Assembly (NCBI RefSeq): GCF_002854065.1
Contig: NZ_CP024154.1
Length of the DNA: 64,000 bases
Direction: 5' to 3' (one strand)
Source of the DNA: Escherichia coli
GTDB lineage: Bacteria > Pseudomonadota > Gammaproteobacteria > Enterobacterales > Enterobacteriaceae
Shown in pieces: positions 1-64,000 of this stretch; the first letter of the stretch is position 1; each line of letters begins with the position of its first letter. Under the pieces are notes generated by a model, which saw only the letters and a list, made by a program, of their open reading frames with translations, did not search any database and was not told the origin of the DNA. The position numbers and the translations under genes were made by a program.

Positions 1-66
1 TATGCGGTCGCCCGGTAACAGGTGCGGCACGGCCTGATGGAGGCCGCATGTGAGAGGAGAATTCCC

Positions 67-993
67 ATGCCAAACTGGTGCTCGAATCGTATGTATTTTT
101 CTGGTGAACCGGCACAGATCGCTGAGATTAAACGACTGGCCAGCGGTGCAGTTACACCGCTTTATCGCCGCGCCACAAATGAAGGTATTCAGCTGTTTCT
201 GGCCGGAAGTGCCGGACTTCTGCAGACCACTGAAGATGTGTGGTTTGAACCGTGCCCCGGACTGACGGCTGCCGGACGTGGCGTTGTATCGCCGGAGAAT
301 ATCGCGTTCACCCGCTGGCTGACACACCTGCAGAACGGTGTACTGCTGGATGAGCAAAACTGCCTGATGCTGCATGAACTCTGGCTGCAGAGCGGTACTG
401 GCCAGCGTCGCTGGGAAGGATTACCGGACGATGTCAGGGATACCATCACCGCGCTTTTCACCGCAAAAAGAGGTGACTGGTGTGGCTTCTGGAGTAACGA
501 GGATGTATCGGTGTGGTGGAACCGTCTGTGTGACAACGTACTGCCGGAAAAAACCATGCCGTTTGACCTGCTGACGGTTCTGCCCACCCGCCTTGATGTT
601 GAAGTGAATGGCTTTAACGGTGGTGTTCTGAACGGTGTTCCTTCTGCATATCACTGGTATACCGAACAGTATGGCGTGAAGTGGCCTTGTGGGTATGACC
701 TGAATATCAGCAGTCAGGGAGACAACTTCATTCAGGTTGATTTCGACACGCCGTGGTGTCAGCCGGAAAGCGACGTTATTGCAGAATTAAGCCGCCGTTT
801 CAGCTGCACGCTGGAGCACTGGTATGCCGAACAGGGCTGTGATTTCTGTGGCTGGCAGTTGTATGAGCGCGGAGAGCTCGTTGATGTGCTGTGGGGGGAG
901 CTGGAATGGTCTTCCCCGACAGATGACGATGAGCTGCCGGAAGTCACCGGACCTGCGTGGATAGTCGACAATGTGGCGCATTATGGCGGATGA
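67..993 (+). CDS. conserved leading-region protein of unknown function (about 308 aa; ORF open from window start, preferred start ATG 67)
   Basis: Long ORF with SD-like GAGAGGAGAA about 8 nt upstream of ATG 67; Trp/Cys-rich acidic protein; no catalytic motif recognised. Confidence 0.5.
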   Translation: MPNWCSNRMYFSGEPAQIAEIKRLASGAVTPLYRRATNEGIQLFLAGSAGLLQTTEDVWFEPCPGLTAAGRGVVSPENIAFTRWLTHLQNGVLLDEQNCLMLHELWLQSGTGQRRWEGLPDDVRDTITALFTAKRGDWCGFWSNEDVSVWWNRLCDNVLPEKTMPFDLLTVLPTRLDVEVNGFNGGVLNGVPSAYHWYTEQYGVKWPCGYDLNISSQGDNFIQVDFDTPWCQPESDVIAELSRRFSCTLEHWYAEQGCDFCGWQLYERGELVDVLWGELEWSSPTDDDELPEVTGPAWIVDNVAHYGG

Positions 994-1378
994 AGTATGA
1001 CGGAGACGGGCGGGCAACCGCCCGTTTCTTTTCCGGTAAAGGATGTCGCCGTGCTCCTCTTTATTACTGCGCCGGCTGACGCGGCGCGGCATAAACGCTG
1101 CCTGTGGTCAGTGTCCCGCGTCCGGCCGGGCACGGGACGGGCGCTTTTACCGCTCCCGGCTGGCGTCGGTGACAGTGTACGCCAGCCTGTCGCCCTTTTC
1201 TGATGAACGCCCTTCAAGCCGCTTTCGCGGCATAACCTTGCCGTCAAACAGACGACGGCTGCGGTATTCCACGGTCGGCCTGACCCGTTACCGGACGCGG
1301 TGAACAGCCCACAGGCAGCGGGGAACGGGCACCACAGGGGTGCCCTCCCGGTGCCCTCTGTAAGAGAAGGAGTTTTGT

Positions 1379-2062
1379 ATGTCCCGTTTTGTCCTCGGTA
1401 ACTGCATCGATGTTATGGCCCGTATCCCTGATAACGCCATTGATTTCATCCTCACCGACCCGCCGTACCTCGTCGGTTTCCGTGACCGTTCCGGGCGCAC
1501 CATCGCTGGCGATAAAACCGATGAATGGCTGCAACCGGCCTGTAATGAAATGTACCGCGTACTCAAAAAAGATGCGCTGATGGTCAGCTTCTATGGCTGG
1601 AACCGCGTCGATCGCTTTGTGGCCGCCTGGAAAAATGCGGGATTCAGCGTGGTTGGTCACCTGGTCTTCACCAAAAACTACACATCGAAGGCCGCATATG
1701 TGGGCTATCGCCACGAATGCGCCTACATCCTGGCAAAAGGCCGTCCACGTCTGCCACAAAACCCGCTGCCGGACGTGCTGGGCTGGAAATATTCGGGCAA
1801 TCGCCATCACCCGACGGAAAAGCCCGTTACCAGCCTGCAACCGCTGATTGAGAGCTTCACACACCCGAACGCAATTGTGCTGGACCCGTTTGCAGGCAGC
1901 GGCTCAACCTGCGTCGCCGCCCTCCAGTCCGGACGCCGGTATATCGGTATCGAGCTGCTTGAGCAGTATCACCGTGCCGGGCAGCAACGCCTTGCCGCCG
2001 TGCAACGGGCCATGCAGCAGGGGGCCGCGAATGATGACTGGTTTATGCCGGAGGCTGCGTAA
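1379..2062 (+). CDS. orphan DNA methyltransferase (N6-adenine/N4-cytosine type)
   Basis: DPPY motif (ILTDPPYLVGF) followed by FAGSGST AdoMet-binding motif; SD AGAAGGAG upstream; no adjacent restriction endonuclease. Confidence 0.8.
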   Translation: MSRFVLGNCIDVMARIPDNAIDFILTDPPYLVGFRDRSGRTIAGDKTDEWLQPACNEMYRVLKKDALMVSFYGWNRVDRFVAAWKNAGFSVVGHLVFTKNYTSKAAYVGYRHECAYILAKGRPRLPQNPLPDVLGWKYSGNRHHPTEKPVTSLQPLIESFTHPNAIVLDPFAGSGSTCVAALQSGRRYIGIELLEQYHRAGQQRLAAVQRAMQQGAANDDWFMPEAA

Positions 2063-2284
2063 ATGAACTATGCCGGACACGAAAAACTGCGCGCCGAAGT
2101 GGCGGAGGTGGCCAATGCCATGTGCGACCTGCGTACAACCATGAATGAGATGGAGCAGCGGTACAGCTTTAATGCCGACACCCTGCCGGAACGTCTGGTG
2201 CGTCAGACGCTGTTTCGCGCAAACCGCCTCCTGATGGAGGCATATACCGAAATTCTGGAACTGGATGCGTGCTTTAAAGATTGA
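2063..2284 (+). CDS. hypothetical small protein (73 aa), start abuts the methyltransferase stop
   Basis: ATG immediately after the TAA of the upstream gene (TAAATG); ORF only. Confidence 0.4.
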   Translation: MNYAGHEKLRAEVAEVANAMCDLRTTMNEMEQRYSFNADTLPERLVRQTLFRANRLLMEAYTEILELDACFKD

Positions 2285-2297
2285 GAAGGAGACGAGA

Positions 2298-2732
2298 ATG
2301 TACGGAACATGCGAAACGCTATGCCGGGAGCTGGCAGCAAAGTATCCGGGAGACACGCCGCTGATGCTGGTTATCTGGTCCCCGGAAGAAATTCAGGCCC
2401 TCGCTGACGGAATGGATATTTCCCTGTCCGATCATGAAATCAGGACTGTCCTGGCGCGCCTGGAGGACATCCCGGAAGACCAGCGGACTGAATCCGGTAT
2501 TTCTTCCGGTGCGGCGATGGAGATTATCAAATACGTGAGCGAAAACCGCCAGGTGACCGTCCCTGCTGAACTGCTGGCGTCCCTGATTCAGACCGCTGAA
2601 CAGGCACTGTGGAAACGTGAGTGGGCCGCCCGTGATAACGGCCTCGCCGTTCCGGAATGCGTCACCCGCCGACAGGCGGTGGTTAATCAGGCCCGCGCCC
2701 TGCTGAAAAACAACACACGCGAAAACGACTGA
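2298..2732 (+). CDS. hypothetical leading-region protein (145 aa), paralog of ORF 4435-4857
   Basis: SD GAGAAGGAGA upstream of ATG 2298; shares MY.T..E and R.VTVPA motifs with the 4435 product. Confidence 0.55.
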   Translation: MYGTCETLCRELAAKYPGDTPLMLVIWSPEEIQALADGMDISLSDHEIRTVLARLEDIPEDQRTESGISSGAAMEIIKYVSENRQVTVPAELLASLIQTAEQALWKREWAARDNGLAVPECVTRRQAVVNQARALLKNNTREND

Positions 2733-2776
2733 TGTTATCGCCGCCTCCGGGCGGCGATACAGGGAGACCATGAATC

Positions 2777-3547
2777 ATGAACGAAACGCTGAATGCACTG
2801 ATTTGTCGCCACGCCCGTAACCTGCTGCTGGCGCAGGGCTGGCCGGAAGAGACGGATGTTGACCAGCGAAATCCGAACTATCCGGGCTGGATCAGCATTT
2901 ACGTGCAGCTGGATGCGCCCCGGCTGGCGACGTTACTCGTTAACCGCCACGATGGCGTGCTGCCGCCGCACCTGGCCTCCGCCATTCAGAAACTGACCGG
3001 AACCGTGGCGGAACTTGTACTGTCCGGCAGCCAGTGGCAGGCGCTGCCGGTACTTCCGGCAGACGGAACGCAGGTGTCTTTCCCGTATGCCGGTGAATGG
3101 CTGACGGAGGAAGAAATCAGGGCCGTTCTTGATGCGGTGCACGATGCGGTACGCAGTGTCAGTTGCCGGGTGGCAGAAGATGCGCGGCGTATCAGGGCGG
3201 CGCTGACCACAACCGGTCAGACGTTGCTGACCCGCCAGACGCGCCGCTTTCGCCTGGTTGTGAAGGAAAGCGATTACCCCTGCTGGCTCGATGAAGACGA
3301 CGAAAACCTGCCCGTGGTGCTCGATGCCATCCTGAACCGGGGCGCTCGTTTTTCGTCGGTGGAAATGTATCTGGTCAGTGAGTGTGTGGAGCATATCCTG
3401 TCCAGTGGGCTGGCCTGCGATGTGCTGCGTATACCTGATGAACCGTCCCGTCGCTGGTTTGACCGGGATATTCTGCGGGAGGTGGTCCTGGAAGCCCGGA
3501 CTGAAATCCGCAGCATGGCGGATGCACTGGCGAAAATCCGGAAATGA
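2777..3547 (+). CDS. hypothetical leading-region protein (256 aa)
   Basis: Long ORF with SD AGGGAGA upstream; no recognised motif. Confidence 0.5.
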
Positions 3548-3619
3548 TGACGCTGGCGGGGAAAAATCTCCGCCTTTTCCAGCCGGTCCCCGGAAAGAGC
3601 AAAAGGATGTCGCCGCAGG

Positions 3620-3945
3620 CTCCGCTTTACCCGGCCATGCGGGGCATGGCCTTGTGGGTTTTCAGTTATGTGGCCTCAGCGCCGTGTGCGGGCTGTGCCG
3701 TGCCTCCATCGTAGCCGGGCTTCTGCGGGCGGGTTGCAAGGTAAGGTGAACCGCTGCGGTCACCCGGTCCCTCCTTCCCGTCTGCCGTGATTTTCCGGTC
3801 GTTCACCCGCTCAGATTTCGCGGTCTCACCCTTCAACTCCCGTCAGCCGTGCGCGTCAGGCTGCGGCTTCCCTTGCGCCCTTGCAACCCTGCAGGCCCGG
3901 CAAAGATGGAGGCACGGCACCGCCCGGTGTCGCGGAATATGTGAA
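3620..3945 (+). repeat. repeat family A copy 1: about 330-bp hairpin-rich element, putative single-strand promoter (Frpo/ssi-like)
   Basis: About 95 percent identical to 10567-10892; contains perfect hairpin GGCCATGC-GGG-GCATGGCC; ends about 20 nt before the klcA start. Confidence 0.6.
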
Positions 3946-3962
3946 CAACGGAGGAAAACATC

Positions 3963-4388
3963 ATGCAATATGCGAAACCTGTCACTCTGAACGTTGAAGA
4001 GTGCGACCGTCTGTCTTTTCTGCCTTACCTGTTTGGCCTGGATTTTCTGTATGCCGAAGCGTCTGTATACGCGCTGGCGAAAAAAATGATGCCGGAATAT
4101 GAAGGCGGATTCTGGCACTTCATCCGCCTGCCGGACGGTGGCGGTTACATGATGCCGGATGGCGACCGTTTCCACATGGTGAACGGTGCAAACTGGTTTG
4201 ACCGTACCGTGAGTGCTGATGCCGCAGGCATCATCCTTACCTCCCTTGTGATTAACCGCCAGTTGTGGCTGTACCACGACAGCGGGGATGCAGGGTTGAC
4301 ACACCTGTACAGGATGCGTGATGCGCAGTTGTGGAGCCACATCGAATTTCACCCCGAATGCAACGCGATTTACGCGGCACTTGACTGA
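3963..4388 (+). CDS. klcA: anti-restriction protein, KlcA/ArdB family
   Basis: 141-aa protein with KlcA/ArdB-like sequence and size; SD GGAGGA upstream; leading-region context. Confidence 0.75.
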
Positions 4389-4434
4389 TTAACGGACGGG
4401 GCGGCAATGCCGCCCCTGTAAAGGAGACGAGAAC

Positions 4435-4857
4435 ATGTACTGTACTGTTAAAGAAATCATCCGCGATGTACTGGATACAGACGTGCCGGACAGTGAATGC
4501 GTTTTTGCCGTGGTGCTGACCCGTGGGGATGTGCGTCACATAGCCCGGGACTGGAACCTGTCAGACGATGAGCTGGAAACCGTCATGCAGCGGCTGGACG
4601 ATGCTTTTGTATATGGCGCATGTGACAGAGTTGTTTCCGATATTGTCAATGAACTGATGGAAGAAAAGCGCGCCAGCCGTCATGTGACAGTCCCGGCGGT
4701 GATGCTGGAAAAAGTGATGGCGCTGGCAGGTAGTGAAATGAAGCGCCTGTATGCCGTCGGGAGTGAGAACGGGGGCGACGGTGACGCATTCGTCAGGGAG
4801 GAACTCGAAGCAATGGACGTTGTGTTGCAGGCGCTGGACGGGGAGACGATGTCATGA
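4435..4857 (+). CDS. hypothetical leading-region protein (140 aa), paralog of ORF 2298-2732
   Basis: SD AAAGGAGA upstream; shared MY.T..E, LSD.E..TV..RL.D and R.VTVPA motifs with the 2298 product. Confidence 0.5.
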   Translation: MYCTVKEIIRDVLDTDVPDSECVFAVVLTRGDVRHIARDWNLSDDELETVMQRLDDAFVYGACDRVVSDIVNELMEEKRASRHVTVPAVMLEKVMALAGSEMKRLYAVGSENGGDGDAFVREELEAMDVVLQALDGETMS

Positions 4858-5045
4858 ATATCAGCACAGAAACCCGCGAAATTCTGCGTAATTACAGGGC
4901 CGTGATTAATGCGCGGCGTCGTGAAATGGGGCAGAAACCGCTCACCACCGCGCAGATTGTTGATGAAATCTGCGATTTTGTGGCGAATCAGCAGGCGGTT
5001 TTCCTGGGCGGTCACTACATCCTTCAGGGCAGCAGAAACAGGTGA
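4854..5045 (+). CDS. hypothetical small protein (63 aa), start overlaps upstream stop (ATGA)
   Basis: ORF with translational coupling only. Confidence 0.35.
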   Translation: MNISTETREILRNYRAVINARRREMGQKPLTTAQIVDEICDFVANQQAVFLGGHYILQGSRNR

Positions 5046-5248
5046 TACAGGGGCAGGCGGTGGAGGCCGCCTGTCAGCCCGCGCGAAAACCCCTGGCAGG
5101 CTGACGCCTGCCGGAAACGAGGGGGGCAGCGCCTGCGGCGCTGCCGGCCCGGCTTTCCGGTCAGAAGGTAGTGTATGGCTGTATGCAGGGAACAGGAGTG
5201 ATATTCCGTGACACTGTCACCGTTTCTGGCTGTCTTTTATTGCGCCCA

Positions 5249-5745
5249 CTTCGGCTCCCGGCTGCCTGGCGGCATCCGGTCGTCAGGCCCGACTCCGACG
5301 GGCAGCTGCTGGCGCACCCGCCAGTCTCCGCCGAACCCGCTGGCGCGGTTTCGGGCTGCCGCTACGGTCCGATGCGTGAAAACCCGGCTTGCAGCGACCG
5401 TTCCGGTCGCGCCGCCCCTGTCGCGCCGTGACCTGCGCTCCCTGCACACCTGACGGTGTGTGAGGAAACTGCGCCTGATGGCGCAGCAGTCCTCCCTCCT
5501 GCCGCCACTCCTGCGGCCTGTTTCCCGCTGTGGACTTTCCGGGGGGCAGACGTAACCCCCTCCCGTTCCATCTGTCCAGGGTGAGATGCACCGGCCACAA
5601 AATTTTTAGCCATGAACCCGGCAAAAAATTTTGCGTCCGCCCCCGGACAGCTGCCCCGTGAGGCGGTAAACGGGCCCCCATCGGAAAGGTCCACTGCGGG
5701 GAGAAACCCCTGTGAAGTGGACGGCAGGAGGAGCTTTCGCTCCTC
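5249..5745 (+). repeat. repeat family B copy 1: about 500-bp hairpin-rich element, putative single-strand promoter/ssi
   Basis: Near-identical to 11592-12090 and partially to 14681-15010; multiple perfect hairpins (GCGACCG-TTC-CGGTCGC, ACACC-TGAC-GGTGT); ends about 70 nt before ssb. Confidence 0.6.
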
Positions 5746-5814
5746 TGAAGGGGCACATGAACGTCCCGTCGCCGGTATCCGGTTTATCTCACATCTTTCA
5801 GTCAGGAGGTTCTT

Positions 5815-6342
5815 ATGAGTGCACGTGGTATCAACAAGGTCATCCTCGTCGGGCGTCTGGGCAATGATCCGGAAGTCCGTTACATCCCCAACGGGGGCGC
5901 AGTGGCAAACCTGCAGGTGGCTACGTCAGAAAGCTGGCGCGACAAACAGACGGGGGAAATGAAGGAACAGACGGAATGGCACCGCGTGGTGCTGTTCGGC
6001 AAGCTCGCGGAAGTGGCTGGCGAATATCTGCGCAAGGGCGCGCAGGTCTACATCGAGGGGCAACTCCGTACCCGTAGCTGGGAAGATAACGGTATCACCC
6101 GTTACGTCACTGAAATTCTTGTTAAGACCACGGGCACCATGCAGATGCTGGGGAGTGCACCACAGCAGAACGCTCAGGCGCAACCGAAGCCTCAGCAGAA
6201 TGGGCAGCCACAGAGTGCTGACGCGACGAAAAAAGGTGGCGCGAAAACGAAAGGCCGTGGACGTAAGGCCGCGCAGCCCGAGCCTCAGCCGCAAACGCCG
6301 GAGGGGGAGGATTACGGGTTTTCAGACGACATCCCGTTCTGA
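5815..6342 (+). CDS. ssb: plasmid single-stranded DNA-binding protein
   Basis: OB-fold SSB N-terminus ([18 protein letters not shown]), Gly/Gln/Pro-rich linker and acidic C-terminal DDIPF tail; SD AGGAGG. Confidence 0.92.
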
Positions 6343-6393
6343 TCGGGCTGACTGTGACAACCGCCCCGCCCTGTGCGGGGCATCACCGGAGAT

Positions 6394-6633
6394 ATGAGGA
6401 TGAGCGAATATTTCAGAATACTTCAGGGACTGCCGGACGGCTCCTTTACCCGCGAACAGGCGGAAGCCGTTGCCGCACAGTACCGGAACGTCTTTATCGA
6501 GGATGATCAGGGAACGCATTTTCGCCTGGTTGTCCGCAATAACAGTGGTCTGGTCTGGCGTACCTGGAATTTTGAGGACGGTGCCGGGTACTGGATGAAC
6601 CATGCCATCCGTGATTTCGGGATTCTTAAGTAA
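6394..6633 (+). CDS. hypothetical small leading-region protein (about 79 aa)
   Basis: ORF with ATG at 6394/6400 and purine-rich upstream sequence. Confidence 0.45.
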
Positions 6634-6691
6634 GAGAGGTGCCGGACGCGCGAACGTCCGGCAGGACATAAGCAATTATAAGGGGATGATT

Positions 6692-8650
6692 ATGCCTGTA
6701 ACGAAGTGTGAACCAGAAACCACCCGCAAAGCAAGCCGTAAATCTGCAAAAACGCAGGAAACTGTCCTGTCTGCCCTGCTGGCGCAGACGGAGGAAGTGA
6801 GCGTGCCGCTGGCCTCGCTGATTAAATCACCGCTGAATGTGCGCACGGTGCCGTATTCTGCGGAGTCCGTCAGCGAACTGGCTGAGTCCATTAAGGGCGT
6901 TGGCCTGTTGCAGAATCTGGTCGTGCATACTCTGCCTGGTGACCGTTACGGTGTCGCCGCAGGTGGTCGCCGACTGGCTGCACTCAACATGCTGGCAGAG
7001 CGTGGCATCATTCCGGCTGACTGGCCTGTCCGTGTGAAGGTCATTCCGCAGGAGCTGGCGACGGCGGCATCAATGACTGAAAACGGTCATCGTCGGGATA
7101 TGCACCCTGCTGAACAGATTGCCGGATTCCGCGCAATGGCGCAGGAAGGCAAAACACCTGCACAAATCGGTGATTTGCTGGGCTATTCACCCCGCCACGT
7201 TCAGCGAATGCTGAAACTGGCTGACCTTGCGCCTGTCATCCTCGATGCGCTGGCAGAAGACCGCATCACCACCGAACACTGTCAGGCGCTGGCGCTGGAG
7301 AACGACACCGCGCGTCAGGTGCAGGTGTTTGAAGCTGCCTGTCAGTCGGGATGGGGCGGAAAACCGGATGTGCGGGTTATCCGCAATCTGATTACGGAAA
7401 GTGAAGTGGCGGTGGCGGGGAACAGTAAATTCCGCTTCGTGGGGGCTGATGCCTTCTCGCCAGACGAACTGCGCACCGATTTGTTCAGCGACGACGAGGG
7501 TGGCTATGTGGACTGCGTGGCGCTCGATGCCGCCCTGCTGGAAAAACTCCAGGCTGTCGCAGAGTTCCTTCGGGAAGCCGAAGGCTGGGGATGGTGCGCC
7601 GGACGCATGGAGCCTGTCGGTGAGTGCCGTGAGGATGCCGGAACATACCGCAACCTGCCGGAGCCGGAAGCGGTGCTGACCGAGGCGGAAGAAGAACGTC
7701 TGAACGAACTGATGACGCGTTACGACGCGCTGGAAAACCAGTGTGAGGAATCTGACCTGCTGGAAGCAGAAATGAAGCTGATGCGCTGCATGGCGAAGGT
7801 CAGAGCGTGGACGCCGGAGATGCGTGCCGGAGGTGGCGTGGTGGTGTCCTGGCGTTATGGCAATGTGTGTGTCCAGCGTGGTGTGCAGTTGCGCAGTGAG
7901 GATGATGCGGCTGACGACGCTGACCGCACGGAACAGGTGCAGGAAAAAGCATCAGTGGAGGAAATCAGTCTGCCACTGCTGACGAAAATGTCTTCCGAAC
8001 GCACGCTGGCAGTCCAGGCAGCACTGATGCAGCAACCGGACAAATCCCTGACACTGCTGGCATGGACGCTCTGCCTGAATGTGTTTGGCAGCGGAGCGTA
8101 CAGTAAACCAGCACAAATCAGCCTGGAATGTAAACATTATTCGCTGACCAGCGATGCGCCATCGGGGAAGGAAGGTACCGCATTCATGGCGCTGATGGCA
8201 GAAAAAGCCCGTCTTGCTGCCCTGTTACCGGAGGGATGGTCACGGGACATGACGACATTCCTGTCACTCAGTCAGGAGGTGCTGTTATCCCTGCTGAGTT
8301 TCTGCACCGCATGCAGCCTTAACGGTGTCCAGACCCGTGAGTGTGGTCACACGTCACGCAGTCCGCTTGACACGCTGGAAACCGCTATCGGATTCCACAT
8401 GCGCGACTGGTGGCAGCCGACAAAAGCAAACTTCTTCGGACACCTGAAAAAGCCGCAGATTATCGCAGCTCTGAATGAGGCAGGACTGTCCGGTGCCGCA
8501 CGGGATGCGGAGAAGATGAAGAAAGGCGATGCGGCTGAACATGCAGAGTTCCACATGAAAGACAACTGCTGGGTGCCTGGCTGGATGTGTGCACCACGTC
8601 CACAGACGGATACCACTGAACGCACCGATAACCTGGCTGATGCCGCCTGA
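6692..8650 (+). CDS. ParB-like nuclease-domain protein (about 653 aa)
   Basis: N-terminal ParB/Srx-like region (LIKSPLNVR, GLLQNLVV, AGGRRLAAL, HRRDMHPAEQ); long acidic C-terminal extension; between ssb and psiB. Confidence 0.7.
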   Translation: MPVTKCEPETTRKASRKSAKTQETVLSALLAQTEEVSVPLASLIKSPLNVRTVPYSAESVSELAESIKGVGLLQNLVVHTLPGDRYGVAAGGRRLAALNMLAERGIIPADWPVRVKVIPQELATAASMTENGHRRDMHPAEQIAGFRAMAQEGKTPAQIGDLLGYSPRHVQRMLKLADLAPVILDALAEDRITTEHCQALALENDTARQVQVFEAACQSGWGGKPDVRVIRNLITESEVAVAGNSKFRFVGADAFSPDELRTDLFSDDEGGYVDCVALDAALLEKLQAVAEFLREAEGWGWCAGRMEPVGECREDAGTYRNLPEPEAVLTEAEEERLNELMTRYDALENQCEESDLLEAEMKLMRCMAKVRAWTPEMRAGGGVVVSWRYGNVCVQRGVQLRSEDDAADDADRTEQVQEKASVEEISLPLLTKMSSERTLAVQAALMQQPDKSLTLLAWTLCLNVFGSGAYSKPAQISLECKHYSLTSDAPSGKEGTAFMALMAEKARLAALLPEGWSRDMTTFLSLSQEVLLSLLSFCTACSLNGVQTRECGHTSRSPLDTLETAIGFHMRDWWQPTKANFFGHLKKPQIIAALNEAGLSGAARDAEKMKKGDAAEHAEFHMKDNCWVPGWMCAPRPQTDTTERTDNLADAA

Positions 8651-8704
8651 TGAACAACCACACCGCCCCGCCGGAGACGGGGCGGCAGCAAGGGAGATAC
8701 CGTG

Positions 8705-9139
8705 ATGAAAACTGAACTGACCCTGAATGTATTACAGACCATGAGTGCACAGGAATATGAAGATATCCGGGCTGCCGGAAGTGATGAACGCCGTGAGCTG
8801 ACACACGCCGTGATGCGGGAACTGGATGCGCCGGACAACTGGACGATGAATGGCGAGTACGGCAGCGAGTTCGGCGGCTTTTTCCCCGTCCAGGTCCGTT
8901 TCACGCCTGCCCACGAACGTTTTCACCTGGCGTTATGTTCACCGGGCGATGTCTCTCAGGTCTGGGTGCTGGTTCTGGTGAATGCCGGTGGTGAGCCGTT
9001 TGCGGTGGTTCAGGTGCAGCGGCGGTTTGCACCGGAAGCTGTCAGCCATTCACTGGCACTGGCGGCGTCACTGGATGCGCAGGGGTACAGCGTTAACGAC
9101 ATCATTCATATCCTGATGGCGGAAGGAGGTCAGGCATGA
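8705..9139 (+). CDS. psiB: plasmid SOS inhibition protein B
   Basis: 144-aa product; position immediately upstream of and overlapping psiA; SD AGGGAGA. Confidence 0.85.
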
Positions 9140-9855
9140 GCGCACGTTCACGGGCACTGATCCCCCTCAGCGCAGAACAACAGGCCGCCATGCAGGCGGT
9201 GGCTGTCACAGAACAACGTCGTCGTCAGGGACGCACACTTTCAGCATGGCCTTATGCCACCGCTTTCTTTCGCTGCCTGAATGGCAGTCGCCGGATTTCG
9301 CTGACCGATCTCCGCTTTTTTGCCCCTGCGCTGACGAAGGAGGAATTTCATGGCAACCGTCTCCTGTGGCTGGCTGCCGTGGATAAACTGATTGAAAGTT
9401 TTGGGGAAGTCTGTGTTCTTCCCCTGCCATCCGATGCGGGGCACCGTCTGTTCCCGTCCCTGCCTTTTCGTGAAGGTGAGCGTCGTCGTCAGAAAACCAC
9501 GCTGACAGAGCAGAAATACAGCCGCCAGCGGGAACGTGAGGCAGAACGACGGGAACTGGAATACCAGACATGTTTTGCTCAGGCGCAGATTGACCTTGCG
9601 TTTCATACTCCCGCCACGGTCGGAAGCTGGTTGTCCCGCTGGTCTGGTGTTGTTGAGGAGCATGATCTGGAAACGATTTTCTGGGGGTGGTGCGGGCGTT
9701 TTCCATCACTGTCATCATTTGACCGGTTTTTCTGGCAGGAGGAACCACTCTGGCGGCTGATTTTTGAAGCCGGTGAGGCCGGTCGTGGTGCACCGGTACA
9801 GGTACGTGCACTTGAGCAGTGGATGATCCCGAACAAGCTGGAGAACGTAATATGA
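9136..9855 (+). CDS. psiA: plasmid SOS inhibition protein A
   Basis: 239-aa product, start overlaps psiB stop (ATGA); typical psiB-psiA pair. Confidence 0.85.
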
Positions 9856-10448
9856 TGAAATCAGACGAAAAATACCAGGTTCCCGCGTGGATGCGACCTC
9901 TGTTGCCGTTGCTCTGCAACACCGGGGGGAACGATCCGGAAGAACTGCTGAATGATACAGAAACCACTGCCAGTGCGAATGTTGTCCGTTATGTACTGAT
10001 AGTTGCTGTGCGGTCGCAGGTTGATCTGCTGCAGCTTCTGTACAGGAAAGGGCTGTTGCGCACAGAGATACCAGGTGGCTTTTCACCGGAAGAAGCGCAG
10101 GCACTCCTGGATAATCTGGTGCGCAGCCATATCAGCAGGGCGCTGTCGGGCGAGCGAATGGCAGCCCGTGACAGAAATGCCGATCTGGCCTGGATTGGAC
10201 AGCAACTGGTCGATGCCGCCTGGTTTGTCCGTGCCACACTGGAAGCGCATGGGATGAGCGTCGGAAATGAGAGCCCCCCTGCTCCGCCGGAGACAATGCC
10301 GGACATACAGACACGGGAACTGGTTATGTTGATCAAGCGACTGGCATCATCGCTGAAAGCGGTGAAACCCGACAGTAGCGTGGTGCGTGAAGCGCAGGAC
10401 TGGCTGTGCGACAGAAAACTTGTGGATATCACAGATATTCTCCGGTGA
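9852..10448 (+). CDS. hypothetical leading-region protein (198 aa)
   Basis: ATG 9852 overlaps psiA stop; SD GGAGAA upstream; no recognised motif. Confidence 0.5.
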   Translation: MMKSDEKYQVPAWMRPLLPLLCNTGGNDPEELLNDTETTASANVVRYVLIVAVRSQVDLLQLLYRKGLLRTEIPGGFSPEEAQALLDNLVRSHISRALSGERMAARDRNADLAWIGQQLVDAAWFVRATLEAHGMSVGNESPPAPPETMPDIQTRELVMLIKRLASSLKAVKPDSSVVREAQDWLCDRKLVDITDILR

Positions 10449-10566
10449 ACCAGACATGTATATTTTACGCAGGGACACGCCGATCATGATCGTTTCATAT
10501 CAGGGGTGGTCTGGAGGTCATGCGGCGTGTCCTCTGCACTCGCCGGAATAAGGAAGTCGCCGGCGG

Positions 10567-10892
10567 CTCCGCTTTTACCCGGCCATGCGGGGCATGGCCT
10601 TGTGGGTTTTCAGTTATGTGGCCGCCGTGTCGTGTGCGGGCTGTGCCGTGCCTCCATCGTAGCCGGGCTTCTGCGGGCGGGATGCAAGGTAAGATGAACC
10701 GCTGCGGTCACCCGGTCCCTCCTTCCCGTCTGCCGTGATTTTCCGGTCGTTCACCCGCTCAGATTTCGCGGTCTCACCCTCCAACTCCCGTCAGCCGTGC
10801 GCGTCGGGCTGCGGCTTTCCTTGCGCCCTTGCATCCCTGCAGGCCCGGCAAAGATGGAGGCACGGCACCGCCCGGTGTCGCAGAACATGTGA
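10567..10892 (+). repeat. repeat family A copy 2, putative single-strand promoter
   Basis: About 95 percent identical to 3620-3945; ends immediately upstream of the ardA SD. Confidence 0.6.
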
Positions 10893-10909
10893 CTATGGAG
10901 GATTCGGGA

Positions 10910-11410
10910 ATGTCTGTTGTTGCACCTGCTGTATACGTTGGAACCTGGCACAAATACAACTGTGGAAGCATCGCCGGACGCTGGTTTGACCTGACCACGT
11001 TTGATGATGAGCGCGACTTTTTCGCCGCCTGCCGTGCTCTTCACCAGGATGAAGCCGATCCTGAACTGATGTTTCAGGATTATGAGGGATTCCCGGGGAA
11101 TATGGCCTCTGAATGTCATATCAACTGGGCCTGGGTTGAAGGCTTCCGCCGGGCACGGGATGAAGGCTGCGAAGAGGCTTATCGTCTCTGGGTGGATGAT
11201 ACCGGTGAGACGGATTTTGACAGCTTCCGCGATGCCTGGTGGGGCGAGGCTGACAGTGAGGAGGCTTTTGCGGTTGAGTTCGCCAGTGATACCGGCCTGC
11301 TGGCTGACGTGCCGGAGACGGTGGCGCTCTATTTTGACTATGAGGCGTATGCGCGGGATTTATTCCTGGACTCCTTCACCTTTATTGACGGTCATGTGTT
11401 CCGTCGGTGA
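10910..11410 (+). CDS. ardA: anti-restriction protein ArdA (DNA mimic)
   Basis: 166-aa highly acidic protein (MSVVAPAVYVGTWHKYNCGSIAGRWFDL...); SD GGAGGA; leading-region position. Confidence 0.88.
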   Translation: MSVVAPAVYVGTWHKYNCGSIAGRWFDLTTFDDERDFFAACRALHQDEADPELMFQDYEGFPGNMASECHINWAWVEGFRRARDEGCEEAYRLWVDDTGETDFDSFRDAWWGEADSEEAFAVEFASDTGLLADVPETVALYFDYEAYARDLFLDSFTFIDGHVFRR

Positions 11411-11591
11411 TTTACTCCCCCGCTCCGGCGGGGGTATGGCCTGCCAGGCCGCCGGAAAACCCTGGCAGGCTTACGCCTGCCTGAAATGCAGGAGGGCCGC
11501 GCCTGCGGCGCTGCCCTTCCTGCCCGTCATGGTGTGAGGCATTTTTCTGTTATGTCGTTTCTGTTGTTCTGATTTCCGGAGGCGGGGACAC

Positions 11592-12090
11592 CTTCGGCTC
11601 CCGGCTGCCTGGCGGCATCCGGTCGTCAGGCCCGACTCCGACAGGCAGCTGCTGGCGCACCCGCCAGTCTCCGCCGAACCCGCTGGCGCGGTTTCGGGCT
11701 GCCGCTACGGTCCGATGTCTGAAAAACCAGGCTTGCAGCGACCGTTCCGGTCGCGCCGCCCCTGTCGCGCCGGAAACGGCGCTCCCTGCACACCTGACGG
11801 TGTGTAAGGCCACTGCGCCTGATGGCGCAGTTGTCTGCCCTTCCGCCGCCCCCCCTGCGGCCTGTTTCCCCGCTGTGGACTTTCCGGGGGCTGAAGCGGC
11901 CACAACACGTTTCAGCCGTCCAGGGGAGAGATGTACCAGCCACAAAACTTTTTGCCGCAGGCGTCAAAAACTTTTGCGTCTGCCCCCGGACAACTGCCCC
12001 GTGCCGTGGCAGTCGCTGCCCTATCGGAAAGGTCCACTGCGGGGAGAAACCCCGAAGAAGTGGACGGCAGAAGGGGCTTTCGCCCCTCCG
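11592..12090 (+). repeat. repeat family B copy 2, putative single-strand promoter
   Basis: Near-identical to 5249-5745; ends about 50 nt before ORF 12143. Confidence 0.6.
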
Positions 12091-12142
12091 GGGGAGCAAC
12101 CGGTCGGCCCGGCGACCTGATTCAGCAGAAGGAGACGTTTTC

Positions 12143-12577
12143 ATGACAGTCAGCAGCACGATTTCCGTTTTTTGCCGCGACGGGGTGTTCCGTACCGTTT
12201 ACTGCCACCTGCACGGTGAGCCGACCTGGAACGGTCGCATCCTGCATACCCACTATGCCACTGGTCAGCAGGCCGAAGCCCTGGTTGAACACGGTGATAT
12301 CCGTTGCCTCGGTCCCCGTTGCGACAAACCCGCCGGGCATACGCTTCAGAACCCGGTGGACGGTGTGACGGCTTATTACGGACGTGACAGTGGTTTCCGG
12401 ATGGACAGTGAGGCGCGTGAGTACCGTTCTTTCAGGGAGGCCATCGCCACGGAAAGCACTGAAGAGGTGCGCTTCCATTATGTGTTCATCGACGGCTACT
12501 GGAAGGTGATGTACCGCACGCCGGAAGGCTGGAAGATGAAGTCGCTTGCGCTGGCACTGCGCCGCTGTCCGAAATGA
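12143..12577 (+). CDS. hypothetical protein (144 aa) directly downstream of repeat B2
   Basis: SD AAGGAG 7 nt upstream of ATG; Cys/His-containing; rho-independent terminator hairpin downstream (about 12579-12606). Confidence 0.55.
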   Translation: MTVSSTISVFCRDGVFRTVYCHLHGEPTWNGRILHTHYATGQQAEALVEHGDIRCLGPRCDKPAGHTLQNPVDGVTAYYGRDSGFRMDSEAREYRSFREAIATESTEEVRFHYVFIDGYWKVMYRTPEGWKMKSLALALRRCPK

Positions 12578-12669
12578 AAAAAAGGCAGGGCGATAAACCC
12601 TGCCTCTCTCCGCCGCTGCTTCCCGGCCAGGAAGAGCGGCAGTCATCAACAACATAAGGAGAAATATTT

Positions 12670-12936
12670 GTGAGACCATCAATTATCTTTGCAACGGCTG
12701 AATATGTAAAGCGTCTGCGTGAAGAGTGCCTGCGGGAGAATAAACCCCTGCACCGCCATACCCGCTTCAGACGTCAGGAGCTGGCACAGGATGAGATTAA
12801 CCCGGACGTCCTGGCGATGAGCAGTCATATCGCCAGACGCTGCAGTAAGCAGAAGCGGGTGCGTATCCCCGCGATGAAAGCCAGCGAATGGGGCCACCTG
12901 CTCCGCGCGCTTGAAATTGAGCGGGTCTGCCACTGA
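12670..12936 (+). CDS. hypothetical small basic protein (88 aa, GTG start)
   Basis: ORF only; Arg/Lys-rich. Confidence 0.3.
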   Translation: MRPSIIFATAEYVKRLREECLRENKPLHRHTRFRRQELAQDEINPDVLAMSSHIARRCSKQKRVRIPAMKASEWGHLLRALEIERVCH

Positions 12937-13000
12937 TTAACCCTTGCCGTCTGCCTGTGCAGGCGGCAGGATACGTTCAGACATCTCACCAGGAGGAACC

Positions 13001-13951
13001 GTGAGTAAGAAGAAAAACACCACAACGCCCACGCCGCATGATGCCGCGTTCCGGTCGTTCCTGGCGAATCCCGACGTTGCCAGGGATTTTCTGGAACTGC
13101 ATCTTCCTGCGGAGCACCGGCAGTTGTGCGACCTGTCCACGCTGAAGCTGGAACCCGCCACCTTTGTTGAGCCGGACCTGCATCAGTACGCCAGCGATAT
13201 CCTCTGGAGCGTGAAAACCACCGGGGGTGAAGATGGTTATGTTTATACGCTCATCGAGCACCAGAGCACAGAAAATCTGTACATGCCTTTTCGCATGTTA
13301 CGCTACAGTGTGGCGGCGATGCAGAGACATCTGGAGCAGCACAAAACGTTGCCACTGGTGATTCCGGTGCTGTTCTATCACGGTGAGCGCAGCCCGTACC
13401 CGTACAGCATGAACTGGCTGGACTGTTTTGAGAATCCGGCACTTGCGGCTAAAATATACACAAAGCCGTTTCCGCTGGTTGATATCACTGTCGTTGATGA
13501 CAATGAAATCATGAACCATCGCCGGATGGCCGCACTGACGCTGCTGATGAAGCATATCCGCCATCGTGACATGATGGAGCTGCTGGACAAACTCCCGCAG
13601 GTCATGGTGGAAATTTCAGATGAACAGGTGCGTGTTCTGATTCATTACATCGTTAACGCAGGGGACTCTGTATCACCGGAATTTATGCGGGCGCTGGCTG
13701 AGCGTCTGCCGCAGCATGAGGATAAACTGATGACTATCGCAGAACGTCTTGAGCAAAAAGGTCGCCAGGAAGGCAGGATGGAAGGACGCATGGAAGGACG
13801 CATGGAAGGACGCATGGAAGGACGCATGGAAGGAGCGCTTGAAAAAGCCCTGGCTATTGCGTGCCAGCTTCAGAAAATGGGGATGACGCCGGAGCAGATT
13901 AAGCAGGCTACCGGACTTTCCGATGACGAACTGAAGAACATCACTCACTGA
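13001..13951 (+). CDS. Rpn-family (YhgA-like, transposase_31) PD-(D/E)XK recombination-promoting nuclease
   Basis: N-terminal YhgA-like motifs (HDAAFRSF, ASDILW, YTLIEHQS); SD CAGGAGGA before GTG 13001; C-terminal tail carries (EGRM)n repeat; terminator hairpin at about 13963-13990. Confidence 0.75.
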   Translation: MSKKKNTTTPTPHDAAFRSFLANPDVARDFLELHLPAEHRQLCDLSTLKLEPATFVEPDLHQYASDILWSVKTTGGEDGYVYTLIEHQSTENLYMPFRMLRYSVAAMQRHLEQHKTLPLVIPVLFYHGERSPYPYSMNWLDCFENPALAAKIYTKPFPLVDITVVDDNEIMNHRRMAALTLLMKHIRHRDMMELLDKLPQVMVEISDEQVRVLIHYIVNAGDSVSPEFMRALAERLPQHEDKLMTIAERLEQKGRQEGRMEGRMEGRMEGRMEGRMEGALEKALAIACQLQKMGMTPEQIKQATGLSDDELKNITH

Positions 13952-14013
13952 TGAGAACCACAAAGCCCGGCAAAATGCCGGGTTTTTTTGTCAGCAGGAG
14001 CAGAGCAAACAGC

Positions 14014-14196
14014 ATGACGATTGCAGAACGTCTTATACAGAAAGGTTTCGACGAAGGTTTTAAGAAAGGTGCGCTTGAAGTGGCGCGGGAAGCAGCCTGC
14101 CGGCTGCGGGATATGGGCTGGACGCCGGAACGGATTCAGGAGGCAACCGGACTTTCCGGTGAAGAACTGAAAAAGCTGTTTCCTGATGAGCAGTAG
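14014..14196 (+). CDS. free-standing paralog of the Rpn C-terminal tail domain (60 aa)
   Basis: MTIAERLIQKG...TPERIQEATGLSGEELKKLF aligns with the Rpn tail MTIAERLEQKG...TPEQIKQATGLSDDELKNI; weak SD; hairpin terminator downstream. Confidence 0.45.
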   Translation: MTIAERLIQKGFDEGFKKGALEVAREAACRLRDMGWTPERIQEATGLSGEELKKLFPDEQ

Positions 14197-14226
14197 CCTG
14201 GCATTCTGCCAGGCTGTGAATCACGC

Positions 14227-14478
14227 TCACACATTCCCTGCCGTTTCCCCCAGTTCATTTTCCAGTCGCCTGATGATATCTGCCTTACGCATCCCCTGCA
14301 TGTGAGGCAGCAGGTCACGGACTGAAAGTGCCTGGGTGGTCCTCCAGACGGTGACATCCACCTGTTCCGCATTTTCCCAGGCGTGCCATGTTCTCTGTGT
14401 CACGCCAAATTCTCTGGCCGCTTTTTCGCGTGACCAGAGCATGCTTTTTCGCCAGATTCGCAGTTCCCAGCCGGTCAT
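14227..14478 (-). CDS. helix-turn-helix (XRE/Cro-like) transcriptional regulator (83 aa)
   Basis: HTH signature SREKAAREFGVTQRTWHAWE; AT-rich upstream region with GTGAA-N5-TTCAC inverted repeat. Confidence 0.55.
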   Translation of the reverse strand: MTGWELRIWRKSMLWSREKAAREFGVTQRTWHAWENAEQVDVTVWRTTQALSVRDLLPHMQGMRKADIIRRLENELGETAGNV

Positions 14479-14680
14479 AAAACACCTTTGAAAAAGTGAA
14501 AAAACTTCACTTTATTTTATCATCATAGTCACCAAGTCAGCGCGATAAATAAGAGTGAAAAAGTAAAGAAATTTCATTTTTTTTAGTTGTAGGTGTCGTG
14601 CTGTTTTCTCTGTTTTCACCTGTGCGGGAGTGGGCGTCAGTGACCACCACATGCCATTGTTGTGCCGTCGTTTTTCTTCA

Positions 14681-15010
14681 GTCGCGCCGGATGCGGCGCT
14701 CCCTGCACACCTGACGGTGTGTAAGGCCACTGCGCCTGATGGCGCAGCTGTCTCTGCCTGTCTGCCGCCGCACTGCGGCCTGTTCTCCGCAGACGGACTT
14801 TCCGGGGGTGCATACACGACCACATCCCGTTTCAGTCGTCCAGGGGAGAGATGTACCAGCCACAAAACTTTTTACCGCAGGCGTCAAAAACTTTTGCGTC
14901 TGCCCCCGGACAACTGCCCCGTGACGTGGTGAGCGTCCCCCGTCGGAAAGGTCCACTGCGGGGAAATCCCCGAAGACCCGGACGGCAGAAGGAGCTTCGC
15001 TCCTCCGGGA
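14681..15010 (+). repeat. repeat family B copy 3 (5'-truncated), putative single-strand promoter
   Basis: Matches the 3' two-thirds of copies B1/B2; ends about 45 nt before ORF 15057. Confidence 0.55.
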
Positions 15011-15056
15011 AATGACCTGGCTGACCCGGCAGTCGTGACGATGAGGAGACAATGTG

Positions 15057-15905
15057 ATGAATCAGACTTTACCCACTGCTGACCTGAATACTGCCGGCAC
15101 GACAGATGTTATTCTGTCTGTGGCTATCGACCGCATCATAGCGCAGCGTAACGAAGGTATTGCACTGTTCATGCAGGCGATGGAATGCCTGGCGACAGCG
15201 CGCAGGATTCTGCTCGATGCTTCCGGTGACATTTTTCTCTACGGGTTTGAAGACTGCGTGACTGACTCCGTTCGGTGCATGGATAAACCGGAAGAAGCAA
15301 AAAAGAATATCACCCGTCTTGCCGACCGGAAAATCTGGGATCGCCTGATGACGGATACTGGCATGTACACCTTCATGAGTTCATGCCAGCGTGATGAGTG
15401 GAACAGCCAGCTGATGAGCGACACCTGTCCTGAAATCACCCTGGACAATGTACTGGCAACTTTTCGCTATCTGAATGCCAGCAAGATGCGGACGTTTGAA
15501 CAGGGACTGATTGATGTCTGGCGGAAATTGTCATGGGATTACAGAACCAATAATCCCTGCCGTCTGGGCAAGAAAATCATTATTGAAAACCTGCTGTACC
15601 GCTGGAGTAACGGGCGTGTGACGCTGGACTGCAGCGGACGGGAGGCACTGGATGACCTGGTATGTCCGTTTTATCTACTGGAGGGACGCAACGTTCCTGA
15701 CTTCAGGAACAGCATCGGGGCGCAGTATGGTGAATATCTCGGGAACGGCGATAATGTCGGTAAGCTGTTAGAAGGGGAATATTTTACGGTGCGTGGCTAC
15801 CAGAAAGGGACCGTACACATTGTCTTTAAGCGTCCTGACCTTGTTGAAAAACTGAATGATATTATTGCACGGCATTATCCTGGTGCATTGCCGCCACGAG
15901 TCTGA
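15057..15905 (+). CDS. hypothetical protein (283 aa); oriT-proximal plus-strand gene of the leading region
   Basis: SD GAGGAG 7 nt upstream of ATG 15057; directly behind repeat B3; terminator hairpin at about 15911-15945. Confidence 0.55.
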   Translation: MNQTLPTADLNTAGTTDVILSVAIDRIIAQRNEGIALFMQAMECLATARRILLDASGDIFLYGFEDCVTDSVRCMDKPEEAKKNITRLADRKIWDRLMTDTGMYTFMSSCQRDEWNSQLMSDTCPEITLDNVLATFRYLNASKMRTFEQGLIDVWRKLSWDYRTNNPCRLGKKIIIENLLYRWSNGRVTLDCSGREALDDLVCPFYLLEGRNVPDFRNSIGAQYGEYLGNGDNVGKLLEGEYFTVRGYQKGTVHIVFKRPDLVEKLNDIIARHYPGALPPRV

Positions 15906-15989
15906 TTAAACAGAAAAGCCCTGGTATTTATGCCGGGGCTTTTTTTCTGTAATCATCATAATCTCAGAACACGATGTGACATTGTCACA

Positions 15990-16331
15990 TCAATTGTTGT
16001 TCATATCGATGCCATCTTTCCTGCCTGAATCTGTCTTTTTAGGTGCTGTTTTAGAGGAAGAACGGCGGGATGGTTTTTTCGATTCTGCTTCCCGAATAAT
16101 GTCACGAAGTGCTTTCTCTCCTACTTCATACCCTGCATTTTTGAGCGTGTCACGAACATCTGCCAGTGTATAACCCTTTGTCCTTACCAGGACAATGATG
16201 TCATCACGAATGGCATCAAGAAAATCACGCAATGTTTTCCGTTGAGCGGTGAGGTCCGGCAATTCCGATAAGGCAGCTTTTGCCAGCTGGATGTCATCAT
16301 CTGAGTAAAATTTTTTAGAAGCCATTGGCAC
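15990..16331 (-). CDS. hypothetical small basic protein next to oriT (possible DNA-binding protein)
   Basis: ORF of 113 aa with Lys/Arg/Ser-rich C-terminus; stop codon lies within a perfect 20-bp palindrome. Confidence 0.4.
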   Translation of the reverse strand: MPMASKKFYSDDDIQLAKAALSELPDLTAQRKTLRDFLDAIRDDIIVLVRTKGYTLADVRDTLKNAGYEVGEKALRDIIREAESKKPSRRSSSKTAPKKTDSGRKDGIDMNNN

Positions 16332-16439
16332 TTTCTCTCTGTTTTATGTTGAAGCCTGATTTTATCACCAAAACTGCCCCTGGCAGGGCTGCGCCCTGCC
16401 TCTGCCGTCTGCATAAGACTATGATGCACAAAAATAACA

Positions 16440-16545
16440 GGCTATAATTGACCGAAAAACGGGACAGGATGTGGGAATGTCGGACCGCGCACGCGCACTC
16501 AGACATTCCCCACCTGGTCAGGGCTTTGCCCCGACACCCCGGTAA
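16440..16545. other. oriT: origin of transfer (oriT) with inverted repeats, immediately upstream of nikA
   Basis: GGGAATGTC...GACATTCCC inverted repeat flanking a GC-rich core, plus GGTCAGGGCTTTGCCCCGAC; position and orientation relative to nikA-nikB and the leading region. Confidence 0.65.
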
Positions 16546-16555
16546 GGAGCAGACC

Positions 16556-16888
16556 ATGAGTGAGAAGAAAACCCGAACGGGCAGTGAGAACAGGAAGAGA
16601 ATTGTAAAATTCACGGCGAGATTCACGGAGGATGAGGCTGAAATCGTAAGAGAAAAAGCGGAGTCAAGTGGACAGACGGTTTCAACATTTATACGAAGCT
16701 CTTCACTGGATAAGGTGGTTAACTGCCGTACTGACGACCGTATGATTGATGAGATTATGCGTCTTGGCCGCCTTCAGAAGCATCTGTTTGTGGAGGGAAA
16801 ACGCACTGGTGATAAGGAGTATGCAGAGGTTCTTGTTGCCATTACTGAATATGTCAATGCTCTGCGAAGAGACTTAATGGGACGCTGA
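16556..16888 (+). CDS. nikA: relaxosome accessory protein NikA (ribbon-helix-helix)
   Basis: 110-aa product immediately upstream of the relaxase; SD AAGGAG. Confidence 0.85.
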   Translation: MSEKKTRTGSENRKRIVKFTARFTEDEAEIVREKAESSGQTVSTFIRSSSLDKVVNCRTDDRMIDEIMRLGRLQKHLFVEGKRTGDKEYAEVLVAITEYVNALRRDLMGR

Positions 16889-16899
16889 GATAACTGCTG

Positions 16900-19611
16900 A
16901 TGAATGCCATTATTCCGCACAAAAGACGTGACGGCAGGTCTTCCTTTGAAGACCTGATTGCGTACACGTCTGTGCGGGATGATGTGCAGGAAAATGAGCT
17001 CACAGAAGACAGCGAAATCAAGAGTGATGTCCCTCACCGCAACCGTTTCAGACGGCTTGTTGATTATGCAACACGCCTGCGTAACGAAAAATTTGTCTCC
17101 CTGATTGATGTGATGAAAGACGGCAGTCAGTGGGTAAATTTCTATGGCGTAACCTGTTTCCATAACTGCAATTCACTGGAAACAGCTGCTGAAGAGATGC
17201 AGTACAAGGCGGACAAAGCTGTTTTTTCCCGTAATGATACAGACCCCGTTTTCCACTACATTCTTTCCTGGCCTGCGCATGAAAGCCCGCGTCCTGAGCA
17301 GCTTTTTGACTGTGTGCGTCACACACTGAAATCTCTTGAACTCTCAAAACATCAGTACGTGGCTGCCGTTCATACGGACACGGATAATCTGCATGTGCAT
17401 GTTGCCGTGAATCGTGTACATCCTGAAACTGGTTATATTAACTGGCTTTCCTGGAGCCAGGAAAAACTCAGCCGTGCATGTCGTGAACTTGAACTTAAGC
17501 ACGGATTCGCGCCTGATAATGGCTGCTTTGTGCATGCACCCGGCAACCGTATTGTGCGCAAAACAGCGCTGGTACGTGAGCGCCGTAATGCCTGGCGACG
17601 CGGGAAAAAGCAGACGTTCAGGGAATATATTGCGCAGATGTCGATTGCCGGGCTGCGTGAAGAGCCCGCACAAGACTGGTTGTCTTTGCATAAACGGCTG
17701 GCCAGTGATGGTCTGTATATCACGATGCAGGAAGGGGAACTGGTGGTGAAGGATGGCTGGGACAGAGCGCGGGAAGGTGTTGCACTCAGTTCGTTCGGAC
17801 CGTCATGGACAGCTGAAAAACTGGGGCGGAAACTGGGGGAATATCAGCCTGTACCGACAGATATTTTCAGTCAGGTGGGGACACCCGGTCGTTATGATCC
17901 GGAAGCCATAAACGTTGATATCCGGCCGGAAAAAGTGGCAGAAACGGAGAGTCTGAAACAGTACGCCTGCCGTTATTTTGCCGAACGCTTACCGGAAATG
18001 GCGAGAAATGGTGAGCTGGAAAGTTGCCTGGATGTGCACAGAACTCTGGCAAAGGCTGGATTATGGATGGGGATCCAGCACGGGCATCTGGTACTGCATG
18101 ATGGATTTGATAAACAACAGACACCAGTACGTGCAGACAGTGTGTGGCCGTTAATGACGCTGGATTATATGCAGGATCTGGATGGTGGATGGCAGCCTGT
18201 ACCGAAGGATATTTTTACTCAGGTTATACCCGGAGAACGATTCCGGGGACGTAATCTTGGTACTCAGGCTGTCAGTGATTACGAATGGTATCGTATGCGG
18301 ATGGGGACAGGTCCACAGGGAGCAATAAAGCGCGAACTGTTTTCTGATAAGGAAAGTCTGTGGGGGTACACGACTGTTCAGTGTGAGTCGTTGATTGAAG
18401 ATATGATCGCGGGCGGGAATTTCAGCTGGCAGGCGTGCCATGAGATGTTTGCGCGTAAAGGGCTTATGTTGCAGAAACAGCATCATGGTCTTGTGATTGT
18501 GGATGCGTTTAATCATGAGCTCACACCAGTGAAGGCCAGCAGTATCCACCCGGATTTGACGTTATCCAGGGCTGAGCTGCAGGCAGGGCCATTTGAGATT
18601 GCAGGTGCAGATATATTTGAACGGGTGAAGCCTGAATGTCGCTACAATCCGGAACTTGCTGCCAGCGATGAAGTGGAACCCGGCTTCCGGCGCGATCCTG
18701 TACTGCGTCGTGAACGCCGTGAAGCCCGTGCAGCTGCGCGGGAAGATTTGCGCGCGCGTTATCTTGCATGGAAGGAGCACTGGCGTAAACCCGACTTACG
18801 TTACGGAGAACGGTTACGGGAAATTCATGCTGCCTGCCGTCGGCGCAAGGCGTATATCCGTGTGCAGTTCCGGGATCCACAATTGCGTAAGCTGCATTAC
18901 CATATTGCGGAAGTGCAGCGTATGCAGGCGCTGATCAGGCTGAAGGAGAGTGTGAAGGAAGAGCGGTTGTCACTGATTGCGGAGGGTAAGTGGTATCCTT
19001 TGTCCTACCGGCAGTGGGTGGAGCAACAGGCGGTACAGGGAGACAGAGCTGCATTATCACAGTTACGTGGCTGGGATTATCGTGATCGTCGCAAAGACAA
19101 GCGACGAACAACGAATGCCGACCGCTGCGTGATTCTCTGTGAACCGGGAGGAACTCCACTTTATGAAGACACTGGCGTTCTCGAAGCCCGTCTGCAGAAA
19201 GATGGCAGTGTGCGTTTTCGTGATCGGAGGAATGGCGAGTTAGTCTGTGTGGATTATGGGGACCGTGTGGTGTTCTACCATCATCAGGACAGAAATGAAC
19301 TGGTGGATAAGCTGAATCTGATTGCTCCTGTATTGTTTGATCGTGAGCCAGGAATGGGTTTTGAACCGGAAGGCTCATATCAACAGTTTAATGATGTATT
19401 TGCGGAAATGGTGGCCTGGCATAATGCAGCTGGAATAACCGGAAATGGACACTTTGTAATCAGCCGCCCGGATGTGGATTTACATCGTCAGCGTAGTGAA
19501 CAGTACTACCACGAATATATCAGGCAACAGAAAAGCATATCCGGGGGGCATGGCGCATCTTATGCTCCAGTTCAGGATAATGAGTGGACGCCACCATCAC
19601 CTGGAATGTAG
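16900..19611 (+). CDS. nikB: conjugative relaxase NikB (MobP family)
   Basis: 903 aa; histidine-triad motif HTDTDNLHVHVAVNRV in the N-terminal relaxase domain; follows nikA; terminator hairpin at about 19631-19664. Confidence 0.9.
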   Translation: MNAIIPHKRRDGRSSFEDLIAYTSVRDDVQENELTEDSEIKSDVPHRNRFRRLVDYATRLRNEKFVSLIDVMKDGSQWVNFYGVTCFHNCNSLETAAEEMQYKADKAVFSRNDTDPVFHYILSWPAHESPRPEQLFDCVRHTLKSLELSKHQYVAAVHTDTDNLHVHVAVNRVHPETGYINWLSWSQEKLSRACRELELKHGFAPDNGCFVHAPGNRIVRKTALVRERRNAWRRGKKQTFREYIAQMSIAGLREEPAQDWLSLHKRLASDGLYITMQEGELVVKDGWDRAREGVALSSFGPSWTAEKLGRKLGEYQPVPTDIFSQVGTPGRYDPEAINVDIRPEKVAETESLKQYACRYFAERLPEMARNGELESCLDVHRTLAKAGLWMGIQHGHLVLHDGFDKQQTPVRADSVWPLMTLDYMQDLDGGWQPVPKDIFTQVIPGERFRGRNLGTQAVSDYEWYRMRMGTGPQGAIKRELFSDKESLWGYTTVQCESLIEDMIAGGNFSWQACHEMFARKGLMLQKQHHGLVIVDAFNHELTPVKASSIHPDLTLSRAELQAGPFEIAGADIFERVKPECRYNPELAASDEVEPGFRRDPVLRRERREARAAAREDLRARYLAWKEHWRKPDLRYGERLREIHAACRRRKAYIRVQFRDPQLRKLHYHIAEVQRMQALIRLKESVKEERLSLIAEGKWYPLSYRQWVEQQAVQGDRAALSQLRGWDYRDRRKDKRRTTNADRCVILCEPGGTPLYEDTGVLEARLQKDGSVRFRDRRNGELVCVDYGDRVVFYHHQDRNELVDKLNLIAPVLFDREPGMGFEPEGSYQQFNDVFAEMVAWHNAAGITGNGHFVISRPDVDLHRQRSEQYYHEYIRQQKSISGGHGASYAPVQDNEWTPPSPGM

Positions 19612-19714
19612 GGATGAGGAGTGGATATTAAAAATCTTAACTTGTATTAGTTAAGATTTTCTTTGCTCTGACAGAGCTATGGTACTGAGATCTATATGGA
19701 TTGAGGAGCAATAT

Positions 19715-20110
19715 ATGGGGGTAAAGAAAATCGTTATGCTGGCTATTTTAGTCAGCTTTGTGGCGGGATGTGCGCCATTACATCCTTCAAATTGCCATAA
19801 AACTACAGCCCTGGGTAGTTGCAGTTCAGGACGTTGGGATGATCAGGATGAATGGGGGGAGCAGGCACGGGGAATCAGGGATGCAATTAATGCTAAACTT
19901 GATGATCCGCAAAAATGGAAAAGGAAAAAATGCAGGTTGCATATGGAATTCTCCCGGGATGGCACGGCGTTAAAAATATCAACCAGTAATGGCGATAAAG
20001 CCTATTGCGAAGCGATAAAGTCAGCAGCCCATAAAGCTAAATTCCCGGCCTTCAACAATCCGGAAGTTTATAGAGATTTTCAAAAATCCGGCTTTGACAT
20101 GCGCGGTTAG
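19715..20110 (+). CDS. putative lipoprotein (131 aa)
   Basis: Signal peptide with lipobox (LVSFVAGC); SD GAGGAG upstream. Confidence 0.5.
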   Translation: MGVKKIVMLAILVSFVAGCAPLHPSNCHKTTALGSCSSGRWDDQDEWGEQARGIRDAINAKLDDPQKWKRKKCRLHMEFSRDGTALKISTSNGDKAYCEAIKSAAHKAKFPAFNNPEVYRDFQKSGFDMRG

Positions 20111-20497
20111 CTCCACGACATATCTGTAGGGCTAACAGAAGACTGTCAGGTTGGCTGATTACTACACTGGAACCTGAGGTACTTTGCCTCAGGTTATGTT
20201 GACATACTCAAAAATAGATTCTTACATTATCCCGGTAACGGCGTCTTTCATCGGCCTGCCAGTTACCATCAATGGTATTGGTACCCTCATTCTTTCTGTC
20301 TGTGATGTTAATAAGGGCAAAATTAATCAGCATGTCTGGCAGGATCTGGGAATTCATACCAATATCCATAGAAGTGAATCTATTACGAACGTGGGGAACC
20401 CTGGCACCATTTTTTGTGCTGCCCATATTTGTTTTCATGTATAATTCATAATCAAAGCGTTCATCCTGATTTAGCTTAACTGATTAAAATCCGTAGA

Positions 20498-20791
20498 TTA
20501 TGATTTTATCAGTGTTGTGACTTTATTTATTATGGGGAGCTTACCCAGTATTTCGAAATTATCGGGAGAACACTTGTACCATCTGTTTGAGCCTGCAAGT
20601 ATTTCTCTGTCCCATCGTCTGACCCTCTCCCCGTTTCTGAGTATGCATATCATATAGTTTTCGGGCACCATCAGTGTCCGGGCTGCCAGAAGACTATTTT
20701 TAAACGTCAGGGAAGTGATATTGATATCTTCTCCGGAATTTTTACGATAAATAACAGACCATGAGTTTTTTTCCGGGCTACTAATACACAT
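20498..20791 (-). CDS. hypothetical protein (97 aa) in AT-rich spacer
   Basis: ORF only. Confidence 0.3.
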   Translation of the reverse strand: MCISSPEKNSWSVIYRKNSGEDINITSLTFKNSLLAARTLMVPENYMICILRNGERVRRWDREILAGSNRWYKCSPDNFEILGKLPIINKVTTLIKS

Positions 20792-20904
20792 TTATTGTAC
20801 CTCTGGTGATGGATTGAAATCCTGAATCCTCCGCTTACTATGGTGAGCGGAGGAGATTAATAATCGCGTAAAGGTTGTTATTAAAATCAGCCATACAGGT
20901 GTTA

Positions 20905-23208
20905 TCAGAATCTTTTTTTACGACTCTCTTGTTTTCCACCTGATGGTGTCTGAGCGACATTTTTTTTATGGGGCGGGGATGCAGTTAGATCCGGTACAGG
21001 TAACAGCATCTCCAGGGGGAGCAGAGTATTCAGAATCGCCTTCACTGAAGGTATATCTTCAGGACCAGAGTGTTCCTCTTCCGGACGATTCAGTGTGATA
21101 TAACATACCCGGCGTTCTTCCCTGGTTGTGTTATTGATAGTGTGCACAGCCTTTTTCCACAGTTCGTTTGCCCGGGATTCGATATCTGTATCATATTGCG
21201 GAAGCAGATCCAGTGATGTCTGCGCTGTTGCCAACCGGCGCTGGAATGTATCAATGATACGGTAAGGCTCTGTACGGTTTTTACGACGTTTACGGGATGG
21301 TTTTGCTGTCAGTACACCGATGATGCTGCTGACATGCTCCGGTGTGGGGAGCCTGCGCTGCACTGTCCTGGGGACGAGACGGCGGAGACGCTCCAGCCGG
21401 GGGGCTTCAACGGAAATATAGCGGTTGATGACCACCGGATCACTGTCGCAACTTTTCTCGCTGTCCGGAATATACACAGAGGCTGACGGCACCACATCCC
21501 CCTGGAAAACGGTAAAGAACTCACCGGCATTCAGTCTGATCAAATCCTGCACGTCGATTTTGCTTTCCATCTGGATGGTGATCTGGTTACCGTCCACCCA
21601 GGACTCACCCATCACACCATCGTGGCGCTGCAGGCTGCCCATTCTGGCCCGTGCCTCTTCACCGGCGGCATTTTTCACCGTTCTTGCCGTTTTGTCGTCA
21701 CTGACAATGCGTCCGGCGAATTTGGTGCCGGCGTTCTGCATCAGTGTGGCGGTGTTGGTGGCGGAGGTCTGCCCTTCAATTCGCTCCTGATCCTGCGCCG
21801 TCATTATCAGGGAAAACTCCAGTGAACGTACCTGGGTGGCCTCCACAGCAATGCGGTCTGTGTAGTAGGCACCGACTTCATCAAGGATACAGATATAGGG
21901 GAAGCTGCCTTTGTATTTTTTGACTTCCAGGGTCTGTGCATCTGTGCCTTCCAGCCGGTAGCCCAGGTCACGGGCGAGGAGCATGCTCTGCTGGGTGACG
22001 AACATACGACCGAGTGCCGACGTGGTATGAGCCGATGTGTCCAGTGCAGGGATCATCACAATCAGAATGCGGTCGCTGTGAATACTGTCGCGAATATCGA
22101 TGTCGCCGGCATCTGCCGCAAAGACGTCCCCGAAGGTTTCGGCAAAGGTTGTGAACGTTTCCGAGAACTGACCGGAGAGATAAGCATGCTGTTTACGGGG
22201 CTCCTCAGTCCAGGCTGACGGCGTTCTCACCAGTGACATATCGAATCCCGGGACATCCTGCAGGTAGTTTCGCAGTGGTGCGATAGCTTCTTCCGGCCAC
22301 TGGTCATCAAGGCCACGGCAATAGAGTTTTGCCATCCCTTCCAGCGTCATATGTTCCCGTAACATCTGCAGGGACATGGTTTTACCTTCCCGGACGCACC
22401 AGAATTTTGTGCCAAAGACCAGGGCCTTGTTCATGGCTATCGCCCGTGACTGCCATTCTCCCCCCTGAACGTTCTGGGGTAGCATGGACTGCATGGTTTC
22501 GGCGGTGAAGGCTTCTGTGCTGAATGCGAACGGGTTCCAGGTGTTTGACTGTGGGCGGGATTTTTCGCCGCTCTGAATGATTTCACTGCGGGATTTTCCG
22601 CCGTTCATGAAGTTGATGACTTCGATATCATCCTCCCTGCCAAAACGTCGGGAGAGATACCAGATTGTCCTCGTGGTATCGTTCTGTGCCTTTCCGTCAA
22701 CAAAGGTAAAGCCTCTTCCCCAGCAGAGCGGGTTGAGCAGCCAGGCAAAGGTGGTTTCTGTTTTACCGCCACCGGTGGTGGCAAAAAACATGACATGCCG
22801 GGTGAGGTCATCCATGCTCAGCCAGAGCTCACGACCGATATCGTTGATACGGCGGTAACCGACATAAAAAATCCCCCGGGCGGGGAATGTTTCATCCGCT
22901 TCATACTGAAACAGGGTGGGCCAGAAGCTGAAGAGGCTTCTCCTGACCTTTCTGTCCTGGGAGGGGTCATCAAGGCTGAGTGTCATGGGCATACGCAGGG
23001 GGCATCGCCAGCGTTGCAGCATGAATATCACGGAGGTGACCAGGGTGAACAGCAGGCAGACAGGAAGGGCCAGTGGCCATATCAGCGCCGTAATGATACT
23101 GCCGGCCAGACACAGACCAGTGATGTTCAGGTTATGCAGTGCATTCCACAACGGGTTTCCCCAGGCCGTGCGGTGTATGAGGTCAGGATTAACGTGGTGC
23201 TGGCTCAT
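20905..23208 (-). CDS. trbC: TrbC-like conjugation ATPase (putative type IV coupling protein) with N-terminal transmembrane segments
   Basis: 767-aa ORF; Walker A FATTGGGKTETTF; position downstream of trbB. Confidence 0.75.
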   Translation of the reverse strand: MSQHHVNPDLIHRTAWGNPLWNALHNLNITGLCLAGSIITALIWPLALPVCLLFTLVTSVIFMLQRWRCPLRMPMTLSLDDPSQDRKVRRSLFSFWPTLFQYEADETFPARGIFYVGYRRINDIGRELWLSMDDLTRHVMFFATTGGGKTETTFAWLLNPLCWGRGFTFVDGKAQNDTTRTIWYLSRRFGREDDIEVINFMNGGKSRSEIIQSGEKSRPQSNTWNPFAFSTEAFTAETMQSMLPQNVQGGEWQSRAIAMNKALVFGTKFWCVREGKTMSLQMLREHMTLEGMAKLYCRGLDDQWPEEAIAPLRNYLQDVPGFDMSLVRTPSAWTEEPRKQHAYLSGQFSETFTTFAETFGDVFAADAGDIDIRDSIHSDRILIVMIPALDTSAHTTSALGRMFVTQQSMLLARDLGYRLEGTDAQTLEVKKYKGSFPYICILDEVGAYYTDRIAVEATQVRSLEFSLIMTAQDQERIEGQTSATNTATLMQNAGTKFAGRIVSDDKTARTVKNAAGEEARARMGSLQRHDGVMGESWVDGNQITIQMESKIDVQDLIRLNAGEFFTVFQGDVVPSASVYIPDSEKSCDSDPVVINRYISVEAPRLERLRRLVPRTVQRRLPTPEHVSSIIGVLTAKPSRKRRKNRTEPYRIIDTFQRRLATAQTSLDLLPQYDTDIESRANELWKKAVHTINNTTREERRVCYITLNRPEEEHSGPEDIPSVKAILNTLLPLEMLLPVPDLTASPPHKKNVAQTPSGGKQESRKKRF

Positions 23209-24313
23209 TGTGATACTCCTCGCTATCTGTTGCTTTCAGGAAGAGGCGAACGGAAGTGGCGTCTTTCAGGATGCCGGACGGCAGGTGCCAGCCGGTATCT
23301 GATAACACCCAGGGGGTTCCGCCAAAACCGAACTGGCGGAAAGCCTGGTTATTGACATCGATGGCAGCACGTGCGGCGGTCAGACACTGTCCATCCTGTG
23401 CGGCCGGTGCATCGCCGGTGGGGGCCATACCACTGTCAGCGGAATACAGCTGATGCCATCCGGTCGCCCGTTTTTGTGAGTCCGGTTCACACAGCAGCGG
23501 AGCAGTCCGCTTTGTACTGGACTCCCCGCCAATCACGGAGACCGGATAAATCACCACGCTGAATTCCCGGGCCAGTTGCTTAAGCGCGGGTTCCAGCAGA
23601 CGGCAGTTGATGCATGCGGGGTCAAGGAAGGCGTACAGCGTGCGTTCATGACCAGTGGACAGGTTAATGGTGAACATCCCCCGGTCTGCGTTGCGTTTAA
23701 GTACTGTGGCCAGATTACGGCGGGCCTCAGCGGCCTGAACGTGTTGTTCTTCCGTCACTGCCGTCGGGGCGGGGGCAGAAGAAGGTTCCTGCTGTGTGGG
23801 AGCCGGGCGGGCCGGGATGCTGTTAACATGATGTTCCGTATGTGGGCGTGGTGTCTCTGTGTCGGTTACTGGTTCAGCTCTCCATTCCTGAGATGTAGGG
23901 TAAGCCAGCGTGGAAGGGGACTCTGCCTTCATCCAGTGGTAACCTGCAACTGTCGCCGGCAGAGCAATTCCGGCGATAAAGCCACACATCAGTGTCCGCC
24001 AGAAGCCATTTTTCCGGGAGGGATGTTTTCCTTTTCCGGCATATTCGGCATCCAGGCAGGCATCAATCGCTGAGAGCATTCTGCCGATGTGATGTCCGGG
24101 ACGTTCTGCATCAACGGTATCAACAAGCACCGTTTCAGTTATTTCGCGAAAAGGGGAACTGAAGGACAGGTGCATCAGCCTGTTATTACGGTTAATCAGT
24201 GCGCCCAGTTCTGTTACCGGCAGGATGGCAATCACCTCCCGATTACCGTCAGGGTACAGGGCGGTCAGGGACAGGTGTTTATTATTCAGTGTTGCAGTGT
24301 AGTGGATGGTCAT
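23189..24313 (-). CDS. trbB: TrbB-like thioredoxin-fold disulfide isomerase
   Basis: CxxC motif (DPACINCRLLEP) in C-terminal half; Pro/Thr-rich linker; trbA-trbB-trbC order. Confidence 0.7.
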   Translation of the reverse strand: MTIHYTATLNNKHLSLTALYPDGNREVIAILPVTELGALINRNNRLMHLSFSSPFREITETVLVDTVDAERPGHHIGRMLSAIDACLDAEYAGKGKHPSRKNGFWRTLMCGFIAGIALPATVAGYHWMKAESPSTLAYPTSQEWRAEPVTDTETPRPHTEHHVNSIPARPAPTQQEPSSAPAPTAVTEEQHVQAAEARRNLATVLKRNADRGMFTINLSTGHERTLYAFLDPACINCRLLEPALKQLAREFSVVIYPVSVIGGESSTKRTAPLLCEPDSQKRATGWHQLYSADSGMAPTGDAPAAQDGQCLTAARAAIDVNNQAFRQFGFGGTPWVLSDTGWHLPSGILKDATSVRLFLKATDSEEYHNEPAPR

Positions 24314-25635
24314 TGTTCTTTTTCCTTGTCGGCGGGATGCTGTTTTTCGGTGGTTTCGGTGGTTTCGGTGGTTTCGGTGGTTTCGGTGGTTTCGGTGGTT
24401 TCGGTGGTTTCGGTGGTTTCACCAGTGTCAGTGTCTTCGTCGTTATCATGGCGGCGGGGTATCACGTCATCCGTGAGTGACCAGCGGGTCCTGATCTGAC
24501 GTTTACGATCGCGATCTGGCTGAGGTTCGTCCCATATCAGGCCCAGCCCCAGCATGTCCCGTCGAAGCCCTTCAATGGCCTCTTCCACACAGGGTTCCGG
24601 GCAGGGGAGGCCGAGACGGCTGGCTTCATTTTCTGCCCGGGCAACGGCCACCACGCCGGCCCCTTCGATGAAGCCTTTTGTGGTGTTTGCCCGGTGAAGG
24701 GCATAGAAGAGCGTCCGGTCAACGCCCTTGAGCCACAGCCAGTTGGGGGGCGTCAGGCGCAAATCATGTGCGTAAAGCCAGACAAGACCGCTGCGAACGT
24801 AACGGTGCTGCCTGAGCCACTGTTGTGCGTCTTCTGTTTTTATGACCCGGATAAAGGCGTTTCTGGCCAGTGAATACACTGGCGTGCTGAAACGCCCCTG
24901 GTCCCGCTTGCTTTTGAGTCTGCAGGAGAGGTTGAGGTTATTCATCAGGGAAACAGCCGATTTCCGGTCCCCAAGGAAGAACTGCAGGCCAAAGACGGCA
25001 AAGAGTGCTTTTTCATGTGGAGCCATGTCTTTCCAGGTGGTCAGAGGCTGGCCCAGTTGCGCCATAAAGCACTGGCGCGTGGCCGCAACATCGAGCTGCA
25101 TGTTGCGGATAAGGTTGTTCTGCTCCACAAAGGCTTCGGGGGTTAGAGCGACACGGCGCTCGGGACGTTTTTGTCCGTGGAAGAGTCTGTTGCTGTCTCC
25201 GTCAGCCAGAACGGGGGCGATCGCCGGTGACAGTGATGAAAACAGATGTGGCAGCGTGTGGATATTCAGTGGTCTGCGGGTGAAGCGGGGCTGGGCCGGA
25301 TGCTGAAACCACATCCACAGAAAGCCGATCGTCATGGGAAGCAGAATCAGCCAGAGGATCCCCACGGTCTGTGACATGACATCCAGCCACTGGCTGAAAG
25401 TGATCGTTGCAGCGTTGTTGGCGGTGTTGGCCAGCAGGTTATAACGGGGGGCGGCAAAATGGTGAAAAGGCCCCCAGTCAGTCATCCCCCACATTGTGTG
25501 CAGGATCAGGCAGGTGGCAAAGACGATGTCGGGTAAAAAGAGCCAGATGAGAAGCGCAAAGAGCAGACATATGGTGCCAACGATATACCATATGTTCATC
25601 GGGTCTTCTGTTGTGGGGGAGTGTTGGTAAGACAC
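24310..25635 (-). CDS. trbA: TrbA-like membrane protein with C-terminal (TET)n repeat
   Basis: 441-aa ORF with N-terminal TM segments; identity assigned by position upstream of trbB; 9-bp in-frame tandem repeat at 24349-24420. Confidence 0.6.
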   Translation of the reverse strand: MSYQHSPTTEDPMNIWYIVGTICLLFALLIWLFLPDIVFATCLILHTMWGMTDWGPFHHFAAPRYNLLANTANNAATITFSQWLDVMSQTVGILWLILLPMTIGFLWMWFQHPAQPRFTRRPLNIHTLPHLFSSLSPAIAPVLADGDSNRLFHGQKRPERRVALTPEAFVEQNNLIRNMQLDVAATRQCFMAQLGQPLTTWKDMAPHEKALFAVFGLQFFLGDRKSAVSLMNNLNLSCRLKSKRDQGRFSTPVYSLARNAFIRVIKTEDAQQWLRQHRYVRSGLVWLYAHDLRLTPPNWLWLKGVDRTLFYALHRANTTKGFIEGAGVVAVARAENEASRLGLPCPEPCVEEAIEGLRRDMLGLGLIWDEPQPDRDRKRQIRTRWSLTDDVIPRRHDNDEDTDTGETTETTETTETTETTETTETTETTEKQHPADKEKEQ

Positions 25636-25779
25636 GAGGATTCCTCCATCGATAAATAGATAAATTTCGGGATGAGGCTGAGTGGAATTAATGCGAACAA
25701 TCGCCGGTAATGACCGGGCAGGGCTGAATTCAGCAGGGCATTTTCACAGGAACAGCAGAAGGTGGTGAGAGACAGGCAC

Positions 25780-25810
25780 AAAAAAGCCGACTGGTGAGGC
25801 CGGCTTTTTT
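25780..25810. terminator. bidirectional rho-independent terminator-like hairpin (copy 1 of a duplicated element)
   Basis: AAAAAAGCCG-ACTGGTGAG-GCCGGCTTTTTT. Confidence 0.5.
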
Positions 25811-26083
25811 GCGATCCCAGGGAGAGTGGGTGGCTCTGGCCCGGAGGAAGTCTCTTTTCAACTAACGTTACCAGAATATCGTTATATTCACCTGATCGCA
25901 ATCTGTTCGTTACAGTCTATTGTTCCGGGAGTAGCGATATCGCCTGAAACAAGTATAATCAGCAAGTTAGCCTTGTCTGGAGACTTACCTTCGCATCAAT
26001 CCATTTGCCGTATTTTCGTAAAATTCAACAGGAAATATTCAACGGGAGTGAGAGAACTGCTGTCCGGGGAGGAGGTACAGACG

Positions 26084-26117
26084 CAAAAAAACCGACTGGT
26101 GAGGCCGGTTTTTTTGC
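26084..26117. terminator. bidirectional terminator-like hairpin (copy 2)
   Basis: AAAAAAACCG-ACTGGTGAG-GCCGGTTTTTTT, nearly identical to copy 1. Confidence 0.5.
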
Positions 26118-26431
26118 GATTCCGGATCGAAGTTGGTAGCCCTGACCGGAAGATAACTGCCTATAACTGACTATGAAATAATACGGCTGAAATAATATTT
26201 CTGCAAGCACAGTATAAGTATATACTCGGTGTGTCAGCTTTGAGGCACGTTCTTTCCGGCATATCGTTCACCGGGATGAACAGGTTGCAAGTCCTGGCCA
26301 AAACATCAGGTGGTGCTGGTTTTGGTGCTCTGGCCGGAGAAGAACTGTCTATAACTGACACTATAGAAAACGTGGCGACAGGCAATGTAAGGGCAAACCA
26401 CGGTGTTCTTTCTCCATTGATGGAGAAGCGG

Positions 26432-26527
26432 ATGATTAACCTGTTAATCATCGTTCTCAGGGCGGTTGTTGCTGTGGCTAACGCAGTGATAGCTCTCCTG
26501 GAACTGATCCGGGAACTGGTTGACTGA
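26432..26527 (+). CDS. small hydrophobic peptide (31 aa), candidate type I toxin-like membrane peptide
   Basis: SD GGAGAA 5 nt upstream of ATG 26432; MINLLIIVLRAVVAVANAVIALLELIRELVD; hairpin terminator downstream. Confidence 0.35.
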   Translation: MINLLIIVLRAVVAVANAVIALLELIRELVD

Positions 26528-26546
26528 TAATCCCGGAAACGTACTT

Positions 26547-26577
26547 AAGGGCAGAGGGTCACCGCCTTCTGCCCTTT
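26547..26577. terminator. bidirectional hairpin between convergent small ORFs
   Basis: GGGCAGA-N12-TCTGCCC followed by T-run. Confidence 0.5.
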
Positions 26578-26589
26578 AACAAAATATGC

Positions 26590-26766
26590 TCAGGTTAAAA
26601 ATCGAAAACCTTCCTGCACTTCCTGTGCCTGTTCCCGTGAGTCAAACATGAGCCGGCTTTTACCCGGAACTCCCCAGGAAATATATTCTACATCCACCCA
26701 CCATTTTCCGTATTCTTCATACGGTCCGGATATCACTTTAGTGACAAATGCATCAACCAGGTTCAT
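26590..26766 (-). CDS. hypothetical small protein (58 aa) downstream of the nuclease gene
   Basis: SD AAAGGTG upstream of ATG; MNLVDAFVTKVISGPYEEYGKWWVDVEY...; below the ORF-track size cutoff. Confidence 0.35.
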   Translation of the reverse strand: MNLVDAFVTKVISGPYEEYGKWWVDVEYISWGVPGKSRLMFDSREQAQEVQEGFRFLT

Positions 26767-26915
26767 TTTTACACCTTTCTGTTATTCTGCTTATTACGAC
26801 CAGCAGACAGCAAATATTAAAAATAACGCGGCGGTAAAAATGGCAATTTTTTCCATGCTGTATTTTTGCCATTTATTTTCTTTGAAATGGTTTTTTTCTT
26901 CATATCAGCAAATAA

Positions 26916-27383
26916 TTATTTCTTATTCTGTTTTCTCCAGGTCCATGGTGGTACCGGATTTTTATCTGCCCATAATCCCCGCTTCAGGGCGCGGGCATCA
27001 CGCTGGAGCGGCGGGAGAGTATAGTCATTATTGTAGTCCGGGTACACCCAGGCAGCGCCGTTACGGACCTGCCAGCGATTTGCTTCTGTGCCGTCAGCGG
27101 TATAGACCCGGCCGAGAATACGGCCATACCTGTCTGTCTGCGCGTATTGCACGGTTACGGGCTTTCCGGCCACCAGGTCCTTCAGCTGAGTGGCTGACCA
27201 GCGTCCAAAGGGCTGTTTCTTTTCCGGTGCATCAATATTAGCCAGACGGACCCTGACAGGCTTTTTGTCCTGTAATATTTCCAGCGTATCACCATCAAGA
27301 ACGCGGATGACGTGCCCCTGAATCTGTGCGGCACAGAGAGAAGCGGAAAAAATAATGGTGAGTGAAAAGATATATTTTATCAT
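26916..27383 (-). CDS. secreted thermonuclease (staphylococcal nuclease-like) family protein
   Basis: Signal peptide; SNase-like motifs (VIRVLDGDTLEI, RLANIDAPE, YGRILGRVY). Confidence 0.8.
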   Translation of the reverse strand: MIKYIFSLTIIFSASLCAAQIQGHVIRVLDGDTLEILQDKKPVRVRLANIDAPEKKQPFGRWSATQLKDLVAGKPVTVQYAQTDRYGRILGRVYTADGTEANRWQVRNGAAWVYPDYNNDYTLPPLQRDARALKRGLWADKNPVPPWTWRKQNKK

Positions 27384-27484
27384 TTCATCGTCTCCTTTTT
27401 ATTTATGAAAACAGGTGCAATTAATATTGCGAAATAATAACGTTCAGGTGTTTTTTTTTGGCAGTGTGATACTTCACGCAGGGC

Positions 27485-28165
27485 ATGAATTCCAGTACGC
27501 TGATATCCGTGATGATACGGCAACAGATATCCGGTGACGGTATGCAGGAACATATTGATTATCAGATTGAGAAATATCAGTTCAGGGCCAGGAATGAGTC
27601 ACCGCGACTGATGCGCCAGTGGGAAGATGTCATGCGTGAATGCCGTGATACCGGAGCAGGAGCCAGGGAGCGGCTGCGGATTGCCTTACTTAATGTTGAT
27701 TATGTGACCAGTTTTGAACTGCCGTTTCGTCTGCTGTTAACCCGGACACCGCAGATGATTGACAGCGTGCGGCGGGAATGGCAGCTCAGCCAGAAAAAAG
27801 TCGTATTCAATGAGCGGCAGCGGGGATGTGTATACAGTCTGCAGAATGACTTATCCGGCGTGCCGGATAGCTTCAGTTACAGTCTTGCGACGCGAATACG
27901 GCGGGTGGACAGCTATGGCATGACGACGCGTTGTTTCACTGATATAGCCGGGCAGGTTAAAGCCCCGACAGCACGGCTGAAACTGGCGCTGGAAAGCGGG
28001 TTAATTGTCACCGCGCTGGATGGTCTGTTCTGGCTTGGTATTCAACGTATTGCCGCAGATGTGCAGCGGCTGCGTCAGTCCGGAATGACAATCATCACCC
28101 GGGATGTTGAGGTCTCAGACTCGCTGACCGGAACCACACGGGTTGTTTCCGGGTACAGCCTTTGA
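27485..28165 (+). CDS. hypothetical protein (up to 226 aa), possible DNA-binding protein
   Basis: ORF; several candidate starts; C-terminal region resembles a winged-helix fold by composition only. Confidence 0.4.
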   Translation: MNSSTLISVMIRQQISGDGMQEHIDYQIEKYQFRARNESPRLMRQWEDVMRECRDTGAGARERLRIALLNVDYVTSFELPFRLLLTRTPQMIDSVRREWQLSQKKVVFNERQRGCVYSLQNDLSGVPDSFSYSLATRIRRVDSYGMTTRCFTDIAGQVKAPTARLKLALESGLIVTALDGLFWLGIQRIAADVQRLRQSGMTIITRDVEVSDSLTGTTRVVSGYSL

Positions 28166-28366
28166 TTTATGCAACAAAGTATCGCAGCGTCGAATATGAG
28201 CTATGGCCAGATTTTTGTTAATCGTGGTTGTTGCAACATGTAAGGCGAATGACCACACTATTCTGGCACGCTCGTAATCATGCTGAAATTCTGCTTCCTG
28301 TCCTGCCGTGATGAGTTCCGACCAGGACATACGGCGAAGTGTATGTCTGTCAGTAATATCCGTCAT
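28115..28366 (-). CDS. hypothetical small protein (83 aa)
   Basis: ORF whose start overlaps the stop of the upstream gene (ATGA); last gene of a three-gene minus-strand cluster. Confidence 0.4.
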   Translation of the reverse strand: MTDITDRHTLRRMSWSELITAGQEAEFQHDYERARIVWSFALHVATTTINKNLAIAHIRRCDTLLHKSKAVPGNNPCGSGQRV

Positions 28367-28578
28367 GAGCTCTCAGCCTCCTCCTTCGTATTTCCGTCAG
28401 AAACACAAACGCCCCGCAGAGAAAATTCGCCAACATTCTCCTTTTTAATGGCGCGCAATGCATCGCGGCAGGCCCGTTCGGTATGAAAGGCCTGGCTGTG
28501 CACCGCCAGTGTGGGCTGACGGGCATCACCGGAAGAGACATTAAAGGGCGATGAAAGCCAGAAAATCAGTAGCCACAT
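28363..28578 (-). CDS. hypothetical small protein with N-terminal hydrophobic segment (71 aa)
   Basis: ORF only. Confidence 0.4.
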   Translation of the reverse strand: MWLLIFWLSSPFNVSSGDARQPTLAVHSQAFHTERACRDALRAIKKENVGEFSLRGVCVSDGNTKEEAESS

Positions 28579-28581
28579 GCG

Positions 28582-28965
28582 TCACACCTCGTCCTTTTTA
28601 TGCGGGTATCTGGACAGAATATTGAGCGCCTGTAATGGCGCTTCATGCATTTCACGGATACAACGGGCATCGGTGATATTTTCCCGGTAATGTGTGGTTT
28701 CCAGCATCATATGATGCATATGGAGCATCCGGGCCAGGGCTGCGCGGAGTTCTTCAATATGTTGTTCATGGGAATGCTGGCGGGGCTGTATCCGGCAGAG
28801 AGGGATAACCTCCACATCATCCGGGTGCGCGCGAAGCCACGCGTCAGTGACTGCAATGTCGTCAGTGTAAAACCATGTGCCGGATGTCCCGTTGGCCAGA
28901 AAACGCATTTTCCAGGCTTCTGGGGTGGCGGTTGTGTTGTTATCTTTCATGGTGCCACCACTCAT
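28582..28965 (-). CDS. hypothetical protein (about 122-127 aa), His-rich
   Basis: ORF only; first gene of the three-gene cluster. Confidence 0.45.
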   Translation of the reverse strand: MSGGTMKDNNTTATPEAWKMRFLANGTSGTWFYTDDIAVTDAWLRAHPDDVEVIPLCRIQPRQHSHEQHIEELRAALARMLHMHHMMLETTHYRENITDARCIREMHEAPLQALNILSRYPHKKDEV

Positions 28966-29240
28966 TCAACAGGCTTAATGCTGTCCAGGCGCAGTCTGCT
29001 CAGACTGCCGTGGCTGCCACAGCGGCGTCCAGTGCTTTTGCTGTAGCACTCCTGCCCCCTGATACACCATGCCGTTGGCGTTTCGTAGAGGCTGACACGT
29101 CGGGTTTTATCTTTAATGATGAGAAGCCCGGTGTGAGTTTTTGTCTTTTTCATCGGTGGGGTACAAACGCAGAGATTTTGTTGTCATCAGTTTTTGCCTG
29201 CAGAGGCCTGAAAAGACAGCGTTTTCAGGCCCTGTTCAGG

Positions 29241-29483
29241 TTAGTGAATATTCTTGCCTGGCCTTTCGGCAATATCAATCCCCTGAAGTTGCATGGATAT
29301 CCCATGCCCATTGAGCATCTGGCTGTCCATGGAATTGATACCGCATGTCATCATCAGGTTGTAACAAAGCGTACTCAGCATGGTGAGCGCCTCTTCTGAG
29401 GATTTACAATGTGTATTCATAAGGGCCAGAAACTGCTCAACAACATCCGGGTTAATGCTGGTACTGTGTATTTCATCCTTCAT
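29241..29483 (-). CDS. hypothetical small protein (80 aa)
   Basis: SD AAGGA 6 nt upstream of ATG 29483. Confidence 0.4.
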   Translation of the reverse strand: MKDEIHSTSINPDVVEQFLALMNTHCKSSEEALTMLSTLCYNLMMTCGINSMDSQMLNGHGISMQLQGIDIAERPGKNIH

Positions 29484-29664
29484 GATGTGTCCTTGTTTTT
29501 TATTATTTTGCATTTCAGAAAATAACACGATGCCTGCAGCCCGGAAAACAGATGTGTGCACACGTAGTCACTTTCCGGCTTTATTTCTGTCCCTGACACA
29601 AAATACGTGGTGGCATGAAAAGGATTGTGGCGGACAGGAAAACGATTAGAATAGCGGCGGGCGC

Positions 29665-29958
29665 TTGAGGCTGTATGCCGAAAGCGTTTTGTGGACGGCA
29701 TGTAGCAGAAAGCCCCAGGCGATTTTTTTATCAATCAACCCAGGGCCCACTGTAATGCCTCAACAACATTATAGTAGCCCGATGACGGCCGAAAGGCAAT
29801 GGAGGGGCTGCGATGCCACAACGAACGTTTTTAATGATGTTAATCGTCGTCTGTGTGACGATACTGTGTTTTGTCTGGATGGTGAGGGATTCGCTTTGCG
29901 GATTTCGTATCGAGCAGGGAAATACGGTGCTTGTGGCAACGTTAGCCTACGAAGTTAA
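29665..29958 (+). CDS. pndC: pndC (mok-like) overlapping leader reading frame of the pnd locus
   Basis: Reading frame that overlaps and ends inside pndA in a different frame, as in hok/mok loci. Confidence 0.5.
   Translation: MRLYAESVLWTACSRKPQAIFLSINPGPTVMPQQHYSSPMTAERQWRGCDATTNVFNDVNRRLCDDTVFCLDGEGFALRISYRAGKYGACGNVSLRS
29690..29780 (-). ncRNA. pndB: expected position of PndB (Sok-like) antisense RNA; not delimited from sequence
   Basis: Placed by analogy to hok/sok architecture only. Confidence 0.25.
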
Positions 29959-29965
29959 ACGTTAA
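29813..29965 (+). CDS. pndA: PndA, Hok-family type I toxin (50 aa)
   Basis: MPQRTFLMMLIVVCVTILCFVWMVRDSLCGFRIEQGNTVLVATLAYEVKR; hairpin terminator at about 29975-30005. Confidence 0.85.
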   Translation: MPQRTFLMMLIVVCVTILCFVWMVRDSLCGFRIEQGNTVLVATLAYEVKR

Positions 29966-30102
29966 CGGGCAACACGGCGGCAGGACATCTGCCGCCGGAT
30001 TGTTGCGAAGGCTGACCTCAATGCGCCTTGTTTGTCTTTTTTACCGGACGACTGCTGGTTGCTGCTGTCCGGCAGCTATTATTTTTTCCGTCCTGTGCGT
30101 CA

Positions 30103-31689
30103 TCAATTATGACAGTCGCTCTCATTTGGTTGTCTCTGGTTAGATGTATTATTAGATATTTTCGGGGTAATTCGATAAAAGTTATCCACTTCAGCACCAG
30201 ACTGAATGATATATGCAATAAGATCTAAACGATGAATCTCGTATCGTGTACGTAACTCCATCATTTCACGCCATGCTAAAATCCTTGATGTTTTCAGTTC
30301 AGCCTCTATAAGTTTCCATGTGTTTGTTGAGATGGCATGTTCTTCCAGCTGACGTAACGAGAACCTATCACTAATGACCAACCATCCCCATCCTCGAGTA
30401 TGTGCCCATTTGCGACCTGCATTACTTTTTATTCTCGTGAGACTCAAGGTCATTCGGTCTGTTGGCTTCACTTCCATAAGTAGGCACCGACCATCAACTG
30501 TCGCAATGAGTAAATCTGGATAGTATTTTTTTGATTTGTTTTTAAAACAATATGGAATAGAAAATGGTTGTTCTTGATAGAAAAGAACCTGATCGCAACA
30601 TTCTAATAGATTCATTATTTTAAACTCAAGCCCTGATTCGTACTGGACTGTACGACCTAATTTTTGAGAGTAAAAGAATCCAGATATGTCAGTATCATTA
30701 ACCGCTCTCTGTGAACATAGCTGTTCTACGGGGGGAGGAGGTGCGATATATTTTGGCCAATGTGTATTGTCTAGCCATTTACTGAATATGAACTCAACTC
30801 TTTCTTTCTTGATTCGGGCTCTTTCCTGAGCGTGAGCGTGTGCTAATTCTGCTCTTCGTTCACGTAACTTCTGCTTTTGTAATTGTGATATTAATGAGAG
30901 CGAATTTTTTATTTCATCTCGTCTTGCTTTAGGAATGCCTGCGGCAAAAATGATGAATTTGGCGGCTAACTCAGAGGATGTAACGAAATCCCGATGAACA
31001 ATACGATAAATCCATACTGCTATATCATATGGTGAATTACCTATTGAGTTAATAAGGGCTTTAAGGCAAGCTCCAGGTGTCCCTTCATAGCGAGATTTAG
31101 CAGCTAGTAAGCCAAGGGCTCGTTCCTGAAGTTGTCTTACCCTTTCACGGGAAATTCCTAATTTGACGGCAATATCTGCCAGAGAATGAGGTGAATCATC
31201 TGTGCCGAGTCGCATTAGAAGAATATATTGATGTCGTTTATTAGATAAACTTTCGATAGCAGAATGAATTAGCATAATGACATCATGTTCATCGGCTATA
31301 TAATCTTTAAAATCTGTATTGGGTTGGCAGAGGGGGAGTGGGGTATTTTGTTTAAAACTATTCTTTTGTATTTCAACTTTATCATGAGCAATTGTTTTTG
31401 CAGTGCTCAATGATATTAAATTATTGATGATACTATTGTGTTCTTGGCGAGGAATCTTGTTGAAGTAATTGCTGAGGTCATTCACCGTGTTTATATCGTT
31501 GAACTCAAGAAACTCAGAAGGAAGCAGGCGTTTGATTGCTCCACGTATTCCCCCGGACGATCGTTGATGTGTTTGAGTAAGTTTTTTTAGCGAGACGCCC
31601 TCCGCTATGGATACGAGAAGACGCTGTAACTCTTCAGTATTCCATGGAGTACCATGTCGTGCTGGAAAATTGCTGCGGGATTCAGACAT
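30103..31689 (-). CDS. 528-aa protein with N-terminal HTH domains and C-terminal PD-(D/E)XK-like nuclease motif, in AT-rich DNA
   Basis: Sigma-70 region-4-like HTH (SLADIAVKLGISRERVRQLQERALGLL); Myb/GcrA-like N-terminus (PWNTEELQRL); C-terminal YYPD...LLMEVKP. Confidence 0.55.
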   Translation of the reverse strand: MSESRSNFPARHGTPWNTEELQRLLVSIAEGVSLKKLTQTHQRSSGGIRGAIKRLLPSEFLEFNDINTVNDLSNYFNKIPRQEHNSIINNLISLSTAKTIAHDKVEIQKNSFKQNTPLPLCQPNTDFKDYIADEHDVIMLIHSAIESLSNKRHQYILLMRLGTDDSPHSLADIAVKLGISRERVRQLQERALGLLAAKSRYEGTPGACLKALINSIGNSPYDIAVWIYRIVHRDFVTSSELAAKFIIFAAGIPKARRDEIKNSLSLISQLQKQKLRERRAELAHAHAQERARIKKERVEFIFSKWLDNTHWPKYIAPPPPVEQLCSQRAVNDTDISGFFYSQKLGRTVQYESGLEFKIMNLLECCDQVLFYQEQPFSIPYCFKNKSKKYYPDLLIATVDGRCLLMEVKPTDRMTLSLTRIKSNAGRKWAHTRGWGWLVISDRFSLRQLEEHAISTNTWKLIEAELKTSRILAWREMMELRTRYEIHRLDLIAYIIQSGAEVDNFYRITPKISNNTSNQRQPNESDCHN

Positions 31690-31962
31690 GATTTTATCTT
31701 TATGTTTTCTAGGTACTGCCTTGAGTGTGTGGATATGATAATTATTTATAATGATATTGTTATCTTTTATAGATAACTGATATGCAGAATTGTATTGATT
31801 TTGTCTACAGTGGGCAAGACAGTGCTAAGAATTTGTGGGGAAAACATAGAGACTCCATGCGGCGTCCTGAGATAGACGGCAGACAGGCATTCTGCCTGAA
31901 AAGAAAAAGCCGGTTCAGAGAAAACCGGCTGACGGATTATCGTCTAACAGTTGATAGCTACC

Positions 31963-32610
31963 TCAAAATACTTCTGCAACAGGAACACCGGCAACTTTTT
32001 CCCACTCTTTAACCCGATACCGGATCATCTGTGGGAAACGTTCCTTGTACTCATATCCACGTGCAGCCATGGTGTGCATGGTGTTGGCCAGCGTCCTTGA
32101 TGAGATGCCGGAGATTTCCAGTGGGATCATCGGCAGACTCACATATGTAGTGTGGATTTCCAGCTTGCCGTCTTCAGCAACCGTGCGGGTAAAGTTGTGA
32201 ATATCCAGACCAATCACATCCATCACATTGTTCGGATAAATGCGCACATACAGCATGGTGCCGTTTTTAATGTCGATCCCGAAATAACAACTCTTCGAGA
32301 ATGACAGTTGCTCATAATCGCTGGTTGGAGCAAAGTGACAGCTTTCTTTTATCTGCTGAACAACCTGCTGGACTTTCTTTTTTTTCGCTCTGGTTCTCAG
32401 ATATAGCCAGAGTAATGGGAGAATTATTAATGCCCAGCATCCATATGCAAAAATAAAATCCATTGTTTGAGATAAGGCTGAATCATGAACAATTAGTGTT
32501 CCGAAAAAAGCATAAAATAATAAGCATGGTATGCCAAATATGAAATACGCATTGCGAACAAGGTAATAATATGGCCACCAGGAAGGATATCTGCTTTTTG
32601 TTGTACTCAT
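31963..32610 (-). CDS. putative entry-exclusion inner-membrane protein (ExcA-like by position)
   Basis: 215-aa ORF with N-terminal TM segments directly downstream of the traY-like gene; AT-rich. Confidence 0.5.
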   Translation of the reverse strand: MSTTKSRYPSWWPYYYLVRNAYFIFGIPCLLFYAFFGTLIVHDSALSQTMDFIFAYGCWALIILPLLWLYLRTRAKKKKVQQVVQQIKESCHFAPTSDYEQLSFSKSCYFGIDIKNGTMLYVRIYPNNVMDVIGLDIHNFTRTVAEDGKLEIHTTYVSLPMIPLEISGISSRTLANTMHTMAARGYEYKERFPQMIRYRVKEWEKVAGVPVAEVF

Positions 32611-32697
32611 AATAAACCCCCATATTCACCTGAATATATTTTAATCTCTTCAGGTGAATATGGCAATAGTGTTTTATTGGTTTTTCGATATTTTTAT

Positions 32698-34857
32698 TTA
32701 TTGTTTTATTCCGTCTTTATCATCTCCATTAACATTTTTCAGTTTTTCTTCACGAACGCCAGGTGTTCTGCGCATATTGGTATTACCTCCGGCAATAATA
32801 TCTTTGACTGAAGAAACCATATTCCCCAGCATATTAACGCCGTCACGTCCGCCCAGAAAATTAATTACATGGTCAGGCAGATAAGCCTGAAGCGCAAAAA
32901 CGGCTGCAACCAGTGTGGTACAGACTCGGGCATAAATCAGCAAAAATCCAGCGATGCTGAATAACCCCGTAAGGGAGTCCGCCTGCACATTAACCAGAGC
33001 CGCGCCAAACAACGCATTCAGAATGGTGCCGCCGGCCACGATGGCGACCGATGCAAAAAAGAATCCGAACACCATCAGCAGCGGTCTGATCATGCTGTCT
33101 ATCAGGTAGATGTAACCGTAAGCAGCCCGGCTTCCCCTGTCCTGGCTTGTTCCCAGATGGGTGGCGGCCCACAGGGGGCCAGCAGCACATCCAATCAGTA
33201 CGCTGACTATCCAGTTGCCGATGCCGGTCATCCAGAAGATAAACGGGATAAACGGCAGGTAAATGGATAACGAAAAGCCGGCACAGAACAGCAAAAACAG
33301 CAGGAAGTAGAGTGGTGGTGCGGATGCTTCCAGAAAAGCCTTTGCGGCGTCAGATAATCCGCTGACGGCATTGACCAGTCGACCAAAAACGGAGTTGCTG
33401 CCGGCTGTGGAAAGTACCCTGACGGTGGTATAACCCGCCCATATGCTTTCAGTAATACCCATAGTGTAATCACCGATATTTTTCATTTTTATCAGTGGAT
33501 TTAGTTGGTCCGAGGATGTTCCTGTTCCAGATAAGGATGTCGCAATTTTGTCTGCAAAATTTTCACCCGACCATACTTTCATTATTATGCTTTTAGGTTC
33601 AGCGGCTTCCGCTGTTCTGTATTCAGTTGATGAAGTGTTTGTTCCCAGTGCAGGAGTATATGGTGAATTCTGCAGCTGTGCCTGGTAAGCCCCCTTGACT
33701 TCCTTCAGGAATTCCGTATCCCCGGCTTCGCCCAGTGACGAGACGCCACTCACGGTAGGGGCGCGGTTGGCCAGGTCTTCCAGTCGCTGGTTGGCGGTGG
33801 CAAAGGTCTGGTACCAGGCACCCAGGGCAACCCAGCCGTAGGTGGTCAGGTAGGATTTCAGCTGCTCCCTGCGCTCAGTTTCTGCGTTATCTGCCGGCAA
33901 CGCCTTCTGCACCGTTTCTTCATACCGGTTGGCTGCCTTCTGAATACGGCTTTCAATATCCGGCAGGTTGCCGTTACCCGTGTCGCGCCGGGTCCGGTAT
34001 GCCGACACAAATTCCTGCGCCGCGCTGTCCAGGTCACGGAGCATGGTATCCATGGCGGAGCGTTGTGCCGTCAGAACCCCCTGATATTCCGTTTCAATGA
34101 AGGGATTGAAAAAATGGGCCAGCGCGGACTGCTTGTTACTGCCGTTTCCTTTCACGGAGAGACTCACACTCCCGCAGGTGGCGCTGCCATTTGAGACGGT
34201 GACGGTATATCTGCCATTCTCTGTCCGTGAGGATTCGCTCATGGGCGGCGTTGATGAACGTGCGGTACGGTTAAAGTCATCGAGGCCCGTATTCATGGCG
34301 TGTTTGCACAGTTCCATCTCCAGAATTCCCCGTGCTGCCGTGCGGGTGGAGACATGTACTGGCTGTACGGTCATTGAATAGTCTTCAGCAATGTTTTCTG
34401 CCGCTGTCTGAACCATGATATTGGCGGAACCGATGCCCATGATGGATGCGCCCCACAGCATGACCAGTTGCGCCAGACTCCAGCCGGAAGCGGTGGGCAC
34501 AATCATCAAAAATCCACTCACGACACTGAGTATGCCGACGACGTCCCGTCCGTTGTTAAAGACACTGCCCTGGTGTCCCGTGCGGACAGCATGACGGATA
34601 CCAATAAACAGAAACCAGACTATCCCCATCGTGGCGATAATTGCGTTAAACACCATGAACAGGTTGCCAATGATGGTGTTGCTGCTGGCTGTCAGGGGAT
34701 TTGTGACCACATCACCAAAAATGGTGACCAGTGCCTGGCGCGACAGGTCATCCGGATTGGTGGCGGCACTCACAATGTCCTGATAGGTGACGAAAGCCTG
34801 TGCAGGTACGGCAGCCAGCGCCAGACCTGCACTCAGTGCTCTGGGTATGATTTTCAC
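32698..34857 (-). CDS. traY: TraY-like polytopic inner-membrane conjugation protein (DotA-like)
   Basis: 719 aa with signal peptide and multiple TM segments; gene order. Confidence 0.65.
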   Translation of the reverse strand: MKIIPRALSAGLALAAVPAQAFVTYQDIVSAATNPDDLSRQALVTIFGDVVTNPLTASSNTIIGNLFMVFNAIIATMGIVWFLFIGIRHAVRTGHQGSVFNNGRDVVGILSVVSGFLMIVPTASGWSLAQLVMLWGASIMGIGSANIMVQTAAENIAEDYSMTVQPVHVSTRTAARGILEMELCKHAMNTGLDDFNRTARSSTPPMSESSRTENGRYTVTVSNGSATCGSVSLSVKGNGSNKQSALAHFFNPFIETEYQGVLTAQRSAMDTMLRDLDSAAQEFVSAYRTRRDTGNGNLPDIESRIQKAANRYEETVQKALPADNAETERREQLKSYLTTYGWVALGAWYQTFATANQRLEDLANRAPTVSGVSSLGEAGDTEFLKEVKGAYQAQLQNSPYTPALGTNTSSTEYRTAEAAEPKSIIMKVWSGENFADKIATSLSGTGTSSDQLNPLIKMKNIGDYTMGITESIWAGYTTVRVLSTAGSNSVFGRLVNAVSGLSDAAKAFLEASAPPLYFLLFLLFCAGFSLSIYLPFIPFIFWMTGIGNWIVSVLIGCAAGPLWAATHLGTSQDRGSRAAYGYIYLIDSMIRPLLMVFGFFFASVAIVAGGTILNALFGAALVNVQADSLTGLFSIAGFLLIYARVCTTLVAAVFALQAYLPDHVINFLGGRDGVNMLGNMVSSVKDIIAGGNTNMRRTPGVREEKLKNVNGDDKDGIKQ

Positions 34858-34931
34858 GGTAACTCCGGAACCGAAGGGGATGCCCGGGCATCAGCCCCCG
34901 GAATGAGGAAAAGAAATTGCAGACCGGACAG

Positions 34932-35501
34932 TCAGTACTGCCGGTGGGTAATGGCCAGCCATGTGGCCTGTTTCCAGCCGTGCCGGGCCTGCAGGTAATC
35001 GGGGAATGTGCCCTGTTCGTCCTCGCTGACCCGACGTTCATTCAGCTGCCAGAGGCGGTATGACGCAATCAGGGCTTTTGAGGCACACAGTGCTGCAATG
35101 GTACTCATCAGTAACAGGCAGACCAGGATACGTATCAGGGTGATGACCGGCAGTGCGGTGGCCGCAAGGGCCATACCACACAGCAGAAGTACCGGTATCA
35201 TCATCAGCCAGAATCCTGTCCGCCAGAACATCCTGCGACGTCGCAGACGCCGGTCCAGTTCGTCGACCGTCAGTCCGCTGGCCCTGACCGCTTCCTCCCA
35301 GGTCATACAGACCGGACTCTCCGGTTGCCGGTCGGGCATGAGGCGCTTCAGGCGCGTTTTATGCTGGTCCAGCATATGGCGGCAGCTGCGCAGCATCCAG
35401 CGGGTTTCGGCCAGTGGTGCGAACAGATTTATCCCTATATCACCGATGCGGCGGAGACGGGGGGCCGGTTTTTTTTCGTCGATGCTGTTGTCGTCTTTCA
35501 T
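34932..35501 (-). CDS. TraX-like membrane protein
   Basis: 189 aa; TM segments; gene order. Confidence 0.5.
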   Translation of the reverse strand: MKDDNSIDEKKPAPRLRRIGDIGINLFAPLAETRWMLRSCRHMLDQHKTRLKRLMPDRQPESPVCMTWEEAVRASGLTVDELDRRLRRRRMFWRTGFWLMMIPVLLLCGMALAATALPVITLIRILVCLLLMSTIAALCASKALIASYRLWQLNERRVSEDEQGTFPDYLQARHGWKQATWLAITHRQY

Positions 35502-36703
35502 CTTACGCTCCCCTGGCTCATGGCCTGTGACAGTTCGCCAAGGCGCTGTCCGTAATACTGCCGTGCGGCCAGCGCAAGTTGCTGCCCGGCGATAACGTTA
35601 CCCTGACGAATCTGCTCTTTCAGATCGTTCATCTGCCAGTTCAGCAGGGCGGTGGTGCGCAGCAGCTCACGGAGAAGGTTATCGCCTTCCATGCCCTGCA
35701 GATCCTGCTGCCAGTCGGTGTTGGCATACCGTCTGCCGGCTTCAAAGGCCTCAAACTCCCGCTGGCTCATGTGGCCACGGGTGCGGGCTTCTGATGATGC
35801 GGTCCGGTCAAAATATGCCGCAGCTGACGGTGACTGCAGGGCTTCAGTCAGTGCCCCACGGGTGGCTTCATTAGGGGTACTGTCAGCAATCAGTGACAGC
35901 TGCGGATGAGAGGCGGCATCGATGATGCCGTTGTATTCATTCTGCAGGCCCACATACGTGCGCCCGGTCTGTGTGCCCACTTCTCCTTTCCCCGGGGCAC
36001 GACCCGCTGACGGTCTGGCGGTGTTTTTCATATAAGCCGTCGCAGCATCAATCTGTTTCTGATCCCAGGTGAGAGCGGCCGGGGTATCTGCTGTGCCTGC
36101 GCCCTGATAGAGCGATCGTACCTGGCTGTCTCCGCCCGGCAGATCGCCCACGGCAGGGCAGACATCAGTTCCGCCAAAGCGGGCATACTCCGCTTCCGTG
36201 CAGTAACCGGCGTGGATGCCGGCACTGTCATACGCCTCGCGGACCGGGGAGTCCGCAGCCCGGGAGAGACGTTCCCGGATGGGTTTACTGCTGACCCCTC
36301 CCCCCTGACTCAGACGTGCCGCTGCAGACGCTGCTGCCCGGCGGCTTTCTGCTGCAATGCCGGACGCGGATTCACTGCAGATGGAGTCCGGCACGCTGAA
36401 GCTTTTCCTGGCCTCCTCGAGGCGGTGTGTTTCATTACTGAATATCATCTGCTGACGGGTGGCCTGCCCGTCCTGGGCAATGACGGTGGCCAGTTTTTCT
36501 GAGTTCTGGGTGATGGCTGTGCCGGTGGCCGTCTGCATACGGACCATTTCCTCCATGATGCCCTGTATGGTGGCCAGCTCCGGCATGATCTGTCGGGTGA
36601 CCGGCTGACTGGACACAACATTCACAGAGTAGGCATGGGTGGCAGGGATAACCGCACAGCCTACAAGGAGTGCAAGCAGTGTGGTTGCAGATTGTCTTTG
36701 CAT
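35498..36703 (-). CDS. TraW-like secreted/lipoprotein component
   Basis: Signal peptide (LLALLVGCAVIPATHA); SD GGAGAA before ATG 36703; gene order. Confidence 0.55.
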   Translation of the reverse strand: MQRQSATTLLALLVGCAVIPATHAYSVNVVSSQPVTRQIMPELATIQGIMEEMVRMQTATGTAITQNSEKLATVIAQDGQATRQQMIFSNETHRLEEARKSFSVPDSICSESASGIAAESRRAAASAAARLSQGGGVSSKPIRERLSRAADSPVREAYDSAGIHAGYCTEAEYARFGGTDVCPAVGDLPGGDSQVRSLYQGAGTADTPAALTWDQKQIDAATAYMKNTARPSAGRAPGKGEVGTQTGRTYVGLQNEYNGIIDAASHPQLSLIADSTPNEATRGALTEALQSPSAAAYFDRTASSEARTRGHMSQREFEAFEAGRRYANTDWQQDLQGMEGDNLLRELLRTTALLNWQMNDLKEQIRQGNVIAGQQLALAARQYYGQRLGELSQAMSQGSVR

Positions 36704-37281
36704 TCTTTTTTCTCCGTTTTCGGGGGATACAGGATGTCTGGTACGCGATGACTGAGTGATTCCGGCAGCGGAGCCAGCGGGAAACACTGGAAGCGGCGCG
36801 TGATCCATCCCTGACGGTTACGGTTATCGATGAGCGTGAAGGTACGACGCTTCACGCGTTTCAGTGTCGGGGTGTCGCTTTCCATGACCGGCCAGTCTCC
36901 GGCTGTGAGTGCCGGTGTGCCGGGGACATCCGGCCACAGCCAGGTGTTGTCAGACATCAGCGCAGTGAGTGGTGCGGGCAGAAGCCAGTGAATGACATGC
37001 TGTATATCAAAAGGCGGTCGCTCCGGCACGTTAACCTGCCAGGTGGCCGTTGTTATCAGCGTGCCTGTCTCTCCGGGCAGGGCCAGGCGAATACCACTCA
37101 TCTCCCCGTCAGCCCGTCTGTCACTGGCAAAAATGACCCGGGGATTGGGGGACGGTCGCAGTGTGAAGCAGGCGGACGGCAGGGTGAAGCTGAAACTGTC
37201 ACCGTCCACGCGCAGTGTTTTCAGGAAGACCTGTCCCCGGGCAGGACGCCGGCAGCGGGGGGTGATATGAATGCTGTACAT
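36661..37281 (-). CDS. TraV-like protein
   Basis: 206-aa ORF, start coupled to the traU stop. Confidence 0.5.
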   Translation of the reverse strand: MYSIHITPRCRRPARGQVFLKTLRVDGDSFSFTLPSACFTLRPSPNPRVIFASDRRADGEMSGIRLALPGETGTLITTATWQVNVPERPPFDIQHVIHWLLPAPLTALMSDNTWLWPDVPGTPALTAGDWPVMESDTPTLKRVKRRTFTLIDNRNRQGWITRRFQCFPLAPLPESLSHRVPDILYPPKTEKKECKDNLQPHCLHSL

Positions 37282-40200
37282 CAGAGGTTATATCCCTGCT
37301 TACGGATGAGTTCTGCTGCCAGCTCATGGATGACGTTTTCACTGTCATGTGTGCGGGCGCGGTGTTCTATCAGTGAGGTGGCTGAACCCCGGGGAAAGTG
37401 TTCGGCCAGGATCTGGCGTGCCCGCAGTGACCCCACCTCCTGCGTCAGCGCACGTCGCAGGGCGCTGTCTTTAGGAGAGGAGTTCAGTGCCCACAGCTCC
37501 AGTGGACCGAGGGTGAATTTCAGGATCCGGGCCAGCGTGCCGTTTTTTACACGGAACACAGCCAGTACCGGGACACCGCTGCCGTCCGGTGCGGCCCCTT
37601 CCGGCATTTTCAGGAAGCGCCGCAGTGTGACTTCCGGGACGCCAAAGTTATCCCGCAGGAACGGAATTTCGTCAGGGCGGTAACGCAGCAGCCACAGGGT
37701 GTTGGCGGATTTGAGCACGGCCGGAGGATAATGCTGCAGCAGCTGGGTGCTCAGCACCGTGCGTATCCCGAACTTACGCTGCTCCAGCTCCTGGGTGTCC
37801 AGGGCTTCCCAGATGAAGTTGATCCCTTTTGCATTGTGCAGTTCGTCATAGACTTTGGTCTTGACCTCCTGATCAAGCTGTTCAATGCGGCGGAAAATCA
37901 CCTCATGGTAGCGTGGGTCGAGATTTTTCCGTATTTCCTCCTGATACTGCGGCAGGACAAAATCCCCGCCGGCGATCTGCCCGGCCAGCAGATACATGAT
38001 ACCGGTGCGCAGACGTCCGGCAGGTGTCTTGTCCCCGGCCACATTGTTCAGATCAACGGCGACCACGCGGGTGTCGGGGCTGAGCATAAACCGGGTACAG
38101 CCGGACATCATCGGGTAGTCACTGTGTCCCTGATCGAGGGCACGGCGGATGTAGTCCAGCAACCGCTCTTCCGAGTTATCACGCTGAACGGTGCCGAACA
38201 CATCCCGGATGGACGGCTGTCCCAGCAGGGCGGACATTTCAGCCAGCAGGGGCATGGCCTGGTAGTGTGCCCGCTGGGCGGCGGGGATATTCCCTGCAAT
38301 ATGCAGCATGTCCCTGATTTCAAACCAGGTGGCGGCATTCCACCATCCGGCATCATGTTGTTCAGCGATGCCGCTCTCTTCCAGGGCGAGATCCACCAGG
38401 GGTTCCGTACCTGCGCGGTAAAGTCTGGGGTTATTCTCGCCATATTCCCGGAAGGCCAGGTCCACCAGGCTGCTGATGATTTGCCGGGTGTCGCCGGGAT
38501 TACAGGGCTGACCGGTGCCGGTATCCACACACAATGCACAGAGGACGGAGACCATGAAGTTCTTTTCCGGTGTGACGGGTTTTCTGGCCCCGTACATCAC
38601 ATCAAACAGGTTGCGGGTGTGGTCCGGGTCATTACTCAGAATGATCCCCACGGCTTCGTCCTTTCTCTGCTCAGGCAGGCTGTCACGGATAAGCTGTACC
38701 AGTCCCTGTGCACTGAATCCCTTGTCGATATAGGCAATGAAAGGGAGATTCTTCTGGGCTGAGGCTATCTGGATCTCCGACAGTGCGTTGATGAGTACCG
38801 ATTTGCCCAGACCGGGTGCGCCGGGTGTCAGCTCCGTGTGCTTGTTCTGTTGTGATGACGCCAGCGCCACCTCCCATGCAGAGCCGTCTTCGGTGTGCAT
38901 CATCAGATTTCCCTGTCCCCGCCAGACAGAGCCTGCCCTGTTCAGGGGAAACAGGGAAAGGGCGTGTGAAAGGGGCGGGTAAAGGGGGATCGGGCCGGAG
39001 CTGTGGGAGGCTGCCAGAACCGTGTTCACCCAGGCACGTCTCGGATCACCGAAGGTTGTGGTGGTGCCGCATACCCCCCAGCCTTCCAGCGCAGATTTCA
39101 GGAGAGCCTGGTTACGGGTACAGACTTCCCGGCTGTTTCCCCATGTGGTGGCAACAATGGTCATGATACAGACCGGATCATGCTTGTTGATGTCATTCAG
39201 CATCATTACCGAGTCATACATGGGCCGGAGAGGAGGAATAAAGCTGCTGTAGGTCAGCAGGGTTTTCTTGACCCCCAGCGCCTTCATGCCGTCGGGCATC
39301 AGATCCATCCGGATACGCCAGGGGATTGCACGGGGCACATCCCTGACCAGCTGGTTGAATGTCCGCAGATTCTGAGGGGGCAGGGTAATGGCGACCATAC
39401 CGTGCCAGAGCTCACCGGCCTGAATCAGGCTGCCGTGTGTTTCAGGCTGTGTGGTGAATAACTGCAGATTCAGCGACGGTGCGTGGAATACAGAGGTATC
39501 CCCGCCCTGTCGCCAGCCGGCAGGACGGGCATCTTCGGGCAGATGAGGCTGCCATACTGCCGGTGTACTGTTGCGCTCCAGTTGGCGGCGGATTTCCCGT
39601 CCCACTTCATGGATATCCATCAGGCGAATCAGCAGGCCATCAGAATCATGTGTCAGGGCCTGCTCCAGCGTGTCCAGTAAGGCGTCATGCCGTATTTTGA
39701 GGGCGGAAAGTGTCCAGCGCCAGGGATCCTGCGCAAAACGGGCTGGCGGAGCGTGTTCAGCTAGTTTCCTGACACGGGTCTGATGGTCCTTGCGATCGGT
39801 CCGGCTCAGCAGTTCTTCAGAGCTCCAGACGGTCAGCCAGCAGCGCTCCCGGACAAGCCAGGGGGTGAGTGTGGTGACTTTTTCATCCAGGACGTCCTGA
39901 AGCAGGATCCCCGTGCGTGCGATGGATTTTCGCTGGGGTAAGAGCATGGCTTCGATTTCATCCCTTCCACGCTCCGGATCGCGTTCGAAAACAAAACTGA
40001 TTTTGTGGCCGGAATTTTTCCAGGCCGTGTTCATTCGCTCAGCCAGTGCTGCAATCAGTGACTCCAGTGTCCCGGGGGCCGTCTGGTCCGGGTTTTCATC
40101 CATTTCTTTCAGGGCACCGCTGATTTCAAAGACGGAAAGGTAATACCCCTGTTTTGTGGTGGCAATGTAGGGGGCTTTCAGCCAGGGGCGGCGTTCGCGG

Positions 40201-40349
40201 TCCTGCTGGTCCAGACCGATGACGGTGTGCAGATCACAGTAATCGGGGAAGAATGCGGAAACGGAATACCGTGACAGGGTACTGATACAGTCTTCAATGG
40301 CAAAAATAATGCGGTTGATATTCATGGCAGAGGTGGCTCCGGAAGACAA
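37281..40349 (-). CDS. traU: TraU conjugation ATPase (DotO/IcmB-like)
   Basis: 1022 aa; Walker A GAPGLGKSVLINAL. Confidence 0.85.
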   Translation of the reverse strand: MSSGATSAMNINRIIFAIEDCISTLSRYSVSAFFPDYCDLHTVIGLDQQDRERRPWLKAPYIATTKQGYYLSVFEISGALKEMDENPDQTAPGTLESLIAALAERMNTAWKNSGHKISFVFERDPERGRDEIEAMLLPQRKSIARTGILLQDVLDEKVTTLTPWLVRERCWLTVWSSEELLSRTDRKDHQTRVRKLAEHAPPARFAQDPWRWTLSALKIRHDALLDTLEQALTHDSDGLLIRLMDIHEVGREIRRQLERNSTPAVWQPHLPEDARPAGWRQGGDTSVFHAPSLNLQLFTTQPETHGSLIQAGELWHGMVAITLPPQNLRTFNQLVRDVPRAIPWRIRMDLMPDGMKALGVKKTLLTYSSFIPPLRPMYDSVMMLNDINKHDPVCIMTIVATTWGNSREVCTRNQALLKSALEGWGVCGTTTTFGDPRRAWVNTVLAASHSSGPIPLYPPLSHALSLFPLNRAGSVWRGQGNLMMHTEDGSAWEVALASSQQNKHTELTPGAPGLGKSVLINALSEIQIASAQKNLPFIAYIDKGFSAQGLVQLIRDSLPEQRKDEAVGIILSNDPDHTRNLFDVMYGARKPVTPEKNFMVSVLCALCVDTGTGQPCNPGDTRQIISSLVDLAFREYGENNPRLYRAGTEPLVDLALEESGIAEQHDAGWWNAATWFEIRDMLHIAGNIPAAQRAHYQAMPLLAEMSALLGQPSIRDVFGTVQRDNSEERLLDYIRRALDQGHSDYPMMSGCTRFMLSPDTRVVAVDLNNVAGDKTPAGRLRTGIMYLLAGQIAGGDFVLPQYQEEIRKNLDPRYHEVIFRRIEQLDQEVKTKVYDELHNAKGINFIWEALDTQELEQRKFGIRTVLSTQLLQHYPPAVLKSANTLWLLRYRPDEIPFLRDNFGVPEVTLRRFLKMPEGAAPDGSGVPVLAVFRVKNGTLARILKFTLGPLELWALNSSPKDSALRRALTQEVGSLRARQILAEHFPRGSATSLIEHRARTHDSENVIHELAAELIRKQGYNL

Positions 40350-40549
40350 AATAAATCGCGGGCTGCAACTGTATTCAAATGGGAACGCTATGCGTGTAAG
40401 TTGTGCTGAGTGAGTATTGCTGTCAGGATGTTTTTTGCTGAGAATAGTGTAGTTTCCCCGGCAGGGAAATTTAAAGTCATGATTTGTCCTCCAGGTTATG
40501 TGTAATGTTTTCCGTTTTTAATATGTTTCTTGGGAAATGAGGAAATAGA

Positions 40550-41095
40550 GTGAAGGCTGAAAATAAAATATTAAATCTTTTTCATGCGACAACAATGAGC
40601 AGAGGCCTGCAAATAATAAAAGATGGGAAAATAAGAACTGATGCTCCTTCTGTTATATGCTGGTCGTTAGAGACGACACCAGGATGGATTTATTTATCGG
40701 ATCAACTTGATAATGCGGTGCATTGGGGGAATAAAATAGCATGCTTTTCAAAAGATGAATTATTTTTCTATATTTTCAGAGTTCAGGTTCAGGAAGAAAA
40801 TTGTTATCCTGATACAGATGATTTGCAATATGTGTCGTGGTTATCTCCTGAGGAGGCAGAAAACACAGACCTGTATACATGTCTTTCTCTTTGCCATTCC
40901 TGCCGAACTGACAAAGAACTGTATACAGGTTGTGAAATATCAGATTATGCAGTCCTTCCTGCAACAACACTGTATACTGACAATTCAGGACATCCTCAAT
41001 ATGATATTGTTAATACGCTTAAAAAACATATAGGCAAAGATGAGTATAATCAGTATGAATCACTTCGTCAGCGTATTGAATGGGTTTGTTTATAA
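40550..41095 (+). CDS. AT-rich orphan ORF (181 aa, GTG start) on the strand opposite to the tra operon
   Basis: SD GAGGAA 6 nt upstream of GTG 40550; markedly lower GC than flanking tra genes; no recognised motif. Confidence 0.45.
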   Translation: MKAENKILNLFHATTMSRGLQIIKDGKIRTDAPSVICWSLETTPGWIYLSDQLDNAVHWGNKIACFSKDELFFYIFRVQVQEENCYPDTDDLQYVSWLSPEEAENTDLYTCLSLCHSCRTDKELYTGCEISDYAVLPATTLYTDNSGHPQYDIVNTLKKHIGKDEYNQYESLRQRIEWVCL

Positions 41096-41451
41096 GTGAT
41101 CTTATTAAGGTGTACAACAATAGATTTTCTTCTTTTGTTTTGTATAAATACCGGAGGAATATAAAAGAAACGGAGACTGCAGAGACAGAGATGAAGTTGT
41201 TTTCCCCGTTTCCTTAATGAAAATTCAGTCAGGGGGGTGGCCGGATAATTATGCCGCGCACTTAATTCCCTGTTGAACTGAAGTATTCCGGCAATATTCA
41301 GCAGTACGCCGGCCAGCCTGCCGTCATCATCCCGCAGGAAACGACGGAGTAGCCGGTGCTCTTCTTTGGCGGTACTGTCAGCTTTTCCGGCCAGGTGTGC
41401 GTGGATGAGTGTTATAAGCGTCTCCGGGGATATGCGGTGAATTTTCATCAT
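41068..41451 (-). CDS. hypothetical tra-region protein (127 aa)
   Basis: ORF only; 3' end runs into AT-rich DNA. Confidence 0.4.
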   Translation of the reverse strand: MMKIHRISPETLITLIHAHLAGKADSTAKEEHRLLRRFLRDDDGRLAGVLLNIAGILQFNRELSARHNYPATPLTEFSLRKRGKQLHLCLCSLRFFYIPPVFIQNKRRKSIVVHLNKITYKQTHSIR

Positions 41452-41852
41452 TCTTCTCCTGATTTTGTCGGGGGTACACCCGGATAAATAAACTGCTGGC
41501 GGCGAATGAAAAAATCACAGAAGGGCATATCCGGTAATTCCGGGAGACCGGACACGGCAATATCCATCCATGAGAGATAGTTATCGACGCTCACTGTGAC
41601 GGTGATGCTGTTATGGGTACGGGATCTTTCATGAATTTCTGCAGCCAGAAAGAGCAGCCAGCCGCCGTTAAATGCCGGGTGGCGGAGAATGAACCGGGCA
41701 ATCTCTTTTTCATCTCCGTCAGGCGGAATATCGTCAGTCAGCGTCCGGATAATAAAGCGCCGGAATGCATCTGCGGAAAACTGATATCCGGCAGTGAGGG
41801 TATCCATTTTTTGTTCCTCTGTCAGTTGGGGCCGGCAGAACGTCACCGGCAC
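41448..41852 (-). CDS. hypothetical tra-region protein (134 aa or shorter)
   Basis: ORF coupled to the downstream gene. Confidence 0.4.
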   Translation of the reverse strand: MPVTFCRPQLTEEQKMDTLTAGYQFSADAFRRFIIRTLTDDIPPDGDEKEIARFILRHPAFNGGWLLFLAAEIHERSRTHNSITVTVSVDNYLSWMDIAVSGLPELPDMPFCDFFIRRQQFIYPGVPPTKSGEE

Positions 41853-41861
41853 CGGTGTGTG

Positions 41862-42680
41862 TCACATGACGTACTTTTTATCAGGAAACGAATCCGGCAG
41901 CAGAATGAGCGCCACCCCGTCCATTTTCTCCCTCAACGTTTTACGCTGTGCCGGCGGCCAGCGGCGCAGGGCATCAGCAAAATCCGCCGGACGCCAGGTG
42001 CGGAATTTCTCCTCAACGGCCAGACGGTTCTGTACCAGGGCATTCAGGACTGCCCGTCCCTGCCTGACCCGCTGACGGTTATCGCTGAAAATCTCCTGCA
42101 GTGCCCGCGCATTGAGGGCAACCACCGAGGCCGGATGCAAATCGGGGAGCCAGACCATCACTCCCTGTGCGGCAGCATAGCCGTTCAGACAGTGCCAGGC
42201 ATGGCAGAAGGCACAGAGATGAAAGGGCGGGCCTTCCGGCTGCAGCAGGTCACTTTCATTTTCGCTGAGTGCATCCGTTGTGACGATTTGCGACTTTTCC
42301 ACATGACGCAGGGCCAGTCGCCTGGCCGACAGGCGGGCCTGTGCCAGGGACCGCTCCGCATCCTGCAGGGTTCGGGTGTGTTTCTTTTTTTCGTCAGCGT
42401 TTTCCGGTACCGGACGTTTTTTCAGGCGCATCACCCGGGTGAGGTTTTTTTCCAGCAGGACGACCGTATCCCGGCAGGTGTCAGCCATCTGCTGTAATGG
42501 CCATGAATCTTCCAGAATGAAGCGGTGGGTGACGGTCCTGCGACAGCAGGGGCAGCGTCCCTCTGTTGAGAGCACTGGCGGTGGTAACAGGGCTTCACCG
42601 CTGAATACCGTGTCCGGTTGCGGGAGCGGGAAAAGCCATCGTTCCCGGACCGGGGCGATGAGTGGCGGGGTCTTTTTCAT
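41862..42680 (-). CDS. TraT-like protein (by position), Cys-rich
   Basis: 272-aa ORF. Confidence 0.45.
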   Translation of the reverse strand: MKKTPPLIAPVRERWLFPLPQPDTVFSGEALLPPPVLSTEGRCPCCRRTVTHRFILEDSWPLQQMADTCRDTVVLLEKNLTRVMRLKKRPVPENADEKKKHTRTLQDAERSLAQARLSARRLALRHVEKSQIVTTDALSENESDLLQPEGPPFHLCAFCHAWHCLNGYAAAQGVMVWLPDLHPASVVALNARALQEIFSDNRQRVRQGRAVLNALVQNRLAVEEKFRTWRPADFADALRRWPPAQRKTLREKMDGVALILLPDSFPDKKYVM

Positions 42681-42879
42681 ACGCTTTTCTCTCTGTATAC
42701 AGGGTGACGGCAGCCAGAATCAGTGCTGCTATAGCGGTGGAGTAACACTCTGCAAACACAAACTCCTGATTATCCCGGTTGTCGCGGGCAATCACGTTGC
42801 CGTGCTCTGTTCTGAGCAGGGTGAAAGGGGGTAGCTCACAGGACATGGTCTGGTCCTCCTCATTGTGTGAAGACGGCAC
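42595..42879 (-). CDS. TraS-like small membrane protein (by position)
   Basis: ORF with TM segment. Confidence 0.35.
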   Translation of the reverse strand: MPSSHNEEDQTMSCELPPFTLLRTEHGNVIARDNRDNQEFVFAECYSTAIAALILAAVTLYTERKAYEKDPATHRPGPGTMAFPAPATGHGIQR

Positions 42880-42902
42880 CGGTTTCCCGGTGCCTTTGCG
42901 GA

Positions 42903-43301
42903 TTAACTGATTGAAACCGGAGAAAGACCGAGCGTTTTCTGTCCGCTGCCCATCAGTTCCGGTACGACGGCAAGGCAGACGCCGACCAGAATTGACAGCA
43001 GGCAGGCCAGCCCTGCACCGGGTTTTTTACCGATTTGTTTGAGGCCAAGCAGGCCGCCGATAAAGAGCACCAGGCCAATAACCTGACCGATAGCCACAAA
43101 CGAACTGCTGGAGCCTCTGGCACCATCGCCAACGGTTTTAATCATATCGAAGAGGGTATTTGCCATTGCGGTGTGGGGCAGCAGCATCACGGGAAGCAGC
43201 AGTAACAGGCGTACCAGCCGGTCACGGCAGGCCATCAGGCATAACTGAACATAAACAGATGCAGCGCGCAGACGCGCCGCCATGGCACGAAGTCGTGACA
43301 T
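42903..43301 (-). CDS. TraR-like membrane protein (by position)
   Basis: SD AAGGAG before ATG 43301; TM segments. Confidence 0.5.
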   Translation of the reverse strand: MSRLRAMAARLRAASVYVQLCLMACRDRLVRLLLLLPVMLLPHTAMANTLFDMIKTVGDGARGSSSSFVAIGQVIGLVLFIGGLLGLKQIGKKPGAGLACLLSILVGVCLAVVPELMGSGQKTLGLSPVSIS

Positions 43302-43347
43302 AGTGTCTCCTTTATTAACAGATTGATTTACTGAAAAAATACAGGGG

Positions 43348-43878
43348 TCAGAAGGCGATACCGAGGCTTGCCAGAGTGGCATCGATAACCCGGTCGTTGA
43401 AAACCAGCAGAACGCCGGCCACAAACTTGACGTTCCCTTTACTGATGGATTCACTGGCGCTCAGGGCGGTGTGCCCGTCCAGCAGTGATTTGCGCCAGAT
43501 GGATATGCCGTTCATGACAAAACCGACGCCGGCCAGTTTTGCCAGTGAGAGAATGGCATTGACGGCACCGGCAGCGGCACCAAAGGAGCCCGGCTGCACG
43601 TATGCGATGGGGGCGAAAGAATCTGCCCTGAAGCCCATCTGGGTACCACCGGCATTGATCATTGAGGGCAGACTGACCAGCATGCCGCAGATGAAGATAC
43701 CGGCAATAAATTTTCCCGGTCCCATACTGCGACGTCCTTCTGCCCGGGCGCGCATCAGATGACCGATAAGGCCGATAATCCCCAGCAGCTCTCCCCAGGT
43801 AAAGAGAAACTCCATGCCTGCACTGAAAATACCGCTGGCAAAGTTCTCTATGGCTGTCAGGGCATCAATGCTCATCAT
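43348..43878 (-). CDS. TraQ-like inner-membrane protein (by position)
   Basis: 176 aa, multiple TM segments. Confidence 0.5.
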   Translation of the reverse strand: MMSIDALTAIENFASGIFSAGMEFLFTWGELLGIIGLIGHLMRARAEGRRSMGPGKFIAGIFICGMLVSLPSMINAGGTQMGFRADSFAPIAYVQPGSFGAAAGAVNAILSLAKLAGVGFVMNGISIWRKSLLDGHTALSASESISKGNVKFVAGVLLVFNDRVIDATLASLGIAF

Positions 43879-44588
43879 CGTAATGTACCGGCAGAGGTGA
43901 TGACTGCCCGGCTGGACGGGTCAATCCGGGTGATGGTGATGTTTCCCAGACTGTCGCCTTCCCGTACTGCCCAGGCACTGCCCTGCCAGCGGATCCAGGC
44001 CATGCCTTTCTCCACCGACATGATTTTCATGCCCTGCAGAGGTGAAGGCAGGGTTTTCGCAGGCTGTCTGTTATTCCCGGTCGGGGCTGGCAGTGCTCCC
44101 TGCATCTGTAGGGTATGCACCTGCTTACGGGTCTCCTCAAGCAACTGACGGGTTTCCTGTGCCCAGGCCTCATCCTTCTGAATGGCGTTACTGAGGGTGG
44201 TGATACTGTCCTTCAGCATGGTCAGGGTGCGCCGGATTTCCTCATCCCGTCTGTCCAGCTCTGCTTTCAGATCACGGGCAAGTTGCTGCATGTCTGCCTG
44301 TGGGGTAACCGGCGGTGCGGGCATGTTGTTTCCGCTCCCGGACTCCGTCATGGTCATGGGCTCTGCCCAGCTCTCAGCAGCGGGCGGTGTGACAGCAAAG
44401 CCTGCATCTGCAGGGGGCTCTGAGGGTGTCCGCAGAAACTTGTACCAGATGGCGACCAGGATGATGAGGGCACAGCCGGCCCAGACCGGCAGGCTGTATC
44501 CCATATACTGGCGTTTCAGGAAGGATTTGCCGGATGCCGGTGCCGTCGTTTCGCCAAAGCTGCCGGGATCTTCATGTTCGTTTTTCAT
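43875..44588 (-). CDS. TraP-like protein (by position)
   Basis: 237 aa, one TM segment and coiled-coil-like region. Confidence 0.5.
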   Translation of the reverse strand: MKNEHEDPGSFGETTAPASGKSFLKRQYMGYSLPVWAGCALIILVAIWYKFLRTPSEPPADAGFAVTPPAAESWAEPMTMTESGSGNNMPAPPVTPQADMQQLARDLKAELDRRDEEIRRTLTMLKDSITTLSNAIQKDEAWAQETRQLLEETRKQVHTLQMQGALPAPTGNNRQPAKTLPSPLQGMKIMSVEKGMAWIRWQGSAWAVREGDSLGNITITRIDPSSRAVITSAGTLR

Positions 44589-45916
44589 GGATAACTTTCC
44601 TGTTGTATGCCGTAGCGTTGCTGCATTTCATTCTGTTTACGGAGGACCGCCGCCCGGATCCTGTCAGAGGCCTGGTGCTCTGCCTCCGCCTGGGTGAGCG
44701 GACGTCCGGAGGAGGGGGACTCAGAAGGGGCAGTGCCGGAGGACGGCGTACTGATATCGTTGCTCATGACCGGCTCAACAAACAGAATGGAGACGACCTC
44801 GCCCCGTGATACTGTCACCTGACGGTAAGGTTCGCTCTCTGCCTGGCGGGTCAGCAGCTGGCTGCCCCGTTCGGCCATGCCACCTGCAATGACGCCGGCC
44901 AGCGCCTCTCCATCAGGCATTCCCACCCTGCCGGTAATACTGCCGTAGTTTCCCTGAAGGATCTGTGTGTTGGCGTCTTTGTAAAGACTTCCGACATTGC
45001 CCACCCCGCCAAGTACGGACGGCAGAACGATGTGCTTAAACCAGCGGTGGTTCACGTCGCTGGCCACGGTTGACATTCCTGTTCGTTCATTCAGGGCATA
45101 TGCATTGACCTTCAGAAACATGCCCCGCCACATCATCCGGTCAAAGTGGATATCCATTCCCTGACCTGCGAGTCTGGCGTCCTGGCTGTAGAGAACGGCT
45201 CCGGCCCATGGCCCGGCAGGTACGGAGGCCACCACGCGGGAGACCGCATTGTCAGAGTCCACTGCGGTGTCGATGTAAGCCGGTACGCGGGTCAGTGCCG
45301 GTATCAGCTGGATCCCCTGACGTGTAGCCGGTGTTGCCAGACTCGTCTCCTGCAGACGGGGATGCTGTGATGTAACGGTACCGGACGGTGACGCATGAGG
45401 GGCTGTCCCGGGCGCGCCGGTGGTGCTCCACATGGCTGCTGCCACTATCGGTGGCCGGGCATCCTGATGCTGTGTGTTGATACGGGCAAGCAGTTTCTGT
45501 AATGCCTCACGCCGTTTTTCCCGGGCCGTCTGATCTTCCTGAGGAGGGGATGCGTTTTGCCCGGAAGTGCCTGACTGATCATCGGGGGGATTATCCCTTT
45601 TCTGATCGTTTCCGGTATCGGTATCCAGTCCCCGGGGCAGACTGGCGATAAACGTCTCGTTATTACGTAACGCTTCTGCAGCACCACGTTCATTGTCAGC
45701 CCGCAGTAAATCCCGGTAGTGCTGTGTCTCCATCACGTTCCGTCCGCCGCCGGACGTTGTGCTGTTGATATTGACTGACGAGAGCGATGCAGCGTTTTCG
45801 GGGGACAGCCAGGTGAGCAGCAGGTATCCGCCCCCGATAATAATCACGCCCCCCATAACCAGCAGGGCTGACAGCTTTTTGCCGGATTTTGCGGCTGTGT
45901 CCTGTTCTTCGCTCAT
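44585..45916 (-). CDS. TraO-like (DotG/VirB10-like) channel protein
   Basis: 443 aa; N-terminal TM segment, Pro/Gln-rich linker, conserved C-terminal domain. Confidence 0.6.
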   Translation of the reverse strand: MSEEQDTAAKSGKKLSALLVMGGVIIIGGGYLLLTWLSPENAASLSSVNINSTTSGGGRNVMETQHYRDLLRADNERGAAEALRNNETFIASLPRGLDTDTGNDQKRDNPPDDQSGTSGQNASPPQEDQTAREKRREALQKLLARINTQHQDARPPIVAAAMWSTTGAPGTAPHASPSGTVTSQHPRLQETSLATPATRQGIQLIPALTRVPAYIDTAVDSDNAVSRVVASVPAGPWAGAVLYSQDARLAGQGMDIHFDRMMWRGMFLKVNAYALNERTGMSTVASDVNHRWFKHIVLPSVLGGVGNVGSLYKDANTQILQGNYGSITGRVGMPDGEALAGVIAGGMAERGSQLLTRQAESEPYRQVTVSRGEVVSILFVEPVMSNDISTPSSGTAPSESPSSGRPLTQAEAEHQASDRIRAAVLRKQNEMQQRYGIQQESYP

Positions 45917-45919
45917 GAT

Positions 45920-46894
45920 TTACTCCAGTTCCGGGGTGACGTGAACGGACTGACCATTCACGGAGAAGGTGAGTAAGGGGGTCACCGGCAGTTTCCACAG
46001 CCGCGTACCATCAGCCGATGCCAGCGTCTGTTCAAATTCATCCCGCAGCATGGCCCGTGAGCGCACGAGAAGATCATCGCCGTGTTGCCAGATGGTGGTG
46101 TCCGGGACGTTACCGGAGAATTTCAGGCGGCGGATGGCGGGATCATCCGGTGGCACACCGTCCAGAAAGGCCTGCAGAGTGGCGTCATGCAGGGCAATTT
46201 TTTCTGACGGTATGGACACCACCGGGTTGGCAGGTCCCTGCCGGGGAATGCGCAGATCCAGACGACTGTCGATTTCCTGACTCAGGGTAGTGGTGTCTGT
46301 TTCACCACTGGTGATATTCAGGATGACCGGTACAGACAATCCTTTGAGATAGACCGTCACATTCCCGGCAGCCCAGGCGCGCAGGGGGGTGACGGACACC
46401 ATATTGCCGTTGAACTGCACGTCAAAGTGACCGGGCGCAGCGTTATAGGGCGGATCCGACTGTGGCCACGGACTGCCGTTGACGTCAGTGAAGGTCACCA
46501 CGCTGACGTTATGCAGAGCGGTACGGACAAGGGGCAGGCTGGCCCCCGGAGACAGATTCACCGTGAGGGAACTGATACGGGGCACCACACTGGTGAGCGG
46601 GGCACTGATGGCCCGTTCGTTATCGGCCATTATCCCACGGAGTTCACGAATTTCACCGGCATTCAGGGGAGAATCCAGCGATGCGCCTTCCTGTACAAGA
46701 GCAGCGCCGGGAGGCGGCAGGTTTCCCGGGAGTTGTGCGGCTGGCGGGGGACCGCCTGCCGGGGTGTTCCCGGTTGCCTGTGCGGTCTTTCCGCCGGTCT
46801 GCGGGCTTCGTGCATTTTTCCAGCCCGGGTTATCTGCAGCTGTGACAGTGCCGCACACAATAAGCAGTGCGCCAATAAGATGATGTATGTGCAT
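45920..46894 (-). CDS. TraN-like secreted protein (by position)
   Basis: Signal peptide after ATG 46894 (MHIHHLIGALLIVCGTVTA). Confidence 0.55.
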   Translation of the reverse strand: MHIHHLIGALLIVCGTVTAADNPGWKNARSPQTGGKTAQATGNTPAGGPPPAAQLPGNLPPPGAALVQEGASLDSPLNAGEIRELRGIMADNERAISAPLTSVVPRISSLTVNLSPGASLPLVRTALHNVSVVTFTDVNGSPWPQSDPPYNAAPGHFDVQFNGNMVSVTPLRAWAAGNVTVYLKGLSVPVILNITSGETDTTTLSQEIDSRLDLRIPRQGPANPVVSIPSEKIALHDATLQAFLDGVPPDDPAIRRLKFSGNVPDTTIWQHGDDLLVRSRAMLRDEFEQTLASADGTRLWKLPVTPLLTFSVNGQSVHVTPELE

Positions 46895-46904
46895 GATATG
46901 AGTC

Positions 46905-47600
46905 TCAGATTCCTGCTGCGGCGTTACGGGAAACCATCTGGCTGATTTCCATGCCGCCGGGTTTGATGCGGGGGTCAACGCGCCGGACAGTGATTTCAAA
47001 GGTGAAGGCCTGTTCGGGGCGGGTGCTGGTCTGACCGACCAGGCGCATCCTGACCGGATACTGGAATTTCCAGAACCAGACGCCGTTCTCCATCTGTCCC
47101 TGGTTGACCAGGGTACCTGCCCCGATAGTGGTTGTGAGGTTAAATTTCTCCTTTTTAATAGTGTCGAGAATGTTCGAGGCCTGAAGGGCATTCACATAGC
47201 CGGCAAAGCCGGCTTCGGAAAAGCGGGGGGCCTGTGTCGTGATTTGTTTTCGGTAGTGGACAAAATCGAGATTGAAGGCTTCGCTCAGCGTCATGCTGCC
47301 AAAGTTCATGACGTCGCTCTGACTCCAGGCCGGCTGGCTGGTTGGTGCCAGACGGACCAGTCGGCCATTGTCAGTGGCAAAGTATTCGCGCGTCACGCCG
47401 GTGGCATGCCAGTACTGTATGCCATTAGCCACCAGGCTGATGCAGAGTGCTGCGCCGCTGTACAGCAACGCCCTGACCAGACCGGGTACCAGCGCGGCCC
47501 GTTGTTCTGACTGTGCGATGGTTCTGAGCACGGGGTTATAAATATCTCCGCTGTTATCCGCTTCCGGTGAGACAGGGGAGGTGGGTTGTGCTTCGCTCAT
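46905..47600 (-). CDS. TraM-like membrane protein (by position)
   Basis: 231 aa with TM segment. Confidence 0.55.
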   Translation of the reverse strand: MSEAQPTSPVSPEADNSGDIYNPVLRTIAQSEQRAALVPGLVRALLYSGAALCISLVANGIQYWHATGVTREYFATDNGRLVRLAPTSQPAWSQSDVMNFGSMTLSEAFNLDFVHYRKQITTQAPRFSEAGFAGYVNALQASNILDTIKKEKFNLTTTIGAGTLVNQGQMENGVWFWKFQYPVRMRLVGQTSTRPEQAFTFEITVRRVDPRIKPGGMEISQMVSRNAAAGI

Positions 47601-47611
47601 GGTGCTCCTGT

Positions 47612-47962
47612 TCAGAGGTTGTAGTCTTTCCAGGGGTCGATATTCCCCGGAAGATGGTCATTCACCCGATCCACGACGGCATCACAGACCTGGTTTTCCA
47701 GGTCGCGGAGGAGCTTGTCCAGGCTGGGGAACTGCGGAAGAGTGATACTGATGTCCTTGATGCGGGACAGGCAGGACTGCAGGGAGGAGGCGACGTCATT
47801 CTCCCGCTGTGACCATGCCTGGCTGGCTGTGCGCGCCCGCTCCCAGGCGGCTCTGCTGCCGGCTTCGGCAGCGGCCCCCGCCCGGCAGGTGGCGGCACCT
47901 GCCACCGGTGATGCCAGGGTGATGCCGGTCAGTATGACCAGCAGCGTTTTTTTCATGTTCAT
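47612..47962 (-). CDS. TraL-like small secreted protein (by position)
   Basis: Signal peptide; SD AAGGA before ATG 47962. Confidence 0.5.
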   Translation of the reverse strand: MNMKKTLLVILTGITLASPVAGAATCRAGAAAEAGSRAAWERARTASQAWSQRENDVASSLQSCLSRIKDISITLPQFPSLDKLLRDLENQVCDAVVDRVNDHLPGNIDPWKDYNL

Positions 47963-47978
47963 GGTCGTCCTTACCGGC

Positions 47979-50900
47979 TCATCGGCCGGGGCTGTGGGAT
48001 TGTGCCTGTTGCAGAGTTTTTTCCTGCCTGTCCTCCGCCTTTTGGCTGTCAGACCACTCTTTCCAGGTCTGCTCAAAACCCAGAGAGCGGAAAAGCTTGT
48101 CCGGTTGCTCTTCCGGTTTGTGGATGGCGGCAAACAACGGGGAGTCCTGTTGCTTCAGGTGAAACTGCATTATTTGTGGGGACGGACGCTGATGATTATT
48201 CTCATCATGGTTAACAGCTTCACCGTAACCGGCAAACTGCAGACCGTTATCCGTCAGGGCATTGATAACCAGCTGACGGTTGTCAGCTGACGGGGTGGCC
48301 AGTGCCGGGTAAAGGGTGCCGTTCAGGCGGACCACGCCCTGCAGATGATCATCTGCGCTGTGGACCAGCAGAAGATTCAACTGACGATTGTCCTTATCGG
48401 CAGAGGCGATGGCTGGTATCAGTTCATTGGGGGCATTACCAGCGAGGGGGAGTCGCATTGATTGATCCTGAGGTGCTGATGCAGGTTGCCTGTCTTCACC
48501 AATGTACAGATTATTGGGAGGATTTTTGGGGGAGCGAACTTCCTGCATTATCTGTGGCCAGTGTTGTTGCATCTGTAACATCACCTGGCTGAATGTTGCC
48601 ATCGGAAACTCCAGGGTATGCTGACCCGCATGAGGTTGGTCATTATTAACGGTAATGCCGTTACTGACCGGGGTTATGGCCCAGATATTACGGATACGAT
48701 CCCGCGTTTCACCGGACAGCCGGAATGTTTCTCTCGCCTGCAGTGTCAGTGTGACGGGGTCACCCTTCTGATGGTTTTTGACCAGTTCTTCCAGGCCGTT
48801 TCCCCAGTATTCCCGTTTGCCACTGCGGTTGGTGAGCTCCACAAAAAAGCAGCGCCCTTTTCCGGGCGCATACTCTTTTTCTCCGTAGTTTGTCAGGACG
48901 GCAGTCACACTTTCACCGGGGCTGAGCTTGCCGGGCGGCTCTTCCACCGGTGTGTCGGGTTGCTGCGGCTGTGCACTGACAGGGGCTTTTTCTGGCGCAG
49001 ACGACGGGGCGGCGGGGTGTTCCGGTCTGTCGGCCCGGGGGGCTTCAGCTTTTGCCGTGACCGGCGCTTCCGGATGCGGTGTTTCAGCCGTACTGCCTGC
49101 TGTTTGTTCAGCCTCTGCCTTCGGTGACACAGGGGGGGCCGGTTGGGCCATTGTTGTCTCTTCCGGTGACTGGCGGTTGAGTTCCGGCGTGGGTCTGTGG
49201 GTGACAATGGCATCATGCGCCATCTCTTTTTCCTTGCGGAGTTTTTCCAGTGCTGCCCGCTGGGCCGGGAGTTTCATGCGAACCTTGATGTCGTATTCGA
49301 CAATCAGCTGCATGGCTTTTTGCTTAAAGGCATCACTGCCGGTCAGCTCGATAACGCCGCCATAGAAGTTGGTGGCCACAGCAAGGGCAGCCAGGACCTT
49401 TTTGTCATCCGCGCTGGCGCCATCCACCATTTCGAGACAGTAGAGTCTGTCCAGGAAGGCGGGTTCACCGTCAACGCTGTAGAGCGCAGTCCTGTCGGGA
49501 AACTCTTTGTGTGTAAGATTTTTAAGGATCTCGTCCAGGTTGTGCCGCTGCGGACTGTCGGGACGGCGGGGTGCAAAGATAATCGTGTCCGGTTCCGCTG
49601 ACGATGTGTCTTCCGGGCTGGTTTCCGGTGGTGATGGTGGTGCGACCTCCTCTGTTGCTGTTTCAGCCTCCGTGGGCTTTTTCTCCTGAATAACGGAAGG
49701 TTCTGAGGTGCGTGATTTCACACCGGTCAGAAAACGGCGCAGACGGCTGAAAAGCGATGGCGTTTCAGGGCGGGCTGCTTCATTCGCTGTGCTGGTCTCA
49801 GTGGCGGACACAAGACGCTCTTCCTGCAGTTTATCTTCAGCCGTCGGTTCAGCGGTGGCCTGCCGGACTGGCTGAGTTTCTGCAGGTTCAGAAGGTGAGG
49901 CTGTTTCTGCTGTGCCGGTGTTGTGAACAGCAACCGTGGCATCGGCATTGAGCTCCTCAGCGGGTGCGTTCCTGTTGTCATCGGTGATGTCAGAGGAGTG
50001 CTCTGCGCCGGTCTCAGCGGCAGACGCAACGCTCTTTTCCTGTGCTTTATCTTCTGCCGTCAGTTCAGTGGTCACCTGCTGAACTGGCCGCATCCCGGCC
50101 GGTTCAGAAACTGTATTTGTCTCCGCGTTGTCGGTGTTGTGAACAGTGGGGGCCCCCGGAGTGTCAGCGTTGAGATCTTCCGCAAATGCGCTCCAGTCGT
50201 CAGCGCTGGCCATGGAAACCTGCACTTGTTCTTCAGACTGCGTTGTGGTGGTGTGCTGTGTCCCGGCCGCGTCGGAGAGGGAGGTTTCCGGTGTGTCTTC
50301 ACTCCGGGGATGTTCTTCTGCCTGCGTGCTCTGGTTGTCAGCGGTGGTGGCAGAGGCATTTTCTTCACCGGTATCAGCGGTAGCCACAGAGGCATTTTCT
50401 TCTCTGGTATCGGCAGCGGAAACAACGTTCTCGTGTGGTTTATCTTCTGCGGTCGGTTCAGTGGTTGCCTGCTGCACGGACTGCATCCCGGCAGGTTCAG
50501 GAAGCGTTCCTGTTTCTGCTGTGTCGCTGTTGTGAGCGGTGTCTGTACCTGTGGCGTCTGTATTGAGGTCTTCCTGGTCGCCAGCGGTAGGCACAGAGGT
50601 ATTCTCTGTGCCGGTATCAGCGGCAGACGCAATATTCTCCAGTGGTTTATCCGGGGATAACGTCTCCGCAGTTACTGATTGCAGGGATGCATAGGCGGCA
50701 TAGTCATCTTCATATGCCTGGTTTTCTGTATCGTCGGAGTGGGTGTCATAAGGCGTATCCTGTGTCGCCAGCTCCGTTTCCGGGGCTGTGCTCTGTCTGT
50801 TTTCAGGGGACATTTGTGGCTTCTCATCTTTTACCGGTGTGAATATCAGGTTGTCGATCACGACAGCCTCACGATGGTCGGCAGTGTCACTGTTGGGTGT

Positions 50901-52040
50901 GGGGATACCGATATGTTTTAACTGTGCATTCATGGCATTCTGAAAGTTGTCCCGTCCCCGGCTGGCGTCCAGGTCATTGAAATCGGTCAGTCCCTGTGCT
51001 TTTTCCGCCTCCGTAAAGGCCGGAATAATGACTTCGCCATTCGTGACTTCTGCGGCCTTTGTTGCACTAAAAACCCCTTTGTTAATTTCCCGTTGATGAT
51101 CGTTGTCGGCACAGAAGACAAAGGGGCTGTCAGTCCAGATTTGGCGGGCATTTTCTGCCACGGCAATCATATTGCTGGCATCAACTGTCATCAGAACCGG
51201 AAGGCCGGTTGCTTCGTGCAGGGAGGCTGCAGTAGCGTAACCTTCCGCAAATAACAGGGGGCGGCCATTTTCCGGGGTTCCGAAGGTGAACCAGTTGCCG
51301 GTTTTCTCGGAGTCTTTCAGAATGCGGGCATCCTTCCCGCCGGTGACCGGAATACGCTGGTACGAACGTATTTCTCCCCGGCCGTTGCTGAAGGGAATAA
51401 CCAGCTCATTTTTATTGTTCAGCCGCACGCCAGGCGCGGCCCGGATGCCCTTGCGCGTCAGGTATTCATGTGCTGTTGCCTGTGGCAACCTGTTAATATA
51501 GGAGCGGGCATAGCCGGCCTGTTTGTTATACTGTTGCTGCAGTTTACGTGCGTTATCATCGCGCTGTTGCTGAGCGAATGCCCGCAGATGCAGTCTGGCC
51601 AGAGGATCGTGTTGTTCTCCGCCGGAAAATACCCAGTTTGTGGGACTGTCATCGGCGCTCCGGTAGTCGCGGTACCAGCCGGCGGGACGACCATCAAGAT
51701 AGGCCCTGTATGCGCCACTTTTGGCCCCTTTTTTGTCATCCCGGGTGGCCACTCTGTGTATGGCTCCGTCCATCTGTGGCAATCCCTGAATAACCAGCCC
51801 GGCGTTTTCCAGGACCTGAGCAAATTCAGTGACCGGATCGCCGGCATCCATCGACAGTTCCTGTGGCCGGGGTAACCAGCGCTCCAGCAGTGAAAGTTCG
51901 GTACCCGCCCGGGCATACCAGAGCTTTTTTTCTGGATCCCATGCGACAGCTTTGCGGCCATTTAACGGGGGAACCGCATTTTTTACGGCTTCTGTCTCCT
52001 CAGGCGGGACAGCAAGCCAGGTTCGATATCTGGACTTCAT
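47979..52040 (-). CDS. sogL: Sog DNA primase (SogL), transferred with the DNA during conjugation
   Basis: 1353 aa; N-terminal primase/Toprim-like region (EGYATAASLHEATGLPVLMTVDASN); long acidic repeat-containing linker. Confidence 0.85.
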   Translation of the reverse strand: MKSRYRTWLAVPPEETEAVKNAVPPLNGRKAVAWDPEKKLWYARAGTELSLLERWLPRPQELSMDAGDPVTEFAQVLENAGLVIQGLPQMDGAIHRVATRDDKKGAKSGAYRAYLDGRPAGWYRDYRSADDSPTNWVFSGGEQHDPLARLHLRAFAQQQRDDNARKLQQQYNKQAGYARSYINRLPQATAHEYLTRKGIRAAPGVRLNNKNELVIPFSNGRGEIRSYQRIPVTGGKDARILKDSEKTGNWFTFGTPENGRPLLFAEGYATAASLHEATGLPVLMTVDASNMIAVAENARQIWTDSPFVFCADNDHQREINKGVFSATKAAEVTNGEVIIPAFTEAEKAQGLTDFNDLDASRGRDNFQNAMNAQLKHIGIPTPNSDTADHREAVVIDNLIFTPVKDEKPQMSPENRQSTAPETELATQDTPYDTHSDDTENQAYEDDYAAYASLQSVTAETLSPDKPLENIASAADTGTENTSVPTAGDQEDLNTDATGTDTAHNSDTAETGTLPEPAGMQSVQQATTEPTAEDKPHENVVSAADTREENASVATADTGEENASATTADNQSTQAEEHPRSEDTPETSLSDAAGTQHTTTTQSEEQVQVSMASADDWSAFAEDLNADTPGAPTVHNTDNAETNTVSEPAGMRPVQQVTTELTAEDKAQEKSVASAAETGAEHSSDITDDNRNAPAEELNADATVAVHNTGTAETASPSEPAETQPVRQATAEPTAEDKLQEERLVSATETSTANEAARPETPSLFSRLRRFLTGVKSRTSEPSVIQEKKPTEAETATEEVAPPSPPETSPEDTSSAEPDTIIFAPRRPDSPQRHNLDEILKNLTHKEFPDRTALYSVDGEPAFLDRLYCLEMVDGASADDKKVLAALAVATNFYGGVIELTGSDAFKQKAMQLIVEYDIKVRMKLPAQRAALEKLRKEKEMAHDAIVTHRPTPELNRQSPEETTMAQPAPPVSPKAEAEQTAGSTAETPHPEAPVTAKAEAPRADRPEHPAAPSSAPEKAPVSAQPQQPDTPVEEPPGKLSPGESVTAVLTNYGEKEYAPGKGRCFFVELTNRSGKREYWGNGLEELVKNHQKGDPVTLTLQARETFRLSGETRDRIRNIWAITPVSNGITVNNDQPHAGQHTLEFPMATFSQVMLQMQQHWPQIMQEVRSPKNPPNNLYIGEDRQPASAPQDQSMRLPLAGNAPNELIPAIASADKDNRQLNLLLVHSADDHLQGVVRLNGTLYPALATPSADNRQLVINALTDNGLQFAGYGEAVNHDENNHQRPSPQIMQFHLKQQDSPLFAAIHKPEEQPDKLFRSLGFEQTWKEWSDSQKAEDRQEKTLQQAQSHSPGR

Positions 52041-52103
52041 GTCGTTCTCCGGGGATTAAAGATGAGGGCGTTGTGATACGCCGGGATGATGAACAAAAGA
52101 GGG

Positions 52104-52394
52104 TTATTCCGTTCCGCGCCATTCACGGGGTAATTCTGTGCGATGCCGGTACCACCAGGGACGGCCTGACGCCTGTTTACCCTGCACCAGGCTGTACAGA
52201 CGCCGGCAGAGCGTCCGGACAGTCCATCCTGAGTACCCCAGGAGCACAAAAAACAGCAGAATGCCGCTGCACACCCAGAATGTTGTTTTTGACGGATACG
52301 GAAACAGCAGCAGGTAAATCATGGTAAACGGCAACGGGACACCATAAATATTCAGTGGCGGAGTGACATCCCGCCAGAAGCCTTCGCGTTTCAT
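52104..52394 (-). CDS. TraK-like small membrane protein (by position)
   Basis: 96-aa ORF coupled to traJ. Confidence 0.45.
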   Translation of the reverse strand: MKREGFWRDVTPPLNIYGVPLPFTMIYLLLFPYPSKTTFWVCSGILLFFVLLGYSGWTVRTLCRRLYSLVQGKQASGRPWWYRHRTELPREWRGTE

Positions 52395-53539
52395 TTGGGG
52401 AATTCTCCGGCCGGGATGAAGAGCGCAGCTTCTGATGCCTCAATGCTGCCCGTCTGATACATGGTCAGAACCTGATCCCGTATCCGCCGTTTTTCCTTGC
52501 GAATGATTTCATCAATGTAATGCCCCCATGTCGCATGGGACTGCCGGGAGAGCGTATCACGCAGTTCGTCAGTTATGACGATGTATTCCCGGACGGCCTG
52601 TCTGCCACCGTCATTTGTTCTGACCAGGACCTGCACCAGAATGAACTGCACCAGGGAAAGGGTGGCGGCTGCCATTGAATCCCTGATTTCCGGTGGAAAT
52701 AACCCCAGCAGCCGGGCAAAGGTTTCACCGGGTGATTTGGTGTGCATGGTGCCGATGCAGAAGTGACCGGTGTTACCTGCCTGGACGGCTGCATCTGCCG
52801 TTTCATAATCCCTGATTTCACCGATACCGATGATGTCCGGGTTACGGCGAACGGCAGAGCGAAGTCCTGCCGCAAAACTTTCCACATCACGCCCGATTTC
52901 GGCCTGATGGGGTGGCAGAAGGTCATTCTCTCCCCCCAGAATGTATTCCACCGGATCTTCATAGGTCACCGTTTTGCGGTCGGGGAAATGCGTCTGAATG
53001 TAGCGGTACAGTGCCGCTGCCAGTGTGGATTTACCGGAGCCGGTCTCTCCGCAGATGAAACCCAGACCGGTTTTCCGGAGCATGGCATCCAGCAGGTCCG
53101 GTTCAATATTCATGGTGAGGATGTCCGGAATATCGGACGGGATCACCCGCATGGTGACGGAGATTACTTTTTCTTCTGTTGCTGATGTTCCCTGAATCAG
53201 ATGACAGCGCAGGCGAACACGCTGCCCCCGTTGCAGACCGTAGCGACCGGAGGCATCACCGCTGACCTGAATGGTACGGTCCACGGGATGACCGGACAGC
53301 ACCCGGGGAAGGACTTCCCGTCCAAACAATTCATCACTCAGCGCCATCATGATGGAGGACGGCAGAGGATGTGCGGACGAACGTACCCGCCGTCCAAAGC
53401 GACTGACAGATACCGGTGAGCCGCCTGTCAGATCGATATCACTGACGCGGTGTCGGGCACACCAGGCAAAAAAATAGCGAAACTCTTCGGCCGTGAAACG
53501 GGCGAAAGGGAATGTGCCGAACTCATCGGGTAATTTCAT
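52391..53539 (-). CDS. traJ: TraJ conjugation ATPase (DotB/PilT/VirB11-like)
   Basis: Walker A GETGSGKST; 382 aa. Confidence 0.85.
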   Translation of the reverse strand: MKLPDEFGTFPFARFTAEEFRYFFAWCARHRVSDIDLTGGSPVSVSRFGRRVRSSAHPLPSSIMMALSDELFGREVLPRVLSGHPVDRTIQVSGDASGRYGLQRGQRVRLRCHLIQGTSATEEKVISVTMRVIPSDIPDILTMNIEPDLLDAMLRKTGLGFICGETGSGKSTLAAALYRYIQTHFPDRKTVTYEDPVEYILGGENDLLPPHQAEIGRDVESFAAGLRSAVRRNPDIIGIGEIRDYETADAAVQAGNTGHFCIGTMHTKSPGETFARLLGLFPPEIRDSMAAATLSLVQFILVQVLVRTNDGGRQAVREYIVITDELRDTLSRQSHATWGHYIDEIIRKEKRRIRDQVLTMYQTGSIEASEAALFIPAGEFPK

Positions 53540-54359
53540 CGGGGGCTCCTTCCGTGCTGACGACCGGACGCCAGCGTGATTTCTGCAGGGTGAATTCCGC
53601 GTGTGTCTTCAGACGGCGGACGTGGTCTCCGGTGATGAGTTTCCTGCCGTTACCGGTGACGGTCTGCCGCTGTTCAGTCACATCCGGGCGTGTGATCATG
53701 CCCTGACGCCAGAGCAGGGCATAAAGCATCATTCCCCGGTAATCCCGGGTCAGGCGTTTCTGGTTGGCTTCCAGGGTGAGGTCAGCGTTGTCACGGCCTT
53801 CCTGCCAGCCCTGGCGGAGTGCGTTTTCCCAGAGTCTGCGCTGTGCGCGGTCTTCCGGTACAACACGGCCCTCAGTTCCCGGGGTGGCGGTAGTGGAAAG
53901 CCCCCGCAGAAGCCAGTCACGCCAGCCCGGCGGGTTACTGACAAAACGTTCGGGGCGCAGGATGGTCCAGACACGGGACGCGGTTCTTATCTGGTCAGGC
54001 TGAATGTGAGCAACATCCTGCGCTTCATCAATAACAGGGGGTAGCCAGCCTTCCCTGCTGATAAGGGGACGGAAGTCATACAGGGCATTCAGTGTACTTT
54101 CCCGGGCATTCAGTGCCTGAATCAGTTCCCATGAGCGCTGTGCTTTTCCGCCACGGAATCCCAGCGTTCGTCCGGCGTCCGTGAGCATCTGGCGACGGGT
54201 GTCTGAAATGCCGTCATCCTGGTTGTCAGTGGGCGTCAGCCATGCCCGGAGATCCGGCGGTGGTAAATTGCCTGCCATACCGGCAGGGGGGCGATGGTGC
54301 TGTCCGGCACAGCCTGCCAGCAGGAGCCCGGACAGCAGGAGACAGACCTGTTTTTTCAT
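53523..54359 (-). CDS. TraI-like lipoprotein (DotC-like)
   Basis: Lipobox LLLAGCAG; 278 aa. Confidence 0.6.
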   Translation of the reverse strand: MKKQVCLLLSGLLLAGCAGQHHRPPAGMAGNLPPPDLRAWLTPTDNQDDGISDTRRQMLTDAGRTLGFRGGKAQRSWELIQALNARESTLNALYDFRPLISREGWLPPVIDEAQDVAHIQPDQIRTASRVWTILRPERFVSNPPGWRDWLLRGLSTTATPGTEGRVVPEDRAQRRLWENALRQGWQEGRDNADLTLEANQKRLTRDYRGMMLYALLWRQGMITRPDVTEQRQTVTGNGRKLITGDHVRRLKTHAEFTLQKSRWRPVVSTEGAPDEITR

Positions 54360-54814
54360 TTTTTCTCCGTTGGCATATAGGAAAGATGTAAACGCCCGGC
54401 TGACTGTGAGAGGACTGCCCGCCAGGCAGTCTGGGCCTCTGTGAGACGAAGGGCATCAGCGAAGGTCATATCGCGTACATGGAGTGAGACGGGCAGGGGA
54501 AGACGCACGCCGCTGTAACTGAACTGTTGTCCGCGCAGACGGGCCAGCTCGCTCAGGAGCTCCAGAGCATCGCCTTCCCAGTCAAAGGAAACCCGCCCGC
54601 TGTGAGCCTGCAGGCTGCCTCCGGGCTGGCGGGAAGGCAGGGCTGCAGAATACGTGCCCTGCTCCCACAACTGATACTGTGCATGTCGTGTGACAGCGAC
54701 TTCAGAAGCTGCACCGTACTTCCTGGCCGGTGCGGTATTATCCGGGGGAAGATGACAGCCGCTCAGACAGAGCATGGCAACTCCCCCTGCAAGGGTGATA
54801 CGTTTTTTTTGCAT
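54356..54814 (-). CDS. TraH-like lipoprotein
   Basis: Lipobox LCLSGCHL; 152 aa. Confidence 0.55.
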   Translation of the reverse strand: MQKKRITLAGGVAMLCLSGCHLPPDNTAPARKYGAASEVAVTRHAQYQLWEQGTYSAALPSRQPGGSLQAHSGRVSFDWEGDALELLSELARLRGQQFSYSGVRLPLPVSLHVRDMTFADALRLTEAQTAWRAVLSQSAGRLHLSYMPTEKK

Positions 54815-54917
54815 GGTTTTATCCGGAAAATAATGAACAGGACTGGCGGTGAGTGGCCAGAAGAGCGGAAACGAGCAGATTCAGGTCAGAAGCCCCGGGC
54901 GTCCCGGGGCGTGATAA

Positions 54918-56120
54918 TCAGAAGGTGAACTGTAACTGAGCAATGGCACCGTAGTTGTTGTCGGTGCCCACGAGGCCGGCGACATCAATGTGAATCACAT
55001 CAAACGGTGAGAGCCCAATCCCGGCAGTGAATGCACTGCCGTTGTTGCTGGCCAGATTCTGGCGGTAACCGGTACGTAACTGTGCCCATTTCCAGGCATT
55101 AAACTCAGCACCTACGGCGGCAAACTGACGTTTGCTGTCTGATGTGAAGCCGCTGGCCGGGGTCAGATCCACATCCAGTGCCGTGGTGAACATGTCGTTG
55201 TGCCATGATACGCCGGTTGTTACCTGCGGACGGATCCTGAAGGTTTCAGTGACACCATGTACCTCTTTGGTCTCAATGCTGCGTGGGATCAGGTTCTGTG
55301 CGACCAGACCCAGCGTCCAGTTGTCATCCAGGTCCATGCTGGCACCGATATCAGCGTTAATACCGTTTTGGGTGTTGTGGTAACGGTCACCTTTGAATGC
55401 GCTGCTGTCATAGTTTTTGATCAGCGTATTGTAGTTAAACAGGTCAACACGCTGGAATTTTGGTGTGAAGCCCAGTGACCATTTTTGTCCGGCCGTTTCC
55501 AGTTCAGTGGCCAGCGCAACGCCCACATCGGTGATCAGTGCGGCACGGGCAAAAGCCTGTGAGGTCAGTCTGTTTTTATCCACATCCTGGCTGCCACTGT
55601 CTGCAATGCTTTCCAGATAGTTCAGGTCGGCATCGCTGACTTTACCGTCGACGCTGACAGTCCCGAGCGTTTTCAGCATCAGTGCAGCAGCGAGGGTATC
55701 ACCGGGAAGGGCCGCCACAGCAGATACCCCGGCCTGTGCGCTGGCATGGGTGTTCCGGAAGTCCTGCAGTCTCTCTTTCAGGCGGGCCGCTGTCTGCGGT
55801 ACCCCGGAGTGGCTGTCGACGGCACGGTCGAAGGCTTTCCAGTCATCGCTGATTTTGTCGGCGTTGTCGGCGATATTACCCGGATCGGACAGCTGCGCAC
55901 CCACGGACGGAAGCAGAAGACTGAAGTCATCTTTTGCACCGGATTTTGTCAGCAGTGCCGGGTTTGCCAGTGGGGCCACACCATAGTGAGAGGAGGCAAC
56001 CCCCGTTCCTCCCATCGCATCATTGCGGGCTTCAAAATATGACGTTGCTGCAGTCGAATTAAAGGAAAATAAAACGGCAGACGCGATGAGAGTACGGGTA
56101 ATATGCTTTTTCATCATCAT
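54918..56120 (-). CDS. outer-membrane beta-barrel protein (TraF/TraG-like by position)
   Basis: Signal peptide; C-terminal aromatic residue (QLQFTF) typical of outer-membrane proteins. Confidence 0.55.
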   Translation of the reverse strand: MMMKKHITRTLIASAVLFSFNSTAATSYFEARNDAMGGTGVASSHYGVAPLANPALLTKSGAKDDFSLLLPSVGAQLSDPGNIADNADKISDDWKAFDRAVDSHSGVPQTAARLKERLQDFRNTHASAQAGVSAVAALPGDTLAAALMLKTLGTVSVDGKVSDADLNYLESIADSGSQDVDKNRLTSQAFARAALITDVGVALATELETAGQKWSLGFTPKFQRVDLFNYNTLIKNYDSSAFKGDRYHNTQNGINADIGASMDLDDNWTLGLVAQNLIPRSIETKEVHGVTETFRIRPQVTTGVSWHNDMFTTALDVDLTPASGFTSDSKRQFAAVGAEFNAWKWAQLRTGYRQNLASNNGSAFTAGIGLSPFDVIHIDVAGLVGTDNNYGAIAQLQFTF

Positions 56121-56221
56121 TTCAGTTTCCTGTATTGAGGTATTTTGGGTATAACAACAGAGGGCACGGCTGTGCCATTAAAAACAGTTGGTGTATTATT
56201 CCAGTTTATTGCTCAGTATTA

Positions 56222-57043
56222 TTACCAGGGGGATAACGGAACCCTGAATAACGCAGTGGGTAATATTTTTCCTGTTATCAGATATTCTGCCTGTGCCGGA
56301 GTGAGTGTTACGGCGCGAACAGGGATATCCGGAGATATTTTTCGGGCCATCTGAAACCAGCCTTCTTTTTCTATATCCATTCTGGCCGGATATAACGAAA
56401 GTACCGGATAAATAATGGTGTTATTAATTTCTTTTTTCTGCCTGAGCAGAACGCCGCAATATTCTCCGGAATGCGTTCCGGCAAACGGAAAACCATGCCA
56501 GAGAATAATGTCCATATTCTCGCGGGCTGAAATAATCCTGCAGAATATCTCCTGTGTGGCTGGCCAGTCTCCCGGACGATACAGTGGATAATGCACCCTG
56601 CCGTTCAGCCATTCCGGACTGAGATAAAACCAGTCAGCCAGTGCTGCAAGAATCTCCCCGGTCAGATAGTCAGTGAGTCTGTCCGGCTCCCGGAAGACGG
56701 CAGGGCGGATATTCCAGGGGGCCAGTAATGCAGCCATCGTTGTTGCGCTGATATCATGTGCCTGCATGATGTGCTCCATCCTGCTGAGAAGACGGCGGAC
56801 GATGTTATCTGCAGGAAGAAACATTTCACTTAACGCGTCTTCGACCAGGATACGCGTCAGGTCAGAGACGGAAAGAGAAAGCTGTTCGCTCATGATACCA
56901 AGGGCATCCCTGACTCCCTGCGGATAACGAACCTGCAGGGGTGTGGACTGCAGCTGGCGATGACTGAGCAGGCATTCGCAAATTCGCTCCCTGTCCAGGG
57001 AGAGCATCATACGGGCGGCAATACCTGTGCTGTCAGTTTTCAT
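56222..57043 (-). CDS. hypothetical protein (273 aa), TraE-like by position
   Basis: ORF; no tyrosine-recombinase motifs. Confidence 0.4.
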   Translation of the reverse strand: MKTDSTGIAARMMLSLDRERICECLLSHRQLQSTPLQVRYPQGVRDALGIMSEQLSLSVSDLTRILVEDALSEMFLPADNIVRRLLSRMEHIMQAHDISATTMAALLAPWNIRPAVFREPDRLTDYLTGEILAALADWFYLSPEWLNGRVHYPLYRPGDWPATQEIFCRIISARENMDIILWHGFPFAGTHSGEYCGVLLRQKKEINNTIIYPVLSLYPARMDIEKEGWFQMARKISPDIPVRAVTLTPAQAEYLITGKILPTALFRVPLSPW

Positions 57044-57515
57044 TTCACCTCCATGCGGGTCAGCGTGTTTTGTTCATAAATTGAGTCTAAAGAGAGTGTT
57101 TTTTAAACGGAAGCGAGTTATTTCGATCGTTATGATCGAGTGTGTTTCAAGAGTGTTTGCAACTCTGTTTTAAGGGCGAATGAAAAGGATTCGGACAGGA
57201 GGTGACTGAGCATGCTGGCATGAGATATTGCCAGTCCCCGGGTTTCTGCACGGGTTTCAAGGTCGAAATCGTGCAGTGTCACGACAAACAGCCCGTTTCT
57301 GCACCCGACAGTTGCAGGGTAGGGAACAAAATAAGGGGAAATTTTGCTGGTCTGTTTACGCCTGGCATCGAGTTTGCTGACCAGCTGATATGCCCGGAGA
57401 TTTATTTCATTTGCCGTGCCAGTGGGAGCGTCATATCAAATCATCTCCAGACCAACACAAAATTACGCCTGTGGTAACGGTGTTTTCTCTGTGTATGCCT
57501 ATCAGATGTGAGTCC

Positions 57516-58877
57516 CTAGCTGGCTTTAACAATGTAGTTGAATGCAATGTTTTTGGGACGCATTTCTGTGGTACTCCCCTGTGCCCAGTATGGCATACCA
57601 CTATGATGCCCTTTCAGCCATCCGCCACGTTCGTGATAGACGCCTGATTGATCGGCCTGATAACTCAGGAGCTGTCTGTTCCGATCACCATCAAGTCCCT
57701 TCCCGTTATCCCAGCCACGGATAAAAACACCGCGCAGATCGGGTAACTTACAGCTAGGATAAGCACGGGCAAGCTGAGGATACCGGGAACAGGAAAACGA
57801 CTGGCCGTTCATCAACAGATAGCCTTGTGGAGGAGTGGCAGATGGCCACGGGATAGGGCTTCCCACAGGGTAGGATTCAAAGCCAACCCACACACCGGAT
57901 TGGCACGAAAGTATTGCCCCTTTGCTGTCGCGGCCTACAAGTCCATCTGGTGAACACTTTGTATTTGCTACGGCTGTTTTATCCAGCTGTAAATACTCAC
58001 CTGTGGAAAGGCGACCGTCAGACCGGACTGTCCCCCCACTGACTTTTCCTCCTTTGATTTCCCCTGTGGTTATAATTCCTTTACCACCGACTGCGCGTAT
58101 CCACTGGCTGTCTGTCATCGTAAAACCGCCACCATAGGTGATGTTCTTCCAGCCTTTATCATTTTTGGTGATTAACCAGCCGTTTTCGCTTGTAACATCA
58201 CCTTTCAGTGTTGCACTTTGTCCATTGACGTTTCCTGCATTGTTCAGGTTGTTCCCTCCCATATTGATGGCCGTGTTCATCTGGTTCAGCTCCGGTCGTC
58301 CCGGTACCTGAAAGCGATACAGGCGATCGCTTTCCTGCAGGTCATCACCCATCATTACGATGGCGATGTGCCCGCCATTGCAGCTGAGTCCATAGTCGCC
58401 GGGTTTATCTGTCCATCCACCAAAAACACCGGTTGCTGTGCCATTTTTTCCTATAAATCCGCCCAGACCGGGGAGCAGGCTGGCGATACTGCGCAGGGCA
58501 TCGTCTTTGATATTCTCCCCTCCGGTGGAGCAGGTCAGGGCCTCCAGACGACCGGTACTCGTGTTACGACGGATGCCGGTGGTATAACTCTGCCCAAAGG
58601 GCGAGCGGTTAAGACCCTTCAGATATCCTTTCCGGATTAACTCATCCGCCGTGAAGGTGGCAGGAAGCGTTCCGCTATGCAGGCGGGCATTGTTATCGGC
58701 GATGTAGGTCCTGGCTGCAGTATTGTAGGCATCTGCATGAAATGCGGCGCTCTGGTTGCGCATTTCATTCAGGTAGTCTTCAATGTAAGACCAGAACAGC
58801 GGCATGAGCAGGCTGATGACAACCAGTCCTCCCAGAATTTCAAGAAGTGCAAAACCTTTATCGTTGTCTTTTTGCAT
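57516..58877 (-). CDS. pilV: PilV thin-pilus minor pilin/adhesin
   Basis: Prepilin-like N-terminus (KGFALLEILGGLVVISLL); SD GGAGGGA before ATG 58877; shufflon-type site within the 3' part. Confidence 0.8.
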   Translation of the reverse strand: MQKDNDKGFALLEILGGLVVISLLMPLFWSYIEDYLNEMRNQSAAFHADAYNTAARTYIADNNARLHSGTLPATFTADELIRKGYLKGLNRSPFGQSYTTGIRRNTSTGRLEALTCSTGGENIKDDALRSIASLLPGLGGFIGKNGTATGVFGGWTDKPGDYGLSCNGGHIAIVMMGDDLQESDRLYRFQVPGRPELNQMNTAINMGGNNLNNAGNVNGQSATLKGDVTSENGWLITKNDKGWKNITYGGGFTMTDSQWIRAVGGKGIITTGEIKGGKVSGGTVRSDGRLSTGEYLQLDKTAVANTKCSPDGLVGRDSKGAILSCQSGVWVGFESYPVGSPIPWPSATPPQGYLLMNGQSFSCSRYPQLARAYPSCKLPDLRGVFIRGWDNGKGLDGDRNRQLLSYQADQSGVYHERGGWLKGHHSGMPYWAQGSTTEMRPKNIAFNYIVKAS

Positions 58878-58894
58878 AGTCGTTCCCTCCGGTA

Positions 58895-59521
58895 TTACCA
58901 AAGGCCACCGGGATAAAAAGTAAATGCGTACTGTGACGCGCAGAGAAACGGCCCAAAGGGAAGTTCTCTGGTAATGCGTCGTTGTCCGTTACACCACAGA
59001 TAAAGTAAGGCTCCGCCTGCTGCCGTTGCGACAATCCAGGGGATGTCTCCCGGCGGGGACCAGATGGCAATACCGGCAATCAGAAAAACATCGCCCAGGC
59101 CTATGGTTTCTGTTTTCCTGCGGTAAGAGGTGTATTGCCTGAACAGAAGCAACAGCAGGAACCAGAACCCTGCACTGCACAGGCCTGTCAGCCAGTCTCC
59201 CTGCCAGAGACGAAATGCGCTGCCGCTTATCAGATACATGATGGTGAAGGGCCGGGGAAGACGGCAGGATGCAGCATCCGTCAGGGTCATCAGTGTCATA
59301 CATCCGGTCATTATCGTCATAAACAGCACCCCGACAGCGCTGTCATTCTGATAAAGACGCAGGATAATGGCGGCAGCTGCAAGCATCCCGCTCATCAGCG
59401 CCAGCCCATGGTGAGGGGGGCGGGCATTCATCCGGGAGAGTCGATAGCGACTCATCTGAACGGCCAGACACTGTATTACCACGGTTATGGCGACCAGCAG
59501 TGCCGGGATTATCTGGAGCAT
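58895..59521 (-). CDS. pilU: PilU prepilin peptidase (A24 family)
   Basis: 208-aa polytopic membrane protein between pilT and pilV. Confidence 0.75.
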   Translation of the reverse strand: MLQIIPALLVAITVVIQCLAVQMSRYRLSRMNARPPHHGLALMSGMLAAAAIILRLYQNDSAVGVLFMTIMTGCMTLMTLTDAASCRLPRPFTIMYLISGSAFRLWQGDWLTGLCSAGFWFLLLLLFRQYTSYRRKTETIGLGDVFLIAGIAIWSPPGDIPWIVATAAGGALLYLWCNGQRRITRELPFGPFLCASQYAFTFYPGGLW

Positions 59522-59536
59522 GGCAGTTCTCCCGGA

Positions 59537-60022
59537 CTAACGTCCCTGCATGTAAGCGCTGTAAATCTGCCGGGCGTATTTCATCCGGCGGTGAGTGTTA
59601 CTTTTACTGAAGCCGGCGTTATAACTGCCGAGGCATTCCCAGTTTACGCCGCATCGCTGAAAATGCCGGGCGAGGATCCATGCTCCGGTCTGAATATTCA
59701 GGCAGACATTATTCAACAGATCTTTCTCACTCCGGATAATGCCCATTTTTTTCAGCCCGGGAATATGTGTGGAGTTAATCTGCATTATCCCGTAATCGGT
59801 ACTGATAATTTTTCCTCTGTCATTCCTGTTATGATTAATGGCCCGGGGATTCAGACTGCTTTCCCTGCGGGCAATAATTTTGAGTAATCCTGGATCAATG
59901 GAATAACGTTTTCCGGCGGTAATAAAACAACGATCATATTGTTTGTCCTGTGGGGATGCCTGTGCGGAAGGAAGTGAGCATAACAGTGAAAAAATCACTG
60001 TCAGGATAAATAACCTGTTCAT
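59537..60022 (-). CDS. pilT: PilT lytic transglycosylase
   Basis: Signal peptide and SLT-like motif (GIMQINSTH). Confidence 0.8.
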   Translation of the reverse strand: MNRLFILTVIFSLLCSLPSAQASPQDKQYDRCFITAGKRYSIDPGLLKIIARRESSLNPRAINHNRNDRGKIISTDYGIMQINSTHIPGLKKMGIIRSEKDLLNNVCLNIQTGAWILARHFQRCGVNWECLGSYNAGFSKSNTHRRMKYARQIYSAYMQGR

Positions 60023-60066
60023 ACAGTGACCTTAAATAAAGCGCCCGGGCGGGCGCTGATGAATGA

Positions 60067-60603
60067 TTAACTGTTGGTTTCCAGTTTGATAGTAGTTTTA
60101 TCTGCGTTACATACTGTAGACGGGTCAACTTTATTCGTCACATTGCCGTTGATTTTTGTAAACATGGATGAACTGCGCAGGCTGGTGACCAGATCAATAC
60201 AGTTTTTCTTCGGCACATTGCTGGATTCAATAACGTAGGAGTATTTATCTGAACTGACTTTGATGGTTACCGCACCACCCCAGGCATTTTTCGCCTTATT
60301 ACCACCGGCGATCATATCGGCAGGCAGGCCACCACTTTCGGTCAGGATTTTGACGTAGTCAGTACCTGTATACTGCCCCTGGAATTTCTGGGCTTTCATT
60401 TTGGTGGCGATTGTCTGCAGGTTTTTGAGTTCCTTCTGGTTGTCTGAAGAGGACAGGGTATCGGACATCAGTCCCATCACGGCACCAATAACAATGGCAG
60501 CGACGACCAGAACACCGAGAACTTCCAGCAGGGTCATGCCTTTATCATCGTTCTGAAGGTGACGAATATTATGTTCTGAATACGAAGAGGTTATGACGCT
60601 CAT
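60067..60603 (-). CDS. pilS: PilS type IV (thin pilus) major prepilin
   Basis: Leader followed by G/MTLLEV and hydrophobic helix. Confidence 0.85.
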   Translation of the reverse strand: MSVITSSYSEHNIRHLQNDDKGMTLLEVLGVLVVAAIVIGAVMGLMSDTLSSSDNQKELKNLQTIATKMKAQKFQGQYTGTDYVKILTESGGLPADMIAGGNKAKNAWGGAVTIKVSSDKYSYVIESSNVPKKNCIDLVTSLRSSSMFTKINGNVTNKVDPSTVCNADKTTIKLETNS

Positions 60604-60664
60604 ATTAGCTCCTGAGATTGGTAAAACAGAATTTGGATCGAGGGGAATATAAAGGATGCTGTGT

Positions 60665-61759
60665 TTACTGCTTCAGCATGTCACTGATGCCGTAAATGGC
60701 ACTGACCATATTGATGATGAAGAGAAATACCAGCAGACCTGATATAGCAGTAATAATAATGCCGCTTTTTCTGACATTCTTTTTTGCTTCTTCCAGCCAG
60801 CGGTCTGCATAAAGCGCCATACTGGCAACACTGTCCTCCCTTTCTGAATTTAAAAGAAGATTATTCACACAGGATTTTGACGGAAAGTCATAACCACAGT
60901 TTTTCATGGCCAGTGCCAGTGACTGACCGGATAAGACATTTTTTCTGATAGCACTTATTCGTGATTTTAACCATCGGTTATGTTCTGCATGTTTTTCTAT
61001 TCTGGTAAGGGCATGAGATAAAGGAATATTTATCTGCAGCATGGATGAAATATTAAAAAGGTAATTCACGCCATGGAAAGTCTGATACAGGGACCATGGC
61101 GGGATGCGATCAAGATACCGTCGTCGGGGACCGGTATACAGACTGAATGACATCCTGATGAGAATTGCCAGCAGCAGCAGTCCTGCCAGCAGCCACAAAC
61201 CATAACCGATAACCAGTCCGGAGGATTTGGCCAGAATGACCATCTGTACTGACCAGCGTTCTTCCGGTGCAAAGGCGCTGATCATCGGAATAACCCGGGT
61301 ATGAACGTTATACATATTCACCACACAGAGTGTCAGCAGGATGAGCGGATAGAGGCAGACACTCACCAGACTGCTAATCATCTCCTGTCGTCCTTTTGCC
61401 GTTTTGACGACCTGAAACATGGCTTCAGCGATATCACCTCGTTCTTCACCGTTACGGATCAGGGCAATTTCATCTTTGGGTACCCAGTCCTTCAGGGCCG
61501 GAGAGAGCTGACCACTGCTGCGTATGCTGGCGATACAGTCTGTCGCCAGAAAATACAGGCCGGACTGCCCTTTCTTTTTACCAAAATCCGTTTCCACATC
61601 GCAGATGAACTCCAGTGCCCGCATAACCGGTGTGCCGTCCCGGATCATGCCTGCAAGGGACTCGTAAAACGTAGTCCGCCTGAACGTCTTTTTGCCCAGC
61701 CAGCGGTTAAGGCCGGACAGTTCCAGTTCCGTATTGTTGAGTCTTTCCAGAATTTTCAT
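60665..61759 (-). CDS. pilR: PilR inner-membrane platform protein (GspF/PilC-like)
   Basis: 364 aa polytopic protein downstream of the pilQ ATPase. Confidence 0.8.
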   Translation of the reverse strand: MKILERLNNTELELSGLNRWLGKKTFRRTTFYESLAGMIRDGTPVMRALEFICDVETDFGKKKGQSGLYFLATDCIASIRSSGQLSPALKDWVPKDEIALIRNGEERGDIAEAMFQVVKTAKGRQEMISSLVSVCLYPLILLTLCVVNMYNVHTRVIPMISAFAPEERWSVQMVILAKSSGLVIGYGLWLLAGLLLLAILIRMSFSLYTGPRRRYLDRIPPWSLYQTFHGVNYLFNISSMLQINIPLSHALTRIEKHAEHNRWLKSRISAIRKNVLSGQSLALAMKNCGYDFPSKSCVNNLLLNSEREDSVASMALYADRWLEEAKKNVRKSGIIITAISGLLVFLFIINMVSAIYGISDMLKQ

Positions 61760-61760
61760 A

Positions 61761-63269
61761 TCAGTGCAGCAGCGTATAGCTGTCCTCGTCTACAGGGGAT
61801 ATGTAATGCGCAGCCAGCGGATCGACCTGACCACTGTTGATTTTGCCCAGCAGGTGCTGATTTCGTGTCATACCGCCGAGCTCCCGGTGCCAGTAGGTTT
61901 TTGCCTCAATCCGGCCTTTTTCCCGGTAAATCTGGAAAAACTTCGCATCCGGGGAAATCACTTCTGCAATGACGGTCCGGCCGTTCACTCCACGCCAGCA
62001 GTGTGGGCAGCCGTTATGGTTACGAAGATACACGGCATCGGGCTGGCAGAAGTTTTCCACCAGGCGTCGTTCTTCATCCGTCCGGGAGCTCTCCACCTCA
62101 TGCCAGGGGAGGCGGCAGTGGGGACATATCACCTGAACCAGACGCTGGCTGAGCAGGCCGATAAATAACTGCGGATCTGCAATCATCCTTGCCTGAACGC
62201 CCTCCATTTCCAGACGCTCAAGAATATTTATCGGGTCGTTAGCATGAAGGGTGGTCAGCATCAGGTGACCGGTCATGGCGGCTTTTATCGCCGTGATGGC
62301 GGAGGCATGGTCACGTATCTCCCCGTTCAGGATAGCGTCAGGATCAAGGCGCAGGGCGGACTTAACAGAATCGACCCAGCCCTGAGCGGTATCCATAACG
62401 GCCGTCTGAATTGCACCGGGGATACGCCCCTCTGGTGGTGATTCTATTGTGAACAGACGTCGCCGGGGGAGCAGGATCCCTCCGGTATCGTTGAAGCCAT
62501 ACTGTTCCAGATAGGCGGCAGAAGCCGTCCTCAGCGTGGTGGATTTTCCGGAACCGGTGGGGCCAGAGAGGATCACGATGCCCTCCGGTCGCTGCAGCAT
62601 CCTTCGGACAGCGCGCTCCTGCTCAGGGTGATACCCCAGCATACTGAATGTCGGTATATGCTGACTGTCATCCTTGATCAGACGCAGTACGGCATAGAGT
62701 CCGCCCACACACGGATAGTGGGAGTAGCGCGCACCAAACAGTCCGGCCAGTTTCAGGAATCTTTCAGCCAGACGGGCATCCTGGGGGACACCGGGATCAA
62801 ACTGTGTTCCCTTTATGACGTCAGTCATTCCGGAATAGGTGGCCCCCAGTAATTCCAGCCCCTCATCTTTTCTGACGATATCGAGCAGCTCCAGCTCTCC
62901 GTGGACACGGGCCTCCAGATACGTGAAATCCGTACTGTCACGCCCCGGCGTGATGTGAAGATCTGAGGCGCTGAGGGTGGCCGCATGGCTGATATACCCG
63001 AGCATTTTTTGCTGTACGGGGTTAATTCCGTTTTCCACCCCGGAAATGACCGTCTCCTGCCTGAGTCGGGCGATCACATCAAGTGTGGTGAACTCAAACG
63101 GGGATACTTTACCCGGATAGCGGGAGCACAGGCGGGTCAGATAATCCTGGACGGCACGAAGGTGTTTTTTTCCTTCCACCACTCTGACATGAATTTGTCC
63201 TGTTTTATCTGTATCAACAACCACGTATTCCAGAATGTCATCAGGTGGCTGGTCTGCAGGTGCCAGCAT
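61761..63269 (-). CDS. pilQ: PilQ pilus assembly ATPase (GspE/PilB family)
   Basis: Walker A SGPTGSGKSTTL; tetracysteine motif (CPHC...CPHC). Confidence 0.85.
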   Translation of the reverse strand: MLAPADQPPDDILEYVVVDTDKTGQIHVRVVEGKKHLRAVQDYLTRLCSRYPGKVSPFEFTTLDVIARLRQETVISGVENGINPVQQKMLGYISHAATLSASDLHITPGRDSTDFTYLEARVHGELELLDIVRKDEGLELLGATYSGMTDVIKGTQFDPGVPQDARLAERFLKLAGLFGARYSHYPCVGGLYAVLRLIKDDSQHIPTFSMLGYHPEQERAVRRMLQRPEGIVILSGPTGSGKSTTLRTASAAYLEQYGFNDTGGILLPRRRLFTIESPPEGRIPGAIQTAVMDTAQGWVDSVKSALRLDPDAILNGEIRDHASAITAIKAAMTGHLMLTTLHANDPINILERLEMEGVQARMIADPQLFIGLLSQRLVQVICPHCRLPWHEVESSRTDEERRLVENFCQPDAVYLRNHNGCPHCWRGVNGRTVIAEVISPDAKFFQIYREKGRIEAKTYWHRELGGMTRNQHLLGKINSGQVDPLAAHYISPVDEDSYTLLH

Positions 63270-63371
63270 AAAATCTCCTTACGGGCAGCGGTACCCGGAA
63301 ACGATTTTTTTGTGATTAAGGGCCGGGGGAATAATCTGTTCCGACAGCCGGCTGTAAATGGCGGCACTGAG

Positions 63372-63830
63372 TCAGGGTTGTAGTGTTGTTCTGATACCAT
63401 TTTGTTCAAGGACAACACTGTCAGTGGTGATCTTTTCCACGCGGAATGTGGTGCCGGGAATGTGTTGCCCTTCTTTTACATCAGCAGTTTGTCCGCCCGG
63501 CAGTTGTATCCTGGCGGTTATCTGGGGGTGAACTCCGGATATCTCTGTCAGCCGGGGAATACCGGTAATGGGGGCAGGGGTATCTGTCGTGACGGCTGAA
63601 CTGCTTTCCTGTGAATGCACAGGCTCAGCTGGTTCTCCCTGCTCCAGGGTTCTGAGTTCATGTCGCACCTTTTCTCTTGCCAGCATGGCTTCATACAGTG
63701 CAGTTTCTTCCTGAATCTGTTCCACCTGGAGTTGCCGGTTATTCTGTTGCATGTTGCTGATGGTGCTGGCCGCGACCGTTGTCGGCAGGATCAGGACGGA
63801 AAGCAGAAGAGCTTTTGTTTTACTGGACAT
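63372..63830 (-). CDS. pilP: PilP-like pilus biogenesis protein
   Basis: 152 aa with signal peptide; position upstream of pilQ. Confidence 0.6.
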   Translation of the reverse strand: MSSKTKALLLSVLILPTTVAASTISNMQQNNRQLQVEQIQEETALYEAMLAREKVRHELRTLEQGEPAEPVHSQESSSAVTTDTPAPITGIPRLTEISGVHPQITARIQLPGGQTADVKEGQHIPGTTFRVEKITTDSVVLEQNGIRTTLQP

Positions 63831-63999
63831 AATATTTACCTGTGAATTGATAACGGAAACGACCCTCTTCCAGTTGCCTTGTTACGGAGATAAAACGGAC
63901 GGAGGGTTCACTGAAATGCTCTGCCACCTGGTGCGCCGGAAGTGTCGTCAGTATCTGCAGGTCATACTCCTTCCAGGGGGGCTGGATGGTATTTCCGTC
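63820..63999 (-). CDS. 3' end of upstream pil gene (pilO-like), partial at window edge
   Basis: Open frame to the window end; stop overlaps the pilP start (ATGTCCAGTAA). Confidence 0.45.
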   Translation of the reverse strand, partial: DGNTIQPPWKEYDLQILTTLPAHQVAEHFSEPSVRFISVTRQLEEGRFRYQFTGKYYVQ

Positions 64000-64000
64000 T

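Follow-up and report, generated by a model that had tools for sequence, protein, structure and literature searches.

Can the PilV tip adhesin of an Escherichia coli plasmid still exchange its C-terminal segment when its gene carries a shufflon-type recombination site, with neither a recombinase nor a set of alternative segments apparent nearby? This question was raised by a preliminary description of 64 kb of a larger plasmid (64,000 nucleotides, hereafter the window), which proposed that the adhesin tip is locked in one configuration. We conclude, with a probability of roughly 0.88, that this I-complex plasmid, whose backbone is of the IncB/O type, carries a fossil shufflon in which pilV was locked by illegitimate deletion. 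This is ordinary decay of an already known system and involves no new mechanism.

The pilV gene and its single sfx site

The gene in question, pilV (57516-58877, minus strand), is an intact ORF of 453 codons plus stop, recognized from the ORF list, Pfam searches and sibling annotation as encoding the minor pilin and tip adhesin of the thin (type IVb) pilus. Its product is WP_001168171.1, which is called PilV in sibling plasmids. The N-terminus, MQKDNDKGFALLEILGG, looks like a prepilin leader, with a G/F cleavage site and E at +5; it matches Pfam N_methyl weakly (E 0.072) and NCBIfam GspG below the cut-off. Pfam places Shufflon_N at residues 34-328 (E 1.8e-57 and 7.7e-43) and a Collar domain at residues 339-386 (E 9.3e-13), with a sfx-encoded CQSGVW motif between them, such that the join of the constant and variable parts falls at the sfx site.

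The sfx site itself lies at 57888-57906 on the minus strand, where the reverse complement is exactly GTGCCAATCCGGTGTGTGG, a 19-bp sequence with the 7-bp core GTGCCAA and a 12-bp right arm. It is identical to 'repeat-g' of the IncK2 shufflons (PMC5350095), and its position is syntenic with the sfx bounding the same C-terminal segment in the IncK2/Z plasmid pSH287-2. Read in frame within pilV it encodes C-Q-S-G-V-W precisely where the Shufflon_N constant region ends, so that the earlier recognition of a 19-bp shufflon repeat at the constant/C-terminal junction proved correct in both identity and placement. When both strands of the 64-kb window were scanned, GTGCCAATCCGGTNNNTGG was matched with zero mismatches at 57888-57906 alone, and hand arithmetic gives about 3e-5 chance matches for an exact pattern of 16 specified bases in 128 kb. 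Two or more inverted sfx repeats were thus not found in the window; a second, sfx-like match at 43918-43936 (plus strand) has three mismatches and is at chance level (0.93 expected). The surviving site is probably still present solely because it is coding sequence for CQSGVW.

Beyond CQSGVW, the fixed variable segment (57516-57887, minus strand) supplies 123 amino acids plus the stop and contains the phage-tail-collar domain. In the comparison with known shufflon segments suggested earlier, this segment proved 100% identical to the 'phage tail protein' ORF of an invertible segment of pSH287-2. Judged by eye and not by direct alignment, none of the seven C-terminal ORFs of the R64 shufflon resembles the collar-type segment; these seven do include an A-type counterpart of its convergent partner ORF. 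At 95% identity or more, the collar-type segment is found in 407 plasmids.

The surroundings of pilV are those of an I-complex thin-pilus system of the R64 pil type, comprising the pilQ ATPase, pilR, the major pilin pilS, the pilT transglycosylase, the pilU peptidase and pilV, and adjoining tra genes of the Dot/Icm-like MPF_I type. The upstream neighbor in the operon is the prepilin peptidase gene pilU (58895-59521, minus strand; ORF and sibling annotation). Every ORF from pilP to pilV in the window is intact and has the expected length, and the pil ORFs across 57516-63830 agree in size and order with those of annotated siblings and of R64.

Relics and deletion junctions between pilV and traE

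Downstream of pilV, the first tra gene after the former shufflon is traE (56222-57043, minus strand), an ORF that is annotated in siblings as 'conjugal transfer protein TraE' and matches the position of traE in R64, in line with the tra gene noted here earlier. No rci gene lies between pilV and traE. The intervening spacer of about 470 bp (57044-57515) had been described as non-coding DNA devoid of rci and alternative segments. The absence of a working rci and of working segments holds; the spacer is not anonymous DNA, being built of an rci relic and a cut-back alternative segment.

The rci relic (57208-57402, minus strand) was delineated by tblastn, nucleotide identity and PGAP annotation, the last labeling it 'integrase, incomplete, missing N-terminus and C-terminus'. 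Its 65 codons correspond to residues 274-338 of the 374-residue Rci and begin directly past the RYTH motif, leaving the relic without the entire catalytic domain and without the C-terminal end. In tblastn, 61 of the 65 residues are identical to intact Rci (E 3e-35), and at the nucleotide level the relic is 99% identical to the rci genes of IncK2/Z plasmids. A tblastn search of the whole window with intact Rci recovered this catalytically dead fragment and no other Rci-like match, which bears out the reported lack of a nearby rci. A search of NCBIfam gave no match for the relic or for traE.

Next to it lies the relic of a convergent A-type alternative C-terminal ORF (57402-57508, plus strand), detected by tblastn and collinear at the DNA level with positions 8219-8328 of the stretch of pSH287-2 used for comparison (L003). 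These 107 bp hold the final 35 codons and the stop, the 5' part and its own sfx having been deleted. The translated relic is 100% identical to residues 81-116 of the A-type ORF of pSH287-2 and 69% identical to residues 82-117 of R64 PilVA. Apart from this relic, no invertible segment with an alternative pilV 3' end was found. The GTGCCAG at 57416-57422, formerly taken for a degenerate repeat, is ordinary coding sequence of the A-type relic (..F-A-V-P-V-G-A..) and is unchanged in intact relatives.

Deletion end points were derived from local pairwise alignment and exact string mapping against pSH287-2. The larger junction (junction 2, 57400-57401) connects the interior of rci to the interior of the A-type ORF, mapping to L003 6517 and 8218-8220, and lacks 1,700 bp relative to pSH287-2. 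Neither end of this deletion is at a sfx, one being inside rci and the other inside the A-type ORF; the 2-bp microhomology (AT) at the junction, away from any sfx, indicates that the deletion was illegitimate and not Rci-mediated. At junction 1 (57200-57213), pairwise alignment revealed about 13 nt of filler, GGTGACTGAGCAT, in place of about 174 bp of pSH287-2 that include the rci 3' end, the rci stop and adjoining spacer. This filler is absent from three intact rci variants, among them the 390-aa IncK2/Z variant and R64, and its interpretation as an alternative rci 3' end was rejected because neither of these two contains it. A 10-nt part of it recurs within traE at 56961-56970. The true ancestor at junction 1 may have differed from pSH287-2. 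Beyond the junction, the native rci-traE spacer is unchanged (57044-57199, identical to L003 6001-6156). A scan of 56900-58000 gave no promoter, and its three terminator-like hairpins are within chance expectation.

These observations are best explained by an ancestor in which pilV was followed by invertible segments bounded by 19-bp sfx sites, then by rci and traE. Most probably, illegitimate, microhomology-associated deletions took the first 273 codons of rci and every sfx except one, along with all other segments and half of the one to which pilV was joined at the time; the rci 3' end was lost in a further small deletion. The constant region of pilV would thereby have been left permanently fused, via an inert sfx, to one collar-type segment, and all thin pili would then bear one identical adhesin tip. 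We infer both this order of the two deletions and that the pilus is still made.

Related shufflons and the spread of the deletion

The window shares with the IncI1 plasmid R64 the gene order pilU-pilV-(shufflon)-rci-traE-traF and a sfx with a 7-bp core, a 12-bp arm and a CQSGxW reading across the site. R64, however, has four segments (A-D), seven sfx and a 384-aa Rci, whereas the window has one segment, one sfx and the 65-codon relic; moreover, the variable triplet GTG of the window sfx is not among the R64 repeats. Closer relatives are the IncK2/Z plasmids pSH287-2 (NZ_MG299151) and pB16EC0268-1 (CP088807), which have intact shufflons and are about 99% identical to the window at the nucleotide level in traE, the spacer, the rci fragment, the collar/A-type segment and the pilV constant region. 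In these shufflons too, a repeat-g sfx bounds the collar/A-type segment; unlike the window, they possess a full 374-aa rci and several segments, with at least four sfx in the stretch of pSH287-2 scanned. Overall the window lacks about 1.9 kb that is present in these intact relatives. The comparisons also drew on records NC_005014 and NC_017665.

Other reduced shufflons also differ from the window. According to Archer et al. (2011, PMC3032704), the I-complex plasmid pRK1 of E. coli W has neither rci nor a shufflon; like the window it has traE directly after pilV, with no rci and no repeat-flanked segments. Its tra backbone is R64-like (IncI1-type), its spacer contains a TnpB-family fragment where the window has the rci relic, and the 430-aa PilV of pRK1 is not the protein encoded in the window. 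The different backbone and relics rule out a common lineage and mark pRK1 as an independent loss. The minimal one-segment shufflons of pO26-CRL125, pO111-CRL115 and the Salmonella Typhi pil island (PMC3817090) likewise represent a reduced PilV switch, but they keep rci and two inverted sfx and can still alternate two tips, which the window locus should be unable to do.

The spread of the deletion was assessed with an 80-bp probe across junction 2 (57362-57441). Exactly 132 of 72,556 PLSDB plasmids contain it (Escherichia 103, Shigella 22, Klebsiella 4, Salmonella 2 and Citrobacter 1), of which 129 are typed as conjugative; they include plasmids of Shigella sonnei, S. flexneri and S. dysenteriae as well as pMS7163B, which has been studied experimentally. 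Close relatives of the plasmid number roughly 260. The identical junction is also present in 96 of 5,426 complete E. coli genomes, and its recurrence in both sets points to one ancestral event. The window locus thus belongs to an IncB/O-backbone lineage with an rci::A-segment deletion, for which we found no explicit account of rci or shufflon loss in the literature. As the window is part of a larger plasmid, the absence of rci beyond it is argued from siblings. The complete sibling pMS7163B (84,078 bp), 99.7% identical to window positions 41832-64000, contains over its whole length one sfx and the same rci relic, and neither an integrase gene nor any other Rci-like match. At least in this sibling, rci and further segments do not reside elsewhere on the plasmid, and the proposed lock is upheld in window and sibling alike by one surviving sfx and no recombinase.

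Alternative explanations and consequences for mating

Could the locus be an assembly artifact, in which short reads across repeats collapsed a multi-segment shufflon? Such mis-assembly is known (Brouwer et al. 2015, as cited in PMC5350095), but a collapse would join at sfx repeats and would not be expected of the unrepeated rci, whereas the junctions here are inside rci and the A-type ORF and are shared by 132 independent plasmid records as well as by 96 complete genomes; junction positions and recurrence effectively refute this reading. That Rci itself made the deletion between sfx sites, as a regular end product of the shufflon, is very improbable. Near-identical IncK2 plasmids do differ in repeat number from 2 to 8 (PMC5350095), suggesting that the recombinase or the repeats drive segment gain and loss; yet no sfx-like core was seen at the deletion end points in pSH287-2, and a 2-bp junction microhomology is typical of illegitimate recombination. 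Equally improbable is a switch that still works, through Rci from elsewhere on the plasmid or from a co-resident I-complex plasmid and a distant or degenerate sfx partner. Cells often contain more than one I-complex plasmid, and the three-mismatch sequence at 43918 might be offered as the partner. However, this sequence is 14 kb distant and within a tra gene, so that an inversion reaching it would break up the tra region; pilV has no alternative C-terminal ORF left for fusion; and the window and pMS7163B each have one true sfx. In R64, Rci works on inverted sfx pairs in cis. Lacking both Rci and a second site to pair with, the locus is predicted to be incapable of inversion.

More weight, albeit still a low probability, attaches to the lock being one step in decay of the whole thin pilus, with spread by surface mating and disuse of pilV and the other pil genes. 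In pMS7163B, whose locus is identical, liquid mating into K-12 J53 is poor (about 2e-6), and surface mating is unchanged in pilS and pilT mutants (PMC10286972); for pRK1, also rci-less, the authors argued that the thin pilus is not made (PMC3032704). Against such decay, the pil ORFs are intact from pilP to pilV in the window and from pilI to pilV in the full pil operon of pMS7163B, and the same PilV accession recurs in siblings from four genera. Further, the liquid mating used a K-12 recipient only: its low frequency fits a tip unmatched to J53, and could equally reflect a wholly non-functional thin pilus.

Under the preferred reading of a locked pilV on a pilus that is still made, the same adhesin tip on every thin pilus would fix recipient choice in liquid mating. 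This expectation is by analogy with R64, as summarized in PMC5350095 and PMC6361801, and with the TP114 (IncI2) study, in which rci deletion locks pilV and single-variant derivatives transfer recipient-specifically in broth, one PilV variant giving one recipient profile (Allard et al. 2022, PMC9045228). The TP114 mutants are the engineered equivalent of the present locus; they are laboratory-made and keep all segments and sfx, whereas the loss in the window lineage is natural, irreversible, inherited and widespread.

A speculative and rather unlikely extension is that loss of switching represents specialization and not neutral decay, a widely disseminated resistance-plasmid lineage of E. coli and Shigella having fixed a phage-tail-fiber-like tip directed at a surface structure that is common in its natural hosts and absent from K-12. 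Were this true, recipient breadth would have been traded for efficiency, and the lock would help explain why the lineage has spread and why its liquid mating is poor in laboratory strains. In practical terms, annotation pipelines describe this gene as 'shufflon system ... PilV' though the system is dead, and any inference of recipient range or expectation of assembly heterogeneity here should allow for a lineage with one fixed tip. That tip may account for the low frequency at which pMS7163B transfers in liquid, and the lineage provides a naturally occurring single-variant PilV with which receptors could be mapped.

The surviving sfx site and the PilV tip

The minus strand of the window bears the distal portion of an I-complex thin-pilus operon, with pilP (63372-63830), pilQ (61761-63269), pilR (60665-61759), pilS (60067-60603), pilT (59537-60022), pilU (58895-59521) and pilV (57516-58877) as intact ORFs of the expected sizes, followed by traE (56222-57043, minus) and then by traF, traH, traI and traJ. 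The reverse complement of 57888-57906 in pilV is exactly GTGCCAATCCGGTGTGTGG, which is translated in frame as C-Q-S-G-V-W and marks the boundary between the Shufflon_N constant region (aa 34-328) and the C-terminal segment as delimited by Pfam. This 19-mer is the "repeat-g" of IncK2 shufflons (Seiffert et al. 2017, PMC5350095), and the repeat consensus given in the preliminary description was thus correct. A scan of the whole 64-kb window with the pattern GTGCCAATCCGGTNNNTGG, allowing up to 3 mismatches, recovered it as the sole exact sfx, the second match (43918, 3 mismatches) being at chance level (0.93 expected); the presence of a single sfx in pilV is thereby confirmed. The site has probably been retained since it is coding sequence.

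The C-terminal segment (57516-57887, minus) contains a Phage Tail Collar domain (aa 339-386, Pfam). The preliminary description had proposed comparison with known segments: in the intact IncK2/Z plasmid pSH287-2 (NZ_MG299151), one segment bounded by repeat-g contains two convergent ORFs, and one of these encodes exactly the same 129 C-terminal residues (CQSGVW followed by 123 aa). By eye, none of the seven R64 shufflon C-terminal ORFs resembles this collar segment, and they do include a relative of its partner, the A-type ORF. As 407 plasmids contain the collar segment at >=95% identity by tblastn, whether silent or joined to pilV, and as it is identical in pSH287-2, it is a normal member of the I-complex repertoire. 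Further tblastn matches, at 40-65% identity, are to tail-fibre proteins encoded on phage-like plasmids from E. coli, Salmonella, Citrobacter, Arsenophonus and Yersinia pestis, a similarity that points to receptor-binding modules common to thin-pilus adhesins and phage tail fibres.

Relics of rci and of a segment between traE and pilV

With 57044-57515 as query against 72,556 plasmids, query positions 171-358 matched "site-specific integrase" genes with identity up to ~99%. We mapped this spacer onto pSH287-2 (locus L003), where 212 bp separate traE from rci (374 aa) and sfx-bounded segments lie between rci and pilV; the spacer of the window resolved into five parts. The native traE-proximal spacer (57044-57199, identical to L003 6001-6156) ends at junction 1, where a filler of ~13 nt (57200-57213) replaces ~174 bp including the rci 3' end. 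An rci fragment on the minus strand follows (~57214-57401; 57208-57402 by tblastn), corresponding to Rci residues 274-338 (61/65 identical, E = 3e-35) and labeled by RefSeq PGAP as "integrase; incomplete; missing N-terminus and C-terminus". At junction 2 (57400-57401), marked by a 2-bp AT microhomology, 1,700 bp (L003 6518-8217) are skipped, comprising the first 273 rci codons, three sfx, an entire segment and, of the A-type ORF, the 5' two-thirds; the last 35 codons and stop of this ORF remain (57402-57508, plus). The rci relic starts immediately past the "RYTH" motif, which we take to hold the catalytic tyrosine, and the catalytic domain is hence wholly lost. The A-type relic matches the pSH287-2 ORF annotated "prepilin, shufflon protein A" at 100% identity and the C-terminus of R64 PilVA at 69%; it converges with pilV, whose stop lies 7 nt off, as in the intact segment. 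The GTGCCAG at 57416-57422, formerly read as a degenerate sfx fragment, is coding sequence of this relic (part of F-A-V-P-V-G-A) and is unchanged in intact pSH287-2. The ~470-bp spacer described as non-coding does lack a working rci or segments, but it is built of their relics. Ten nucleotides of the filler (57203-57212, TGACTGAGCA) recur in traE at 56961-56970, 240 bp distant, which may be due to chance (odds roughly 0.1) or to a templated insertion made in the course of repair.

The claim that no rci lies nearby held: tblastn with the 374-aa Rci found only the relic in the window. As the window is part of a plasmid, we assembled the complete sibling pMS7163B (CP026855, 84,078 bp), which is 99.7% identical to 41832-64000, with collinearity extending over most of the remainder; its locus is exactly that of the window, with the same 65-residue relic, one full sfx and no annotated integrase in its 84,078 bp. 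Sampled full-spacer records had one matching place each in the plasmid search, which still detected distantly related rci at ~76% nucleotide identity, and this speaks against a second rci of that identity or higher.

Origin and spread of the deletions

No sfx is present at either deletion end, and the deletions are therefore illegitimate; Rci-mediated deletion between sfx sites is contradicted by these junctions away from the sfx cores. Assembly collapse of an ordinary shufflon is excluded by the junction positions and by the same junctions recurring in 132 independent records. An 80-bp probe across junction 2 (E below 1e-20) matched exactly 132 plasmids, from Escherichia (103), Shigella (22), Klebsiella (4), Salmonella (2) and Citrobacter (1), with 129 typed as conjugative; they make up about half of the 262 plasmids covering >=80% of the pilV-traE region. 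The full spacer is present in 96 of 5,426 complete E. coli genomes. Because the junction is identical in all carriers, the sequences indicate one ancestral deletion event followed by dissemination. MOB-suite assigns the locked-locus siblings L001, L005 and L011 to IncIγ/K1, IncI1/B/O or IncK2/Z, reflecting either replicon exchange on one transfer backbone or unstable I-complex typing.

Elsewhere, identity to pMS7163B falls to 93-96% at 1-13027 (leading/maintenance region), which suggests a mosaic backbone, and the window lacks, at ~20031-20342, the sul2-strA-dfrA14-strB resistance island that pMS7163B carries between trbC and the relaxase gene (61477-65728). At the Rfam gathering threshold, the window also matches sok antitoxin RNA (29659-29815, plus, 124.7 bits) and AgrB antisense RNA (26083-26170, minus, 47.7 bits); these correspond to the RNA components of the hok/sok-type and dinQ-like (dqlB) type I toxin systems that siblings have annotated. 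Eighty traE-rci spacer matches fall on chromosomes of complete E. coli genomes, those listed having intact rci (for example NZ_CP082097.1 3332403-3332919 and NZ_CM142772.1 925654-926170), and may represent integrated I-complex transfer regions.

A locked adhesin tip

The locus thus retains one inert sfx, with the recombinase, partner site and alternative 3' end all gone, and inversion of pilV is impossible. This supports, with its anatomy corrected, the earlier proposal that the tip is locked in one configuration, the collar segment having happened to occupy the expressed position at the time of deletion. An Rci acting in trans would have no substrate at the locus. The thin pilus is probably still built, given the intact pilP-pilV ORFs and the complete pil operon of pMS7163B; every pilus would then bear the same adhesin, which would fix recipient specificity in liquid mating. 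The shufflon sets recipient specificity in R64 and pCT, as summarised in PMC5350095 and PMC6361801, and TP114 yields a single detectable pilV variant upon rci deletion, its single-variant derivatives showing recipient-specific transfer in broth (PMC9045228). Liquid transfer of pMS7163B to E. coli J53 is reported at only ~2.17e-6, a frequency insufficient for transposon screening, and mutation of pilS or pilT left its surface mating unaffected (PMC10286972); these data fit either a tip not recognising K-12 or a pilus out of use. General decay of the pil system, which is compatible with a locked tip, we regard as unlikely.

Functionally, the locus is comparable to a laboratory rci-deletion mutant or a "fixed-mode" shufflon. 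Three of four testable features of a functional shufflon (recombinase, at least two inverted sfx, alternative segments) are absent, which places it outside that class, unlike the reduced yet functional one-segment shufflons (PMC3817090). Natural loss of rci and shufflon was already on record, as in the E. coli W plasmid pRK1 (NC_017665; PMC3032704). That loss is separate, on an R64-like backbone unlike the window's lineage; there a TnpB-family gene fragment (7110-7235) replaces rci between traE and pilV, and an IS element may have been involved. We found no account of the present deletion in the IncB/O-backbone lineage, a weak negative as subscription journals lay outside the search. The decay state seen here is ordinary: it is already catalogued, affects a well-known system and is widespread in public plasmids. 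The locus is mainly of use as an annotation caveat and as a naturally occurring single-adhesin variant for work on receptors.
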